DNA of 64,000 nt. It comes from Candidatus Fervidifonticultor secundus. GTDB taxonomy: Bacteria > Sysuimicrobiota > Sysuimicrobiia > Sysuimicrobiales > Humicultoraceae. The notes below the pieces were generated by a model. The model was given only the letters and a program-made list of their open reading frames with translations, did not search any database and was not told the DNA's origin. The stretch lies in assembly GCA_031459385.1 (NCBI GenBank), contig JAVKIP010000001.1, positions 192,001 to 256,000 on the forward strand. Reading direction: 5' to 3'. Shown here one piece after another: positions 1 to 64,000 of the stretch. Every line of letters begins with the position of its first letter. Within the stretch, counting starts at the first letter, position 1. The translations under genes and the position numbers were made by a program.

Positions 1-1284
1 ATGCAGGGCCGCCAGGAGATCGACGCCCGCGGCCTCTACGTGCTCCCCGGCGGCGTGGACGTGCACGTGCACCTGACGTCGCCGGTGGCCCCGGGGTCCG
101 GCGTGGAGGTGCGGCCGGACGACTTCTACACCGGGTCGCTGGCGGCCCTGGCGGGCGGGATCACGACGGTGGGCAACATGACCTTCCAGCGTTCCGGTGA
201 GCGCCTGCAGGACGCGCTGGACCGCGATCTGGCTGCCGCCCGGCAGGACGCCGCGGTCGACTACATCCTCCATCCGGTGCTGACCGATCCCACCCCGGTC
301 GTCCTGGAGGAGATTCCGCGTCTGGCCGCGGCCGGGCACACCAGCCTGAAGGTCTTCATGGTCACCGAGCAGTTCGACGCGCAGATCGACGCCTACGTCG
401 AGGCGATCCGGCTGGCCGGCGCGGCAGGGATGCTGACGCTGGTGCACTGCGAGGACGGGGCGCTGGTTCGCTGCGCCGGGCGCGCGCTGCTGGCCGCGGA
501 CCGTGGTGCCGCGCGCTTCTACCCCGACAGCCGGCCCGTGTGGAGCGAGTCAGCGGCGGTCGAGCGCGCCGTGGCCATCGCGCGGGCCGTGGCCGCACCC
601 CTGTACGTCGTGCACCTCTCCTCGGCCGCGGCCCTCGACGCCTGCCGGCGTGCTCGCGCCGACGGGGTGCCGGTCTTCGTAGAGACGCGGCCCATGTACC
701 TGCACCTCACGCGGGCGGCGTTCGACGCGCCTGATGCCGCCAAGGTTGCCGGCGCGCCGCCGCTGCGCGACGCTGCCGACGTGAGGGCGCTGTGGGCCGG
801 GCTGGCCGGCGGCGACGTGCAGTGCGTCTGCAGCGACCACGCCCCTTGGACGCTGGCCCAGAAGCTGGACCCGGCGCTGGACGTGACCACGCTGCGTCAG
901 GGGGTCGCGGATCTCGAGACCCTGAGGCCGATGCTGTTCTCGGAGGGCGTGCGCGCTGGCCGCCTGTCGCTGAGCCGCTTCGTCGACGTCACCGCCACCG
1001 CAGCCGCGAAGCTGTTCGGCCTCTACCCGCGCAAGGGGACGGTCGCGGTCGGCAGCGACGCCGATCTGGTCCTGTGGGACCCGGCGCGGCGCTGGGTCGT
1101 GGACGGGGCGCGCATGTACTCCCGGGCGGGCTACACGCCCTACGACGGCCGCGAAGTGCTGGGTGCGCCGCGGCTCGTCTTCAGCCGTGGCGAGCTCGTG
1201 GCCGCCGACGGCCAGGTGACGGCGGCGCGCGGCCGCGGTCGGTGGCTGGCGCGCGCCGCGCGGCCAGGTGGGCCGTGGACCTGA
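1..1284 (+). CDS. Cyclic amidohydrolase (dihydropyrimidinase/hydantoinase family), probably 5'-truncated by the window edge
   Basis: PGGVDVHVH metal motif, GGITT, SLKVFM (carbamylated Lys), VHCED, VVHLS, SDHAP, YPRKG..GSDADLV; begins at IDARG, so the usual N-terminus appears to be missing. Confidence 0.9.
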   Translation: MQGRQEIDARGLYVLPGGVDVHVHLTSPVAPGSGVEVRPDDFYTGSLAALAGGITTVGNMTFQRSGERLQDALDRDLAAARQDAAVDYILHPVLTDPTPVVLEEIPRLAAAGHTSLKVFMVTEQFDAQIDAYVEAIRLAGAAGMLTLVHCEDGALVRCAGRALLAADRGAARFYPDSRPVWSESAAVERAVAIARAVAAPLYVVHLSSAAALDACRRARADGVPVFVETRPMYLHLTRAAFDAPDAAKVAGAPPLRDAADVRALWAGLAGGDVQCVCSDHAPWTLAQKLDPALDVTTLRQGVADLETLRPMLFSEGVRAGRLSLSRFVDVTATAAAKLFGLYPRKGTVAVGSDADLVLWDPARRWVVDGARMYSRAGYTPYDGREVLGAPRLVFSRGELVAADGQVTAARGRGRWLARAARPGGPWT

Positions 1285-2294
1285 CGATCGTCGGCGCGGG
1301 CGCCGTCGGCGGCATCACCGGCGCGCACCTGGCCCGCGCCGGCCACTCCGTCGTGCTGGTGGATCGCAACCGCGCACACATCGAGGCGATGCGGACTCGA
1401 GGCCTGGAGGTGGCCGGCGCCGCGGCCTTCACCGTGCGACTGCACGCCTGCCTGCCCGAAGAGGTCCGGGGTCCGCTGGCCGTGGTGCTCCTGGCCGTCA
1501 AGACGCTGCACACGCGCGATGCGCTGGCGCCGCTGGTCCCGCGCCTGGCGCCCGATGGCTATGTGGTGTCGATGCAGAACGGTCTTGAGGAAGAGAAGAT
1601 CGCGGCCCTGGTGGGGCGCGAGCGGACGGTCGGCGCCTTCCTGACGTTCGGCGGCTACTACGAGCGCCCGGGCCGCGTCGTCTACAGCGGCCCCGGATCG
1701 CTGCGCGTCGGCGAGCTCGACGGCCGACTGACCCCGCGGGTGCGCGAGCTGGCCCGCGTCCTCTCCGCTTTCCACCCCTGCGAGCCCACCGAGAACATCC
1801 ACGGGTACCTCTGGGGCAAGCTGATCCTGGGGGCGATCTACTTCGCCACCGCGGTGGTCGATGCCGACGTGCTCGAGATCCTCGACCGGCCCCAGGCCCG
1901 CGCCATCCTGGCCGGCCTGGCCACCGAAGCGCTTGCGGTGGCCGAGGCGCTGGGCGTGCGCGTCGAGCCCGTGGACGGCTTCGATCCGCGCGCCATCCGG
2001 CTCGACCCGCGGGGTGCGCCGGTGGATCCTGCGGGCGCGCGAGCCGCCTGGGCGGCGCAGCGCGCCTACTGGCAGCGCGGGCTGGCCCGGCGCACCGGCG
2101 TCTGGCGCGACCTGGCCGTCCATCGCCGTCCGAGCGAGGCCGGACCGATCCTGGGCGCGTTGGTCGAGGCGGCCGGCCGCGCGGGACGCCCCGTGCCCCG
2201 CGTGCGCGCGCTGCTGCGCCTGATCGCCGACATCGAGGCCGGCCGGGGTGTGCTCGACTGGACAAACCTCGAGGTGCTCGCTGCGGCCGCCTGA
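1275..2294 (+). CDS. Ketopantoate reductase (PanE/ApbA) family oxidoreductase
   Basis: GTG start overlapping upstream stop; IVGAGAVGG Rossmann motif, LLAVK, MQNG, WGKL. Confidence 0.85.
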   Translation: MDLTIVGAGAVGGITGAHLARAGHSVVLVDRNRAHIEAMRTRGLEVAGAAAFTVRLHACLPEEVRGPLAVVLLAVKTLHTRDALAPLVPRLAPDGYVVSMQNGLEEEKIAALVGRERTVGAFLTFGGYYERPGRVVYSGPGSLRVGELDGRLTPRVRELARVLSAFHPCEPTENIHGYLWGKLILGAIYFATAVVDADVLEILDRPQARAILAGLATEALAVAEALGVRVEPVDGFDPRAIRLDPRGAPVDPAGARAAWAAQRAYWQRGLARRTGVWRDLAVHRRPSEAGPILGALVEAAGRAGRPVPRVRALLRLIADIEAGRGVLDWTNLEVLAAAA

Positions 2295-2325
2295 CGCGCC
2301 GGCCGCCTGGTCCCCCGCCTGCGGG

Positions 2326-3123
2326 CTACCCTGGCGCGCCGAGCTCCCGTGCCGGCGCCATGTGCGTCCGGCCGCAGTGTGCCCCGCCGGTGACGTAGAA
2401 CACTTCGCCGTGCACGTACCGCGCCCGATCTGACGCCAGGAAGAGCACCGCCTGGGCGATCTCATCGGCGGCCCCGGTCCGGCCCAGCGGGATCGCCGCG
2501 AGCATGTCGCGGACGTAGGGGTGGGGCGGCGGGTCCTCGCGGGTGACCACCCGGTCGAGACACAGCCCGGGCGCCACGGCGTTCACGCGGATCCCGTGCG
2601 GACCCAGTTCGATGGCGAGGACGTGCACGAGCATGTTGACCGCTGCCTTCGACCCGCAGTAGTGGGCGCCGCCGACGCGCGCCGAGGTCGACGCGCCGGA
2701 GGAGATGGCCACCAGGGCCCCACCCGCGGCACGCGCGATCATCCGCCGGGCCACGGCCCGGCAGCACAGCATCGTGCCCTTCACGTTGACATCGAACGTC
2801 TGGTCCCACTCGTCCAGCGAGACCTCCAGCACCGGCGTGGTGGGGACGTAGCCGTGGAAGGTGACCAGCACGTCCACCGGTCCCAGGGCCCGCGTGCCCT
2901 CGTCGACGACGCGCTCGACCGCGTCGGGCGCGCGCACGTCGGCCGGCACGGCTACCACCGGTGTCCCGGCTGCCCGCACCGCCGCGGCGGCCGCAGCGAG
3001 CCCCACGGGGTCGAGATCGGTGAGGAGCAGGCGCGCGCCCTCGCGGGCGAAGGCCAGGGCGCAGGGCCGGCCGAGCCGCCCCGCGGCGCCGGTGAGCATG
3101 ACCACGCGGTCCTGAAACTCCAT
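2326..3123 (-). CDS. SDR family NAD(P)-dependent oxidoreductase
   Basis: TGAAGRLG, YCGSK catalytic motif, IRVNAVAPG; ATG at 3123. Confidence 0.9.
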   Translation of the reverse strand: MEFQDRVVMLTGAAGRLGRPCALAFAREGARLLLTDLDPVGLAAAAAAVRAAGTPVVAVPADVRAPDAVERVVDEGTRALGPVDVLVTFHGYVPTTPVLEVSLDEWDQTFDVNVKGTMLCCRAVARRMIARAAGGALVAISSGASTSARVGGAHYCGSKAAVNMLVHVLAIELGPHGIRVNAVAPGLCLDRVVTREDPPPHPYVRDMLAAIPLGRTGAADEIAQAVLFLASDRARYVHGEVFYVTGGAHCGRTHMAPARELGAPG

Positions 3124-3176
3124 GAGCGGCCTCCTGCGACCAAGACGCCGGCCGGCGCCGGGCGTCCGGGATGGGA

Positions 3177-4031
3177 TCAACGGGGGAACAAGCGCCGGAT
3201 GTCGGCGCCGCGCGAGGTCAGGAGCACGGCGCCGACCAGCACGGCGGCGAAGGCGATGAGCAGCGCCGAGAGCGCGGCGATGGTGGGGTCCTGCCACTTC
3301 TCCATGTACAGGAACATCTCGATGGGCAGGGTGTTGTTCTCGCCGCGCGTCAGGAAGATCGAGCTCTCGACCTGGTCGAACGAGACGATAAACGCCAGCA
3401 GCCCGCTGACCAGCACCCCGGAGCGGATCTGCGGGAGCACGATGCACCACAGGACCGTGGGCGCCGACGCCCCCAGGTCCTGCGCCGCCTCCTCCAGCGA
3501 GACGTCGAGGCCCACGAGGTTGGCGGCGACGATGTTGATCACGAACGGCAGCACCACGATGGTGTGGGCCAGGACGATGGGCACGAGTCCACCCTGGAGC
3601 CCGAGTCGGGCGAAGAAGATGAACCAGCCCACGCCCAGCACGATCTTCGGCATCACGATGGGCGACAGCAGGAACCCCCGGAGCAGCTCCTTGCCGCGGA
3701 ACCGGCCGCGGACCAGGGCCAGGGCGCCGAGCACCCCCAGGCCCAGGGCCAGGCCCGTGGCGACCAGCGCGATGACGACGCTGCGGACGAACGCGTCGCG
3801 GAACGAGGTCAGGCCCAGCAGGTTGGCGTACCAGCGCAGCGACAGCCCCGGGGGCGGGAACACCCCATAGGCGACGCTGCTGAACGAGTAGGCCACCACG
3901 ATGACCAGCGGCAGCAGCGCGAAGCCAATGCCCAGCAGCAGCGTCGCCCGCAGCAGCGCGTCGCGCACCGCCGTGGCCCGAGCTTCCTCGGCCTCGACCT
4001 GCAGCTCGGCACGGGCCTCGAGGGCGGTCAT
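3177..4031 (-). CDS. ABC transporter permease (PotC-like)
   Basis: FPPPGLSLRWY, EEAAQDLGA EAA loop, SFD motif, multiple TM helices. Confidence 0.9.
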   Translation of the reverse strand: MTALEARAELQVEAEEARATAVRDALLRATLLLGIGFALLPLVIVVAYSFSSVAYGVFPPPGLSLRWYANLLGLTSFRDAFVRSVVIALVATGLALGLGVLGALALVRGRFRGKELLRGFLLSPIVMPKIVLGVGWFIFFARLGLQGGLVPIVLAHTIVVLPFVINIVAANLVGLDVSLEEAAQDLGASAPTVLWCIVLPQIRSGVLVSGLLAFIVSFDQVESSIFLTRGENNTLPIEMFLYMEKWQDPTIAALSALLIAFAAVLVGAVLLTSRGADIRRLFPR

Positions 4032-4872
4032 ACCGACGGGAGGCGCCGCAGCACGGCGTTGAGCGCCCACACTGCCGCCACGGAGAGCACCAGCAGCGTC
4101 AGACCGGAGACGGCACCGGTCGGCCAGTTGATCTCGACGGTGTTGTTGTAGACCATCAGCGGCAGGACCTGCACCCTCCCCCCGCCCAGCAGCCGCGGCG
4201 TTACGAACGCGCTCAGCGCCAGCGTGAAGCAGATCAGCGCGCTGGCCACGATCCCCGGCATCGTCAGCGGCAGCGTCACGTGGCGGAAGGCGTCCCACCA
4301 GCCCGCGCCCAGGTCCGTGGCGGCTTCCTTCAGCGCGCGGTCGAGCCGGCTCATGACACTGTAGATGGGGAAGATGGCGAACGGCAGCATGATGTGTGTC
4401 AGGCTGATGACGACGCCCCGGGTGTTGAACAGCAGGCTCAGGGGCTCGTCGAGCAGCCCCAGACCCCGCAGCGTCGTGTTCACCAGCCCCTGGCTGGCCA
4501 GCAGGATGAGCCAGCCGTACGTCCGTACCACGACGCTGACCAGCAGCGGCGAGAAGAGCAGCAGCGCCAGCAGCGCCCGGGCGCCGCCCCGGCGGACCCG
4601 GGTGTGCAGCGCGTAGGCGAGCGGGTAGCCGATGGCGACCGCCAGGACCGTGACCACCAGCGACAGGCGCACCGACTCGGCGATGATCTTGTACGAGAAC
4701 GGATCGGTGAAGTAGTCGGCGTACGTCCGCAGGGTCCACACCGGCAGGATGCGGCCGTCCTTGAAGAGGTGGAACGAGTTGACGAAGTACACGCCCAGTG
4801 GGGCGACGTAGAGCACGGCCATGGCCGCCAGGGCAGGCGTCAGCAGGGCGAGGGCTGCGGAGCCGCTGAGCG

Positions 4873-4876
<4 letters not shown>
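4028..4876 (-). CDS. ABC transporter permease (PotB-like)
   Basis: GYPLAY, VVRTYGW, EAATDLGA; GTG start overlapping the ATPase stop. Confidence 0.9.
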
Positions 4877-5997
<1,121 letters not shown>

Positions 5998-6046
5998 GGG
6001 TCGACAGCCGGCGGCCCCAGGACCGCCGGGGACACCGGCGGGCGTG

Positions 6047-7117
6047 CTAGAGCCGCGATTTGACTTCCTTCTCCCAGCGCTGGCGCCACTCGCTGGCCTT
6101 CTGGCCCATCGTTGCCCAGTCGAGCCAGATGGCCGTGTCCAGCAGTTTGGGGTTCAGGATCGCGCGCACCGTCTCGGACAGCTCAGCATCGGCGCGGGCG
6201 GGGATGCCGAAGGTCAGGCGCGCGTAGCGAGCGTTGTTCTCGGCGGTCAGTAGCTCGTTGATGATCTCCTCGGCCACCCGCACTTGCTCGGGCGTGCTGC
6301 CCTTGACGATCTGCAAGTAGATGGGGAAGGCGACGACGCCCTCCCTGGGCACCGCGAATCCCAGCGGCGCGCCGCCGATCTCCCAGAACTTCCAGATACT
6401 GGTGAACCAGGGCGCGATGTGCGCCTCGCCCGTCACCAGCAGCTGCAGCAACTGGTCGTTGCTGTTGGCCAGCGCGCGGATGTTCCTGGCGTTCTCCGCC
6501 CAGACGCGGAAGCCGGGGTCGATGTTCTTCTCGTCGCCGCCGTTGAAGCGCGCCGCCAGCACCAGCGGGATGAAGTTGTTGTCGAAGAAGGTCACCTTGC
6601 CGCGCCACTTCGGGTTCCACAGCTCCGTCCACGACGCCGGTGGATCCTTCACGAGGTTGCGGTTGTACATATACCCGACGCCGCTGATGCCGTACCCGAT
6701 GCCGCGGTCGCCCGGACGCCGCAGCGTCTTGTGGACCCGGGTCATGTTGGGGATGCGGGCGGGCGTCAGCGGTATCCACATGTCGTCGCTATCGCCGCGG
6801 TTGCTGATGTCAATGTTGAAGTAGCCGAAGTTGATGAGCGGTTTGGTGGGGTCGGCCTGCTTGGCGGCGATCATCCGCGGGTATGTCACGGCGTTGTTCG
6901 ACTCCCAAAACTCGATCTCCACATCGGGATGCGCCCGCAGGTAGCGGGCCACGACCTCGCGGGGCACGACGCCTTGGTTCGCGCCGGCCCAGATGAACAT
7001 GGTGAGCTTCACCCTGGGCGCCGCCGCGGCCGGCGGCAGCGCCAGGGCGCCCGCCACCAGCGCCGCGATCACCCAGCCCAGCGGGCGGGCGTACCAGCGT
7101 CCCTGCGTGCTCCTCAT
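6047..7117 (-). CDS. Extracellular solute-binding protein (PotD/PotF-like)
   Basis: Signal peptide ending AAAA-P, PASWTELWNP..GKV, PREG motif; GGAGGG RBS upstream of ATG 7117; first gene of the Pot-like operon. Confidence 0.85.
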   Translation of the reverse strand: MRSTQGRWYARPLGWVIAALVAGALALPPAAAAPRVKLTMFIWAGANQGVVPREVVARYLRAHPDVEIEFWESNNAVTYPRMIAAKQADPTKPLINFGYFNIDISNRGDSDDMWIPLTPARIPNMTRVHKTLRRPGDRGIGYGISGVGYMYNRNLVKDPPASWTELWNPKWRGKVTFFDNNFIPLVLAARFNGGDEKNIDPGFRVWAENARNIRALANSNDQLLQLLVTGEAHIAPWFTSIWKFWEIGGAPLGFAVPREGVVAFPIYLQIVKGSTPEQVRVAEEIINELLTAENNARYARLTFGIPARADAELSETVRAILNPKLLDTAIWLDWATMGQKASEWRQRWEKEVKSRL

Positions 7118-7275
7118 GAGTCTCCCTCCGATCACCGGCATCGAGAGCATCCCAAACCGCCGCGTGTTTGGCGGTCCGGCGCCGCACTTCCTGCTCGCCG
7201 GCGCTGGCCCGGCCCGCAGGAGCCTCCAGGTGACGCGCCGGGCGCGACGCGCGAGGATGTGTACGGGTAGCTACC

Positions 7276-7626
7276 TCACGCCGTCCGGGCCGCGTACAGC
7301 TGGTCGGTCTTCGCCGCCATGATGAAGTCGTTGCGGTGCAGGCCCCGGATCTTGTGCGTCCACCAGGTCACGGTCACCCGGCCCCACTCCGTGAGGATGG
7401 CCGGGTGGTGGCCTTCCTCGTCGGCCGCGGCGCCCACGGCGGCCGTGAACGCCAGCGCCTGCGCGAAGTTCCTGAACTTGAAGGTGCGTTCCAGCCGTTT
7501 GATCCCGTCGCGCTCGACGACCCGCCAGTCGGGGACGTGCGACTGCCATGCGGCGACCTCCGCGTCGGTGAGCGGGGGCTCGTCGCCGCGGCACGCGGTG
7601 CACTTCAGTTGCGCCAGCTCGGTCAT
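7276..7626 (-). CDS. phhB: Pterin-4-alpha-carbinolamine dehydratase
   Basis: [35 protein letters not shown] signature. Confidence 0.95.
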
Positions 7627-7951
7627 GGTGGCCCCCTTGCCGGGTGCGGACTCGGTCGGGACACTGCCTTCCCGCTCATGATACCTGGTGCCGGCGTGTC
7701 TGACAGCAGGGGCGCGCGGCGCCGGACGGCGAACCCGCCGAGGCCACGGTGACCGCGACGGCTGGTCCTTCGAGGCACCCGAGACCGTCGAGTTCCTCGA
7801 TGCCTCGAGGGCGGCGCCGGTACGATCCGCGCCTCCGAGCGGCGCCAGCGGTACCGGGCCGGGCGGGCCACGCGCGTGCACTGCGCGGCCCGATGGGGAG
7901 GACGGCGCCCGTGCATGACCGAAACCACGGGTGGCGCACGGGGAGGCCTGC

Positions 7952-9475
7952 GTGACCCGATCGGAACGGTTCGTCACCCTGGGCATCATGCTGGGGATCT
8001 TCATGGCGTCCATGGAGAGCACCGTGGTCGCCACGGCGATGCCCACCATCGCCAGCCAGATCGGCGGTCTCGCGTCGTACAGCTGGGTGTTCTCCGCCTA
8101 CATGCTGGCCGCCACCGCCACCGTGCCCCTCTTCGGGAAGCTCGCCGACCTCTACGGCCGGCGGAAGGTCTTCGCCGTGGCGATGGGGCTGTTCCTGACC
8201 GCGTCGCTGCTGTGCGGCCTGGCGCGCAGCATGCCGCAGCTCATCGCCTTCCGCGCCCTGCAGGGCCTCGGGGCGGGCGGGCTGCTGCCGCTGGCGTTCA
8301 TCATCATCGGCGACCTGTTTACGGTGGAGCGGCGGGCGCGGATCCAGGGGCTCTTCTCCGGCGTGTGGGGGCTGTCGTCTATCGTCGGCCCGCTGCTCGG
8401 CGGGTTCCTGGTGGACCAGGTCTCGTGGCCCTGGGTCTTCTACGTCAACGTGGCGCCGGGGGCGCTGGCCGCGGGGCTGATCTGGCGGTTCTTCGAAGAC
8501 GACCTCACACCGCTCCACGCGCGTCCCGCGGTGGACTACGCTGGCGCCGTGCTGCTCACCGCGGGCATCGTGGTCCTGCTGCTGGGCCTGTTCGAGCTGG
8601 ACAGCGGCCGCGGGGCACCGCTGCTGGCGACCGCCGCGTTGCTGTTGGCCGCCCTGGCGTGGGCCGAGCGCCGCGCCGCCGATCCAGTCCTCCCCCTGCA
8701 GCTGTTTCGCCTGCGGCTGTTCGCCGTCGCCTGCGCCCAGGGGCTGTGGTCTGGATGGTCGGTCTTCGGCAGCCTGGCGTTCGTGCCGCTGTTCGTCCAG
8801 GCGGTGCTGCGCACCAGCGCCACCGCCGCGGGCTCCACGCTCACGCCCATGATGCTCGGGTGGGTGAGCGCCAGCATCCTCAGCACCCGGTTCCTACTCC
8901 TGCGCCTGGGCTACCGCGCGCTGGTTGTGGCCGGGATGGTCGCGCTCTCTGCCGGGACGCTGCTGATGACCCGCGTCGGGCCCGAGGCCACGCACGGCTA
9001 CGTGATGGTGTCGGTCACCCTGATGGGGATCGGGATGGGGCTGTCGGTGCCGTCCTTCATGATCGCGGTGCAGTCGGCCGTCTCCCGCCGGGTGCTGGGC
9101 GCGGCGACCTCCACGCTGCAGTTCGCGCGCAGTATCGGCGGGGCGTTCGGCGTGAGCGTGATGGGCGCGGTGCTGGCGGCGCGGCTGGCCGCGGCGCTGC
9201 GCGCCAGCGGAGTGGACCCCCAGACGGTGTCGGTGAACCGCCTGCTCGATCCCCTGGCGCGCGCCCCGGCGCCCGCGCTGGACGGGACGCTGCGGACGGC
9301 CCTGGCCGGCGCCATCCAGGGCGTCTTCGTCGCGGCTTTCCTCGCGGCGCTGGCGGCGCTGGCCGTGACGCTGCTGGCGCCCCGCGGCCGCCTCGCGCTG
9401 GCCGCGCCGGCGCAGGATGCGGAGGCGCTGCGCCCCGAACCGGCCGGCGCCGTGCCCACATCGGGGGCGAAGTAA
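7952..9475 (+). CDS. MFS drug-resistance transporter (14-TM DHA2/MDR type)
   Basis: [21 protein letters not shown] motif [28 protein letters not shown] before GTG 7952. Confidence 0.9.
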
Positions 9476-10704
9476 TGCCGTCCCGCTGCGACATCGCACT
9501 GGTCGGCGGCGGCATCGTCGGCCTGGCCACCGCCCTGGCGCTCGTGGAGCGGGCGCCGGACCTCCGGCTGGCGGTGCTCGAGAAGGAGGCCGACGTCGGC
9601 CGGCACCAGACCGGGCACAACAGCGGGGTCATCCACTCGGGCCTCTACTACCAGCCCGGGTCCGCCAAGGCACGCCTGTGCGTGGAGGGCGGCCGCCTGC
9701 TGCGCGCCTTCTGCGCTCGATGGGGTGTCCCCGTCGACGAGTGCGGGAAGGTCGTGGTGGCGACCGATGCCGCGGAGGCGGTCCGCCTGGAGACGCTGTA
9801 CGCCCGCGGGGTGGCCAACGGGGTCGGGCGGCTCGAACTCCTCTCCCCGGAGCGCCTGCGCGAGATCGAGCCGCACGCTGCGGGCGTGCGAGCGCTGTGG
9901 TCGCCCACGACAGCGATCGTCGACTTCCAGCAGGTGGCCCGCGCCATGGCCGCGGAGCTGCGGCGCCGCGGGGTCGAGATCGCCACGGCGAGCCCCGTGG
10001 TGGGCCTGCGCCGCCTGCCGGGCGGCTTCGTGCTGCAGACGCCGCGCGCCGAGGTCGAGGCGCGGTGGCTGGTGAACTGCGCGGGGCTCTACAGCGACGT
10101 GGTGGCGCGCATGGCCGGCGCGCGGCCCCCGGTGCGCATCGTGCCCTTCCGCGGCGAGTACTACCTCCTGCGGCCCGAGCGGCAGCACCTGGTGCGCGGG
10201 CTCATCTACCCCGTGCCCGATCCCCGCTTCCCCTTCCTCGGCGTGCACCTGACGCGGACGATCCACGGCCGCGTCGAGGCCGGCCCCAACGCGGTGCTGG
10301 CCCTGGCCCGCGAAGGCTACACGGTCTGGCGCGTGCACCCCGCCGAGGTGGCGGTGATGCTGGCCTACCCGGGTTTCTGGCGCATGGCCCGCCGCTACTG
10401 GCGCACGGGGCTGGTCGAGGTGGCCCGGTCGCTGAGCGCGCGGGCGTTCGTGCGGGCGCTGCGGCGCCTGGTGCCGGCGCTGCGCCCCGCCGACGTGGTG
10501 CGGGCAGGCGCCGGCGTGCGGGCCCAGGCCGTGCGCGCCGATGGGACGCTGGAAGACGACTTCCGCATCCAGGCCACGGCCGACGCCATCCACGTGCTGA
10601 ACGCGCCGTCGCCCGCGGCCACCAGCGCTCTGGCCATCGGCCGGCACATTGCGGCCCTGGCAGAGACAGCCTTCGGGTTCGCGCCGGCGGCCGCCGGAGG
10701 CTGA
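9475..10704 (+). CDS. lhgO: L-2-hydroxyglutarate oxidase (FAD-dependent)
   Basis: GGGIVG, HQTGHNSGVIHSGLYY, IYPVPDPRFPFLGVH, GVRAQA, NAPSPAATS; TAATG overlap with the MFS gene. Confidence 0.9.
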   Translation: MPSRCDIALVGGGIVGLATALALVERAPDLRLAVLEKEADVGRHQTGHNSGVIHSGLYYQPGSAKARLCVEGGRLLRAFCARWGVPVDECGKVVVATDAAEAVRLETLYARGVANGVGRLELLSPERLREIEPHAAGVRALWSPTTAIVDFQQVARAMAAELRRRGVEIATASPVVGLRRLPGGFVLQTPRAEVEARWLVNCAGLYSDVVARMAGARPPVRIVPFRGEYYLLRPERQHLVRGLIYPVPDPRFPFLGVHLTRTIHGRVEAGPNAVLALAREGYTVWRVHPAEVAVMLAYPGFWRMARRYWRTGLVEVARSLSARAFVRALRRLVPALRPADVVRAGAGVRAQAVRADGTLEDDFRIQATADAIHVLNAPSPAATSALAIGRHIAALAETAFGFAPAAAGG

Positions 10705-10782
10705 GGCACCCGCGGGGACCCGAGGCGGCCGGCATCCATATCATCGCGCGGGGCCGAGGTCCGCGCGCAGGGAGGAGACCGC

Positions 10783-11973
10783 ATGACAGTCCGACGCACG
10801 CCCCCGCTCACGCCCGAGGAGGCGCGGCGCCTGCACGAGACCGCGCTGGTCATCGACACGCAGCAGCCGCCCGTCATCGGCGGGTTCCTGTTCACCGACG
10901 CGATGCGCGCGACGCTGGCAGAGTACCACCGGCGCGGCTTCACCCGCGAGGAGGTCTCACCGATCATGGTGGACATGGCCGTGCGGGAACTCCAGACGTC
11001 GCCCGCGGCGCGCCAGGTCTATCTGGAGTTCTGGCGGGCGTCGGGCGTGACCGTGGCATGCGGGACGTTCTCAGGATCCCACAGGATCAGCGACGCCTTC
11101 GAGGCGGCGGTCAAGCGCATCGCGCAGGCCTACGGCGTCATCGAGGCGCTGGGGGGCGCCCTGCGGCTGTGCCGGACCGCGGCTGACATCGAGCGCGCGC
11201 ACCGCGACGGCGTCCGCGGCCTGATCCTCGACTTCCAGAACACGACCCCCTTCGGGGACACCCTGGAGCGCATCGAGCTGTTCGCGAACCTGGGGGTCCG
11301 CATGGTGCAGCTCACGTACAACCTGCAGAACCTGGTGGGCGACGGCTGCACCGAGACCTACGGCGGCGGCCTCACGTACTTCGGCCGCGAGGTGGTGCAG
11401 CGCCTCAACGCTCACCGTATCCTGGTGGACGTGAGCCACTGCAGCGAGCAGGTGGCCCGGGACGCGCTCCAGGTCTCCAGCGCGCCCGTCATCGTCTCCC
11501 ACGCGTCCAGCAAGGCGGTCTGCTACCACGACCGCGGCAAGAGCGACGAGCTGGCGCGGGCCATCGCCGACCGGGGCGGGTTCTTCGGCGTGGTGGTCAT
11601 CCCGGGCTTTCTCTCGGAGCACCCCGAGCCCACCCTGGAGGCGTTCTGCGACCACGTGGAGCACCTGGTGGACGTCATGGGAATCGACCACGTGGGCATC
11701 GGCACCGACAAGGCCGGCCCCGGCCCCGGCACCGACTCCATGGTGGAGTATCCCACGGACATGCCCCTGCGTCGTTCTGAGGCGTTCAACTGGGCGGGCT
11801 TCCGAGACGCGGAGCACCGCATCACGCCCAACTTCCGCCTGCAGGGATTCGAGAAGTTCAGCGACTGGCCCAACCTGACCGTCGCGCTGGCGCGGCGCGG
11901 GTTCACCGAGGACGAACTGCGCAAGCTCCTGGGCCTGAACTTCCTGCGGGTCTTCCGGGAGGTGTGCGGCTGA
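10783..11973 (+). CDS. Membrane dipeptidase (peptidase M19)-like amidohydrolase with atypical metal site
   Basis: QLTYN, DVSH, VSH, HVGIGTD, LGLNFLRVF; N-terminal HxD absent and bridging Glu replaced (DFQN). Confidence 0.85.
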   Translation: MTVRRTPPLTPEEARRLHETALVIDTQQPPVIGGFLFTDAMRATLAEYHRRGFTREEVSPIMVDMAVRELQTSPAARQVYLEFWRASGVTVACGTFSGSHRISDAFEAAVKRIAQAYGVIEALGGALRLCRTAADIERAHRDGVRGLILDFQNTTPFGDTLERIELFANLGVRMVQLTYNLQNLVGDGCTETYGGGLTYFGREVVQRLNAHRILVDVSHCSEQVARDALQVSSAPVIVSHASSKAVCYHDRGKSDELARAIADRGGFFGVVVIPGFLSEHPEPTLEAFCDHVEHLVDVMGIDHVGIGTDKAGPGPGTDSMVEYPTDMPLRRSEAFNWAGFRDAEHRITPNFRLQGFEKFSDWPNLTVALARRGFTEDELRKLLGLNFLRVFREVCG

Positions 11974-11990
11974 CGGGCCGACGTGCCCTC

Positions 11991-12449
11991 CTACCCGAAC
12001 AGGCGCGGCTTCCCCAGCAGCGCCCGCAGCGTGGTGATCTTGCCGACGTGGTAGCCGCGGTGGTAGGTCGCGAAGGCCAGCATCTCGCCGACGGTGCTGT
12101 AGTTGCGGGCGTCCACGCGGGCGGCGAGATCGGCGGTCCGCGCGATCTCTTCCAGGCGTCCCTGCCCGCGGTTGACGGCGTCGCGCACCTCAGCCAGGGG
12201 TGGATAGGCCGCGGGACCGCCGGTGCCCGTCGCGAACAGTCCTTCGTAGCCTGCCGGCGGTTCGGTCCGGCCGTCGGCGCGCCGCGCGAACCCCGCGTCG
12301 GCCAGCGCGATGTGCCCGGCCTGCCAGATGATCGGTGTGAGCCCGTGGGGCGTACGCCGGGCCTCGTCGTCGGTCAGGTCCTCCAGACAGCGCAGGAGCC
12401 GCGCGTGGGTCGCGGTCAGGCCGTAGAGCAGCACGGCTCTAATGTCCAT
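11991..12449 (-). CDS. DinB/YfiT-like protein
   Basis: IIWQAGHIA and YHRGYHVGKITTLRALLG His motifs; GGAGGG RBS. Confidence 0.8.
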   Translation of the reverse strand: MDIRAVLLYGLTATHARLLRCLEDLTDDEARRTPHGLTPIIWQAGHIALADAGFARRADGRTEPPAGYEGLFATGTGGPAAYPPLAEVRDAVNRGQGRLEEIARTADLAARVDARNYSTVGEMLAFATYHRGYHVGKITTLRALLGKPRLFG

Positions 12450-12666
12450 CGCGTCCCTCCCAGCCCGCCAGGGCACCAGGTCACGACGTGGCGGCAACGG
12501 AGAGTTCGGGGCTTCGCCCCTCGGTCCCTTGCGGGCCGGGCGTTCCTGGTGCGTGCGGCGGCATGGAGGAGAAGCCGCCGCCGGCCGAAAAGACCCGCCC
12601 CGTGATGCGCGACGTCCGCGTGCGCCGGACGAGCCGTGGCACGGTCGGTGGCGGCGGGGCCCTGGG

Positions 12667-13134
12667 GTGGACCTGATCGCCGTCAAGCGCGGCATCCTGG
12701 TGTTCTGGGCCGTCTGGCACGCCGTCGTCTGGCTCGCCAATGCGTGCGACGCGCTGAAGGCCGCGGGGGTGTTGCCGCGGTCCTGGAAGTTCGCGTCCGG
12801 CAACTGGGGGGCGATCCGGGACGCGCTCGGGGTCTACCGGACGCCACCCTGGCTCGCGGTGGCAATGTTCGGCGGGGTGCTGGCCTGGCAGGCGACCGCC
12901 GCCGCGCTGATGTGGCGGGCTGCCCTGGCGGCTGCGACGGCAGGCGCGTTCACGGACGGTCCGCTCGCCGCTGCCGCGACGTCCGCGTTCGGCACATCGG
13001 CAGCGCTGTGGGCTGCGCTGGTCCTCGCGGACGAAGTGCTGATCGCCTACCACCACGAGGGCGCGCACCTGCGGATCCTGACGGCGCTGCTGGTCTCGCT
13101 GCTGGCGATCCGGCTGCTGCCCGACGGGGTGTGA
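12667..13134 (+). CDS. Hypothetical 4-TM membrane protein
   Basis: Four hydrophobic segments and a FASGNW loop; start codon uncertain. Confidence 0.6.
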   Translation: MDLIAVKRGILVFWAVWHAVVWLANACDALKAAGVLPRSWKFASGNWGAIRDALGVYRTPPWLAVAMFGGVLAWQATAAALMWRAALAAATAGAFTDGPLAAAATSAFGTSAALWAALVLADEVLIAYHHEGAHLRILTALLVSLLAIRLLPDGV

Positions 13135-13158
13135 GCCGCGAACCACGAGCGCGCGTCG

Positions 13159-15156
13159 ATGCCGGGAAGCACTGTGGGACGCAGGGACGGGCATCCACCG
13201 AGGCCACAGCGTGCTGGGGGACCGCGGCGGCTCCGCTCGATGCTGCTGGGGCTCGCGCTGGCGGCCGCGGCCGTCGCCGCCCCGCCCGGCGCGCGCGGCC
13301 AGGGGGCCGGGCGGGCCATCGTCCTCTCATGGGACGGCGTGGTGCCTGCGGAGGTCCACGCGCTGCTGCGCGAGGGCCGCCTGCCGCACCTCGGCCGCCT
13401 GATCGCCGACGGCGCGCTCGCCGACGACGTGGTCACCGCCTTTCCCTCCAAGACCGCCGCGGGACACGCATCACTGTGGACCGGCGCGCCCCCGCGCCTC
13501 ACGGGCATCTCGGGCAACGCCGTGCCCCGGACGCCGCGGGCGCAGCACACGATGCTCGACTTCACCTCGGGCTTCGCCTCCACGGCGCTGCAGGCCGAGC
13601 CGCTGTGGATGGCCGCCGCCCGCGCCGGCCGCCGCGCCGTGATCGTCCAGGCCACGCAGGGCTGGCCCTTCGAGCCCTACGTGCGGGACGGCCCGTTCGG
13701 GCCGGGGCAGGCGGCGCGGCTCGTGCTGTTCGAAGGCTATGCCGGCATCCTCGGGGGCGACCTGGCGCTGACCGCGCGGGGGGCCCCGCCCCGGCCCGCG
13801 GAGGGCTGGGTGAACTTCCCGCCGTCCTTCGCGCCGCCGCTCGCGATCACCGTGCCGGCGGGGGCCACGACGCTGCACGGGATCTTCATCGACGACCCTG
13901 CCGACCCCACCCGCGGCTACGACACGCTGCTCATCGCGCGAGACCGGGACGCCGCGCAGCCCGAGGCCCGCCTCAAACCCGGACCCTCCTCCCCCGGGAC
14001 GCTCGACCGCTGGAGCCCGGTGCTGAAGGTGGCGGCAGGCGGTGAGCGCGACGCCGGGCTCTATCTCCGGCTGTTCGACCTGCGGCCGGACGGACGCGAC
14101 TTCCTCCTGTACGTGACGCGGCCCGTCCGCGAGCTGAGCTCGCGCCCGGAGCTGCTGCCAGCGCTGCGCGCTGCGGCCGGCGTTTTCGTCGGCAACGGCG
14201 CGGGCCGGCTCTACGAGCAGGGCGCGTTCGGCCGGACGATTCCCGTCGGCGGCGACGGGACGGCGGAGCAACGCTACCTGGAGACCGTCCGGCTGGTACA
14301 CCGCCACCTCATGGCGGCCACGCGATGGGTGCTAGAGCGTCTGCCGTGGGACCTCGTCTTCGCCTACACGCCGTTTCCCGACGAGGCCGAGCACCTGTGG
14401 CGCGGCTATCTGGAGCCCTCGCTGCCGGGGCACCGGCCGGAGGTCGCCGAGCGGCTGCGGCCCTACCTGGCCGAGGTCTACCAGCAGTGCGACGAGTTCC
14501 TGGGCCTGGTGGCGCGGCTGCGGCCGTCGGGTACCGTGATCGCGCTGGTCTCCGACCACGGGATGGAAGGCGTGGACCGGCTGGTGCGCGTGAACGTCGC
14601 GCTCCAGCGGGCGGGGCTGCTGACGCTCGACGCGCAGGGCCGCGTCGACCTGGCCCGCACGCGGGCCTGGTACCCGCCCGCCAGCAACGCGTACCTGCTG
14701 CTCAACACGCGCGACCGCCGCGGGGGCATCGTGGACGCCGACGAGCGCAGGGCGGTCGTGGCGGCCGTGCGGCGCGCGCTCGAGGAGGTGCGGGACGGCG
14801 GCCGGCCCCTGGTCACCGCGGTCATCGATGCAGAAGTCGACGGCGCCCCCCGCGGCATCGGCGGGCCGGCCGGTGGCGACGTCTACCTGGACCTGGCGCC
14901 CGGCTACGACTTCGATGCGCGGCTGGACGCCGCCGAGGTGGTCGTACCGCGGGCACCGTACGGGGCGCACCTGTTCGACCCGCTCCGTCCCACGATGCGG
15001 ACGCTCCTGGTGCTCCAGGGGCCCGGCGTGGCTGCCGGCCGGCGGCTCCGCGGTGTGCGGACCATCGACGTCGCGCCCACCCTGGCCGACCTGCTCGGCA
15101 TGCCACCGCCGCGCCACGCCACCGGCCGCGTGCTGGTCGAGGCGCTGGCGCGCTGA
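13159..15156 (+). CDS. Secreted alkaline phosphatase superfamily protein (nucleotide pyrophosphatase/phosphodiesterase type)
   Basis: SWDG, FPSKTAAGH (Thr nucleophile), DEAEH, SDHGM, IDVAPTLA; signal peptide; alternative start 13240. Confidence 0.85.
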   Translation: MPGSTVGRRDGHPPRPQRAGGPRRLRSMLLGLALAAAAVAAPPGARGQGAGRAIVLSWDGVVPAEVHALLREGRLPHLGRLIADGALADDVVTAFPSKTAAGHASLWTGAPPRLTGISGNAVPRTPRAQHTMLDFTSGFASTALQAEPLWMAAARAGRRAVIVQATQGWPFEPYVRDGPFGPGQAARLVLFEGYAGILGGDLALTARGAPPRPAEGWVNFPPSFAPPLAITVPAGATTLHGIFIDDPADPTRGYDTLLIARDRDAAQPEARLKPGPSSPGTLDRWSPVLKVAAGGERDAGLYLRLFDLRPDGRDFLLYVTRPVRELSSRPELLPALRAAAGVFVGNGAGRLYEQGAFGRTIPVGGDGTAEQRYLETVRLVHRHLMAATRWVLERLPWDLVFAYTPFPDEAEHLWRGYLEPSLPGHRPEVAERLRPYLAEVYQQCDEFLGLVARLRPSGTVIALVSDHGMEGVDRLVRVNVALQRAGLLTLDAQGRVDLARTRAWYPPASNAYLLLNTRDRRGGIVDADERRAVVAAVRRALEEVRDGGRPLVTAVIDAEVDGAPRGIGGPAGGDVYLDLAPGYDFDARLDAAEVVVPRAPYGAHLFDPLRPTMRTLLVLQGPGVAAGRRLRGVRTIDVAPTLADLLGMPPPRHATGRVLVEALAR

Positions 15157-15210
15157 GATGCGGGACCCCCGCAGGAGACCGCGCGGCAGCGGGCGAACGC
15201 GAGCACGGTC

Positions 15211-16446
<1,236 letters not shown>

Positions 16447-16483
16447 GGAGGGCGAGCGGCCGACAACTCCTGGGAGGTGAGGT

Positions 16484-17491
16484 GTGGCCGCAGCGCGACG
16501 ACTCCACCGCTATCCCGTGACCGTCGATCTGCACGGAGGCGAGATCGCGCTCTACGTCCACGAGGTCGTCGGCGCCCGCGATGGTCCCGCCATGGGCGTG
16601 CTCTCCACGCTGCACGGGAGCGAGTGGCTGTCGGTGGAGATCCTCCGACGGTTGCTGCAGCGTGTGGATCCGCAGGCCCTGGCCGGGCGGGTGCTGGCCG
16701 TGCCCGTCGGGAACCCGGCGGCGTTCGCGTACCTGACCCGCAGCACGCCCGACGAATCGGATTCGCCGGACCTGAACCGCGTCTTCCCGGGACAGCACAC
16801 CTGGATCAGCGATCTGCTGGCCCAGGCCATCACCCGGCACGTGCTGACGCAGGTGCAGTATCTCATCGACCTGCACCTGGGGCTGTGGGGGGCCAGCTTC
16901 TACTGCGTGGCGTGGCCCAAGGACCTGCCCGAGCGCGAGCAGGTGCATCGCGCCGGCGTGATGGCCCACGCCTATGGGTGTCCGCTGATCCAGCACCTGT
17001 CGCTCCTCACGCGATTCCCCGGACCGCGCTCGGCGGCCGGCTACGCGGCCCAGCACCTGGGCGTGGTGCCGCTGCTGGTGGAGATCGGCGGCGCCGGGTT
17101 CGCGCCCGCGCTGGAGGAGCGCTGGATCGAGGAGAACGTCGCGGGCATCATCAGCGTGCTGCGCGCGCTGGGCATGCTCGACGGTGAGCCGCGTCGCCTC
17201 GACCGCTACCTGCACTACACGCGCCACGTCCGCGTCAACCCGTCGGTCGCCGGCTACCTCCTGCCCGCGGTGGGGCCCGACGTCCTGGGCCGCGATGTCG
17301 CCGCGGGGCAGGAAGCGGGACGCGTGGTGAGTCCGTACACGTTCGAGAACCTGGAGGTGCTGCGCGTGCCAGTGCGCGGGGCCTGGGTGATGGTCTCGCG
17401 GCCCTACCCGGTGCGGCCGGGGTACTGGGCGTTCGGGGTTGCGGACCTCGAGGACCCCGACGCCGGCTGGGGACCCGCGCGCACGGTCTGA
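16484..17491 (+). CDS. Succinylglutamate desuccinylase/aspartoacylase (M14-like) family deacylase
   Basis: LHGSE, DLNRVFPG, IDLH, VEIGG. Confidence 0.85.
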   Translation: MAAARRLHRYPVTVDLHGGEIALYVHEVVGARDGPAMGVLSTLHGSEWLSVEILRRLLQRVDPQALAGRVLAVPVGNPAAFAYLTRSTPDESDSPDLNRVFPGQHTWISDLLAQAITRHVLTQVQYLIDLHLGLWGASFYCVAWPKDLPEREQVHRAGVMAHAYGCPLIQHLSLLTRFPGPRSAAGYAAQHLGVVPLLVEIGGAGFAPALEERWIEENVAGIISVLRALGMLDGEPRRLDRYLHYTRHVRVNPSVAGYLLPAVGPDVLGRDVAAGQEAGRVVSPYTFENLEVLRVPVRGAWVMVSRPYPVRPGYWAFGVADLEDPDAGWGPARTV

Positions 17492-17495
17492 GCCC

Positions 17496-18413
17496 ATGGG
17501 CTTCCTCACCCGGCGCCTGGTGCAGCTGGTGATCGTGCTCCTCGGCGTATCGGCCGTCGTCTTCGGCATCGTCCGGTTGACCGGTGACCCCGTGATCATC
17601 CTGTTGGGCGAGAGCGCCCCGCCCGAGGCCGTGGCCGCCATGCGTGCGGAACTTGGGCTCGACCGCCCGATCTACGTGCAGTACCTCCGGTTCCTGGCGA
17701 GTGCCGTGCGGGGAGATTTCGGCGACTCGCTGCGCTACCGCCAGGCGGCCCTGAGCCTCTTCATCGAGCGCCTGCCGGCCACCCTGGAGCTGGCCACCGC
17801 GGCGCTGGCGTTGGCGCTGGCCGTGGGGCTGCCCGCCGGCGTGGCCGCGGCCCTGCGCCCGCGCTCGGTGTTCGACGGGGTCGTGCGGCTCCTGGCGCTG
17901 GTCGGCCAGGCCGTGCCCGGCTTCTACCTCGGGCTGGTGGCGATCATCGTCTTCGGCGCGCACCTCAAGTGGCTCCCCACGGGTGGGCGCGGGACGTCGG
18001 CACAGCTGCTGCTGCCGGCGGTGACGCTGGCGGCGTACCAGATCGCGGTCGTGGCCCGCTTCGCCCGCGGCGCCATGCTGGAAGTGCTGGGAGAGGACTA
18101 CGTGCGCACGGCGCGGGCCAAGGGGCTGGCGCGGGTCCGTGTTGTCGCGGTGCACGCGCTGCGCAACGCGCTGATCCCCATTGTGACGATCCTGGGGTTG
18201 CAGGTCGGTACCCTGCTGTCCGGCGCCGTGGTCACCGAGACCGTCTTCAGCTGGCCCGGGGTCGGCCGGCTGGCGGTACAGGCGATCTACGCCCGTGACT
18301 TCCCCGTCGTGCAGGTGACCGTGATGGCGACGGCGGTGCTCTTCGTGGTGGTCAATCTGCTGACCGACGTGCTCTACGTGCTGATCGACCCGCGCATTCG
18401 CACCGCCGAGTAG
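17496..18413 (+). CDS. Peptide/nickel ABC transporter permease (DppB-like)
   Basis: GDP, LGLDRP..QY, DYVRTARAKG, HALRNAL, ETVFSWPG. Confidence 0.95.
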   Translation: MGFLTRRLVQLVIVLLGVSAVVFGIVRLTGDPVIILLGESAPPEAVAAMRAELGLDRPIYVQYLRFLASAVRGDFGDSLRYRQAALSLFIERLPATLELATAALALALAVGLPAGVAAALRPRSVFDGVVRLLALVGQAVPGFYLGLVAIIVFGAHLKWLPTGGRGTSAQLLLPAVTLAAYQIAVVARFARGAMLEVLGEDYVRTARAKGLARVRVVAVHALRNALIPIVTILGLQVGTLLSGAVVTETVFSWPGVGRLAVQAIYARDFPVVQVTVMATAVLFVVVNLLTDVLYVLIDPRIRTAE

Positions 18414-18418
18414 TCGCG

Positions 18419-19321
18419 GTGCGCCCGATCGCCCGTCCGGCCTTCCACCCGTCTCGCCGGCGACGCGCAGTAGAGGCGTTCCTGCGCGACCGCGTCGCGG
18501 TCGCCGGCCTGGTGTTGCTCACCGTCATCGTGGGGGCCTCCGTCTGGCCGGTGACCTGGCTGCCCCACCCGCCGGCGTGGTCGGACCTCGATGCGCGGCT
18601 GGCGCCGCCCGCGTTCCTCCCTGGCGGGTCGGCGCACTACCTGCTGGGGACCGACACCCTGGGCCGCGACCTCCTCAGCCGCATCATGTACGGTGGACGG
18701 TTCTCTCTGTTCGTCGCCTCGGCGGCGGTGGCGCTGGGCGGTGCCGTCGGCATCACTGCCGGCCTGCTGGCCGGCTACCGGGGCGGGATGCTGGACGTGA
18801 TCGTCATGCGCCTCGTGGACGTCCAGCTCGCGTTTCCCCTGGTGCTGCTGGTGATCGCCGTCATCGCCGTGGTGGGGCCCAGTCTATCGGTGCTGGTGGT
18901 GACGCTGGGGCTGCCCGCCTGGGCCCACTACGCGCGCATCGTCCGGGGCACCACCCTCAGCGTCGTGGCCAGCCAGTACGTCGAAGCGGCGCGGGCGCTG
19001 GGCTGCCGGGAGCCTCGCGTGCTGTGGCGCCACGTGCTGCCCAACCTGGCCACGCCTGTGGTGATCCTGACGACCTTCGAGCTTGCCAGGCTGCTCCTGC
19101 TGGAGTCCGCGGTCTCGTTCCTGGGGCTGGGCGTCCAGCCACCTACGCCGTCATGGGGCACCATGATTGCCGACGGGCGCAACCACATCTACGAGGGCTG
19201 GTGGATATCCACGATGCCGGGGCTCGCCATCTGCCTGACGGTGCTGGCTTTCAACGTCATCGGCGACGGCCTGCGCGACCTGCTCGATCCGCGCGGCCAC
19301 GGCCGGCGTGCCGGCGCATGA
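18419..19321 (+). CDS. Peptide/nickel ABC transporter permease (DppC-like)
   Basis: LGTDTLGRD, YVEAARALG, SFLGLGVQPPTPSWG, GDGLRD. Confidence 0.95.
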   Translation: MRPIARPAFHPSRRRRAVEAFLRDRVAVAGLVLLTVIVGASVWPVTWLPHPPAWSDLDARLAPPAFLPGGSAHYLLGTDTLGRDLLSRIMYGGRFSLFVASAAVALGGAVGITAGLLAGYRGGMLDVIVMRLVDVQLAFPLVLLVIAVIAVVGPSLSVLVVTLGLPAWAHYARIVRGTTLSVVASQYVEAARALGCREPRVLWRHVLPNLATPVVILTTFELARLLLLESAVSFLGLGVQPPTPSWGTMIADGRNHIYEGWWISTMPGLAICLTVLAFNVIGDGLRDLLDPRGHGRRAGA

Positions 19322-19421
19322 CGCGCGTCCGGCAATGCTCGACTTCCCGGGTCTGCCTGGAGGAGGCGCGTTCGGCCACACCGAACCACGGGTGCGCATT
19401 GCGATTGTCCGATGAGGAGGC

Positions 19422-20969
19422 ATGATGATGCGGACGACGGCAGTGTGCGCGCGGATTCTCGTGGCGCTCTCGGTGCCGGGGCTGGTGCTGGCGGGGATAC
19501 CGGTGGCTGTGCTGGGCGCGCCGCGCACGCCGCGCGATACGCTGGTGGTGGCCCAGGGCTTCGACCCCCGCTGCCTCTCGCCGCTGTTCGGCACGGCCCA
19601 ACCCGACAAGAACGTCAGCGGGCAGGTCGTCGAGCGGCTGGTGACGTTCTCGCCCGACTCGCTGGGTTTCCTGCCCGAGCTGGCGATTCGCTGGGAGAAG
19701 ACCGCCCCCGATACCCTGCGGCTGCACCTGCGGCGGGGCGTGCGGTTCACCAACGGTGAAGAGTTCAACGCCCACAGCGCCCGCTACAGCCTGGAGCAGA
19801 TGCTGCAGGCGCGCGCCCTGGCCTTCTTCGTCTCGGCGTTGCGAGGCGCCGAGGTGGTCGATCTCTACACGGTGGACATCAAGGCCAAGGGCCCGACGTC
19901 TGAGCGGCTGATGCTGACAGCCCTGGCAATGGGCTCGTTCCAGTATCCGCCCGTGTACACAGAGCAGGTCGGGCTCCTGCGCGGGTTCTGCCAGCGACCG
20001 GTCGGTACGGGGCCGTTCAAACTGGTCGAGTGGGTAAAGGATGACCGCGTGGTCTTCGAGCCCAACGCCGACTACTGGGGCGGTGCGCCGCGGATCCGGC
20101 GTCTCGTCATCCGCCCGATCCCCGAAGGTGCGGCCCGGGTCGCCGCACTGCAGGCCGGCGATATCGACGTTGCCACGCTCCTGCCGCTGGAGGCCTACGA
20201 GCGCGTCGCCGGCGACCCCAGTCTCACCACGTACTCCCTGCGAGGCATGCGGGTCTTCGGGCTCATGCTGGCCCAGAAGTGGGAAGGACCGCTGCGGGAC
20301 AGGAAGGTGCGCCAGGCCCTGCAGTACGCCATCGATACCGACAGCCTCGTTCGCTCGTTGCTCAAGGGGCGTGCGCGCCGGCTCGAGGGGCAGCCGCTGA
20401 CGCCTGAGTATTTTGGCTACCAGCACGACCTGAAGGCGACGCCCTACGATCCTGACCGGGCCAGGCGGCTGCTGGCCGAGGCAGGATACCCCAACGGGTT
20501 CCAGGTGACGTTCAAGTACCCCCACGGCCGCTACCCGCAGGACAAGGAGCTCAGCGAGGCGATTGCGGCGCAGCTGCTGAAGGTCGGCATCCGGACACAA
20601 CAGGTCGTCATGGAGCCCGGCGAGTTCCTGACGCAACTGAGCCAGCTCGGGCTGCGGGACATGTTCTTCTTCGGCACCCTGCCGCCCCCGGACGCGCACT
20701 TCATGCTGACCCAGTACATCTGCAACTTCCGATATGCCTACTGGTGCCGTCCGGAGTTCGACCAGTTGATGGCCCGGGCGTCGGCCACGGCCGACGACAG
20801 AGAGCGGCTGCGTCTGTACCGGGAGATGCTGCTGCTCATGCAGGATGACCCGCCCCACGTGCCGCTGTTTGCCCAGTCCGACCTCTACGCGACGGCGAAG
20901 GCCGTGGCGGGATGGCGGCCGTACAAAGACCAGTCGTTGTACCTGGCCAAAGCCTACAAGCGGGACTGA
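19422..20969 (+). CDS. ABC solute-binding protein family 5
   Basis: Signal peptide, LRRGVRF, PVGTGPF, RVAALQAGDID, VRQALQYAID, LAEAGY. Confidence 0.95.
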   Translation: MMMRTTAVCARILVALSVPGLVLAGIPVAVLGAPRTPRDTLVVAQGFDPRCLSPLFGTAQPDKNVSGQVVERLVTFSPDSLGFLPELAIRWEKTAPDTLRLHLRRGVRFTNGEEFNAHSARYSLEQMLQARALAFFVSALRGAEVVDLYTVDIKAKGPTSERLMLTALAMGSFQYPPVYTEQVGLLRGFCQRPVGTGPFKLVEWVKDDRVVFEPNADYWGGAPRIRRLVIRPIPEGAARVAALQAGDIDVATLLPLEAYERVAGDPSLTTYSLRGMRVFGLMLAQKWEGPLRDRKVRQALQYAIDTDSLVRSLLKGRARRLEGQPLTPEYFGYQHDLKATPYDPDRARRLLAEAGYPNGFQVTFKYPHGRYPQDKELSEAIAAQLLKVGIRTQQVVMEPGEFLTQLSQLGLRDMFFFGTLPPPDAHFMLTQYICNFRYAYWCRPEFDQLMARASATADDRERLRLYREMLLLMQDDPPHVPLFAQSDLYATAKAVAGWRPYKDQSLYLAKAYKRD

Positions 20970-20972
20970 GCG

Positions 20973-21995
20973 GTGGCGCGGCGGGCTCCGGTCCCTGATG
21001 CGGTGGCGCTCCACCGTGACGCCATCGTCGTGGACATGTGCAGCTTCTACTTCCGGGGGGCCTCGCCGCAGATCGCTGCCAGCGGTGCAACGGCCCTCAA
21101 CGTGACGGTGCCCGAGGTCACTGCGACCTGGGCGGAGGCGCTGGAGGCCCTCGACGCGCACCATGCCATGATCACCGCCGACCCCGGGCGATGGGTGCAC
21201 GTGCGGGCCGCCCGCGACATTGGGGCGGCCAAGGCCGCCGGGCGGGTGGGGCTGATCTTCGGGTTCCAGAACACCGCGCCGGTCGGAGAGGATCTCGGGC
21301 GCATCCGGATCCTGTGGGATCGCGGGCTGCGCGTCCTGCAGCTGACCTACAACGAGCGCAACCCGTTCGGGGACGGGTGCCTGGTGGCCTCCGACGCCGG
21401 CCTGACGCCGCTGGGCCGGCGCGCAGTGCGCGAGATGAATGCCGTCGGGATGATCGTGGACCTGGCCCACGCGGGGTATCGGACCGCACGCGACGCGATT
21501 GACGTCTCCCACGCGCCGGTCGTCATTTCCCACGCGAACCCCCGGGCGCTGGCCGATAACCCGCGGAACATCCCCGATGATCTCATCCGCGCGGTCGCAG
21601 CCAGCGGCGGGGTGATCGGCGCCTGTGGCTGGGGACCGATCTGCTGGCGCGGCGGGCCCCGGCGGCCCGGCGTGGACGACCTGGTGGCTCACATCGACTA
21701 CATGGTCGCCCTGGCCGGCATCGACCACGTGGGCCTGGGGCTCGATTCCCCGGCCGCGGGCATCGGCACCGTGGCGGCCCACGCGGCCGCCGTCAACGCC
21801 GCCTACCCCCAGGTGGTGGGCGCGTGGCTGGCGCAGTTCGGCCCGGAGCTGGAAGGACGGTACGCGGTGCCGGTGGAGGCGTTGCCACGCGTTACCGACG
21901 CCTTGCTGCGGCGCGGCTATCCGCCCGATGGGGTGCGGAAGGTCCTGGGGGAGAACTTCCTCAGAGTGTTCGCGGCGGTCTGGCGCGATGACTGA
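20973..21995 (+). CDS. Membrane dipeptidase (M19)-like amidohydrolase with atypical metal site
   Basis: QLTYN, DLAH, ISHAN, RNIPD, HVGLGLD, GENFLRV; HxD absent, GFQN. Confidence 0.85.
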   Translation: MARRAPVPDAVALHRDAIVVDMCSFYFRGASPQIAASGATALNVTVPEVTATWAEALEALDAHHAMITADPGRWVHVRAARDIGAAKAAGRVGLIFGFQNTAPVGEDLGRIRILWDRGLRVLQLTYNERNPFGDGCLVASDAGLTPLGRRAVREMNAVGMIVDLAHAGYRTARDAIDVSHAPVVISHANPRALADNPRNIPDDLIRAVAASGGVIGACGWGPICWRGGPRRPGVDDLVAHIDYMVALAGIDHVGLGLDSPAAGIGTVAAHAAAVNAAYPQVVGAWLAQFGPELEGRYAVPVEALPRVTDALLRRGYPPDGVRKVLGENFLRVFAAVWRDD

Positions 21996-22983
21996 CGCCG
22001 CCACGGTGCATGCCGCCAGCATCGTCATCGACGGGACGACGTTCTTCCTCACGGGTATGACCGATCGGCTGACGCGCGCCGGAGTGACTGCCCTCAACCT
22101 CACCACTGCCTGGCCTGACGACGACCTCGAGCTGGCGGTCCAGCGCATCGAGGACTACTACGGCCTGGTGGCGCGGGAACCGCGGCTGGCCATCGTGGAG
22201 CGGGCGGAGGAGATTCCACGGCTCAAACAGGAGGGGCGCGTGGGGCTGGTTCTGGCCCTGCAGAACGCCCGGCCGGTTGGCACCCGCATAGAACGCGTGG
22301 AGACGTTGTGGCGGCTGGGTGTGCGCACCGTCCAGTTGACCTACAACGAGCGTAACTTCGTGGGCGACGGCTGCGGTGAGCCTACCGACGCCGGCCTGAG
22401 CGCGTTTGGCCGTACGCTGGTCCGCGCATTGAATCAGGCGGGCATCCTCATCGACCTCAGCCATGCCGGCCGCCGGACGTCGCTGGAGGCGATCGAGGCG
22501 TCGGCGCGCCCCTGCGTCTTCACGCACTCCAACCCGTACGCGCTGGTCCCGGTGCCCCGGAACATCACCGACGACCAGATCAGGGCGGTGGCTGCGGCGG
22601 GCGGTGTGGTCGGGTGCTCCTGTTTCCCGCCGCTGGTGTGGCGCGGGGGCGATCGGCTCCCCACGCGCGACGACTTCGTCGACTGCATCGCCTACGTGGC
22701 CGATCTGGTGGGTGTCGATCACGTGGGCATCGGCACCGACTCAGAGGCGACCGCTGGAGCCTATCCGCAGGAGCTGCGGGCGACGCTGCGCGCCAGGTAC
22801 GCCGCAACGGTGGGGACGTTCCACCAGCGGTTCCCGGACGGTCGAGTCCAGGGCCTGGAGGACGGCATGGCCGACTGGCCCCAGATCACGCAGGGGCTGC
22901 TGGCGCGCGGTTTTTCCGCAGACGACGTCCAGAAGATCAACGGCGGCAACTTCCTGCGGGTCTTCCGGCAGGTCTGGCGCTAA
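21988..22983 (+). CDS. Membrane dipeptidase (M19)-like amidohydrolase with atypical metal site (tandem paralog)
   Basis: QLTYN, DLSH, FTHSN, RNITD, HVGIGTD, GGNFLRV; HxD absent, ALQN. Confidence 0.85.
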   Translation: MTDAATVHAASIVIDGTTFFLTGMTDRLTRAGVTALNLTTAWPDDDLELAVQRIEDYYGLVAREPRLAIVERAEEIPRLKQEGRVGLVLALQNARPVGTRIERVETLWRLGVRTVQLTYNERNFVGDGCGEPTDAGLSAFGRTLVRALNQAGILIDLSHAGRRTSLEAIEASARPCVFTHSNPYALVPVPRNITDDQIRAVAAAGGVVGCSCFPPLVWRGGDRLPTRDDFVDCIAYVADLVGVDHVGIGTDSEATAGAYPQELRATLRARYAATVGTFHQRFPDGRVQGLEDGMADWPQITQGLLARGFSADDVQKINGGNFLRVFRQVWR

Positions 22984-23010
22984 CCGGCGCACCCGGGCGC
23001 AGCAGGATTT

Positions 23011-23031
23011 TGGTATGCAGGTGGTATACCA
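23011..23031. promoter_or_regulatory. Candidate GntR/FadR-type operator: palindrome TGGTATACCA plus an imperfect copy 11 bp upstream
   Basis: Perfect palindrome 23022-23031 and TGGTATGCA at 23011, in an AT-richer patch upstream of a GntR gene. Confidence 0.65.
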
Positions 23032-23067
23032 TCAACTTGGGAAGCAACCCGGAGGACGTCCGGCGAC

Positions 23068-23793
23068 ATGGTCCAGACAGGGCGCTCGTCGAAAGAAGCA
23101 GCATACGCGCAGTTGAAGCGCGCGATCCTCACCGCGGCCGTACGCCCGGGGGAGCCGTTCTCCGAGCGCGTGCTGGCCGCGCGTTTTCACCTGAGCCGCA
23201 CGCCCATCCGCGAGATCCTGCGGCGGCTGCAGCACGAGCACCTGGTCGAACTCGTGCCGCGCCGCGGGGCGTTCGTGCGGCGCCTGGATCCCCAGGAGGT
23301 CCTGGAGATCTTCCAGGCGCGCGAGACGGTGGAACCCGCAGCGGCCCGGCTGGCGGCGTGGCGGGCCGATGCCGGCGTGCTGCGGCGGCTGCGCCGGCAG
23401 TTCGACGCGCTGGAGCTCGCCGACCGGCCCGCGGCGCTTGCCGCTATGGTGGCGGCTGGCCGGCGGCTGCACGACGCGATCGTGGCCGCCTGCGGCAATC
23501 GGTACCTGCGGGAGATGTACGAGATCCTGAGCGCGCAGACTGCGCGCGTGCGCCAGATGACACGCGAGCACTTCGAGATCGAGCGCGAGTCCTACCGCTG
23601 GCACGTGCGAATCCTGGAGGCGCTACGGCGCGGCGACGCCGACAGGGCCGAGGGGGCGATGCGCGAACACCTGCGGGTCACGCGCGAGGCCCTGCTGCGG
23701 TGGCTGCTGGCGCCCGAGCAGCGGAATGGAGAGCCGCGTGCCGTGCCCACGAGGGTGCGGCCTACGAGGAGGAAGAGGCATGCGCACGGATGA
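23068..23793 (+). CDS. GntR family regulator (FadR/FCD type)
   Basis: wHTH SERVLA..SRTPIRE..PRRG; FCD-like LHDAIVAACGN..H..MREHL. Confidence 0.95.
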   Translation: MVQTGRSSKEAAYAQLKRAILTAAVRPGEPFSERVLAARFHLSRTPIREILRRLQHEHLVELVPRRGAFVRRLDPQEVLEIFQARETVEPAAARLAAWRADAGVLRRLRRQFDALELADRPAALAAMVAAGRRLHDAIVAACGNRYLREMYEILSAQTARVRQMTREHFEIERESYRWHVRILEALRRGDADRAEGAMREHLRVTREALLRWLLAPEQRNGEPRAVPTRVRPTRRKRHAHG

Positions 23794-25372
23794 CCGCTCG
23801 TTCGACCGTCTGACGCGTCGCCGGTTCCTGGGCAGCGCCGCGGGGGTGGGTGCCGGCCTGCTGGTGGGCCGGACGCTGGCGCGCCCGGTGTGGGCCACGG
23901 CCGCGCCCGCCATCGGCGCGCCGCGCCGCGGCGGCCGCCTCACCTTCGGCAGCGCGGCCCTGCCGGCGTCGATCGAGCCCCACCTGGAGGGCGCCGACAT
24001 CTACCAGCGCCGCAAGTTCCTCTTCTACGAGACGCTGGTCTGGATCGACTTCGACCTGACGCCCAAGCCCATGCTGGCCGAGCGCTGGGAGGAGCGGTCG
24101 CCGACCGAGTACGTCTTCTACCTGCGCCGCGGCGTCCGGTTCCACACCGGCCGCGAGATGGACGCCGAGGACGTCAAGTTCAGCTACGAGCGGGTGATGG
24201 ATCCCCGCACCGGGTCGGGCGGGCGCGGCGACCTGATCATGATCAGGAGCGTCGATGTCGTCGACCGCTACACCGTGCGCTTCACGCTCCACGAGCCCGC
24301 GGCCACGTTTCTCATCAACCTGGGCGGCAAGTACAACGCGGTGATCCCCAGAGACGTCCTGCGCACCGGCCGCGAGCTGCAGGGCGCGGCGGTCGGGACC
24401 GGCCCCTTCCGCGTGGAGAGCTTCGAGCCCAATCGCCTGCTGGTGCTGCGGCGCTTCGAGGACTATTGGGACCGCGGCAAGCCCTACCTCGACGGGCTGA
24501 CGTTCCAGGCCATCCCCGACGAGTCGTCGCTCATCGCCGGGCTGCGTGCGGGCCAGCTGGACATGGTGCAGTTCGAGAGCGGCGTCAACTTCAAGCTGGT
24601 GCGCCACCTGCGCTCGCTGAACAACGTGCAGGCGCCCGGCATCCGCTGGGTGGTGCTGGACCTGGTCGGCGACCAGGAGCCGACCAGGAACCCCGACGTC
24701 CGGCGCGCCATCGCCCTCGGCATCGACCGGGAGGCCGTCCTGCGCATCGCCGGCGACGGCCTGGGCCGCCGCCTGGGTGTGCTGCCGCCGGCCATGGGCT
24801 TCTGGCACGTGCCGGTGGACAATCTGCCCAACCAGCGGCGGGACCCCGCGCGGGCGCGCGAGTTCCTGCAGCGTGCGGGGCTGCGGCCGCCGGTGCCGCT
24901 GGTGATCCGCAACATCGTCGGGTTCCCCTCCCTCATCGCGTCGGTCCAGGTCATCGCCGACAACCTGAAGGAGATCGGCTTCGACGTCCGCGTCGAGACC
25001 GTGGACATCGGCGTGTGGATCCGCGACTGGATCGCGCGGCAGAGTCCGCCCACCATGAACGAGTGGGGCGGTTTCGTCGACCCCGATCAGGCGTTCTACC
25101 GGCACTACCGCACGCCGCCCAAGGGCGTAGACTTCCGGCGCTGGAACAACCCGGAGGTGGATCGCCTGCTGGACGAGGGGCGGGCGACGCTGGACCGCAC
25201 CCGGCGCAAGCAGATCTACGACCGGGTGCAGATGCTGATGGCCGACGATCCCATCAGCGTGCCCCTCTACGCGCCCAACCTCCTCTACAGCATGCAGCAC
25301 AAGGTGAAGGGCTTCCGGCCGCACCCGACGGGTTTCATGTACGGGCTGCGGGAGGTGTGGATCGAGGGATAG
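23780..25372 (+). CDS. ABC solute-binding protein family 5 with Tat signal
   Basis: LTRRRFL twin-Arg signal, LRRGVRFH, GTGPF, VRRAIALGIDR. Confidence 0.95.
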   Translation: MRTDDRSFDRLTRRRFLGSAAGVGAGLLVGRTLARPVWATAAPAIGAPRRGGRLTFGSAALPASIEPHLEGADIYQRRKFLFYETLVWIDFDLTPKPMLAERWEERSPTEYVFYLRRGVRFHTGREMDAEDVKFSYERVMDPRTGSGGRGDLIMIRSVDVVDRYTVRFTLHEPAATFLINLGGKYNAVIPRDVLRTGRELQGAAVGTGPFRVESFEPNRLLVLRRFEDYWDRGKPYLDGLTFQAIPDESSLIAGLRAGQLDMVQFESGVNFKLVRHLRSLNNVQAPGIRWVVLDLVGDQEPTRNPDVRRAIALGIDREAVLRIAGDGLGRRLGVLPPAMGFWHVPVDNLPNQRRDPARAREFLQRAGLRPPVPLVIRNIVGFPSLIASVQVIADNLKEIGFDVRVETVDIGVWIRDWIARQSPPTMNEWGGFVDPDQAFYRHYRTPPKGVDFRRWNNPEVDRLLDEGRATLDRTRRKQIYDRVQMLMADDPISVPLYAPNLLYSMQHKVKGFRPHPTGFMYGLREVWIEG

Positions 25373-25465
25373 AGGCCCGGCCGCCGGGGAGGCACGCGAG
25401 ACGGCGAGCGGCTCTGACCGGCGGGGCCGCTGGCGCCGCCGGCGTGGTCTTCCCACTGAGGGCGC

Positions 25466-26416
25466 ATGCGCGCGTACATCGTCCGGCGCCTGCTGGCTAT
25501 GCTGGCTACCCTGCTCGGGGTCAGCGTCATCGTTTTCGGCCTCATGCGCCTGATCCCGGGCACGGTGGTCGAGCAGTTGCTGGGGCAAAGTGCGCTGGTC
25601 GGCGAGGAAACGATCCGTAGCCTGCGGCAGTTCTTCGGGCTGGACCGGCCGTGGTACGTGCAGTACGTGGAATGGATCGGCGGCGTCGCCCGCGGCGACC
25701 TGGGCATGTCCTGGCGCAGTCACCGGCCGGTGGGGCAGCTGATCGTCGCGCGGCTCCCCGTCTCGGCCGAGCTGGCCGTCCTGGCGGTGGCCTGGTCGCT
25801 CCTCCTGGGCGTCCCCCTCGGCGCCGTGGCCGCGGTGCGCCGGGGCCGGCCCTCCGACAGCGCCGTGCGGTTCGCCTCCACCCTGGGCCTGTCGGTGCCG
25901 GCGTTCTGGCAGGGCACGCTGCTGATCCTGCTGTTCTCGGTCTACCTGCAGTGGATGCCGTCGCTGCAGTGGGTCTCGCTGCTGCGGGATCCGCTGGGGA
26001 ACCTGGGGATCATCGCGCTGCCGGCGCTGACGCTGGGCACCGCCACGGCCGCCATGATCAGCCGCATGACGCGGTCGGCGATGCTGGACGTGCTGGGGCG
26101 CGACTACATCCGCACCGCGCGGGCCAAGGGCGTGGCCGAGCCGCGGGTCGTCACCGTGCACGCCCTGCGCAACGCGCTGATCCCGGTGGTGACGGTCGCC
26201 GGCGTACAGATGGGCTACATCCTCGGCGGGATCGTGGTGGTGGAGGATGTCTTCAACCTGCCGGGGGTGGGCCGGCTGCTGCTGGACGCCATCTTCCAGC
26301 GCGACTACCCCGTGGTGCAGGGGACGATCCTGGTGGGCGCCGCGCTGTTCATGGGGTTGAACTTCCTGGTGGACCTCCTCTACGCGGTGATCGATCCGCG
26401 GATCACCTACGCGTGA
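25466..26416 (+). CDS. Peptide/nickel ABC transporter permease (DppB-like)
   Basis: GLDRP..QY, DYIRTARAKG, HALRNAL. Confidence 0.95.
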   Translation: MRAYIVRRLLAMLATLLGVSVIVFGLMRLIPGTVVEQLLGQSALVGEETIRSLRQFFGLDRPWYVQYVEWIGGVARGDLGMSWRSHRPVGQLIVARLPVSAELAVLAVAWSLLLGVPLGAVAAVRRGRPSDSAVRFASTLGLSVPAFWQGTLLILLFSVYLQWMPSLQWVSLLRDPLGNLGIIALPALTLGTATAAMISRMTRSAMLDVLGRDYIRTARAKGVAEPRVVTVHALRNALIPVVTVAGVQMGYILGGIVVVEDVFNLPGVGRLLLDAIFQRDYPVVQGTILVGAALFMGLNFLVDLLYAVIDPRITYA

Positions 26417-27378
26417 TGGACCCCGCCGCCAGGACGCCCCCATCGGCTGCGGCCGCGCCACCGTCCGCCCGGCCGCCCGGCGCCGCGACACCTCCTGGTG
26501 CCGCGGCCCGCCCGCGCCCCGCCGGCGCGGCCCGCGCCCTGCCCGCCGCCCGGGTGTGGGGCCGGCGCCTGCGCCGCAACCCGCTGTTCGCCGCGGGGGT
26601 GGCCATCATGGCCGTCTTCGTGCTGGCGGGGCTGGCCGCCCCCCGGCTGGCGCCCTACGATCCCATCGCCGTCGACGCCCAGGGAATGTTCCAGCCCCCG
26701 TCCGGCCCCCACCTGTTCGGCACCGACCGTTTCGGCCGGGACCTGTTCAGCCGGGTGCTCTACGGCATCCGCGTCTCGCTGGGGATCGCGGCGCTGGCGA
26801 TCGGCGCGGCGGCCGTCGCCGGCGGCGCGCCCGGCCTGGTCGCCGGCTACTTCGAGCACGGCGTGGACCAGGTGCTGGCCCGCGTGATGGACGTCTTCTT
26901 CGCCTTTCCCTCGGTGCTGCTGGCGCTGGGGATCTCGGCGGTCCTCGGGGCCGGGGTCACCACCGTGGTCATTGCCATCGCCGTGGTGTATGCGCCGCTG
27001 TTCTTCCGCGTCATGCGCGGCAGCGTGCTGGCCGAGAAGCACCTGGCGTACGTCGAGGCGGCTGCGGCGGCCGGTGCCGGACCCTGGGCGATCATGATGC
27101 GGCACATCCTGCGCAACTGCGCGTCGCCCATGATCGTGCAGATCGCCGTGTCGCTGTCCTACGCGATTCTCATCGAGTCGGCGCTGTCGTACCTGGGAGT
27201 GGGCGTGCAACCGCCGACCCCCTCGTGGGGCACGATCCTCAACGAGGGCAAGGAGTTCCTGCCGATCGCGCCGTGGATCTCGCTGTTCCCCGGCCTGTTC
27301 ATCATGCTGTCGGTGCTGTCGTTGAACTTCATCAGCGACGGGCTGCGGGACTACCTGGACCCGCGCCTGCGGGGCTGA
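26416..27378 (+). CDS. Peptide/nickel ABC transporter permease (DppC-like)
   Basis: FGTDRFGRD, YVEAA, SYLGVGVQPPTPSWG; TGATG overlap with upstream gene. Confidence 0.95.
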   Translation: MDPAARTPPSAAAAPPSARPPGAATPPGAAARPRPAGAARALPAARVWGRRLRRNPLFAAGVAIMAVFVLAGLAAPRLAPYDPIAVDAQGMFQPPSGPHLFGTDRFGRDLFSRVLYGIRVSLGIAALAIGAAAVAGGAPGLVAGYFEHGVDQVLARVMDVFFAFPSVLLALGISAVLGAGVTTVVIAIAVVYAPLFFRVMRGSVLAEKHLAYVEAAAAAGAGPWAIMMRHILRNCASPMIVQIAVSLSYAILIESALSYLGVGVQPPTPSWGTILNEGKEFLPIAPWISLFPGLFIMLSVLSLNFISDGLRDYLDPRLRG

Positions 27379-28335
27379 TGGGCGCGGTGCGGGCGCCGAT
27401 CCGGACCGGCCTCGTCGGCGCCTGCAACTTCGGCCGGCTGCACGCCGCGGTCCTGGCCGATGCGCCCGACGTCGCGCTGGTCGCCGTCTGCGATCCTGAT
27501 TCGGTAGCGCACCGGCAGGCGCTGGAGGCGGCGGCCGCCGCGCGGGCGGCCGCCGTCCGGTCCGGCGCCGCCGCCGGGCCAGACGCCGCGCTGCGCGAGT
27601 TCGACAGCTTCGAGGCTCTCGTGGCGCAGGCCGAGCTCGACGCGGTGGTGCTGGCCACACCCGAGGAGCTGCACGCCGTCCAGGCGATTGCGGCGGTGGA
27701 GCGGGGCTGGGACGTCCTGGTCGAGAAACCCCTGGCGCTGGGCCGGGTGCGACACGTGCGGAGCGCGCGGTACGTGAGCGCCTCCTGGTTCGCACGTACC
27801 ACGGTGGCACCCCGCCCTGCGCGCCGCCGTGCACGACATCGACCTGGTGCTGTGGCTGACGGCCCGTCGGGTGCGGGCCGCGGCCGCGGTGAGCCACGCG
27901 CTGCCCGGCGAGCGCCGCCCGCGCTCGGTGGCCGCGCTGCTGTGGATGGACGGCGGCGCCAGCGCCGGCGTGGAGGCGCACTTCCTCTTGCCTGCCTCGT
28001 ATCCCGTCACCACCCTGCCGCCCGAGCGCGCCGGCGCGCGCAGCGGCCTGGTCGAGGTGGTTGGAGATGCGGGACTGGCCCGTCTGGACGACAGCGCCGA
28101 GGTGCAGCTGTGGAGCGAGGCCGGGGCGCACGCCCCGGACCTCCATCTGGCCCCCCGCGTGGCCGGCCGGCTGGCCGGCGCGCTCCGGGCCGAGGTCGAA
28201 CACTTCGCGGCGTGTGTCGCGACGCGCGCCCCTTCCAGGGCTGCGCCTCTCGACGACGCCGTGCACGCCGTGGCCGTGGCGGAGGCGGTCGCCCGCGCGG
28301 CCGAGAGCGGTGAGATCGTACCTGTGAGGAGCTGA
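27378..28335 (+). pseudogene. Gfo/Idh/MocA oxidoreductase pseudogene (frameshift plus internal deletion)
   Basis: N-part GLVGACNFG, DAVVLATP..H, VEKPLA; C-part VHDIDL in another frame; removing one G at about 27807 restores TTVHPALRAAVHDID. Confidence 0.8.
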
Positions 28336-28339
28336 GCGC

Positions 28340-28861
28340 ATGAGGACCCCGTCCGCACCCCTGCCGGCCATGACCCCGCCCGATCGTATCGGCGGCCTGA
28401 CCGAAGACGAGCGCAACGCGTTCCTGGCGCAGCCCTGGAACGGGCGTCTGGCCACCATCACGCCGCAGCAGACGCCGTACGTGGTGCCGGTGTGGTACGA
28501 ATACGACCCGGCCGCGCGGGTCTTCTACATCGTGGCCCGCGAGCGGTCTGCGTACGTGGAGCACATCCGGGCGAATCCGGCGGTGGCGTTCCATATCGCT
28601 GACGACATCCACCTGGAGCACACCCGGGTGCTGGTCGAGGGGATCGCCGAGATCCTGGAAGGGCCCATCCCGCCGGCGCAGAGCCCACGGCTGCACGCGC
28701 TGGCCGTGGCGCTCTCGCGCAAGTACATGGGGGAACGCGGCCCGGAGTACGCCGGGCGGACGATGCACCGGCCACGCTACCTGATCCGCATCACGCCGCA
28801 GCGGTGGCACAGTTGGACCGGTCGCGAATGGGCCCGGAAGTACCGCGAGCCGGCGCGCTGA
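28340..28861 (+). CDS. Pyridoxamine 5'-phosphate oxidase-like split-barrel flavin-binding protein
   Basis: GRLATI..PYVVPVWY, IRANPAVAF, VLVEGIAE, IRITP..SW. Confidence 0.85.
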   Translation: MRTPSAPLPAMTPPDRIGGLTEDERNAFLAQPWNGRLATITPQQTPYVVPVWYEYDPAARVFYIVARERSAYVEHIRANPAVAFHIADDIHLEHTRVLVEGIAEILEGPIPPAQSPRLHALAVALSRKYMGERGPEYAGRTMHRPRYLIRITPQRWHSWTGREWARKYREPAR

Positions 28862-28865
28862 GACG

Positions 28866-30101
28866 ATGAGTACTGCCGCACAGGTCGAGGGCCGCCTCGA
28901 CCCCGACGAGGTCGTGCGTCTGGCCCGGCGGCTGGTGGCGACGCCCAGCCACGCGGCGGAGCACGGCTGGGAGACCGGCGTCGCCGCCGTGCTCGAGGAG
29001 ATCCTGGGAGCCGCAGGCGTCCAGATCCGCCGCCAGCCCGTTGCAGCCGGCCGCGACAACCTCCTGGCGGTGCTGCCCGGGGTCCGCGAGGGACCACCGC
29101 TGCTGGTCCTGAACGGTCACATGGACACCGTGCCTCCGCCGGTCGACGCTGCCAGGGCTCCGTTTGCCGCCGAAGTCGCCGGCGGGCGCCTCTGGGGCCG
29201 CGGAGCCGCAGACATGAAGGGCGGACTGGCCGCGCTGGCGAGCGCGCTGCTGGCGCTGCGGCGGGCCGACGTGCGGCCGCCCCGCCCCATCGTGCTGGCC
29301 GCGGTCGTGGCCGAAGAGAGCGGCAACCTGGGGACCGCGGCGATGGTGCGCCACCCGGAGGTGTGGTCGCCCGCAGGCGCCGCAGCGGCGGCGGGGACGC
29401 CTGCCCCGGCGTCGTACGCACTCGTCGCCGAGCCCACAGGGCTAGATGTCGTCACCGCCCACAAGGGTGTCGACCGCTACCGGATCACGGTCTTCGGGCG
29501 TGCCGCGCACAGCAGCATGCCCGAACGGGGCCGGAACGCCATCGTAGGGGCGGCCCGCCTGATCATGGCCATCGAGGAACAGGTCGCGGCACAAGAGAGC
29601 CCACCGCACCCTTTGCTCGGCCTTCCGTCCTATACGATCGGCACGATCCAGGGCGGCGTCAGCCGCAACGTGGTGCCCGAGCGCTGTACCTTCCAGGTGG
29701 AGAAGCGCTACCTGCCGGGCGACGCGCCGTCGCGCATCCGACGCGCGCTGGAGCGGCTGGCGACGGAGGTGCTCGGGCCGGGCGGTGCGGCCGTCGAGCG
29801 CGAGCCGGAGTTCGAGTCCATTCCGCACCCGCCGCTGGAGGTGGCCCCTGACCATCCGCTGGTGCGCGCGACCAGCGCGGCGGTCGCGGAGGTGCGCGGT
29901 CGCGCGCCGGCGCTGGCGGGACTCCCCGGCTTTACCGACGCGGCGCTGCTGCAGGCCGCCGGCATCCCGGCCGTCGTCTGCGGCCCCGGTGACCTCGCCG
30001 CGGCCCACACCGACGACGAGTCGGTGCCCACAGACGACCTCTGGGCGGCGGCGCGCATCTACGTGCGGCTGGCCCTGAACCTGATCGCGGCCTCGAGCTG
30101 A
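28866..30101 (+). CDS. M20 family metallopeptidase/deacylase (ArgE/DapE-like)
   Basis: NGHMDTV, GRGAADMKGG, AEE, AEPT, GRAAHSS, AHTDDE. Confidence 0.9.
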   Translation: MSTAAQVEGRLDPDEVVRLARRLVATPSHAAEHGWETGVAAVLEEILGAAGVQIRRQPVAAGRDNLLAVLPGVREGPPLLVLNGHMDTVPPPVDAARAPFAAEVAGGRLWGRGAADMKGGLAALASALLALRRADVRPPRPIVLAAVVAEESGNLGTAAMVRHPEVWSPAGAAAAAGTPAPASYALVAEPTGLDVVTAHKGVDRYRITVFGRAAHSSMPERGRNAIVGAARLIMAIEEQVAAQESPPHPLLGLPSYTIGTIQGGVSRNVVPERCTFQVEKRYLPGDAPSRIRRALERLATEVLGPGGAAVEREPEFESIPHPPLEVAPDHPLVRATSAAVAEVRGRAPALAGLPGFTDAALLQAAGIPAVVCGPGDLAAAHTDDESVPTDDLWAAARIYVRLALNLIAASS

Positions 30102-30166
30102 GGCGGCCGGACACGGCGCGCGCGTCGGCGGCTGTCGGCGGATCCTGGCGCGCGTCCTGCCGCAGC

Positions 30167-31147
30167 TTACAGCCGCAGGTTCCCGTCCTCCAGCAGCACT
30201 GCCCCGTCCAGCGCCAGCGTCGGGCGGTACATCATGCCGTCGAAGTGGGCCGCCGCCCTGGTCGTGCCCCCGAGGTTGGCGCTGGTCCCGATGCCGATGT
30301 GGACCGTGCCGAAGGCGCCGTGGTCCTGCGCCCAGACACCGGTGAGGATGCGGATAGCGGGGTTCAGGCCGATGGCCAGCTGCGCGATGTTGTAGACGGC
30401 AGCATCGGCCAGGCTGGCCCACACGTGCCGGATCAGCCGCGCCTCGTGGCCGCCCCGGACGTCGACGATCGTCCCGCGTTCGACCGTGCAGACGACCGGG
30501 TCGCGCAGCAGCGCCGTCTTCAGGCGCAGGTTGGGGATGCTGCCGTCGAAGACCAGGACACCCTGCGCGGTGCCGTCCACCGGCGCGATGTTGGCCTCGA
30601 TGTTGGGGAAGGCCGAGAACTTTCCCGGACGGTCCAGGATGCAGTCGTGGGCGTTCCCCGCGCGGCCCCGCAGGTCGAAGGTGCAGTCTGTTCCCGCGGG
30701 CGTCGTGAGGTGGGCCGTGGCGGCCCGCGTCAGGCGCGCCGCGACTTCCCGGACCGTCGGCGCCGCCGCCTCGAAGTCGGCCTCGGCGCCGCCGCGGACC
30801 AGTTGCTCGGGGGTTACGGCGGGCAGCGACAGCACCCGCGCGCCGTGCTCGAGGGCCAGGCGCACTGCGGTCGAGTGGCTGATGGAGTACGAGACCGGCA
30901 GCAGCGCCACGTCCGCCGCGCGCAGCGCCGCGGCCACGATCGCCGGCGGCTCGTCGCCGTCCACCGCCCGCGGCGTCATCACCGTCGTGACCACCTCTGG
31001 CGTGATCTCCAGCGCCGCCGCGGCCAAGACCTCGGCTATTGCGGTGGTGTCGGTGTCGGCCACGATGGCGACCTTCTCCCCTTCGCGCACCCGCGCCAGG
31101 GTGCGGACCACTTTGCGCGCGCCCTGCATCATACCCGCCAGGTGCAC
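30167..31147 (-). CDS. Aminopeptidase T (M29)/NicX-like fold protein
   Basis: GDEPP, TPAGTD, EANIAP, IGLNP, GTVHIGIG, AHFD; GGAGGG RBS. Confidence 0.75.
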   Translation of the reverse strand: MHLAGMMQGARKVVRTLARVREGEKVAIVADTDTTAIAEVLAAAALEITPEVVTTVMTPRAVDGDEPPAIVAAALRAADVALLPVSYSISHSTAVRLALEHGARVLSLPAVTPEQLVRGGAEADFEAAAPTVREVAARLTRAATAHLTTPAGTDCTFDLRGRAGNAHDCILDRPGKFSAFPNIEANIAPVDGTAQGVLVFDGSIPNLRLKTALLRDPVVCTVERGTIVDVRGGHEARLIRHVWASLADAAVYNIAQLAIGLNPAIRILTGVWAQDHGAFGTVHIGIGTSANLGGTTRAAAHFDGMMYRPTLALDGAVLLEDGNLRL

Positions 31148-31184
31148 CTGCGTCCCTCCGTCCGTCGGAATCCGGCCGTCCGCC

Positions 31185-32669
31185 TCAGACGCCCACCCGC
31201 ACGCGCCGCCGGCCCAGGGCCGGGGAGAGCAGCAGCGCCGCCGTGGCCGCCAGGAACGCCGCCGCCAGCGGGCGCGTGACGAAGATCAACAGGCTGCCGT
31301 GGGCCAGCAGCAGCGATTGGCGCATCGACTCTTCCAGCGTGCGGCCCAGCACCAGCGCCAGGACCAGCGGCGCGGCGGGGTAGTCGAAGCGCCGCATGCC
31401 GGCCCCGATCGCCGCGAACGCCAGGGCCAGCCACACCTCGAAGACGTGGTTCTCCAGGCTGTAGACGCCCACCACCGCGATGGCGACGACCGCCGGCAGC
31501 AGCACGGCCCGTGGCACGCGCAGCACCGCCACGAAGGCCGGAATCGCCAGCACGTTCAACAGCACCAGCAGCAGGTTGCTGACGTACATGCTGGCGATGA
31601 CGCCCCAGACGAACTGCGGGTGCTGCTCGAAGAGCAGCGGCCCGGGCCGCAGCCCGAAGACCAGCAGCCCGCCCAGCATGATCGCGGTGGTCGCCGAGCC
31701 CGGCACGCCCAGGGTGAGCAGCGGCACCAGTGCGCCCACCGCCGCTGCGTTGTTGGCGCTCTCGGGCGCGGCCACGCCCTCGATGGCGCCCCGCCCGAAC
31801 CGCGCGGGGGCTTGGGCGACACGCTTCTCCGCGGCGTAGGCGATCATGGACGCCGCGGTGGCACCAGCACCGGGCAGGATGCCGACGAAGAAACCGATGA
31901 GTCCTCCACGGAGGATCGCCCACCGGCTGGCGACCCAGTCGGCGGCGGTGGGGAGCACGCTGCGCAGGCGCAGGTCGGCGTGTACGGGCCTCCCGGTGCG
32001 GCCCTCGTGCACCGCGGTCAGCACCTCGGCCAGGCCGAACAGGCCCACGGCCACCGGCACGAAGGGCACACCGCTCAGCAGCTTGAGGTGGCCGAAGGTG
32101 AAGCGCGGCTGCCCGCTGATCAAATCCACGCCCACGGTGGCCAGCCACAGGCCCGCCAGCGTGGAGACCGCGCCCTTCCAGCGCTGCTTTTCGCCCAGGT
32201 AGACGACCAGGCTGAGCGCGAGCACGAGCAGCGTGGCGTACTCGGGCGGTCCGAACGCCAGCGCGATGCGCGCCAGGCCGGGTGCCAGCAGCATCAGCGC
32301 CACGACGCCGAGCGTGCCGGCGATGAACGAGCCGAAGGCCGCGATGCCGAGCGCCGCCCCGCCGCGCCCCTGCTGCGCCATCTGGTAGCCGTCGAGGGTG
32401 GTGATGACCGAGGCCGACTCGCCCGGCAGGTTGAGCAGCACCGACGTGATGGTGCCGCCGTACATGGCGCCGTAGTAGACGCCGACGAACATGATCATCG
32501 CGGCGGTGGCGTTCAGGCCAAACGTCACCGGCAGGAGGATCGCGATGGTCGAGGCGGGGCCGATGCCCGGCAGGACGCCGATGAGCTGTCCGACGAGCAC
32601 GCCGGCGATCGCGGCGGCCAGGTTGACGGGCTGGAGGGCGACGGCAAAGCCGTCGAGGAGCGGCCCCAC
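31185..32669 (-). CDS. tctA: Tripartite tricarboxylate transporter large permease
   Basis: GVLPGIGP, YYGAMYGG, LDGYQMA, APESANNA, LTLGVPGS. Confidence 0.95.
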   Translation of the reverse strand: MGPLLDGFAVALQPVNLAAAIAGVLVGQLIGVLPGIGPASTIAILLPVTFGLNATAAMIMFVGVYYGAMYGGTITSVLLNLPGESASVITTLDGYQMAQQGRGGAALGIAAFGSFIAGTLGVVALMLLAPGLARIALAFGPPEYATLLVLALSLVVYLGEKQRWKGAVSTLAGLWLATVGVDLISGQPRFTFGHLKLLSGVPFVPVAVGLFGLAEVLTAVHEGRTGRPVHADLRLRSVLPTAADWVASRWAILRGGLIGFFVGILPGAGATAASMIAYAAEKRVAQAPARFGRGAIEGVAAPESANNAAAVGALVPLLTLGVPGSATTAIMLGGLLVFGLRPGPLLFEQHPQFVWGVIASMYVSNLLLVLLNVLAIPAFVAVLRVPRAVLLPAVVAIAVVGVYSLENHVFEVWLALAFAAIGAGMRRFDYPAAPLVLALVLGRTLEESMRQSLLLAHGSLLIFVTRPLAAAFLAATAALLLSPALGRRRVRVGV

Positions 32670-32672
32670 AGC

Positions 32673-33224
32673 TCAGAAGCCCCAGGGCCCCCGGGGCAGC
32701 GGGACCTGCAGCCAGCGGCCGAAGAGCAGGACCAGGCCCGCGGTCAGTCCGACCGCGGCCAGCAGGGCGGTCCGCCAGGCCCCGCCCAGCAGCCGGACCG
32801 ACGCCACGACCAGCAGCACCAGCGCCGAGGCCATGCCGATCCGCTCTACGAGCGCCACGGTGACGACCGTCACCGTCGCCAGTCCCACCGCGGTCAGCCG
32901 TCCGGGAGCGGCCACGGCTGCCTCCGGCGATCCTGGCGAGGCCGGCACCGCCGCGTCCCGCGCGGACGTCCCCGTACCCGGATCGTGCGTTCCCGTATCC
33001 GTGCCGCGCGTCCCGGCGCCCGACGCGGGGGGTGCCCCGCGCGGTGCCCGCCATGTGCCCACCAGCACGCCCGCCGCAGCCACGGCCAGGGCGATCCCCA
33101 GCCACAGCGGCACGAAGCCTGGCCCGGGAATGCGTCCCTGCCAGTACGCCATCCCGCGGGCCAACTCGACGACGTAGACGGCGAACAGCAGCACCGCGGC
33201 GGCGACCGCGCGGTCCCACCGCAT
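32673..33224 (-). CDS. tctB: Tripartite tricarboxylate transporter small permease
   Basis: PGPGFVP motif, C-terminal LQVPLPRGPWGF, lies between tctC and tctA; alternative in-frame start at 33254. Confidence 0.85.
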   Translation of the reverse strand: MRWDRAVAAAVLLFAVYVVELARGMAYWQGRIPGPGFVPLWLGIALAVAAAGVLVGTWRAPRGAPPASGAGTRGTDTGTHDPGTGTSARDAAVPASPGSPEAAVAAPGRLTAVGLATVTVVTVALVERIGMASALVLLVVASVRLLGGAWRTALLAAVGLTAGLVLLFGRWLQVPLPRGPWGF

Positions 33225-33267
33225 CTGCGCCTCCTCGGCCCGGTCCCACCGCATCTGCGCCTCCCCG
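33208..33267. repeat. 30-bp tandem duplication (28/30 identical) of the tctB RBS and start
   Basis: cggtcccaccgcatctgcgcctcc at 33211 and 33241. Confidence 0.95.
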
Positions 33268-33304
33268 GCGCTCGCCCACGGCTCGATCGTCCCGAGGGTC
33301 GGGC

Positions 33305-34267
33305 CTATTTGATCAGCCCCAGGTCCTGGAAGATGCGGCGGTACTTCTCGTTGACCGCCTCCAGGGACTTGGCGAACTCCTCGGGCCCCTGGCAGACCGG
33401 CTGGAGGACGTTGGGCTCGATGTACTCGCGCTGCCAGCGGACGCTGCGGCAGAGCTTCGCGAAGGCGTCGGCCATGACGCGTACTGCGTCGGCGGGCACG
33501 GCCGGCGGCATGACCACGCCGCGGAACTGGTCCCACACGATGTCGTAGCCGAGCTCGCGGAAGGTGGGTACGTCCGGCAGGATCTTCAGGCGCGTGGTCG
33601 CAGTCACGGCCAGCGCGCGCACCTTGTTGGCCTTGAGCTGCTCCAGCGCTTCGCCGGGATTCATCCACGCCGACGAGACGTGGCCGCCCAGCAGCGCCAC
33701 CAGCGCGGGCCCGCTGCCGCCGAACGGGATGTAGGTCAGACGGATGTTGGCGCCGCGCTGCAGCAGGCCCGTGGCCACCCGGTCGTCGGAGGCCACCGCC
33801 GAGCCGCCGACGCTGATCAGGTCGGGCGACCGCCGCGCGACCTCGATCACCTCGCGCAGCGTGCGGTAGGTCGACTCGCGGCGCACCACCAGCAGGAAGA
33901 CATCGCTGGCCAGCCCTGCCAGGGGTGTGAACTCCTTATAGGTGAAGGGCGCCTGGCCCATGAGCGGCGTCGTCCAGAAGCTGGCGCTCACCGTGGCCAG
34001 GAAGTACGGGTCGCCGCGCTTGCTCAGAACGTAGCTGTACCCCACGGCCCCGCTCCCGCCCGGACGGTTGGTGACCGTCAGCGGCACCGGGAGTAGCCGC
34101 TCGTCCGCCATGACCTTGGCGATGGCACGGGCCAGCAGGTCGCTGCCCCCGCCGGCGCCGAAGGGCACCACGAACTCGATAGGCCGGCTCGGGTAGGCCT
34201 GGGGCCACGCCGGGAGCCCCAGCCCCAGGAGCGCGATGCTTGCGATCGCCAGGACCCGTCTTTGCAT
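33305..34267 (-). CDS. tctC: Tripartite tricarboxylate transporter substrate-binding protein (Bug/TctC)
   Basis: YPSRPIEFVVPFGAGGGSD, NRPGGSG, ALLGGHV, PDVPT. Confidence 0.95.
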   Translation of the reverse strand: MQRRVLAIASIALLGLGLPAWPQAYPSRPIEFVVPFGAGGGSDLLARAIAKVMADERLLPVPLTVTNRPGGSGAVGYSYVLSKRGDPYFLATVSASFWTTPLMGQAPFTYKEFTPLAGLASDVFLLVVRRESTYRTLREVIEVARRSPDLISVGGSAVASDDRVATGLLQRGANIRLTYIPFGGSGPALVALLGGHVSSAWMNPGEALEQLKANKVRALAVTATTRLKILPDVPTFRELGYDIVWDQFRGVVMPPAVPADAVRVMADAFAKLCRSVRWQREYIEPNVLQPVCQGPEEFAKSLEAVNEKYRRIFQDLGLIK

Positions 34268-34285
34268 CGCAGGCCCCCCTTCTCC

Positions 34286-35218
34286 TTAGATCTTGAAGAT
34301 GGACAACGGCAGGTACGCCGACACGATCCAGTTGGGCGCATCGACGATCTCGCTGATCTTCAAATCCACGGCCACGCTGCACAGCACGTACGCGTCCTCG
34401 CGCGACAGGCCGTAGGTGCGCCCCAGGTGGGCGATCATGGCCCGGATGGCGTCCCTGGCGTCCTGCATCAGGTCGGGCCCGACCGCGGTGGTGGCGTAGT
34501 AGCCCTGCGCATCGTATCGCGGCGTCAGCGGCCCGGGCGTCCGGAACTGCGGCGCGGGAATCGTCAGGCCCGGGCGCACGGAGAAGCGCAGGGTGAACTC
34601 CATGGGGCACTCGATGCCCGTGACGCACACCTCGCCGTCGCCCTGGGCGGCATGGCAGTCGCCGGCCGAGAACAGGGCGCCCTCGACCTGCACCGGCAGC
34701 AGCAGCGTCGCGCCCCGGTTGAGGTGTCGGATGTCCATGTTGCCTCCGAAGGGGCCCGGCGGCAGCACGAAGTGCTCGCCCGGCGCCGCCGGCGCCACCC
34801 CCATCACGCCGCAGAAGGGCTGCAGGGGGATCACGATGTCCTCGCGCAGGCGTGTCGTGTAGCCGTCGGTCAGGTCCCAGTGTCGGATGTAGGGGGTCGT
34901 GAACTCCTCTGCGAGCAGGCCCAGGGTGGGGATGATGCCCGTCCAGCCCCAATCCGCTGGCCGCAGGTCGAGGATCTCCACCTCCAGCGCGTCACCGGGG
35001 CGCGCGCCCTCGACGTAGATGGGGCCTGCCAGGGGGTAGATGCGCTCGAAGTCCAGCGACGCCAGCACGGAAGCGTCGCAGCCCGGCGTCACCTGGCCGT
35101 CGGTGACGTCCCGGGTCCTGCACGTCACGGTATCGCCGGGCTCCACGACCAGCGCCGGGGGAAGGTCCCGGTTCCACTTGTAGTGCACGCGTTCGGGGGG
35201 CAGCAGGTGTGCGGCCAC
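34286..35218 (-). CDS. Acetamidase/formamidase family protein
   Basis: GPIYVEGARPGD, GGNMD, GDCHAAQGDGEV, AYVLCS; GTG start with AGGGAG RBS. Confidence 0.9.
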   Translation of the reverse strand: MAAHLLPPERVHYKWNRDLPPALVVEPGDTVTCRTRDVTDGQVTPGCDASVLASLDFERIYPLAGPIYVEGARPGDALEVEILDLRPADWGWTGIIPTLGLLAEEFTTPYIRHWDLTDGYTTRLREDIVIPLQPFCGVMGVAPAAPGEHFVLPPGPFGGNMDIRHLNRGATLLLPVQVEGALFSAGDCHAAQGDGEVCVTGIECPMEFTLRFSVRPGLTIPAPQFRTPGPLTPRYDAQGYYATTAVGPDLMQDARDAIRAMIAHLGRTYGLSREDAYVLCSVAVDLKISEIVDAPNWIVSAYLPLSIFKI

Positions 35219-35427
35219 GCGGGTCTCCCTCCTTCGCTCCCGGATGTGCGGCACGGAAGAGTTTCCCGGCAGGTCGGACGGCTCCTCCCGAGCCGGGCGG
35301 GGCCGGGGCCGCGCGCTCGCCGGGCCGGCGGGCCGTCGCCCGATCCCGGCAGGCCCGCGCCGCCATGCCGACCCGGACGCTCTTCAACCCGGCAGGCCTG
35401 CGCCCGCCCGCGCGGAACTCTCTACGT

Positions 35428-36258
35428 ATGGAACGCCGCGTCTTCGGCCCCACCGGCGTGCGCGTCCCCGTCATCGGACAAGGCACCTGGCTGCTGGAGC
35501 GGGACGACCGGCGCGAGGCGATCGCCGCGCTGCGCCATGGTCTCGACCTGGGCGCCACCCATATCGACACCGCCGAGTCCTACGGCGACGGTGCTGTGGA
35601 GGAACTCGTGGGCGAGGCGATCGCCCCCCGCCGCGCCGACGTCTTCCTGGTCTCCAAGGTGCGGCCCAGCAACGCCTCACGCCAGGGCACCGTGCGCGCG
35701 TGCGAGCGCAGCCTGCGCCGGCTGCGCACCGAGTACCTCGACTGCTATCTGCTGCACTGGCCGGGGTCGTATCCGCTGGCCGACACCATCGCCGCCTTCG
35801 AGCACCTCGTGGCGGCCGGGAAGATCCGGAGCTGGGGCGTCTCCAACTTCGACGAGGATCAGCTCGCCGAAGCCGCGCGCCTGGCGCCCGGCCGTGTCGC
35901 GTGCAACCAGGTGCTCTACCACCTCGGCGAGCGGACCATCGAGCACTACGTCCTGCCCGCCTGCCAGCAGCACGGCGCGGCCATGGTCGGCTACAGCCCG
36001 TTCGGTCAGGGGAGCTTCCGCACCCACCCGGTGCTCGAGGCCGTCGCCCGCGCTCACGGGGCGACGCCGCGACAGGTGGCGCTGGCGTTCCTGATCCGTC
36101 ACCCGGGTACCTTCACGATCCCCAAGGCGGGGCGCATCGCCCATGTGGAGGAGAACGCCCGCGCCGGCGCGCTGCGCCTGTCCGACGACGACGTGCGCGC
36201 CATCGACGCCGCGTTCCCGGCGCCGCGACCCCGGCGGCACCACGTGCCGATGCTGTGA
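35428..36258 (+). CDS. Aldo/keto reductase
   Basis: IGQGTW, IDTAESY, LVSK, YLLHWP, GVSNF, YSP, IPK. Confidence 0.95.
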   Translation: MERRVFGPTGVRVPVIGQGTWLLERDDRREAIAALRHGLDLGATHIDTAESYGDGAVEELVGEAIAPRRADVFLVSKVRPSNASRQGTVRACERSLRRLRTEYLDCYLLHWPGSYPLADTIAAFEHLVAAGKIRSWGVSNFDEDQLAEAARLAPGRVACNQVLYHLGERTIEHYVLPACQQHGAAMVGYSPFGQGSFRTHPVLEAVARAHGATPRQVALAFLIRHPGTFTIPKAGRIAHVEENARAGALRLSDDDVRAIDAAFPAPRPRRHHVPML

Positions 36259-36289
36259 GAACGACGCCCCTGCGAGGAGGCCCCTCCCC

Positions 36290-37372
36290 GTGCTGATCGT
36301 CGACGCGCATCTCGACCTGGCCATGAACGCCCTGCAGTGGAACCGCGACCTGCTGCAGTCCGTCTACACCATCCGCACACAGGAGAACTACACGCCGGGC
36401 AAGGGCCGCGGGCAGGGGACCGTGGCGTTCCCCGAGATGCGCCGCGGCCGCGTGGCTTTGAGCTTCGCCACGGCCCTGGCGCGGTCCACCGGGCGCCCGG
36501 TGCCGCACATGGACTTCCTCTCGCCCACGCAGGCCTACGCGGTCGCCGTGGGCCACCTGGCCTACTACCGGGCGCTGGAACGCCGCGGCTACGCGCGCAT
36601 CGTCACCGACGCCGCGGGGCTCGACGCCCACATGGAGGCCTGGGAAGCCTGGGAGGCCCGGGGCGCCGACGAAGCCGTCACGCCGCCGCTGGGGTTCGTC
36701 TTCAGCATGGAGGGCGCCGACCCGATCCTCGACCCCGATCAGCTGGAGGAGTGGGTGCAGGCCGGCCTGCGGGTGCTGGGCCCCACCCACTACGGGCCCG
36801 GCCGCTACGCTGGCGGCACCGGTACCGAGGTCGGGCTCACCGATCTGGGCACCGTGCTCCTGGCGGCGATGCGGCGCCTGGGCGTACTGCTGGATCTGAC
36901 GCACCTCTCCGACCAGGCGTTCTGGGAGGCTCTGGAGCGCTACGACGGCCCGGTCCTGGCCTCACACACCAACGTCCGGGCGCTGGCGCCGCACCAGCGG
37001 CAGTTCACCGACGAGCAGATCACGGCCATCGCCGCCCGGGGCGGCGTCATCGGCGCGGCCTTCGACAACTGGATGATCCTGCCCGGCTGGCGCCACGGCG
37101 ACGACCCCAGGCTGGTCAAGCTGGAAGATGTGGTCAGGCACATCGACCATATCTGCCAGCTGCTGGGCACCGCGCGCCACTGCGGCATCGGGAGCGACCT
37201 GGACGGCGGGTTCGGTCGCGAGGGCTCGCCGGGCGACCTCGACACCATCGCCGACCTGCAGCGGATCGCGGCGCTGCTGGCCGAGCGCGGGTACTCCGCC
37301 GACGACGTCGCGGGCATCATGTACCGCAACTGGTGGACGTTCCTGCGGCGGGCGTGGAGCCCGCAGGCCTAA
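36290..37372 (+). CDS. Membrane dipeptidase (M19) with canonical binuclear site
   Basis: DAHLD, SMEGAD, DLTH, ASH, GIGSDLDG; GAGGAGG RBS. Confidence 0.9.
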   Translation: MLIVDAHLDLAMNALQWNRDLLQSVYTIRTQENYTPGKGRGQGTVAFPEMRRGRVALSFATALARSTGRPVPHMDFLSPTQAYAVAVGHLAYYRALERRGYARIVTDAAGLDAHMEAWEAWEARGADEAVTPPLGFVFSMEGADPILDPDQLEEWVQAGLRVLGPTHYGPGRYAGGTGTEVGLTDLGTVLLAAMRRLGVLLDLTHLSDQAFWEALERYDGPVLASHTNVRALAPHQRQFTDEQITAIAARGGVIGAAFDNWMILPGWRHGDDPRLVKLEDVVRHIDHICQLLGTARHCGIGSDLDGGFGREGSPGDLDTIADLQRIAALLAERGYSADDVAGIMYRNWWTFLRRAWSPQA

Positions 37373-38408
37373 TGCTATGGGATCCGTCGCTGCGCTGGCG
37401 CCGCGCCCATCTCCGCGCGAGGCTACCTGTGAAGCCGCCGGGCATGAACAGCACCAGCAGCACCAGGGTGGTCCCGAAGGCGACGCCCCGGAAGACGGTG
37501 GTGCGCAGCGCGGCTTCCTGGATCGCCACCCATGCCAGGGCGCCCGCCACCGGCCCCCAGAACTGTCGCAGGCCCCCCAGTACAGTTACCAGGACCAGCT
37601 GTACCGACAGCATCCAGTGCAGCTGGTCCGGCGTCACCTGGTTGTCCAGCTGCCCGGCCAGCCCGCCGGCCAGCCCTGTCAGCACCGCCGAGAGGATGAA
37701 CGCATACCACCGGAACCTGTGCACCGGGATGCCGATGCACGCCGCACGCGCCTCGTTCTGCCCGATGGCGCGCAGCGCCTGGCCGAACGGTGAGTTGGTC
37801 ACCAGCCCCAGCAGCGCCAGCGTCCCCACGAACGCCGCAGCGACCACGTAGTAGAGCACCGTGTGGTAGTGAGGCCAGGGCAGGTCACGGCCGAGCAGGT
37901 GGAACCGGGGGATGTACATGCCGCCAGAGCCCATGAGGAACAGGCCTCTCCCCGTGCCACCGAAGGGCCGCAACACGATGCCACTGGTGAACAGCGCGTG
38001 CACGGTCTGCGTCAGCACCAGCGTCAAGATGGAGAAGTACCCTCGCCGGGCGCGCACGGCCACCCACCCCACGGGCGCGGCCACCGCCGCGACCAGCAGG
38101 AGCCCGGACGCCAGGTAGGCCTCGAACGACGTCAGGGTGCCAAAGCTGTAGAGAAACCCACCGGCGTAGGCTCCCAGGCCGTAGAAGGTGGCGTGCCCGA
38201 AGGACACGAGCCCGGTCAGGTGGAGCACGTTCAGGCCCAGCCCGGCTACGGCCAGCACCAGTGCGCGAGCCACCAGGCCGGCGTAGTACGGGCCGAGGAG
38301 GGCAGGCACGACCACGAGGAAGCCCAGGAACCCCCCGACCGCCAGGCCCTGGCGGACCGCGGGGCCGGTGGTACGCCGGGGCGCACCGGGGGGCAGCGGC
38401 GTGTTCAT
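37317..38408 (-). CDS. Branched-chain amino acid ABC permease (LivM-like), orphan
   Basis: GLVSFGHA, YFSILTL, SPFGQALRAIGQNE, LGG..FWGPVAGA. Confidence 0.85.
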   Translation of the reverse strand: MNTPLPPGAPRRTTGPAVRQGLAVGGFLGFLVVVPALLGPYYAGLVARALVLAVAGLGLNVLHLTGLVSFGHATFYGLGAYAGGFLYSFGTLTSFEAYLASGLLLVAAVAAPVGWVAVRARRGYFSILTLVLTQTVHALFTSGIVLRPFGGTGRGLFLMGSGGMYIPRFHLLGRDLPWPHYHTVLYYVVAAAFVGTLALLGLVTNSPFGQALRAIGQNEARAACIGIPVHRFRWYAFILSAVLTGLAGGLAGQLDNQVTPDQLHWMLSVQLVLVTVLGGLRQFWGPVAGALAWVAIQEAALRTTVFRGVAFGTTLVLLVLFMPGGFTGSLARRWARRQRSDGSHSIRPAGSTPAAGTSTSCGT

Positions 38409-38459
38409 CGTTTCTGCGCTCGGTGATGCAAGACGGCGCGGCCCCTGCCAGGGCGTCGC

Positions 38460-39173
38460 CTACCGGCGCACTACGGTAAAGACGTAGCGGTCGCTGCGGA
38501 CGTAGTTGGTGGAGAAGTAGAGCGGCCGGCCGGTGGTATCCTCGGCCGTCCCCTGCAGCAGCAGGATCGGGTGCCCGCGGGCGACACCCAGGTGCCGCGC
38601 CACCGTCGCGGGTGCGGCCACGGCGTGCAGGGCCAGCACCGCCCGGCGCAGGACGATGCCCACGTCCTGTTCCAGGTAGTCCTGCAGCGACTCCCGCTCG
38701 CGCCGCTGCTGCACGTGCTGGACCATGCCCACCAGGTCCAGCGGCAGGACGTCCTCGCAGTAGATGACCGGCGCACCGTCGGCATAGCGCAGGCTCTCCA
38801 CCAGGACGCCGGGACTGCCGGGCGGGCGGCCCAACGCGTGCGCGGCGGCTTCGCGCAGGGCGATCGGGTGGATGGCCAGCACGCGATCGCGCGCGGCGCG
38901 CCCGGCGCGCCGGATCGTCTCGGTAAAGCTCTCCAGCCGCTCGATGCCCGCCACCACCTGCCGCGTGATGAAGGAGCCCACGCCGTGCCGGCGGACCACC
39001 AGGCCCTCCTCCTCGAGGGTACGGAGGGCCTCACGCAGCGTCATGCGACTGACGTGGAACGCCCGGGCCAGGGCCGCCTCGGACGGGAGCCGCTCGGCGG
39101 TGGCGAAGCGCCCTGCGGTGATCTCGTGCCGCAGCCGGCGGGCCAGCTGTTTGGACAGCGACAGGCGCGTCAT
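38460..39173 (-). CDS. GntR family regulator (HutC/UTRA type)
   Basis: LPSEAALA..VSRMTLREAL..HGVGSF; UTRA-like C-terminus (SLRYADGAP..). Confidence 0.95.
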   Translation of the reverse strand: MTRLSLSKQLARRLRHEITAGRFATAERLPSEAALARAFHVSRMTLREALRTLEEEGLVVRRHGVGSFITRQVVAGIERLESFTETIRRAGRAARDRVLAIHPIALREAAAHALGRPPGSPGVLVESLRYADGAPVIYCEDVLPLDLVGMVQHVQQRRERESLQDYLEQDVGIVLRRAVLALHAVAAPATVARHLGVARGHPILLLQGTAEDTTGRPLYFSTNYVRSDRYVFTVVRR

Positions 39174-39186
39174 CGAAAAAGCCTCC

Positions 39187-40074
39187 TCACACCACGAGCC
39201 TGGGATCCAGCAGGTCGCGCAGCCAGTCGCCCAGGACGTTGATGGCCAGCACCGTCAGCATCAGCGCCAGCCCGGGGAACGCGGCCAGCCACCAGGCGAT
39301 GGCCAGGTAGTCGCGGCTGTCGGCCAGCATGGCTCCCCAGGTGGGGGTGGGCGGCTGCACGCCCAGCCCCAGGAAGCTCAGCGCCGATTCGAGGATGATC
39401 ACCTGCGCCACCGAAAACGACGCCAGCACCACCAGGGGCGATAGCGCGTTGGGCAGCACGTGGCGGAACGCGATGCGGGCATCAGGGCAGCCCACGCACC
39501 GCGCCGCCAGCACGTACTCGGCCTCCCGCAGCGACAGCACCTGCGCGCGGGCCATGCGGAAGTACCCCGCCCACCCCCCGAGCGCCATGGCCGCGATCAC
39601 ATTGAGCAGCCCCGGGCCCAGCAACGCGATGAGGGTGATGACCAGCAGCGTCAGCGGGAACGCCAGCTGCACGTCGGCCAGACGGGTCAGCAGGCGCTCG
39701 AGGCGGCCGCCGTAGTACCCGGCCACCACGCCCAGGACCGTCCCGGTAGCCCCGGCCAGGGTGACTGCCACCACGGCCACTCCCAGTGAGACCCGCGCGC
39801 CGTAGAGGATGCGGCTGGCGATATCGCGCCCCAGCTGATCGGTGCCGAGGAAGTAGCCGCGATCCCCCCCGACCCAGGCCGGCGGTGTGAGGCGGCGGGC
39901 GATCTGCTGGCGCGTGGGAGAGTACGGGGCGACCCACGGGGCCAGGACGGCCGCAGCCGCTGTCACCACCAGAAACGCCGCCGCTGCAGCGGCGACCGCG
40001 TGCCCGCGGCGCCGCCACGGACGGCGCCGGGCGCTCCCGCGGCTCACCGCCGGCCAGACCGTCGCGCTAGCCAT
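39187..40074 (-). CDS. Peptide/nickel ABC transporter permease (DppC-like)
   Basis: LGTDQLGRD, EYVLAA, SFLGLGVQPPTPTWG. Confidence 0.95.
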   Translation of the reverse strand: MASATVWPAVSRGSARRRPWRRRGHAVAAAAAAFLVVTAAAAVLAPWVAPYSPTRQQIARRLTPPAWVGGDRGYFLGTDQLGRDIASRILYGARVSLGVAVVAVTLAGATGTVLGVVAGYYGGRLERLLTRLADVQLAFPLTLLVITLIALLGPGLLNVIAAMALGGWAGYFRMARAQVLSLREAEYVLAARCVGCPDARIAFRHVLPNALSPLVVLASFSVAQVIILESALSFLGLGVQPPTPTWGAMLADSRDYLAIAWWLAAFPGLALMLTVLAINVLGDWLRDLLDPRLVV

Positions 40075-40103
40075 GGCAGCGCCGGCCACGTGCGCCCATG
40101 TCG

Positions 40104-41021
<918 letters not shown>

Positions 41022-41046
41022 GACTGCGCTCCCGACCACCGGCGCC

Positions 41047-42582
41047 CTAGCGCCCGCCCACCTCGACGCGGTGCAGGTCCATCAGATAGTCGGGGCGCCA
41101 GGTGAAGCCCTTCACCCGCGGCTGCGCCGCGTAGATACCCGGCGTCTGCACCAGAAAGATCACCGGTGCCTCCTCCCGCACCAGCAACGCGACCCGCTGC
41201 AGGAGCGCCCGTCGCCGGGCGGGGTCCATCTCGCGGCGGCTCTGGGCGAAGAGCTCGTCGAAGTCGCGGCTGCAGAAGAAGTTCCCCACGCCAGCGCACG
41301 TGAAGAAGTTCAGCGGCAGGTCGGCGTCCATGGCGGGGAAGTACTGCCACGCCCAGATCCACAGCGGGCCCAGCTGGCGCGCGATGTGGCGCTGGATGTA
41401 GACGCCGCCCTCCACGATCTCCAGCCGGGCCCGGACCCCGACCTCGGCCAGCTGGCCGACAATCAGCTCCTCGATCTCCTTGTCTTTCGTATAGCGGCCG
41501 ATGGTGCCGTGGAAGGTGACGTCGAAGCCGCTGCCGAGCCCGGCCTCGGCCAGCAGGCGACGGGCCCGCGGCACGTCGTAGGGGTAGGGGGTGAGGTTGG
41601 CGTTGTGGCCGAAGGCGTCGGGCCCCACCACCTGGCCGTTCAAGATCCGCCCGTAGCCACGCAGGATCGACCGCAGGATCGCTTCCTTGTCCACCGCGTA
41701 GTTCAGCGCCTGGCGCACCCGGCGCTGCTGGAGCGGCCCGGGAACGTTAGAGCGCAGGTTCACCACCATGCCCTGCCCGAGGTTGACCGTTCCCAGCTGG
41801 AGCCCCCGCGCCTTCAGGCGGTCCACCTGCTCGGGCGGCACCAGCACCCCCACGTCCAGTTCGCCGGTCTCCAGGCCGGCGACCCGGGTCGAGTCCTCGG
41901 GAATGGCCCGGAAGACGACCTCGTCGAGGCGCGGGCGCCCGCGCCAGTAGCCGGGGTTGGCGCGGACCGTCATGCGGTCCTGGCGGTGCCACTCGCCGAA
42001 CACGAAGGGCCCGGTGCCCACGGGCGCCGCCGCGAACCCCGCCGGCCCCCGCTCCTGGAAGTAGGCCGCCGGCAGGATGTCCACCACGGTCAGCCCCTGT
42101 AGCAGCGGGGCGAACGGGCCGCGGGTGACGATGCGGAACGTGAGCGGGCCAGTGACCTCCACGCGCTCGATGGCGGAGATCCGGCCCAGCCACGGCGACC
42201 GCGTTGCCGGGTCGAGGATCCGCTCGATGGTGAACTTCACGTCTTCGGCCGTCAGGCTCATGCCGGTGTGGAAGCGCACCCCGGAGTGCAGCACGAACTC
42301 CCACGTGGTGGCATCCACCAGCCGCCACGAGCGAGCCAGCACCCCACGGAACCCACCTTTGCCGTCGGTGGCCACCAGCTTCTCGAAGAGCGTGGCATAG
42401 GCTGGCAAGGCGTTGGCGGTGCTGTCCAGGTGGGGGTCGGGCGTGTTGGGAATGGAGCCGATGCCGATCACCAGGCGGTTCGGACCCTGTGCCGCCGCAG
42501 GCGGCATAGGCGTGCCCCCCACTACGGTCGTCCCCAACAGGATGGTCGCGACCAGGCCCGCAACCCGCTGTCGTGTGCTCAT
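41047..42582 (-). CDS. ABC solute-binding protein family 5
   Basis: Signal peptide, GVRFH, PVGTGPF, VRQALNYAVD; GAGGAGG RBS. Confidence 0.95.
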   Translation of the reverse strand: MSTRQRVAGLVATILLGTTVVGGTPMPPAAAQGPNRLVIGIGSIPNTPDPHLDSTANALPAYATLFEKLVATDGKGGFRGVLARSWRLVDATTWEFVLHSGVRFHTGMSLTAEDVKFTIERILDPATRSPWLGRISAIERVEVTGPLTFRIVTRGPFAPLLQGLTVVDILPAAYFQERGPAGFAAAPVGTGPFVFGEWHRQDRMTVRANPGYWRGRPRLDEVVFRAIPEDSTRVAGLETGELDVGVLVPPEQVDRLKARGLQLGTVNLGQGMVVNLRSNVPGPLQQRRVRQALNYAVDKEAILRSILRGYGRILNGQVVGPDAFGHNANLTPYPYDVPRARRLLAEAGLGSGFDVTFHGTIGRYTKDKEIEELIVGQLAEVGVRARLEIVEGGVYIQRHIARQLGPLWIWAWQYFPAMDADLPLNFFTCAGVGNFFCSRDFDELFAQSRREMDPARRRALLQRVALLVREEAPVIFLVQTPGIYAAQPRVKGFTWRPDYLMDLHRVEVGGR

Positions 42583-42637
42583 GCCCGCACCTCCTCAACC
42601 CGTACAGGATGCTGCACCGACCCGCGTCGCGGGCCGG

Positions 42638-42829
42638 TCATACTGGCAGGGACCGCGGTTCGACGCTGTAGTGGGCTGCCAGGGCCTGCAGCAGCGCCTC
42701 GACCCGCGGCGCCACCACCGGCACCACGGGCCGGGTCCGGGCAACGGCCTGCACGTCCTTCAAGCCGGCGGCGGTCAGGACCACCACCACGTCGTCGTCG
42801 GCGTGCAGAACGACGGGAGGAGGCCTCAT
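42638..42829 (-). pseudogene. Threonine synthase-like gene remnant (C-terminal about 55 aa only)
   Basis: DDVVVVLTAAGLKD matches the C-terminal ThrC motif (compare DEVVLLLTGSGMK in 15211..16446). Confidence 0.7.
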
Positions 42830-42832
42830 AAG

Positions 42833-42850
42833 TGTTAGACGTCTAGATGA
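42833..42850. promoter_or_regulatory. Candidate HutC-type GntR operator (overlapping TAGACGTCTA and TCTAGA palindromes)
   Basis: Palindrome 42836-42845 in an AT-richer patch directly upstream of the minus-strand operon that contains a HutC/UTRA regulator. Confidence 0.5.
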
Positions 42851-43020
42851 GCTTTCCTCCCGACAAGGACGCCATCCGCCAGGGGTTGCTACTCCTGGAG
42901 GAGATAGCCATTACGGGCCTTGTTCCAGTCAGGACACTAGGGAGCCTTGGCGGCGCGGCCCCCGGGGCGACGGGGCTCCTGTGGCGGCCAGGAGGAAAGC
43001 GGCGGTGGGTGCAGAAACTT

Positions 43021-43048
43021 GAAACGATGTTCCATTGACTGGAACGAC
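43021..43048 (+). promoter_or_regulatory. Candidate IclR operator 1 (GTTCCA-N5-TGGAAC)
   Basis: Inverted repeat 43029-43045 just upstream of the hydratase gene; same motif recurs at 46551. Confidence 0.65.
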
Positions 43049-43050
43049 AG

Positions 43051-44313
43051 ATGCCGCCAGTGTCGCCTATGACGCTCACCGAGAAGATCATCGCCCGCGC
43101 GGCGGGGTTGCCGTCCGTGGTGCCCGGCGATGAGGTGTGGGCCAGCGTGGACCTGGCGGCCATGCACGACTCCTCGGGGCCGCGCCGCATCGCGCCGACG
43201 CTGGAGCGCCTGGGCGGCCGCCTGTGGGATCGCTCCCGGATCGTGTTGGCCGTCGACCACTTCACGCCGGCGGCGAACCTCCGCCACGCCGAGATCCTGG
43301 CCACCACCCGCGCGTGGGCCCGGGAGGCGGGCCTCCCGCACTTTTTCGACAGCGTGGGGGTCATGCACAACCTGCTGCTGGAGCAGGGCCTGGCGAAGCC
43401 GGGCACCCTGATCGTGGGGGCGGACTCCCACACGGTCACCGCCGGCGCCATCGGCGCGGTGGCGGTCGGTGTCGGAGCCACGGAACTGGCCACGGTGCTG
43501 GCCACCGGACAGATCTGGCTGAGGGTCCCGCCGACGGTGTTGATCCGCTTCGACGACGCCATGCCAGAGTACCTCACGGCCCGGGATCTCGCCATGGAAG
43601 TGCTGCGGGAACTCGGGGCGGACTTTGCCATCTACCGGGCCGTGGAGTACGCCGGCCAGGCGGTGGAGGCGCTGGATCTGGACGAGCGCGCCGTGCTCGC
43701 CAACCAGGCCATCGAGATGGGGGCGAAGAACGGCATCATCCCGCCCAGCGGGGCAGTTCTGCGGCGGTTTGACCGGGACGTGAGCACGACAGGCCTGCCG
43801 GTGGCGGGCGATCCCGGCTGCGCCCACGAGGCTGTTCACACCTTCAGGCTCTCATCGGTCCCGCCGCTGGTGGCTGCGCCGCCCGACGTGGATCGCGTGA
43901 TACCGGTGCAGGAGGCCGCGGGGCTTTGCCTGGACCGCGCGTACGTCGGGTCGTGCGTCGGAGGAAAGGCGAGGGACCTGCGCGAGGCGGCGCGCGTCCT
44001 CAGGGGAAAGCGGGTGAGGATTCCGCTGACGATCACGCCGGCCACGCAGCAGGTCGTCGTGGAGACCCTGCGCGACGGGACCCTGCAGGCGCTCATCGAG
44101 GCAGGGGCGGTCATCCAGGCCCCGGGATGCGGGGCGTGCGCGGGGCTGCACTCGGGGCTGCTCGGCCCAAAGGAACGGTGCGTCGCCACCGTCACGCGGA
44201 ACTACCCCGGCCGCATGGGCGATCCTACCGCGGAGATCTACCTGGCCTCGCCGCTGACCGTGGCGGCCTCCGCCCTGGCCGGGCGGCTGACCGATCCGAG
44301 AGAGGTCCTCTGA
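43051..44313 (+). CDS. Aconitase-family hydratase/isomerase large subunit (LeuC/DmdA/HacA-like, divergent)
   Basis: TLTEKII, AVDH, GADSHT, GSC and CGAC [4Fe-4S] ligands, RNYPGRMG, YLASP; start 43051 or 43069. Confidence 0.9.
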   Translation: MPPVSPMTLTEKIIARAAGLPSVVPGDEVWASVDLAAMHDSSGPRRIAPTLERLGGRLWDRSRIVLAVDHFTPAANLRHAEILATTRAWAREAGLPHFFDSVGVMHNLLLEQGLAKPGTLIVGADSHTVTAGAIGAVAVGVGATELATVLATGQIWLRVPPTVLIRFDDAMPEYLTARDLAMEVLRELGADFAIYRAVEYAGQAVEALDLDERAVLANQAIEMGAKNGIIPPSGAVLRRFDRDVSTTGLPVAGDPGCAHEAVHTFRLSSVPPLVAAPPDVDRVIPVQEAAGLCLDRAYVGSCVGGKARDLREAARVLRGKRVRIPLTITPATQQVVVETLRDGTLQALIEAGAVIQAPGCGACAGLHSGLLGPKERCVATVTRNYPGRMGDPTAEIYLASPLTVAASALAGRLTDPREVL

Positions 44314-44822
44314 TGCGGTCGGTCCTCGAAGGATGCGCCTGGGTGTTCGGAGATCACGTGAACACCGACCAGATCCTGCCCGGCCGCTTCCTGGACCGGC
44401 CGGCCGAGGAGGCGGGCCGGTACGCGCTCACGGGGCTGGACGCGACCTTCCCCGAGCGGGTGGCGCCGGGAGACTTGGTGGTGGCCGGGGTCAACTTCGG
44501 GTGCGGGTCGAGCCGGGAGACCGCGGTCCTGGCGCTGCAGCAGGCGGGCGTGTCGGCGGTCATCGCGCGGTCGTTCGCGCGCATCTTCTTCCGCAACGCC
44601 ATCAATAACGGCCTCCCCGCCGTCATCGTCGGCGACACCGCAGGCATCGGCCAGGGCGATCGGCTCAGGCTCGATCTGTCGGCCAGGACCGTGACCAACC
44701 TGACCACGGGCGCGGTGCTCCCCGTAGAGAACCTCGCCGGCACGTCCCTGGAGATCCTCCGGCACGGCGGGATCGTCGCCTACACGCTGGCCAGGATCGG
44801 CCAGCGCGGAGGACAGCCGTGA
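44313..44822 (+). CDS. Aconitase-family small (swivel) subunit (LeuD/DmdB-like)
   Basis: VNTDQILPGRF, NFGCGSSRE, SFARIFFRNAINNG. Confidence 0.95.
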   Translation: MRSVLEGCAWVFGDHVNTDQILPGRFLDRPAEEAGRYALTGLDATFPERVAPGDLVVAGVNFGCGSSRETAVLALQQAGVSAVIARSFARIFFRNAINNGLPAVIVGDTAGIGQGDRLRLDLSARTVTNLTTGAVLPVENLAGTSLEILRHGGIVAYTLARIGQRGGQP

Positions 44823-45706
44823 CGGCGGCCTCCCTGCGGCCGTCAACCCGGCTGCGCCACCGGCTGCATACCCCGGCCATCGTCATCGCGCCAGGAGCCC
44901 ACGACGCGCTGACGGCGCGGATCATCGAACGCGCGGGCTTCGAGGCGGTGTACTTCACCGGCGCCGGCTTCTCCTACACCCACCTCGGGGCCCCCGACCT
45001 GGGCCTGGTCAGCCTGACCGAGACGGTCTGGCGCCTGGCCGCGGTGGTGGAGGCGACGGCGCTGCCCGTCATCGCCGACGCGGAGACCGGGTACGGCAAT
45101 GCGCTCGCGCTGCCCCGGACCATGCGGGAGTTCGAGCGGGCCGGCGCCGCGGCGATCCAGCTGGAAGACCAGGTCGCCCCCAAGCGGTGCGGGCACCTGG
45201 TCGGCAAGGCCGTGATTCCCACCGACGAGATGGTCGGAAAGATCCGGGCTGCCGTCGACGGCCGGCAGGATCCCGATCTGCTCATTATCGCCCGCACCGA
45301 CGCCCGGGCCGTGATGGGCCTCGACGCCGCCATCGAGCGGGCGCATCGGTACCGGGAGGCGGGGGCCGACGTTCTGTTTGTGGAAGCGCCTGCGACCAGG
45401 GACGAACTGACCCGCATCGCCCGCGAGCTGGCCCCGCCGGTGATGGCCAACATGGTGGAGGGCGGGACGACGCCGCTGTGCAGCGCCGCGGAACTGGAGG
45501 CGATGGGCTATCGGCTCGTCATCTTCCCCGGGGCGGCGGTCCGCGCGGCCGCGGCGGCCATCATGCGGTTGATGGGGGCCTTGAAGCAGCAGGGCACGAC
45601 CGCAGGGATGCTGGATGAGATGCTCTCCTTCCAGGAGCTCAACGACCTGGTGGGGCTGCAGACGTACCGACGGCTCGAGGAGCGCTACCTGCCCCGGCAA
45701 CGCTGA
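44819..45706 (+). CDS. Isocitrate lyase/PEP mutase superfamily C-C lyase (2,3-dimethylmalate lyase/PrpB-like)
   Basis: PDLGL, ADAETGYG, EDQVAPKRCGH, ARTDA, ANMVEGG.TP. Confidence 0.9.
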   Translation: MTAASLRPSTRLRHRLHTPAIVIAPGAHDALTARIIERAGFEAVYFTGAGFSYTHLGAPDLGLVSLTETVWRLAAVVEATALPVIADAETGYGNALALPRTMREFERAGAAAIQLEDQVAPKRCGHLVGKAVIPTDEMVGKIRAAVDGRQDPDLLIIARTDARAVMGLDAAIERAHRYREAGADVLFVEAPATRDELTRIARELAPPVMANMVEGGTTPLCSAAELEAMGYRLVIFPGAAVRAAAAAIMRLMGALKQQGTTAGMLDEMLSFQELNDLVGLQTYRRLEERYLPRQR

Positions 45707-45727
45707 AGGGGGGTGAGGTCGGCCAAC

Positions 45728-46531
45728 ATGCCGCGACAGCCGTCCGCGAGCGTCCGCAGCGTCGAACGGGCGCTGGACGTCCTGCTCTGCTTCGATTTCG
45801 AATCCCCGCGCCTGGGCGTCAGCGAGATCGCCCGGCGCCTCGGCCTGTCCAAGGGCACCGTGCACCGCCTGCTGGTGGCCCTGGAGCGCCGCGGATTCGT
45901 CCGGCAGGATCCCGCCACCGGCGCCTACACCCCCGGGCTCCAGCTCTTCCGCCTGGGACGGGTGGTGCAGAACGGCATGGAGTTGCGCGCGCAGGCCCTG
46001 CCCGTCATGCGGGAGCTCCAGGGCCAAAGCGGGGAGACGGTCAACCTCAACATCGTGGTCGGCCGGCACCGGGTCTGCGTCGAGAAGGTGGAGAGCCGGC
46101 ACGACGTCCGCCATTTCGTCGAGATCGGGAAACCGCTCCCGCTGCACCTGGGCGCCTCGGGGAAAGTGCTGCTGGCGCACCTCCCCCCGCAGGAGGTCGC
46201 CGCGGTCATCCGGGAGGCCCGGCGGTGGCCCGGCAGCCCCCGGGCCAAACTCGCCGCCCTCCCCCGCCAACTCGCGGAGATCCGCCAGCGCGGCTATGCC
46301 TGGGGGATCAGCGAGCGGGTGCCCGGCGCGTTCTCCGTGAGCGCGCCGATCCGCAACGATACGGGCGAGGTCGTCGCCGGGCTGACCATCTCGGGGCCGG
46401 TGCTCCGGCTGGCCAAGGGGGACATCCCCCGGTTCGCCAGGATGGTCGTGCGGGCTGCGGCCGAGATTTCGGCGTCGCTGGGCTTTCTGGCCGGGGAGCG
46501 CCCCGGCAGGAGTTCGGGGGCGCGGCGATGA
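45728..46531 (+). CDS. IclR family transcriptional regulator
   Basis: SVERALDVL, LSKGTVHRLL, GETVNL, GASGKVLLA, SVSAPI; alternative start 45713. Confidence 0.95.
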   Translation: MPRQPSASVRSVERALDVLLCFDFESPRLGVSEIARRLGLSKGTVHRLLVALERRGFVRQDPATGAYTPGLQLFRLGRVVQNGMELRAQALPVMRELQGQSGETVNLNIVVGRHRVCVEKVESRHDVRHFVEIGKPLPLHLGASGKVLLAHLPPQEVAAVIREARRWPGSPRAKLAALPRQLAEIRQRGYAWGISERVPGAFSVSAPIRNDTGEVVAGLTISGPVLRLAKGDIPRFARMVVRAAAEISASLGFLAGERPGRSSGARR

Positions 46532-46550
46532 AGACGGCGGCGCCGGATCC

Positions 46551-46578
46551 GAAACGTCGTTCTGGTGTACGGAACAAC
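46551..46578 (+). promoter_or_regulatory. Candidate IclR operator 2 (GAAACG-N2-GTTC-N9-GAAC)
   Basis: Same spacing and flanks as the 43021 motif; lies upstream of the SBP gene. Confidence 0.6.
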
Positions 46579-46622
46579 ACGGCGTGGACGGTCTGCGCCA
46601 CGCTGCAAAGGGGGATACGGCC

Positions 46623-47861
46623 ATGAGCAAGCTCACGCGCAGGGAGTTCGTGAAACGGTCGGCTATGCTGGGCGGGGCGGCGGCGCTGACCACTGTGCCG
46701 CAGTGGGCCATCCGCGCCGCGGAAGCCGCCACGCCCGCGGAGGTGAAGATCGGCCACCTCCACCCTCTCTCCGGCGGGCTCGCGCTGGAGGGAGGCGAGA
46801 TGCGCGATGCGATCCTGCTGGCCGCCGACGACGTGAACCGTGCCGGCGGCATCAGGTCACTGGGCGGTGCCAGGGTCACCGTCGTGCACGGGAACACCGA
46901 GGGCTCCCCGGACAAAGGCGCGGCGGAGGCCGAGCGCCTCATCGGCGAAGGCGTCGTCGGGTTGCTGGGAGCCTACCAGAGCGCGGTGGCGTTCGTGACC
47001 ACCCAGGTGGCCGAGCGCCGGCGCATCCCCTACGTCATCACCGTGGCGGTGGCCGACGAGATCCTCGAACGCGGCTTCACCTACTCCTTCCGGGTCCAGC
47101 CCAACTCTACGGCCATGGCCCAGTACGCCGTTGAGTACCTCACCACCCTGGGCAAGATGACCCGCACCCCGGTTCACACCATTACCATCATGCACGAGTC
47201 CAGCATCTTCGGCGTCTCCATCGGCGACCGGCTGGTCCGGTTTGCCGGCCCCGCGGGGCTGCGGATCCTGGAGCGCATCGTCTATCCCACGGCGACCGCC
47301 GACGTCACGACCGAGTGCACCAAGGTGCGGGCGGCGAACCCTGATGTGGCCATCTTCACCGGGTACTTCCGGGATGGTGTGCTGGTCGCGCGCACGATCC
47401 GCGAGGTCGGCCTGCGGGCCAAGGCGATCATGGGCGTCGCCAATGGCGCCTTCAGCCATCCCAGGTTCTCCGGCGAGGCCGGTCCCCTGGCCAGCGAGAA
47501 CGTCATGGACGCCAACTATTACTACAACCCGGTCAACCCCCGGACCCGCGGCGTCTTTCGGGCCTACCGGGAGCGGTTCAATCGCGACATGTCCACCCAC
47601 GCGGTGTACGCGTACGCGGCGACCCGCGTGCTGCTCGACGCCATCGAGCGGGCCGGAGCGGTGGATCCGACGAAGATCCGCGCTGCCCTGGCTGAGACCA
47701 ACATGCGGGACCACATCCTCCCGCAGGCGGAGATCAAGTTCGACAGCAAGGGGGAGAACGTGAACGCCCGCCCGGTGCTGCTGCAGGTGCGCGGCGGAAC
47801 CCCGCGCGTGATCCTCCCGGAGCGCTACGGTGAGATGACACCGGTCTTCCCGGCGATGTGA
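46623..47861 (+). CDS. Liv-type ABC substrate-binding protein with Tat signal
   Basis: LTRREFVK, KIGHLHPLSG, NRAGGI, GAYQS, FRVQP. Confidence 0.9.
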   Translation: MSKLTRREFVKRSAMLGGAAALTTVPQWAIRAAEAATPAEVKIGHLHPLSGGLALEGGEMRDAILLAADDVNRAGGIRSLGGARVTVVHGNTEGSPDKGAAEAERLIGEGVVGLLGAYQSAVAFVTTQVAERRRIPYVITVAVADEILERGFTYSFRVQPNSTAMAQYAVEYLTTLGKMTRTPVHTITIMHESSIFGVSIGDRLVRFAGPAGLRILERIVYPTATADVTTECTKVRAANPDVAIFTGYFRDGVLVARTIREVGLRAKAIMGVANGAFSHPRFSGEAGPLASENVMDANYYYNPVNPRTRGVFRAYRERFNRDMSTHAVYAYAATRVLLDAIERAGAVDPTKIRAALAETNMRDHILPQAEIKFDSKGENVNARPVLLQVRGGTPRVILPERYGEMTPVFPAM

Positions 47862-47906
47862 CGGTGCGGGGCGCACTCCCTCACCGCGCCCTCCCGGGGT
47901 AGTCCC

Positions 47907-48779
47907 GTGCTGCTCCTGCTGGGCCAGGCGGCGGTCACCGGCCTGCTCACCGGGGCGGTCTACGCCCTGGTGGCCGTCGGGCTCACCCTTATCTTCGGCG
48001 TGATGCGTGTGGTGAACTTCGCCCACGGCGCGCTGCTCATGCTGGGGATGTATGCGGCCTACTGGTCCCACGTGCTCCTGGGCGTCAACCCGTACCTCTC
48101 GCTGCCGGTCACCTTCATTTTGCTGTTCGCGCTGGGAGCCGTCATGCAGCGAGGGCTCCTGCAGCCGATCCTGGCGGCTCCCCAGCACAACCAGCTGCTC
48201 CTCACGCTTGGGGTGATGTTGATCATCGAGAACCTGGCGCTCTTCCTGTGGAGCCCCGACTTCCGGACGCTGCGCATCGGATGGCTGGAGGGGGCCGTTC
48301 CGCTGGGCGGGCTGCTGCTCAACAAACCCCGGCTGATCGCCTTCGTCGGCGCCCTGGTGCTCACCGCGGCGCTGTATCTCTTCCTCACCTTCACCGAGCT
48401 GGGGCGTGCCATCCGGGCGACCGCGCAGGATCGGACCGGCGCGTCCCTGGTGGGGGTGAACGTGACGCGGATCAACACCCTGACCTTCGGGCTGGGGGCG
48501 GCCTGCGCGGGGGTGGCCGGGGCGCTCATCGCCCCCTACCTGTACACGGCACCCCAGGTCGGGCACGTCTTCCTGCTCTACGGCTTCGTCGTGGTCGTCC
48601 TGGGGGGCCTGGGGAGCTTCACCGGCGCGCTGGCCGGCGGGCTCCTGATCGGGATCGGCGAGTCATTGGGGGCCGCGCTGCTTCCCGGATCGCTCAAGGA
48701 ACTGGTGGTCTACATCGTCTTCATCCTCGTGCTGCTGTTCCGCCCCACCGGGCTCTTTGGGGTCCCCCACCGTGGGTGA
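47907..48779 (+). CDS. livH: Branched-chain amino acid ABC permease
   Basis: YALVAVGLTLIFGVMRVVNFAHG, GRAIRA, LGGLGS. Confidence 0.9.
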   Translation: MLLLLGQAAVTGLLTGAVYALVAVGLTLIFGVMRVVNFAHGALLMLGMYAAYWSHVLLGVNPYLSLPVTFILLFALGAVMQRGLLQPILAAPQHNQLLLTLGVMLIIENLALFLWSPDFRTLRIGWLEGAVPLGGLLLNKPRLIAFVGALVLTAALYLFLTFTELGRAIRATAQDRTGASLVGVNVTRINTLTFGLGAACAGVAGALIAPYLYTAPQVGHVFLLYGFVVVVLGGLGSFTGALAGGLLIGIGESLGAALLPGSLKELVVYIVFILVLLFRPTGLFGVPHRG

Positions 48780-49767
48780 GGCGCCCGTTTCGGTCCGGAC
48801 CCTTTCAGCGGTCCCGAAGGTCCCCCTGGCGCTCGGCGGCCTGGTGCTGGCCGCCCTCGTATTGGGGGCGCCGCTGGTGGCCACACCCTACCTCCTGCGC
48901 ATCCTCATCATGACCTTCTACGGAGCCTACCTGGCCCAGAGTTGGAACCTCGTGGGCGGGTACGCCGGACAGTTCTCCTTCGGCCACGCAACGTTCTTCG
49001 GGCTGGGGGCGTACACCACGGCACTCCTCTTCGCCAAGGGCGGGATCAGCCCGTGGCTGGGGATGTTGGTCGGGGCCATCCTGGCCGCCGGGGCAGGCGT
49101 GTTCATCGGGTTCCTCAGTTTCCGCTACGGCCTGCGGGGGCCGTATTTCGCCCTCGTCACCCTGGCCTTCGCCGAGGTCTGCCGCATCGCCGTGACCAAC
49201 TGGCGGGCCCTGGGTGGCGGCATGGGGGTCCTGATCCCGCTCCGCCAGTCCCCGTGGACCCTCCAGTTTTCGGAACCCGCGGCGTACTACTACATCATCG
49301 TGACGATGACCGCGGGCATCTCGATGCTGGCGCTGGTGCTGGAGCGCTCCCGCCTGGGCGTCTTCATGGAGGCCGTCCGCGAGGACGCCGATGCGGCGGA
49401 GGCCCTGGGCGTGGACACGACCCGCACGCGCCTGACCGCCATGGGGCTCAGCGCCTTCTGCACGGCCCTGGCGGGCACGTTCTACGTGCAGTTCTTCTCC
49501 TATGTGGACCCCCACCTGGCCTTCGGCATCGACGTCTCCATCGCGGCCATCCTGCCCAACATCATCGGCGGCACCGGCACGGCGCTGGGACCGCTGGCCG
49601 GGAGCGCCATCCTCATCCCGCTCGGCGAATGGATGCGGGCCTACCTGGGCGGCTACCGCGGCGTCCACCTGATGATCTACGGGGCCATCCTGGTGGTGGC
49701 CATCATCTTCCTCCCTCGCGGTCTCGTGGGGGCGATCCGGCGCTGGTGGGGGAACAGGACGCCATGA
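48772..49767 (+). CDS. livM: Branched-chain amino acid ABC permease
   Basis: WNLVGGYAGQFSFGHA, GPYFALVTLAFAE, AVREDADAAEALGV. Confidence 0.9.
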   Translation: MGEAPVSVRTLSAVPKVPLALGGLVLAALVLGAPLVATPYLLRILIMTFYGAYLAQSWNLVGGYAGQFSFGHATFFGLGAYTTALLFAKGGISPWLGMLVGAILAAGAGVFIGFLSFRYGLRGPYFALVTLAFAEVCRIAVTNWRALGGGMGVLIPLRQSPWTLQFSEPAAYYYIIVTMTAGISMLALVLERSRLGVFMEAVREDADAAEALGVDTTRTRLTAMGLSAFCTALAGTFYVQFFSYVDPHLAFGIDVSIAAILPNIIGGTGTALGPLAGSAILIPLGEWMRAYLGGYRGVHLMIYGAILVVAIIFLPRGLVGAIRRWWGNRTP

Positions 49768-50481
49768 GTCTGCTGGCGGCGCGTGGCCTGGTGAAGCGGT
49801 TCGGTGGCCTGGTCGCCGTCAACCGGGTCAGCCTGCACGTGGAGGCGGGGGAGATCGTGGGCCTGATCGGCCCCAACGGCGCCGGCAAGACCACCGTCTT
49901 CAACCTCCTCTCCGGATTTCTCCGGCCCGACGAAGGGTCGGTGCGCCTCGACGGGCGCGAGCTGGTGGGCCGGCGCCCCTTTGAGATCTGCCGCCTCGGG
50001 CTGGTCCGGACGTTTCAGATCGTCCGGCCCTTCGCCGACCTCCCGGTGCTGCGCAACGTCATGGTCGGCGCATGGGCCCGTGCCTCCGAGTCCAGGGCCG
50101 CGCGTGGGATCGCCGAGGAGTGCCTGGCGTTCGTCGGACTGTCGGACAAGGGCGCGGTGCCGGCCCGCGACCTGACCATCAGCGAGCAACGACGCCTGGA
50201 GGTGGCGCGCGCGCTGGCCACCCGGCCCCGGCTGCTCCTCCTGGACGAAGTGATGGCCGGGTTGAACCCGCACGAGGTCGAGGTGATGAGCGATCTGCTG
50301 CGCCAGCTGGTCGGCCGCGGGATCACGCTGCTGCTCATCGAGCACGTCATGCGCGCGGTGATGCGCACCTGCCACCGCGTCATGGTCCTCCACCACGGCG
50401 AGAAGGTCGCCGACGGGCCGCCGGCGCAGGTGGCCCAGGATCGCCAGGTAATCGACGCCTACCTGGGAGAGGCGGCGTTGC

Positions 50482-50489
<8 letters not shown>
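49764..50489 (+). CDS. livG: Branched-chain amino acid ABC ATP-binding protein
   Basis: KRFGGLVAV, GPNGAGKTT, RTFQ, LLDE, IEH, VIDAYLG. Confidence 0.95.
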
Positions 50490-51186
<697 letters not shown>

Positions 51187-51189
51187 GCG

Positions 51190-52560
51190 ATGCGGTGGGA
51201 TGCCGAGACCGACGCGGTCGTGGTCGGGGCAGGCGCATGCGGACTGGCTGCCTCGCTGACGTTGGCCCAGGAGGGCTGCGACGTCGTGCTGCTCGAGAAG
51301 GGCCGGCGCATCGGCGGGAACACCGCGATCAGCACCGCGATGATCCCCGCCGCGGCCTCGCGGCAGCAGCGCGACCTGGGCATCCGGGACTCACCCGAGC
51401 AGATGGCCTCGGACATTTTGACCAAGGCGGGGCCCGGGGCGGATCGGGATCACGTCCTGGAACTCTGCCGGCGGTCGGCTGAACTCGTCGACTGGCTGAT
51501 CGATGCCGGCGTGCCGCTGCGGCTGGTGACCGATTTCCTCTACACAGGCCAGTCGGTCCCGCGCTTCCACGCTCCGCCCTCGCGCCAGGGGAAGGATCTG
51601 GTAGTCCCGCTGGGCGATGCCGTCGCCGCCACCGGCCGGGTGACCGTGGTTACCTCGGCGCCGGTGCACCGGCTCATCGTCGATGACGCCGGCGCGGTCG
51701 TCGGCGTCGAGGCCGGCGAGATGCACGAGCGGATCGGCGCGCGCTCCGTCGTGCTCGCCGCCTGCGGGTTCGGCGGCAACCCCGAGATGGTCGGCACCTA
51801 CTGTCCGGAGATCGCCGGGGCCCTCTACTTCGGCGAACGGACCGTGACCGGAGACGCGATTCGCTGGGGCATGGCGCTGGGGGCAGAGACCCGCTGCATG
51901 GACGCCTATCAGGGCCACGGCACCGTGGCAATCCCCCACGGCGTCCTGTTGAGCTGGGCCGCGGTCGAGAAGGGCGGGTGCCTCGTCAACGTCCAGGGGG
52001 TGCGCTTCGCCAACGAGGACCTCGGCTACAGCACCTTCGGAGCCCTGGTGATGCGCCAGCCGGAGGGGCTGGCGTTCGTGATCTTCGACAGCCGCATCGA
52101 CGCGGAGATGACATCCCACGACCAGAACTACCGGGAACTGGACGCCCTGGCCGGCATCCGCCGCGCGGGATCGTTGGCCGACCTGGCTGACCGGCTGGGG
52201 CTGCCGGGGCCAGCCCTCACCCGCACAGTTGAGGCGCTCAACGCCGGCCTCCAGGCAGGGTGCGACCCGCTGGGCCGCTCGCCCGGACAGCGTCGGCCGC
52301 TGGAAGCACCTTACTGCGGGGTGAAGGTCACCGGGGCGCTGTTCCACACCCAGGGCGGGTTGGCCATCGACACCGCGGGCCGGGTGCTGCGTCCGGGCGG
52401 ACGGCCGGTCGTCAATCTCTTCGCCGGCGGCGGCAGCGCCGTGGGCATCTCGGGCCACGGCGCCGCCGGGTACTCGCCCGGCAACGGGTTGCTGACCGCG
52501 CTGGGATGGGGCCGCATCGCGGGCCTGACCGCCGCCCGCCAGGTCCGGAGGGGAGCATGA
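51190..52560 (+). CDS. FAD-dependent oxidoreductase (fumarate reductase/flavocytochrome c/TcuA-like flavoprotein family)
   Basis: VVGAGACG, GGNT, LAACGFGGN, RFANE, FHTQGGL, NLFAGG, GNGL. Confidence 0.85.
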   Translation: MRWDAETDAVVVGAGACGLAASLTLAQEGCDVVLLEKGRRIGGNTAISTAMIPAAASRQQRDLGIRDSPEQMASDILTKAGPGADRDHVLELCRRSAELVDWLIDAGVPLRLVTDFLYTGQSVPRFHAPPSRQGKDLVVPLGDAVAATGRVTVVTSAPVHRLIVDDAGAVVGVEAGEMHERIGARSVVLAACGFGGNPEMVGTYCPEIAGALYFGERTVTGDAIRWGMALGAETRCMDAYQGHGTVAIPHGVLLSWAAVEKGGCLVNVQGVRFANEDLGYSTFGALVMRQPEGLAFVIFDSRIDAEMTSHDQNYRELDALAGIRRAGSLADLADRLGLPGPALTRTVEALNAGLQAGCDPLGRSPGQRRPLEAPYCGVKVTGALFHTQGGLAIDTAGRVLRPGGRPVVNLFAGGGSAVGISGHGAAGYSPGNGLLTALGWGRIAGLTAARQVRRGA

Positions 52561-52797
52561 CGCCGGAAGCGCAGCTCGCGGCGTTCGCGTGCACGCTGCG
52601 GCCCGCCCACCTGCCCGGGCCGGTCGCTGCGCGCGCGGCTGGTGGTGATCGACACGCTCAGTTCGATCATCGATGGGATGCTCACCATCCTGCTGGCTGT
52701 GGCCGGGACCGGCCTGCTGGCTGCCTTCGGTCTGGGGCGCCTGGCGGGGCGCGGCGCCGCCGGGGCCGCAGACCGGCTCGAGGCGCAGGCGGAGTGA
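52557..52797 (+). pseudogene. MmgE/PrpD N-terminal relic, frameshifted and fused to a hydrophobic C-terminal fragment of another gene
   Basis: MTPEAQLAAFACTLRPAHLPGPVAARA, then frameshift to RLVVIDTLSSIIDGM, then LTILLAVAGTGLLAAFGLGR..stop 52797; ATGA overlap and GGAG RBS. Confidence 0.65.
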
Positions 52798-52832
52798 GGC
52801 GAGGGAGACCGATCAGGGAGGGGTGAGCAGCC

Positions 52833-54323
52833 ATGGCACGCTGGGATCTTGCGGTGGTGAACGGTACGGTCGTAATCCCCTACACCGGCGCGGTCCGGGC
52901 TGACGTGGGCGTCCGCCACGGGCAAATCGCCGCGCTCGCCGACGCCATCGACCCCGCTTCGGCGGACGAGGTCATCGACGCAGCGGGGCGCCTGGTCCTG
53001 CCCGGGGCGATCGACTCTCACTTCCACCTGGGGATCTACCGCTCGATGGCAGAAGACACCGGGTCCGAGACCCGGTCGGCGCTGGCCGGTGGCGTGACCT
53101 CGGTCATCAGTTACTTCCGCACCGGCCAGCACTACCTCAACAGGACCGGCCCCTACCGCGACATCTTCCCCGAGGTGCTGGGTCTCGTCGGGGGCCGCGC
53201 CTACACCGACTACGGCTTCCACATCGCCATCATGACCGCCGACCAGCTCGAGGAGGTGGACTGGCTGGTCGGCTCCCAGGGCGTGGCCTCGTTCAAGTAC
53301 TACATGTTCTACAAAGGGTTGAATCTCACGGCCGACTCCACCCGCGGCAGCGACTACACCATGTCCGAGTCCTACGACCTGGGGCACCTCTACCTCCTCA
53401 TGCGGCAGGTGGCCGCGGCGGCCCGGCGGGTCGGATCGGCGGGACGGATTTCCCTCAGCCTGCACTGCGAGCACGCCGAGTTGATCCGGGTGTTCATCGA
53501 CGAGGTGAAGCGGGCCGGGCTCGCCGGCCTGGAAGCCTACCACCGGGCCCGCCCGCCGCTGACCGAACGGCTCTCGATGGCCGAGGCGGTCATCCTGGCC
53601 GACGCGGTGCGCTGTCCGATCAACCTGCTGCACCTGAGCAGCCGGGAGGCGATCAGTGCGGCGTCGGAGGCCAAGCGGGACCACCCCCACCTGGACGTCC
53701 GGCTGGAGACCACCCTGCACCATCTGGCGCTCACGTACGCCACGGCCGGCGGGCTGTGGGGCAAGGTCAACCCGCCCATCCGCACCGAGGATGACCGCGC
53801 CGCGCTCTGGGAGGCGGTCGCAGATGGCAGAATCGACACCGTTGTCAGCGACCATGCCTGCTGCTTCGAGGAGCAGAAGGGCGAAGACCTCTGGAAGGCG
53901 CTGCCGGGGTTCGGCGGCACTGCGCTGCTCTATCCCTATCTCATCTCAGAGGGCGTTCACCGGCGGGGTCTGCCGCTGGCGCGGATCGCCGAACTGGCCA
54001 GCGCGAACTCCGCCCGGGCCTTCGGCCTCTACCCGCGGAAGGGCACGATCGCGCCGGGCAGCGATGCCGATCTGACCGTCGTCGATCCGGACAGGGAGCA
54101 GGTGGTCTCCCCGGCCCTGCTGCTCTCCGCGCAGGATTTCACGCCGTTTGCCGGCATGCGGGTCCGCGGCTGGCCCACGCATACGGTGCTACGGGGCCGG
54201 CTCGTGTACCGGGACGGCGAGCTGACCGCCCCGCCGACCGGGCGGTATCTGCGCAGACCCGTCGGCCTGCATGAGGTGCCGGCAGAGGTGCCGCCGGCTG
54301 CGGCCAGGGGCGGGCGGATGTGA
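52833..54323 (+). CDS. Cyclic amidohydrolase (dihydroorotase/allantoinase/hydantoinase family)
   Basis: PGAIDSHFH, GGVT, SFKYYM, LHCE, LLHLS, KVNPPIR, SDHA, YPRKG..GSDAD. Confidence 0.9.
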   Translation: MARWDLAVVNGTVVIPYTGAVRADVGVRHGQIAALADAIDPASADEVIDAAGRLVLPGAIDSHFHLGIYRSMAEDTGSETRSALAGGVTSVISYFRTGQHYLNRTGPYRDIFPEVLGLVGGRAYTDYGFHIAIMTADQLEEVDWLVGSQGVASFKYYMFYKGLNLTADSTRGSDYTMSESYDLGHLYLLMRQVAAAARRVGSAGRISLSLHCEHAELIRVFIDEVKRAGLAGLEAYHRARPPLTERLSMAEAVILADAVRCPINLLHLSSREAISAASEAKRDHPHLDVRLETTLHHLALTYATAGGLWGKVNPPIRTEDDRAALWEAVADGRIDTVVSDHACCFEEQKGEDLWKALPGFGGTALLYPYLISEGVHRRGLPLARIAELASANSARAFGLYPRKGTIAPGSDADLTVVDPDREQVVSPALLLSAQDFTPFAGMRVRGWPTHTVLRGRLVYRDGELTAPPTGRYLRRPVGLHEVPAEVPPAAARGGRM

Positions 54324-54458
54324 CGCGGCCGTCCGCAGCGCGGTGTCGGGGCGAGGCGGCCCGAACTCCGTTGCCTAAGGGATCTGCCCCCCGGATCTTC
54401 CCTCCAGTAAAGGCCGTTGTGTGGGCGGCACGCGGCCAGGCCAGTGGTCCCCCTAGGC

Positions 54459-55425
54459 TGTCCTGTTTCGCATTAGTGTTGACAGTAGAGGAGGGCCATG
54501 TGACGAATCCTACCCGCTGGACACCAACCCCGTCCGGGTTGACGGGGAGGACCGCCCATGACCCTCACCGACAGTGTACACGTCTTCCGGCTCCGTGTGA
54601 TCGCCCGGGCCCAGGCCCTGAGGAACGTCAGCCAGGCGTGCCGGGAGTTCGGCATCTCCCGCACGCTGTTCTACCGATGGCGCCGTCGCTACCTGGCCTA
54701 CGGTCCGGATGGTTTGCATCCCCGCCGTCAGGGTCCCGGGCGGGGTCGGCCACCCACCCTGACCGCGCAGGAGGAGCGCGCTATTCTGGCGCTCGCCGTC
54801 GCATGGCCGACATGGGGGCCGGCCCGATTGCCGCCCAGCTGGCGCAGCAGGCCCGGCACATCGAGGCGCGCCGTCCCGGCGAAGTGGTCTGTGTCGATAC
54901 GTTCTACATCGGTAAGCTCAAGGGGGTCGGCAAAGTCTGGCAGTACACCGCCTGCGATGCAGCATGCTCGTATGCCATCGCCGAGGTGTCGACCGAGTTC
55001 TCGGCCCGGGCGGCAGCCCGTTTCCTGACCGGGCGAGTCGGGCCGGCCTATCAGAAGGCGGGCTGGATCATCCAGTGGGTCCTGACCGATCAGGGCAGCG
55101 AGTACCGGGGGGCGTTCGATCAGGCCTGTCGGGCGCTGGGAATCCAGCACACGCGGACCCAACCCCGCCATGCCTGGACCAACGGCTTCGTCGAGCGCCT
55201 GCAAGGCACCATCCTGAGCGAGCTGTGGCGCCTGGAGTTCCGCCGACGCTTCTTCACCCGCGTGGTGACCATGCAGGACGCTCTGGATCGCTACCTGACG
55301 TTCTACAATCACCACCGTCCCCACCTGGGGTATCGGACCCGAGGTCGTACCCCTGGCGAGCTCTTCATGCACCACAAGGAGGTCTCCTCATGAGCAAGGT
55401 GTCAACACCCTTCCGGAACTTGACA
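54459..55425 (+). mobile_element. IS481-family insertion sequence, degenerate
   Basis: TGT...ACA ends; 26-bp imperfect terminal IRs (19/26 match); flanking 8-bp direct repeat CCCTAGGC at 54451-54458 and 55426-55433. Confidence 0.9.
54558..55393 (+). pseudogene. IS481-family DDE transposase, frameshifted at about 54825 and apparently internally deleted
   Basis: HTH (VSQACREFGISRTLFYRW..WGP) in one frame; integrase core (VDTF, LTDQGSEY, TNGFVERL, YNHHRPH) in another. Confidence 0.85.
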
Positions 55426-55514
55426 CCCTAGGCTAAGGGCGGGTCCTCGACGCCAGGAAGCCGGGGCGCCTGACCACAATCCCCGGCAAAGCCACCGTAT
55501 GCTCCGTCTCTTCC

Positions 55515-55712
55515 ATGCCTATTGCTTCGCTGCCGAATCGGACTTTCGCGCCTGACGCGACGTTCTTGCGTGAAGCGCTTGAAGACCTCGGCCAGCTTCG
55601 CTTCTATGTTGCCGGCCCCCCGGGCATGGTGGACGGGATGGTGCGCGCGCTCGTCGAGGTGGGCGCCGCCGCCGACCGCATCAGAACCGAGCAGTTCTCG
55701 GGATACGAATGA
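55515..55712 (+). pseudogene. C-terminal fragment of an FNR-like NAD(P)-binding oxidoreductase
   Basis: FYVAGPPGMV...IRTEQFSGY is the typical FNR-family C-terminus; no FAD-binding domain upstream. Confidence 0.7.
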
Positions 55713-55849
55713 GCCCCGTGCAGGTCCTTGGGTGGGCCGGAACAGCCGTCGTGGTCTACCCGTATCTGCCGCAGATCGTCCGCCTTGAGCGAGCGCGTGG
55801 GGTGCCGCGACGGACGGCCGCAGGCTGGTGTGGTCCTCATGCCGCGTAG
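55709..55849 (+). pseudogene. Truncated PQ-loop/SemiSWEET-like membrane protein
   Basis: MSPVQVLGWAGTAVVVYPYLPQIVRL (TM plus PQ motif), ATGA-coupled to the FNR fragment, ends after 46 aa inside the convergent permease gene. Confidence 0.5.
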
Positions 55850-56736
55850 CGCAGCCGCGGGTCGAGGAAGTCGCGCAGCCCGTCGCCCAGCAGGTTCAGC
55901 GCCAGCACCGTCAAGATGATGGCCGCGCCGGGGAAGATGCTGATCCACCAGGCCTGCTGCACGTAGAGCTGCCCGCTGGCGATGAGGCCGCCCCAGGTGG
56001 GGATCTCGGGCGGCACGCCCACGCCCAGGAAGCTCAGGGCCGCCTCGCCCAGCATGGCGTAGGCTGCGATGAAGGTGGCCTGCACGATCACGGGCGAGAC
56101 GCTGTTGGCCAGCACATGACGCACCAGGATGCGGCCGCCCGAGGCGCCGACGGCCCGCGCGGCGTCCACGAACTCCTGGTGGACGATGACCAGCACCGAA
56201 GCCCGCACGACCCGCGCCACCCTGGGCGTGTAGACGAAGCTGAGGGCGATGATGACGTTACGCAGGCTGGGGCCCAGGGCCGCCATGAGGGCGATGGCCA
56301 GCAGGATGTCGGGGAAAGCCATCAAGCCGTCCATCACCCGCATGATGACGCGGTCCAGGCGCGGGCTCGCCCCGGCCACGAGCCCCACGATGACGCCGGC
56401 GCAGATGGCCAGCGCCGTCACCAGCGCGCCCACCAGCAGTGACAGGCGCGCGCCGAACATCACGCGGCTGAGCACGTCGCGGCCGAAGTCGTCGGTGCCG
56501 AACCGGTGCCGGGCGCCGGGTCCCTGCAGCCGCGCCGGCGGATCAAGTTCCAGCGGATCGTAGGGCGCGAGCCACGGGGCCGCCACGGCCACGGCCACCA
56601 TGGCCGCCAGGATGGCCGCGCCCAGGCCGATGACGCGGCGCCGGCGGATCATGCGCGCAACGAGCGCCACCACCCCGGGCCGCCGTCCGTCTGCGGCACC
56701 GGGCCGCGCTGGCCGGGCGAGGGCCGCGCCGCGCAT
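55837..56736 (-). CDS. Peptide/nickel ABC transporter permease (DppC-like)
   Basis: FGTDDFGRD, FVDAARAVGA, SFLGVGVPPEIPTWG, GDGLRD. Confidence 0.95.
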   Translation of the reverse strand: MRGAALARPARPGAADGRRPGVVALVARMIRRRRVIGLGAAILAAMVAVAVAAPWLAPYDPLELDPPARLQGPGARHRFGTDDFGRDVLSRVMFGARLSLLVGALVTALAICAGVIVGLVAGASPRLDRVIMRVMDGLMAFPDILLAIALMAALGPSLRNVIIALSFVYTPRVARVVRASVLVIVHQEFVDAARAVGASGGRILVRHVLANSVSPVIVQATFIAAYAMLGEAALSFLGVGVPPEIPTWGGLIASGQLYVQQAWWISIFPGAAIILTVLALNLLGDGLRDFLDPRLRYAA

Positions 56737-56737
56737 C

Positions 56738-57679
56738 TCAGTACTTCACCCGGGGGTCCACGGCCAGGTAGAGCACATCGACGACCAGGTTGATCAGGAC
56801 GTAGCTGGTGGTGACCACCAGCGTCACGCCCTGTATCACCGGGTAGTCCCTGCGCAGCACCGAGGAGACCACGAGCTGGCCCAGGCCCGGGATCGCGAAG
56901 ACCGTCTCGGTCACCACCGCGCCGCCCATGAGCGCCGCGAACGTCAGCCCTACCACGGTGAGGATCGGCACCAGCGCGTTGCGCAGGGCATGCCGGAAGA
57001 TCACCACCCGCTCCGCCAGGCCCTTGGCCCGCGCCGTGCGCACGTAGTCGGCGCCGATCACGTCCAGCAGGCTGCTGCGCACGAAGCGGATGATGAGCGC
57101 CGAGTTGGGCAGCCCCAGGGCCAGCGCCGGCAGGATCAGATGACGGACGCTGGGCCAGAGCCCCTCGGTGAGCGGTTTGAACCCCGACGAGGGCAACCAG
57201 CCGAATCCCACGGCGAACACTACGATCAGCGACAGTCCCAGCCAGAAACTGGGGACCGCCGCGCCGAGCAGGGCCAGGGCCAGGCTGGCCTGGTCGAGCC
57301 ATGAGTTGCGGAAGACGGCCGAGACGATCCCGACGGGGATGCCGATGCACAGGGCCACGGTGATGGCCACCAGCGAGAGCATCATCGTTGGGCCGATGTG
57401 CTGCGCGATGATCCGACGGACGGGGAGCCGGTTGAAGTAGGAGACGCCCAGGTCGCCGCGGAGGGCCCGCCCTGTCCACAGACCGAACTGGACCACCAGC
57501 GGCCGGTCGAGGCCCAGGTGGCGGCGCAGGGCCTGCACCTGCTCGGGCCGGGCGTCCTCTCCTAGCAGCACGCGCACCGGGTCGCCGGGGGTGAAGCGCG
57601 TGAGGCCGAACACCACCGCGGCGACCACCAGGAGCACCGGCACCAGGGCCAGGACCCGTCCGGCCAGGTACGACGTCAC
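56738..57679 (-). CDS. Peptide/nickel ABC transporter permease (DppB-like)
   Basis: PGDP, LGLDRP, DYVRTARAKG, HALRNAL; GTG start about 57679. Confidence 0.95.
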   Translation of the reverse strand: MTSYLAGRVLALVPVLLVVAAVVFGLTRFTPGDPVRVLLGEDARPEQVQALRRHLGLDRPLVVQFGLWTGRALRGDLGVSYFNRLPVRRIIAQHIGPTMMLSLVAITVALCIGIPVGIVSAVFRNSWLDQASLALALLGAAVPSFWLGLSLIVVFAVGFGWLPSSGFKPLTEGLWPSVRHLILPALALGLPNSALIIRFVRSSLLDVIGADYVRTARAKGLAERVVIFRHALRNALVPILTVVGLTFAALMGGAVVTETVFAIPGLGQLVVSSVLRRDYPVIQGVTLVVTTSYVLINLVVDVLYLAVDPRVKY

Positions 57680-57728
57680 GGGGGAGCCTCGGCGGGCGCG
57701 GGCACGGGGGACGCTGACGCACACGCCG

Positions 57729-57760
57729 CGCGGGCCGGCGCCAGAAGGCGCCGGCCCGCG
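57729..57760 (-). terminator. Perfect 14-bp GC stem-loop downstream of the SBP gene (attenuator or mRNA-stabilising hairpin)
   Basis: cgcgggccggcgcc-agaa-ggcgccggcccgcg; no U-tract. Confidence 0.55.
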
Positions 57761-57794
57761 TTGCGGCTAGGTCCGCACAGGGCGCGTCACCCGG

Positions 57795-59351
57795 TCACTT
57801 GATCGCCGGCAGGTTCCAGGTGACGAACCACGGCGCCGGCGTGAAACCCTGCAGCGCCCTGGCCCGCAGGTGCACGAAGAAGAACTCGCCGGCCTTGACC
57901 CAGCTGGCCTCGGTGAAGACCAGCTCGTGCAGCTTGTGCCAGAGGCGCTGGCGTTCCTGCGGGTCGACCGCCCGGTTGAACTGACGGAACAGCTCGGTCT
58001 TGGCCGGCGAATCCCACCAGCCCGGGTAGGCCGGGCTGAAGACGTCGATGAGGGACGGGTCGGGCACGAACCCGTGGCCGGTGGTGAACATCTCCCATTC
58101 CGCGGGCTTGGCGCGCCGCTCGACGACACCGGCCCACTCGTAGACCTGCTGGTCGATGGTGAACCCCGCGCGCCGCAGCTGTGTGACCGCCACGGTGGTG
58201 GACTTGAACATCCAGTCGTACTGGAGCGTGGTCAGCCAGCGGATCGGCTCGCCCTTGTAGCCCGCTTCGGCGGCCAGCCGCTTGGCCCGCTCCACGTCGC
58301 CCACGTTGTACCACTCGGCGCCGGCCTCCGAGTACCAGGGCGTGCCGCGCGGGTAAAGGCTGGGCGACAGCGCGTACAGGTCAGGGTTCCCGATCGTCAC
58401 CTGCAGGATCGGCTGCATGTTGAGGGCCACCAGGATCGCCTGGCGCAGCTTCACGTTGGACGTGAGGGCTGACTTCTTGTTGAAGAAGAAGACCAGCCAG
58501 ATGCCACGGTCGACGATCTCGGGCACGACCCGCGGGTCGGCCTTCAGCTGAGCATAGAGGTCGGTGCTCACGCTGTCGGCCACGTCGAACTCGCCGGTCT
58601 GCACGCCCGCGATGCGCGTGGCCACGTTGCCCACCGGGTAGAAGACCACCTCGTCAGCGAGCGGGTCGCGCCGGCCAGCGTAGAGGCTCGGCGGCTCCGT
58701 CCGCGGAGTGTACTTCGCCCACCGCGCCAGCCGGATGTGCCGGTTGGGCGCCCACTCCACGAAGCGGTAGGGCCCGGTGCCGATGAACTCCTTGACCGGC
58801 CCGACCGGCGTGGCGTCCGCGATCTCCTTGGGCATGATGGCGGCCATGGAGCTGGGCAGCGCCAGAAAGGCCAGCAGGGGCGCGAACGGGTCCTTCATGC
58901 GCATGACCACCGTGTACCGGTCCTGCGCGCTCACCGCCTCCACCGACTGGTAGACGACTGCGCCGCGCGAGCCGACCTTGCCCCAGCGGTTCAGCGACGC
59001 CACCACGTCGTCGGCGGTCATCTCCTTGTCGTTGTGGAAGACGACGTTGCGCCGGAGCCGAAACGTGTACGTGCGGCCGTCGGGGCTGATCGTGTACGAC
59101 TCGACCAGCATCGGCTGCGGGCGCCAGCTGCGGTCGAAGGCGAACAGGCCCTCGAAGATCGAGGCGCCAACGTTGGCCGTGACGCCCACGGTCGTCGCCG
59201 ACGGGTCGAGCGTCGGCGGCTCGCCGATCAGGGCGAAGCGCAGCACCCCGCCCCGCCGTGGTGTGGGGCCGGCCGTCGATGTCGCCGCAGCCGCCAGCAC
59301 GGCGGCGATCACCAGGACACCACAGAGCCGCAATCCTTGCCCACGCCCCAT
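57795..59351 (-). CDS. ABC solute-binding protein family 5
   Basis: Signal peptide, RGGVLR..EPPTLDP, LRRNVVFHN, GTGPY, AEAGYKGE. Confidence 0.95.
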   Translation of the reverse strand: MGRGQGLRLCGVLVIAAVLAAAATSTAGPTPRRGGVLRFALIGEPPTLDPSATTVGVTANVGASIFEGLFAFDRSWRPQPMLVESYTISPDGRTYTFRLRRNVVFHNDKEMTADDVVASLNRWGKVGSRGAVVYQSVEAVSAQDRYTVVMRMKDPFAPLLAFLALPSSMAAIMPKEIADATPVGPVKEFIGTGPYRFVEWAPNRHIRLARWAKYTPRTEPPSLYAGRRDPLADEVVFYPVGNVATRIAGVQTGEFDVADSVSTDLYAQLKADPRVVPEIVDRGIWLVFFFNKKSALTSNVKLRQAILVALNMQPILQVTIGNPDLYALSPSLYPRGTPWYSEAGAEWYNVGDVERAKRLAAEAGYKGEPIRWLTTLQYDWMFKSTTVAVTQLRRAGFTIDQQVYEWAGVVERRAKPAEWEMFTTGHGFVPDPSLIDVFSPAYPGWWDSPAKTELFRQFNRAVDPQERQRLWHKLHELVFTEASWVKAGEFFFVHLRARALQGFTPAPWFVTWNLPAIK

Positions 59352-59453
59352 GCCAATCCCCCCTGGGAACGAGTGACGTGCCCGGTGCGATATCGGGAAC
59401 CCGTCGGCCAGTATTCGAACGCCTCGGGGCCCTCTCCTGCGGCTGCGGTGCCC

Positions 59454-60125
59454 TCAGGGCGGCGTCCTGAGGAGCGTGACCCCGAAGGAGGCAAAGTAGA
59501 GGCTGGTGGCCATGACGAACACGCCGCAGACGGCCAGCGCGGCGCGGTACACCTGCTGGGGAATCCTCCCGCGCCCCGCGCCCACGACCAGCGCCAGCAG
59601 GCTGCACCAGCCCAGGTCCAGCGCCAGGTGGCCGGCCAGGAAGAGCGCCAGGAGCGCGGCGGCGCCGAACCGCGCGAACAGCACGTAGTACGCCGCGCCC
59701 ACCGTCGCCCACCAGAGCAACCAGTACGGGTTGGCGACGGTCGCCAGCAGGCCCGCGCGCACGACCGCCGCCCCGCCGCCCGCGATGCCCGGCCCGGCCG
59801 CGGCTGGCCCGGCCCCCCAATCCATGCTCCGGCGCGCGGTCTGCACGATGCCCCAGCCCATCCACGCCAGCACGATGCCGCCGGCCAGGCCGATCGTCCC
59901 CACGACCGCGGGGTGCTGCAGGATGCGGCTCGTGCCCGCCGCCAGCGCCCCGAACATGGCGGCCTCGGCCAGGGCGTGCCCGAGGGTGACCAGCGGGCCA
60001 GCCACGGCGCCGCGCCGGGCGCCCTCGCTCACGGCCAGCGCGGAGACCGGCCCGGGGGCGAGCACCCCCGACAGGCTGATCGCCCACCAGCTCAGCGAGA
60101 CGAGCAACAGGTCGCGCAGGGCCAC
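59454..60125 (-). CDS. LysE family exporter
   Basis: SGVLAPGP, GHALAE, ANPYWLLWW; start approximate. Confidence 0.85.
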   Translation of the reverse strand: MALRDLLLVSLSWWAISLSGVLAPGPVSALAVSEGARRGAVAGPLVTLGHALAEAAMFGALAAGTSRILQHPAVVGTIGLAGGIVLAWMGWGIVQTARRSMDWGAGPAAAGPGIAGGGAAVVRAGLLATVANPYWLLWWATVGAAYYVLFARFGAAALLALFLAGHLALDLGWCSLLALVVGAGRGRIPQQVYRAALAVCGVFVMATSLYFASFGVTLLRTPP

Positions 60126-60142
60126 GGCGCGCCGCCGGGCGC

Positions 60143-60931
60143 TTACGTCCGCGCCCGGGCCCGGCTCGCCAGCCCCTCGGCGATCCTGGCGTAGAGGGCC
60201 TGGGCCGCGCCGGCGAACAGCCGCGCGTCGCTGGTGGCGCCGACGAACGTGAACCCCTGGTCGATGCGCTCCAGGACTTCCTCGGCACCGCCGCAGAGGT
60301 ATCCTGCAGCCTTCCCGTGGCGCTGCGCGGCCCTGAGGACGCGCGCGCACGCTGCCCGGAATTCGGGATGGTCGAACTGCCGGAACACACCCAGGCTGGT
60401 CGACAGGTCGTTGGGGCCGATGAAGAGGACGTCCACGCCTGGGGTCGCGGCGATCTCGTCCACGGCCTCCAGGGCGCCCGGCGTCTCGATCTGGATGACG
60501 ACCAGGACCTCCTGGTTGAAGGTCCGGTAGTACTCCGCCAGGTCCATGCCGTAGCGCGTGAGCCGGGCGCCGGCGACCCCGCGGATCCCCTCCGGCGGGA
60601 ACTTCGCGGCCGCCACCGCCGCCTGCGCCTCCCGGGCCGAGTTCACCAGGGGCACGACGATCCCGTACCCGCCCCGGTCGAGGGCCTGTTTGATCAGCGG
60701 TACCTCGTTGCCCGCCACGCGCACGATGGGCACCACCGGTGTGCCCTTGATGGCCCGCAGCATGTCCTCCAGCCGGTCCCCGGCGATGGGGGAGTGCTCG
60801 GTGTCGAAGACGAGCCAGTCCATGCCGAACGAGGCCAGCAGCTCCACCAGCGACGGGGACGGCAGGCTGATCCAGTGGCCGATGACGGGTTCGCCGGTCC
60901 GCAGACGCGCCTTCACACGATTGGTGACCAC
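60143..60931 (-). CDS. HpcH/HpaI class II pyruvate aldolase family
   Basis: FDTEHSP, VRV, FPPEGIRG, QIET, FIGPNDLS; TGGAGG RBS. Confidence 0.9.
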   Translation of the reverse strand: MVTNRVKARLRTGEPVIGHWISLPSPSLVELLASFGMDWLVFDTEHSPIAGDRLEDMLRAIKGTPVVPIVRVAGNEVPLIKQALDRGGYGIVVPLVNSAREAQAAVAAAKFPPEGIRGVAGARLTRYGMDLAEYYRTFNQEVLVVIQIETPGALEAVDEIAATPGVDVLFIGPNDLSTSLGVFRQFDHPEFRAACARVLRAAQRHGKAAGYLCGGAEEVLERIDQGFTFVGATSDARLFAGAAQALYARIAEGLASRARART

Positions 60932-61105
60932 TCGTGTACACCTCCAGGGCTGCGTTATCGTAACGGGTTCACCGCGCGTGCGCTCCAGGCCTGCCGGCGG
61001 TCGCCGCGCGCCGCGTCCGCGCCGGACGGCCACGCGCGTGGAGGAGGGCGCCGCTACGGCCGTGAACATCCTGGCCGGTCCACAGCGATGGGAGGCGATG
61101 CCGGT

Positions 61106-62131
61106 GTGAAGATCGACGTGTTCTGCCACATCTTTCCCGAGCAGTACTACGAGCGCATGGTGGCCCACGCCGCGGCCGGGGGGTACATGCAGAAGCGCGT
61201 ACGCGGGCTCGATACCCTGGTGAACCTCGAGCGCCGCTTCCGGCTCATGGACCAGTATCCGGGCTACGTGCAGGTCCTCTCGCTGGCGTCGCCGCCGCCC
61301 GAGGCCGTGGCCGGACCGCAACACGCGGCGGAGCTGGCCCGGGTGGCCAACGATGGCATGGCCGACCTGGTCGACCGCTACCCTGACCGGTTTCCGGGGT
61401 TCGTGGCCTCGCTCCCCATGCACGAGCCAGATGCGGCGGTGCAGGAAGCGGAGCGTGCGGTCGGCGCGCTCGGCGCCACCGGCGTGCAGATCTACACCAA
61501 CGTCAACGGCCGACCCCTGGACGACCCCGACTACCTGCCGCTGTTCGCCCTCATGGCCCGCCACGACCTGCCGGTCTGGGTACACCCCGCGCGCACCCCC
61601 GAGCACGCCGACTACCCGACGGAGACGCGGTCGAAGTACGACCTGTGGTGGGCGCTGGGCTGGCCGTATGAAACCAGTGTGTTCATGGGCCGCATGGTCT
61701 TCGCGGGCATGTTCGACCGCTTCCCCGGCCTCAAGCTCATTACCCACCACATGGGCGGGATCGTGCCGTATCTGGAGGGCCGCGTCGGGTACGGGCTCGA
61801 TCAGCTCGGGCGGCGCACCGACGACGCGGAGGACCTGCGGGCCCGCCAGGCGCTGCGGCGGCGCCCGCTCGACTACTTCCGCATGTTCTACGCCGACACG
61901 GCCCTCTTCGGCGCGCTGCCCGCGACCGAGTGCGGCCTGGCCTTCTTCGGCGCCGACCGCGTGCTGTTCGCCACCGACTTCCCGTTCGATCCCGAGGGCG
62001 GGGCGCTGTTCCTGCCGCTGACCATCAGGGTGATCGAGGATATCACGGCCTCGCCCGACGACAAGGAGAAGATCTTCGCGGGCAACGCGCGACGCCTGCT
62101 GCGGCTGAAGCCGTCGGCCGGCAGGGACTAA
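61106..62131 (+). CDS. Amidohydrolase_2 family protein (ACMSD/LigW-like decarboxylase or hydratase)
   Basis: IDVFCHI, ANDGMA..YPDRF, WVHP, ITHHMGG, YADTA, FATDFPF, GNARRLL; GGAGG RBS. Confidence 0.85.
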   Translation: MKIDVFCHIFPEQYYERMVAHAAAGGYMQKRVRGLDTLVNLERRFRLMDQYPGYVQVLSLASPPPEAVAGPQHAAELARVANDGMADLVDRYPDRFPGFVASLPMHEPDAAVQEAERAVGALGATGVQIYTNVNGRPLDDPDYLPLFALMARHDLPVWVHPARTPEHADYPTETRSKYDLWWALGWPYETSVFMGRMVFAGMFDRFPGLKLITHHMGGIVPYLEGRVGYGLDQLGRRTDDAEDLRARQALRRRPLDYFRMFYADTALFGALPATECGLAFFGADRVLFATDFPFDPEGGALFLPLTIRVIEDITASPDDKEKIFAGNARRLLRLKPSAGRD

Positions 62132-62207
62132 GCCGGGCGGCGGCGTCGCCTCTTGCGCTTGCGCGGTCTTGCGGGTAGCCTGACACAGGCAGGGCAGGGG
62201 AGTCGTC

Positions 62208-62300
62208 ATGGTCCTCACGGTACGTGCGGTCTCCACCCTCGACGCCGGCTCCCGCGTGCACCGCATGCCGAAAGGCCGGATGCTGCGCATCGTGCCCTAG
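62208..62300 (+). CDS. Possible 30-aa small ORF
   Basis: GGGGAG RBS 6 nt before ATG; MVLTVRAVSTLDAGSRVHRMPKGRMLRIVP; fills the gap between two + strand genes. Confidence 0.3.
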   Translation: MVLTVRAVSTLDAGSRVHRMPKGRMLRIVP

Positions 62301-62315
62301 CCGTCGGGCGCCCCG

Positions 62316-63095
62316 ATGCCGTCCGCCCTCATCGTGCTCGGGTCCAGCGGCGCCGTGGTGGCGGCGCATCGGGACAACACCGCGCTGGCCTGTCGGCTGG
62401 ACGACGCGGTCGTGCTGGTGGACTGCCCGGGCAGCCCGGCCGTGAAGCTGCGCCGGGCGGGGGTCGATCCCCGGCGGGTGGTCGGGGTGGTGATCACGCA
62501 CACACACCCCGACCACGTCTACGGGCTGCCGTCGCTCGTCCACAACCTGAAGCTGCTGGGGCGCACCGCGCCCCTGCCGGTCTTCGCCCTTCCCGAAGAC
62601 GTCGACCGGCTGCACCGGCTGCTGGCCGTGTGGGGGGCGGACACGCACCCGCCGTTTGTGACGCTGCAGGCCATGCCAGCCGACGGTGTGGCGCCGTTCT
62701 GGGAGCACGCCGGGCACCGGTTCTACGCGCGGCCGGCGGACCACAGCGCGCCGGTGTGCGCCGTGCGCTGGGATCTGCGCACCGGGGCCCGGGTGGTCTA
62801 CTCCAGCGACACGCGACCGGTGGCGGCGCTGGCGCAGTTCGGCCGCGATGCCACAATCATGGTGCACGAGGCCACGTACCTGGACGCGGATGCGGCGGAG
62901 GCCCACCGGCTCGGGCACTCGACGGCGGCCGATGCGGGACGCATCGCTGCGCAGGCCGGCGCCGCGCGGCTGCTGCTCGTGCACCTGGTGGCCGAGGCCG
63001 ACCCCGCGCGATGGGTCGCCGAGGCCCAGGCGCTGTTCCCTGGACCCGTGGAGGTGCCCGACGACGGCGCCATCTATCTCCTCGACGGCGCCTGA
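62316..63095 (+). CDS. MBL-fold metallo-hydrolase (RNase Z/ElaC-like)
   Basis: LGSSG, VDC, THTHPDH, YSSDT, HEATY, GHST, LVH. Confidence 0.85.
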   Translation: MPSALIVLGSSGAVVAAHRDNTALACRLDDAVVLVDCPGSPAVKLRRAGVDPRRVVGVVITHTHPDHVYGLPSLVHNLKLLGRTAPLPVFALPEDVDRLHRLLAVWGADTHPPFVTLQAMPADGVAPFWEHAGHRFYARPADHSAPVCAVRWDLRTGARVVYSSDTRPVAALAQFGRDATIMVHEATYLDADAAEAHRLGHSTAADAGRIAAQAGAARLLLVHLVAEADPARWVAEAQALFPGPVEVPDDGAIYLLDGA

Positions 63096-63170
63096 CAGGA
63101 CCGCGGCCGGGCCGTCGCGAACGGCGAGGGGGCGGGCATGGCACGACAGGTTCTGCCCGCGAGGTGTGTC

Positions 63171-63995
63171 ATGCGCGTAGGACTGGCACAGTACGGCGCG
63201 ACACCCGACAAGGCCGCCAACCTGGCCCGCGCCCTGGAGGTGATCGCCGAGGCCGGGCGGCGCGGCGTCGACCTGCTGATCTTCCCCGAGGTCTTCATGG
63301 TCCGGTGGGAAGACGGCGCCGGGCCCCTGGCCGGGATGGCCGAGCCGCTCGACGGGCCGTTCGTGCGCGCCCTCGGTGCGGCCGCGGCCGAGCGCCGGCT
63401 GCACCTGGTCGTGGGCCTGGCCGAGCGCGCCCCCGGCGAGGCGGTGCGGGCCTACAACACCGCGGTGCTGATCGGCCCGGACGGCGCCGTGCTCGCCGCC
63501 TACCGGAAGGTGCACCTGTTCGACGCCTTCGGATACCGTGAGTCCGACCGCATCGTCCCCGGCAGCGCCCCGCCGCCCGTGGTGGCGACGGCGCTGGGAC
63601 GGATCGGGCTGGAGGTCTGCTATGACGTGCGCTTCCCGGAGTGGACGCGCCTGCTGGCCCTGGCCGGCGCCGAGGTCGTGGCCATGCCGGCGTCGTGGGT
63701 CGCCGGGCACATGAAGGAGGACCACTGGATCACCCTGGTGCGGGCCAGGGCGCTGGAGAACACCGTGTGGATCGCCGCGGCCGATCAGGTGCGCGCCGAC
63801 CGGCCGGGCCGGTCGCTCGTCGTCGATCCCATGGGCGTCGTCGTGGCCGACGGCGGCGAGGAACCCGGGCTCGTGGTGGCGGAGATCGACCTCGACCGCA
63901 CGCGCCGCGTGCGCGAGAAGCTGCCCGTCCTCGGCCACCGGCGGCCCGAGCTCTACGGGGCGCTGGCCACGGCCGCGCACGCCAGGATGGGGTAA
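63171..63995 (+). CDS. Carbon-nitrogen hydrolase (nitrilase superfamily, Nit1-like amidase)
   Basis: Catalytic triad FPE, YRKVHLFD, VCYD; RALEN, VVDPMG, RRPELY. Confidence 0.9.
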   Translation: MRVGLAQYGATPDKAANLARALEVIAEAGRRGVDLLIFPEVFMVRWEDGAGPLAGMAEPLDGPFVRALGAAAAERRLHLVVGLAERAPGEAVRAYNTAVLIGPDGAVLAAYRKVHLFDAFGYRESDRIVPGSAPPPVVATALGRIGLEVCYDVRFPEWTRLLALAGAEVVAMPASWVAGHMKEDHWITLVRARALENTVWIAAADQVRADRPGRSLVVDPMGVVVADGGEEPGLVVAEIDLDRTRRVREKLPVLGHRRPELYGALATAAHARMG

Positions 63996-64000
63996 CGTGA

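Follow-up and report, generated by a model that had tools for sequence, protein, structure and literature searches.

A candidate catabolic island with a cyclic amidohydrolase, a [4Fe-4S] hydratase and a C-C lyase in a hot-spring bacterium

Introduction

In the nicotinate fermentation of Eubacterium barkeri, the dimethylmaleate hydratase DmdAB works together with the 2,3-dimethylmalate lyase Dml. The carnation petal death protein has 2-alkylmalate and oxaloacetate lyase specificity, and bacterial cyclic-imide metabolism employs an imidase and a half-amidase to lead from maleimide via maleate to D-malate, with HbzIJ as a maleate hydratase. Our literature search returned no open papers describing the genes of the cyclic-imide pathway or of HbzIJ.

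Here, we analyze a gene cluster within a 64,000-nucleotide stretch of DNA (the window) from a hot-spring bacterium. We see an even chance that this cluster constitutes a laterally mobile catabolic island under the control of IclR, with a cyclic amidohydrolase, a [4Fe-4S] hydratase and a C-C lyase as core enzymes. The searchable literature yielded no description of a gene cluster of this composition. The proposed route appears widespread in bacteria, and our literature search found no published characterization of it.

Results

Using Pfam and NCBIfam profile searches, we identified 11 intact genes on the plus strand between 43051 and 54323, separated by anything from an overlap to 52 nt, except for a gap of 272 nt between the flavoprotein and amidohydrolase genes. 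Five of them encode a Liv-type ABC importer (one substrate-binding protein, two permeases and two ATPases). The initial annotation had described a co-oriented, tightly spaced set without leuA or leuB, and this agrees in content and order with our searches, which found neither gene among the reading frames of the cluster. Every sequence motif listed there (HDSSGPRR, GVMH, GSCVGGK, TVTRN, the CGAC cysteines, KRCGH and NMVEGG) is present in the translations. The region around the cluster abounds in peptide and amide genes. The features are as follows:

42937..54427, plus strand: extent of the laterally acquired island (blastn, ~95% nucleotide identity with the G007 cluster)
43029..43045, no strand: palindrome GTTCCATTGACTGGAAC, predicted likely IclR operator, exact match, 6 nt upstream of the LSU start
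43051..44313, plus strand: large subunit (LSU) of an aconitase-family [4Fe-4S] hydratase, DS[SGA]GPRR subfamily (PF00330, NF001614; alternative start 43069)
44313..44822, plus strand: small subunit (SSU) of the hydratase (TIGR02087, LeuD/DmdB)
44819..45706, plus strand: C-C lyase of the PEP-mutase/isocitrate-lyase superfamily, petal-death-protein/dimethylmalate-lyase-like (PF13714; KRCGH, NMVEGG)
45713..46531, plus strand: IclR-family regulator (profile searches)
46559..46575, no strand: palindrome GTTCTGGTGTACGGAAC, second operator-like site with 1 mismatch, in the gap between the IclR and SBP genes; also in G007 (L099 8211)
46584..47861, plus strand: substrate-binding protein (SBP), Liv-type (Peripla_BP_6), TAT signal (profile searches, 8WCH match)
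47907-48779 and 48757-49767 (second start uncertain), plus strand: two BPD_transp_2 permeases (Pfam)
about 49764-50489 (start from orthologue alignment) and 50482-51186, plus strand: two ABC ATPases (Pfam)
51190..52560, plus strand: soluble FAD_binding_2 flavoprotein, fumarate-reductase/ketosteroid-dehydrogenase-like (profile searches)
52557..52702, plus strand: MmgE/PrpD relic, first ~48 codons, frame shifted by a 2-bp deletion (comparison with G007)
52703..52797, plus strand: relic of a second flavoprotein gene, 3' end, ~95 nt, residue of a 3,847-bp deletion
52833..54323, plus strand: D-hydantoinase/dihydropyrimidinase-like binuclear-metal cyclic amidohydrolase (profile searches, alignment)
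from 54320, with 54558..55393, plus strand: IS481-type transposase at the right island edge (profile searches)

The genes for LSU, SSU, lyase and amidohydrolase are contiguous in five short-form clusters (G030, G003, G004, G012, L014) and in 10 of 15 metagenome loci with at least 70% identity; four of the other five are cut by contig ends and one (L121) stands without the partners. At these 5 short-form and 10 metagenome loci, the amidohydrolase gene follows the lyase gene in the same orientation after about 20-80 nt; the two are separated by further genes in the four long-form clusters, including the one in the window. Among relatives, the importer can be of the Liv, Dpp/Opp, TTT or TRAP type, and the PrpD genes are missing from the short forms. 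The conserved unit in this lineage is IclR-LSU-SSU-lyase-amidohydrolase, with importer, flavoprotein and PrpD genes as accessory parts. Of the gene set that had been annotated as one system, the core holds, but importer, flavoprotein and PrpD do not as fixed members.

The amidohydrolase aligns to D-hydantoinases at the HxH motif, the carbamylated-Lys position, Tyr155, His183, His239 and Asp316, so that all metal ligands and Tyr155 are retained, and it reaches no NCBIfam equivalog cutoff. In the available parts of two sources, D-hydantoinases are described as imidases acting on glutarimides (PMC13098106, PMC11424739). A plain imide would need a second amidase, and none is found in the four-gene core; the CN_hydrolase and the FmdA/AmdA amidase of the window lie only outside the island. 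Eight loci, mostly labeled alpha-proteobacterial, carry a HyuB/HyuA pair near LSU/SSU instead of the amidohydrolase (L006, L008, L010, L013, L020, L029, L039, L074). The pair fits best, though with scores that miss the cutoffs, the models of the caprolactamase subunits CapA (533.8 bits) and CapB (322 bits). All eight loci have both hydratase subunits, and in seven of them the lyase and a protein of the isochorismatase family were detected as well, whereas L020 yielded neither. As for the importer, the SBP has its best match among solved structures in 8WCH, the complex of SAR11_0655 with L-pyroglutamate (164 bits, next best 82), to which it is roughly one-third identical as read by eye from the alignment rather than computed. 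According to the available part of the source, SAR11_0655 binds L-pyroglutamate with a Kd < 5 nM and does not bind proline (PMC11485210). A cyclic-amide substrate is thus backed twice, because a non-homologous HyuAB pair replaces the amidohydrolase and because the nearest solved relative of the SBP binds L-pyroglutamate.

In the flavoprotein, Tyr occupies the positions of R402 and R545 of Fcc3 and Trp that of E378, with H365 and H504 kept. All 12 module-linked orthologues compared, which come from two phyla, show this combination of residues, and the TcuA model is matched with 164 bits (cutoff 369).

A possible, though rather less probable, explanation is that hydratase and lyase work on their own on substituted maleates or malates imported in free form (maleate, citraconate, dimethylmaleate, D-malate, D-citramalate), and that the amidohydrolase is co-located with a separate function, e.g. 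ureide, cyclic-dipeptide or peptide nitrogen salvage together with Dpp/Opp and M20 genes. This would fit the many proteobacterial loci that consist of LSU-SSU-lyase only and have no amide hydrolase (in some of them a TctC or TRAP receptor is present), as well as the peptide and amide genes around the cluster. Besides, the amidohydrolase gene is followed 3' in short-form relatives (L108, L109, L113, L103, L014) by a Dpp/Opp-type transporter, one or two M20 dipeptidase-like genes and DUF3891, a context in which the enzyme might serve a peptide or cyclic-dipeptide function and not feed the hydratase. However, the Dpp/M20 synteny is restricted to close relatives and therefore may be mere inheritance. 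The close, co-oriented spacing of lyase and amidohydrolase genes also speaks for a functional connection, as do two non-homologous ring-opening hydrolases (the amidohydrolase and HyuAB) in the same neighborhood in different phyla and an SBP inside the long-form cluster that resembles a lactam binder.

Positions 42937-52702 match L099 4590-14355 with 94.7% identity and 52698-54427 match L099 18203-19931 with 95.0%, whereas the flanks of the G007 cluster share only 77-82% with contig C45 of this genome (all blastn). Since the island is 95% identical to its sister cluster and the flanks only about 80%, it was acquired laterally in a recent transfer; its distribution among relatives is patchy (7/40). 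Compared with the 95%-identical G007 cluster, 3,847 bp comprising two MmgE/PrpD genes and a second flavoprotein gene are lost. The MmgE/PrpD relic proposed in the initial annotation is real, as proven by the G007 comparison, where the intact counterpart is an MmgE/PrpD gene (PF03972 and PF19305), but the window by itself does not reveal it: its frames hit 0 Pfam families at E up to 10, and BLAST yielded only matches with E of 15-72. This deletion, the 2-bp frameshift of the relic and the IS481-type element that abuts the island with a split reading frame (HTH part and rve core in different frames) could indicate a decaying remnant whose pathway no longer works. We consider this unlikely, as none of the 11 remaining genes is truncated and their dN/dS against G007 is 0.11-0.33, and what is left corresponds to the widespread stand-alone short-form core plus importer and flavoprotein. 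The window copy is better described as a deletion derivative with core and importer under purifying selection.

For the lyase, the best solved relative is the petal death protein (PDB 1zlp, 232.8 bits), and the fungal 2,3-dimethylmalate lyase 3fa3 scores 204.4 bits. Its top NCBIfam model is prpB (TIGR02317, 315.8 bits), with the cutoff of 354.4 missed; it stays under both PrpB cutoffs. It has the MVEGG-type motif (MxEGG/MVEHG) common to petal death protein and dimethylmalate lyase, where PrpB has ITEFG. Bits, missed cutoffs and motif together bear out the earlier view that the enzyme is nearer to 2,3-dimethylmalate lyase than to PrpB. The prpB match could still be read as a methylisocitrate lyase for propionate or a related acyl-CoA, placed in a variant methylcitrate-type cycle in which MmgE/PrpD dehydrates a 2-alkylcitrate and LSU/SSU rehydrates it in the role of AcnB. 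Such a cycle would match the two MmgE/PrpD paralogs beside the flavoprotein in the long-form clusters G007, G001 and G002, and the type C loci that join LSU-SSU with MmgE/PrpD, CoA-transferase III, MaoC and acyl-CoA dehydrogenase. It is very unlikely nonetheless, as no citrate or methylcitrate synthase was found in any cluster examined, the lyase has the wrong motif and scores, the PrpD genes are missing in the short forms and deleted in the window with the remainder under purifying selection, and neither importer nor cyclic amidohydrolase would have a role.

The LSU passes NF001614 (460.5 bits, cutoff 385) and lies below the LeuC equivalogs TIGR02083 (348, cutoff 610.65) and TIGR00170 (173.8, cutoff 560.25), and the SSU passes TIGR02087 (176.1, cutoff 108.95) and misses the leuD equivalogs. 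All three [4Fe-4S] cysteines, noted before as kept, align with C358, C421 and C424 of aconitase. The noted TVTRN/SNRN difference is genuine and aligns to N446-R447 of aconitase, in the cluster and substrate environment; an assignment of this position to the catalytic Ser642 was ruled out, as that residue belongs to the small subunit, which retains GSSRE (and has PGRFLDR as its specificity loop). GSCVGGK, in contrast, is not diagnostic of divergence, since GSCTGGK occurs in genuine LeuC rows and GSCAGGK in sister clusters. The motif DS[SGA]GPRR occurs in 42/42 rows of the subfamily vs 0/48 other LeuC-like rows. In a tree of 90 rows (quick IQ-TREE search), the window clade (8 rows) and a proteobacterial clade (34 rows) each have an SH-aLRT of 100, with a support of only 82 for the branch uniting these two DS[SGA]GPRR clades, and the genome's own LeuC falls in another clade. 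That LeuC (620.4 bits, cutoff 610.65) is encoded on contig C59 in the order ilvB-ilvC-leuA-leuC-leuD-cimA-leuB, and a further LeuCD-like plus LeuA-like locus lies elsewhere in the genome, apart from this canonical one. Because canonical LeuCD is encoded elsewhere and the LSU belongs to a separate clade, we conclude that the window hydratase is not LeuCD; its LSU is a member of a separate DS[SGA]GPRR subfamily. Clustering with true LeuC was thus not seen, and the notion of a non-LeuCD, catabolic hydrate-then-cleave system gains support. A lyase gene is adjacent in 29 of the 42 subfamily loci (some of the other 13 are short contigs) vs 0 of 48 other LeuC-like loci, so that the neighborhood survey proposed earlier places every one of the 29 lyase-adjacent copies in the sample inside the subfamily, and the hydratase-lyase pairing is kept across phyla. 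An additional LeuCD/HacAB-type isomerase with a biosynthetic role in the chain elongation of amino acids or 2-oxoacids, as the scores above the subfamily cutoffs of hacA_fam (415.8) and IPMI_arch (430.3) and the best solved relatives (M. jannaschii isopropylmalate/citramalate isomerase and homoaconitase) might suggest, is extremely improbable given the complete leu locus and the additional one elsewhere, no LeuA/NifV-type synthase or IPMDH/HICDH-type dehydrogenase found in the cluster, the ties of the subfamily to lyase, importers and IclR, and the patchy, laterally acquired island.

The top model of the IclR protein is the glyoxylate-sensing BhcR (190 bits, cutoff 350 missed). Of 18 related loci, 9 have the palindrome GTTCC-N7-GGAAC, to which IclR likely binds, in promoter regions of cluster genes, including L110 and L111, where it precedes the flavoprotein gene; in G007, G001 and G002 its arms are kept and the spacer varies.

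Discussion

We propose, with the scales about level, that a carboxylated cyclic amide or imide is converted to a substituted maleate, which is hydrated and cleaved to a 2-oxoacid and a carboxylic acid. We infer all chemical steps of this route. The substrate would be imported by the Liv-type ABC system, and in an accessory step the flavoprotein, with Tyr for both fumarate-reductase arginines, may desaturate or adjust the ring or side chain. The amidohydrolase would then open the ring to a substituted maleamate, whose second amide could be removed by an unlinked or co-clustered amidase, in the alphaproteobacterial version by the isochorismatase-family enzyme; alternatively, dialkyl-maleamates can lose the amide spontaneously. 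Subsequently, the hydratase would add water to the substituted maleate and the lyase would split the 2-hydroxy acid into a carboxylic acid and a glyoxylate- or pyruvate-type 2-oxoacid. Via the GTTCC-N7-GGAAC operators, IclR would couple expression to the substrate or the 2-oxoacid product. The initial reading of hydration and cleavage downstream of a cyclic amide is therefore retained in its supported part, while the order of the steps and the substrate are still proposals.

Among known systems, DmdAB/Dml likewise combines a LeuCD-type two-subunit Fe-S hydratase with a subsequent lyase of the PEP-mutase/ICL superfamily for the cleavage of a substituted (R)-malate, and a cyclic amide is opened at an earlier step there, by enamidase. 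The SSU fits the LeuD/DmdB family model and the lyase is close to 3fa3. In contrast, the clusters examined, which occur in Armatimonadota-like hot-spring bacteria and in proteobacteria, lack nicotinate dehydrogenase, 6-hydroxynicotinate reductase, B12 mutase and methylitaconate isomerase. The methylcitrate enzymes PrpD/AcnB/PrpB share the dehydrate-rehydrate-cleave logic, the MmgE/PrpD paralogs of the long forms and, for PrpB, the KRCGH gating loop; the clusters differ in that they contain no synthase, in the PrpB scores and motif of the lyase, in having a LeuCD-type hydratase where the cycle uses a monomeric aconitase, and in their additional importer and cyclic amidohydrolase. With the petal death protein, the lyase has N-M-[IV]-E-G-G in common, but for this plant protein no hydratase partner is known.

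Cyclic-imide metabolism with HbzIJ resembles the proposed route in hydantoinase-type imide opening, deamidation and maleate hydration by a LeuCD-like enzyme, whereas its scheme is not known to include a C-C lyase and the core described here has no half-amidase. The tricarballylate route also places a soluble FAD_binding_2 flavoprotein (TcuA) beside aconitase-type hydration, but the TcuA cutoff is far from reached, there is no TcuB, and Tyr stands at both Fcc3 arginine positions. Finally, the SAR11_0655 transporter protein, the closest solved relative of the SBP despite the modest identity read by eye, is a Liv-type binder specific for a lactam carboxylate; as far as the available part of the source describes its neighbors in SAR11, these are the 5-oxoprolinase genes pxpABC and not a hydratase-lyase set (PMC11485210).

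Gene content and genomic setting

The window has a G+C content of about 72%, and the closest named homologues of the large hydratase subunit (LSU) come from Armatimonadota metagenome-assembled genomes (MAGs). Four sequencing runs labelled hot springs metagenome, all from one study, contain the stretch, and one of them may be its source; a fifth DNA run has a small share of it, and a sequencing-run search found no RNA run among those matching the stretch. Using Pfam and NCBIfam models, we found 11 intact, co-oriented genes between positions 43051 and 54323.

Genes of the cluster and adjoining features
43051-44313, + strand, LSU of a LeuCD-like [4Fe-4S] hydratase (PF00330; NF001614 at 460.5 bits, cutoff 385)
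44313-44822, + strand, small subunit (SSU) of the hydratase (TIGR02087 "LeuD/DmdB family", 176 bits)
44819-45706, + strand, lyase (PF13714, 167.8 bits)
45713-46531, + strand, IclR-type regulator (best model BhcR, 190 bits, cutoff 350)
46584-47861, + strand, binding protein (SBP) of a Liv-type ABC system, with TAT signal
47907-48779 and 48757-49767, + strand, two permeases of the Liv-type ABC system
about 49764-50489 and 50482-51186, + strand, two ATPases of the Liv-type ABC system
51190-52560, + strand, soluble FAD_binding_2 flavoprotein
gap of 272 nt between the flavoprotein gene and the next gene
52833-54323, + strand, D-hydantoinase-like cyclic amidohydrolase (AMIDO)
directly 3' of the AMIDO gene, IS481-type transposase

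All motifs quoted in the initial annotation were recovered in the translations, and neither leuA nor leuB was found in or beside the cluster with Pfam and NCBIfam, as had been stated there. The neighbourhood (window 1-42600 and 55800-64000) is dense in genes for uptake and hydrolysis of peptides and amides. It includes three M19 dipeptidases (10783-11973, 21625-22983, 36143-37372), an M20 ArgE/DapE-type deacylase (28866-30101) and, where the window begins (1-1284), a second hydantoinase-like amidohydrolase, and the window holds at least four SBP_bac_5 systems, an AstE/AspA-type gene and TctA/TctC. An FmdA/AmdA amidase (34286-35254, minus strand) and a CN_hydrolase (63138-63995) also lie outside the cluster.

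The hydratase is distinct from LeuCD

Members of this hydratase subfamily are named 3-isopropylmalate dehydratase in their source records. Both subunits score below every LeuC, LeuD and HacA/B equivalog cutoff of NCBIfam: the LSU reaches 348 bits with TIGR02083 (cutoff 610.65) and 173.8 with TIGR00170 (cutoff 560.25), and the SSU 132.9 with the LeuD equivalog TIGR02084 (cutoff 245.85). Two further LeuC-like genes are present in the genome outside the window. On contig C59, a canonical LeuC (620.4 bits, at or above the cutoff) lies within an ilvB-ilvC-leuA-leuC-leuD-cimA-leuB cluster, and on contig C58 a LeuCD-like pair stands beside a LeuA-like synthase and a PaaK-like ligase. Since the C58 locus (L085, 2883-9151) of this third pair also has a LeuA/homocitrate-synthase-like gene, a PaaK-like CoA ligase and subunits of an indolepyruvate/2-oxoacid ferredoxin oxidoreductase, its role may lie in 2-oxoacid elongation or with aromatic acids.

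For the phylogeny, 90 LeuC-like rows from 80 genome-contig loci, the own genome and relatives were aligned, and a quick IQ-TREE search was rooted at the midpoint. As the initial annotation had suspected, the LSU stands apart from canonical LeuC, in a window clade of eight rows (SH-aLRT 100) made up of Armatimonadota-like genomes and one Limnochordales MAG, while the genome's own LeuC falls in another starred clade of this 90-row quick tree. One group of 42 rows, which comprises the window clade and a proteobacterial clade of 34 rows (support 100) joined with a support of 82, carries a DS[SGA]GPRR segment throughout; none of the 48 other LeuC-like rows has it. Of the motif divergence first described, this segment sets the group apart in the 90 rows. 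GSCVGGK is not diagnostic, since GSCAGGK stands at this place in the related cluster of genome G007, and GSCTGGK in rows of genuine LeuC. A biosynthetic isomerase, as the current names imply, can be rejected, because equivalog scores, gene linkage and phylogeny all place the pair outside LeuCD.

The protein is a member of the aconitase/isopropylmalate-isomerase superfamily with regard to cluster cysteines, catalytic residues, the conserved GSSRE of the SSU and an NF001614 score above cutoff. C302, C360 and C363 of the LSU align to aconitase C358, C421 and C424, and H106, D125-S126-H127, R383 and R388 to H147, D165-S166-H167, R447 and R452. D69-H70, taken as the equivalent of D100-H101, lies outside the aconitase alignment and was matched by reading to the M. 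jannaschii isomerase only. Judged by these alignments, the catalytic apparatus is intact. The idea that TVTRN replaces the catalytic serine was dropped because the alignment puts this motif at aconitase N446-R447; the N446 position, the one departure from the aconitase residues, is occupied by Thr in the window clade and in proteobacteria mostly by Ala, with Asn or Ser in some. The specificity loop of the SSU reads PGR[FY]L[DE]R in the window clade, APGxYMK in proteobacteria and PARYL[NV] in canonical LeuD. The invariant Arg-Arg of the LSU and the basic residue of this loop may line a pocket that takes up a polar or anionic substituent.

Several variants occur. P0094, a homologue of 622 residues (L094-type), has LSU and SSU of the subfamily fused in one chain. 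A Peptococcaceae MAG (L042) carries three divergent LeuC-like genes with long tree branches and a MmgE/PrpD-like gene in one locus. A gamma-proteobacterial (Chromatiaceae-type) variant (L033, L049, L056, L067) has LLDSGGPRR and a third cluster ligand in the context CGACAA, and is flanked by an SDR and by a UbiD-like decarboxylase (L049, L056, L067) or a TPP enzyme (L033).

Conservation and architectures of the module

The lyase gene adjoins the LSU-SSU pair in 29 of the 42 subfamily loci in comparison to 0 of the 48 other LeuC-like loci, and this lyase partner of the 2,3-dimethylmalate lyase (DML) type is a DmdAB-like trait. Cluster orthologues with at least 72% identity occur in 7 of 40 relatives (G001, G002, G003, G004, G007, G012, G030). 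The most complete layout, in G007, consists of LSU, SSU, lyase, IclR, SBP, two permeases, two ATPases, flavoprotein, two MmgE/PrpD genes, a second flavoprotein and AMIDO; G001 and G002 have the same order without flavoprotein 2. LSU-SSU-lyase-AMIDO is contiguous in G030, G003, G004, G012 and locus L014, with or without IclR and transporter. A metagenome scan yielded 15 loci at 70% identity or more, ten of them with the order LSU-SSU-lyase-AMIDO, while four end at a contig edge before the set is complete (L117, L118, L119, L120). The counter-example is L121, in which the LSU lies at a contig edge and is followed by Opp-type genes, with no match to SSU, lyase or AMIDO. IclR stands directly upstream of the set in L108, L109, L112-L115, L119 and L120.

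Based on these layouts, the conserved unit in the window's lineage is IclR-LSU-SSU-lyase-AMIDO, and the type of importer, the flavoprotein and the PrpD genes are variable. The original proposal of a gene set conserved together therefore stands for the former five genes and not for the latter components. We refer to clusters with importer and flavoprotein as the long form and to LSU-SSU-lyase-AMIDO as the short form.

Transport genes of Dpp/Opp type and one or two M20 proteins follow 3' of the set in L108, L109, L113, L103 and L014, with DUF3891 after them in L113 and L014. These M20 proteins were considered as carbamoylases and rejected: they match dipeptidase-type PRK06446 and PRK08201 below cutoff, and no carbamoylase model was among their listed matches. 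L103 also carries a xanthine-dehydrogenase-type molybdoenzyme and an Asp/Glu-racemase-family gene.

Three further architectures recur among the loci compared. Type A comprises eight loci, mostly labelled alpha-proteobacterial (L006, L008, L010, L013, L020, L029, L039, L074), with the full layout GntR, Liv-type ABC system, LSU, SSU, lyase, HyuB, HyuA, isochorismatase-family protein, flavoprotein and SnoaL-like protein. It is complete in L029 only; the other loci are subsets, and L020 has no detected lyase or isochorismatase. HyuB and HyuA of L029 (4582-19996) are separated by an inserted TctC receptor. Type B (L005, L019, L022, L075 and the cut locus L009) combines acyl-activating and DUF35-SDR genes, a PF04199 cyclase/formamidase and an Asp/Glu/hydantoin-racemase-family protein with LSU, SSU and AMIDO, and includes a flavoprotein in L022. 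The PALP gene of Type B reaches 546.7 with the model for cysteine synthase A (cutoff 387) and is therefore probably an unrelated neighbour. Type C (L002, L012, L017) contains an acyl-CoA dehydrogenase, MaoC, a CoA-transferase III, LSU, SSU, MmgE/PrpD and a distant flavoprotein. Finally, LSU-SSU-lyase stands alone in many loci, some with TctC or TRAP receptors. Hosts of the module are Armatimonadota-like bacteria, Limnochordales and alpha-, beta- and gamma-proteobacteria, and cultured carriers exist, e.g. Oryzisolibacter propanilivorax EPL6, whose locus L011 has the layout TctC-LSU-SSU-lyase.

Relatives of the lyase

PF13714 and a gating loop with the catalytic Cys place the lyase in the PEP-mutase/isocitrate-lyase superfamily. 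Its best solved relative is the petal death protein (PDP, 232.8 bits), followed by a protein annotated as CPEP mutase (211.6), fungal DML (3fa3, 204.4) and methylisocitrate lyases (about 200). Both PrpB equivalogs are missed (TIGR02317 315.8 vs. 354.4; NF008455 263.4 vs. 353). The active-site segment reads N-M-V-E-G-G, in comparison to N-M-I-E-G-G in PDP, N-M-V-E-H-G in DML and N-I-T-E-F-G in E. coli PrpB, and the gating loop KRCGH, conforming to K-[RK]-C-G-H, aligns to KKCGH of PDP and KRCGH of DML and PrpB. Since the active-site segment resembles that of PDP and DML and not that of PrpB, the earlier comparison, which had put the lyase closer to the DML type, was right.

A paralog with 56% identity lies on contig C9 of the same genome (L087, 6360-8710, minus strand), directly upstream of an intact PrpD-like gene, and none of the neighbouring called ORFs was noted as a synthase.

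Components pointing to cyclic amides

AMIDO retains every metal ligand of a cyclic amidohydrolase with a binuclear metal site and carbamylated Lys: the HxH motif, the carbamylated-Lys position, His183, His239 and Asp316 are present, as is Tyr155 (compared with 5ykd, 1nfg and 1gkp). The S-P-P-[FL]-R segment has Asn in place of its Ser. It stays below the D-hydantoinase/dihydropyrimidinase equivalogs (TIGR02033 250.8 vs. 393.25; PRK13404 263.3 vs. 647) and also below the cutoffs of the allantoinase and dihydroorotase models. D-hydantoinases serve as imidases on glutarimides, according to two reports (PMC13098106, PMC11424739).

Type A loci carry in the same neighbourhood an ATP-dependent, lactamase-type HyuAB, which is non-homologous to AMIDO (the best models are those of caprolactamase, with 533.8 bits for CapA and 322 for CapB, neither of which reaches its cutoff), together with an isochorismatase-family amidase that weakly matches RutB and BiuH. 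The isochorismatase family includes the maleamate amidohydrolase NicF, and the Asp/Glu-racemase family includes maleate isomerase. Families of the maleamate pathway are hence found around the module, the former in Type A and the latter in Type B, L103 and L110.

The closest solved relative of the SBP is 8WCH (164 bits; next 82), which is SAR11_0655 in complex with L-pyroglutamate; its report gives a Kd below 5 nM for this ligand and no binding of L-proline (PMC11485210). The identity between SBP and 8WCH is about one-third, as read off the alignment rather than computed, so the ligand of the SBP may differ.

The flavoprotein resembles Fcc3 but departs from a soluble fumarate reductase at the residues R402 and R545 (both Tyr), E378 (Trp) and R381 (Val), while H365 and H504 are kept; it reaches 233.7 with TIGR01813 (cutoff 285.45). 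The two Tyr, the Trp and both His are present in 12 of 12 module-linked orthologues (44-100% identity, two phyla), and the R381 position varies. Ketosteroid dehydrogenases use Tyr bases. From this analogy, we infer that the flavoprotein does not act on free succinate but desaturates a carbonyl compound, e.g. an imide or lactam. Short-form clusters do without it, so it is accessory.

A putative operator

A perfect palindrome, GTTCCATTGACTGGAAC, lies at 43029-43045 just upstream of the LSU start, and a copy with one mismatch at 46559-46575 in the gap between IclR and SBP. Three matches were found in the window (1.4 expected), two of them at the LSU and SBP promoters. GTTCC-N7-GGAAC with varying spacers recurs at equivalent places in 9 of 18 related loci, namely upstream of iclR, the LSU or the flavoprotein gene, or in the promoter of a divergent transporter, and is a putative IclR operator. 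A simple scan for sigma-70 promoters gave no sites. Six terminator-like sites (3.5 expected) were disregarded, as all lie inside genes.

Deletion and lateral transfer

A blastn comparison of the window with G007, a different genus of the same family, gave two collinear blocks: window 42937-52702 matches the G007 cluster (L099) at 4590-14355 with 94.7% identity, and window 52698-54427 matches 18203-19931 with 95.0%. It follows that the window is without 3,847 bp that in G007 hold most or all of three genes.

Genes of G007 (L099) missing from the window
14208-15563, MmgE/PrpD 1 (PF03972 and PF19305), mostly within the missing stretch
15571-16923, MmgE/PrpD 2 (PF03972 and PF19305), wholly missing
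16920-18341, second FAD_binding_2 gene, mostly missing

What the window retains of PrpD 1 is the ATG, which overlaps the stop of the flavoprotein gene (52557), and about 48 codons, in which a 2-bp deletion shifts the frame; this remainder is joined to the last ~95 nt of flavoprotein 2. By itself this remnant matches no Pfam family in three frames at E up to 10, and tblastn with the two PrpD proteins gives E values of 15-72 only, at the right place. Synteny identifies it as the 5' end of the intact PF03972/PF19305 gene of G007. The MmgE/PrpD relic of the initial annotation is thus real, although undetectable from the window alone.

None of the 11 genes that remain differs in length from its G007 counterpart, and with dN/dS values of 0.11-0.33 they are still under purifying selection. 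This selection, together with the free-standing existence of the short form, argues against the view that the loss of the PrpD genes left the window copy as a decayed remnant.

For the transfer comparison, window 42937-54427 was set against L099, L106, L107 and contig C45 of the window's genome. The flanks of the G007 cluster match C45 at 77-82% nucleotide identity, whereas the cluster itself is about 95% identical and located on contig C1. This indicates that the cluster is a recently moved accessory element, transferred laterally between genera of one family. The common stretch stops 104 nt past the AMIDO stop, at the start of the IS481-type element (54320-55393). Its HTH part is read in frame 54558-55028 and its rve core in another, 54320-55393, so that it is either a frameshifted copy or one with a programmed shift. 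Partial IS481-type copies occur elsewhere in the genome (C16, C18, C57). With its clean natural deletion and recent transfer, the island lends itself to comparing the long with the short form of the pathway.

Proposed mechanism and alternatives

In the scheme that we propose as the most likely, a carboxylated cyclic amide or imide would be imported and, optionally, adjusted by a flavin-dependent step. The ring would then be opened to a substituted maleamate, which would lose ammonia to give a substituted maleate. Hydration on the Fe-S cluster and retro-aldol cleavage would yield a 2-oxoacid of the glyoxylate or pyruvate type and a carboxylic acid. Gene content, conservation, family placement, residue patterns, the deletion and the transfer are shown by the data, and the chemical steps and their order are all inferred. 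The weakest point of the scheme is the four-gene core, which has no second amidase; an unlinked amidase could fill this gap, as could a self-hydrolysing dialkyl-maleamate.

Alternatively, the hydratase-lyase pair may act on free substituted maleates, with AMIDO serving a peptide or ureide function beside the Dpp and M20 genes that accompany it in short-form loci. A methylcitrate-like cycle fares worse, since no cluster examined contains a synthase and the lyase is not PrpB.

Within the cyclic-imide scheme, a bolder reading, which we regard as a long shot, would make the core trio a dedicated route for maleimide fragments of oxidised tetrapyrroles (chlorophyll, heme, bilins). Candidate maleimides would be hematinic acid, with its propionate side chain, and methyl-ethyl or methyl-vinyl maleimide. 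An imidase would open the maleimide ring. Dialkyl-maleamates lose ammonia by themselves in a fast intramolecular reaction; such unaided shedding of ammonia would explain a four-gene core without a second amidase. The hydratase substrate would then be 2-methyl-cis-homoaconitate-like or a dialkyl-maleate, and the invariant Arg-Arg and the basic SSU loop would suit a side-chain carboxylate. Opened hematinic acid would be a methylated cis-homoaconitate, fitting a HacA-like enzyme with extra arginines and a pyruvate-releasing lyase. The PDP-like lyase would produce pyruvate or 2-oxobutyrate together with glutarate or propionate, and the flavoproteins and PrpD paralogs would deal with vinyl or reduced variants and wrong hydration isomers. 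Maleimides that stem from tetrapyrroles, hematinic acid among them, are reported from leaves and sediments (PMC7318184).

Significance and comparison with known systems

Instead of being the 3-isopropylmalate dehydratase of current records, the hydratase subfamily stands at the core of a catabolic module that is still uncharacterised, and a corrected annotation would prevent leucine biosynthesis from being misassigned in many genomes. The three-enzyme core, the binding protein and the regulator with its defined putative operator are a testable entry to the natural substrate. If the scheme is correct, it would define a new hydrate-then-cleave route for substituted maleates from the breakdown of N-heterocycles or cyclic amides. 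Should the tetrapyrrole reading hold against our expectation, these widespread products of pigment breakdown would have their first catabolic pathway, which might also give a clue to what the petal death protein does in plants. A search by title and abstract, with most subscription papers outside its reach, found no paper on this gene set or on a bacterial maleimide pathway.

The hydrate-then-cleave logic is common to the cluster and to DmdAB/Dml, and it likewise matches that of PrpD-Acn-PrpB. The module would be more than a variant of these two systems if its substrate class has no known catabolism.
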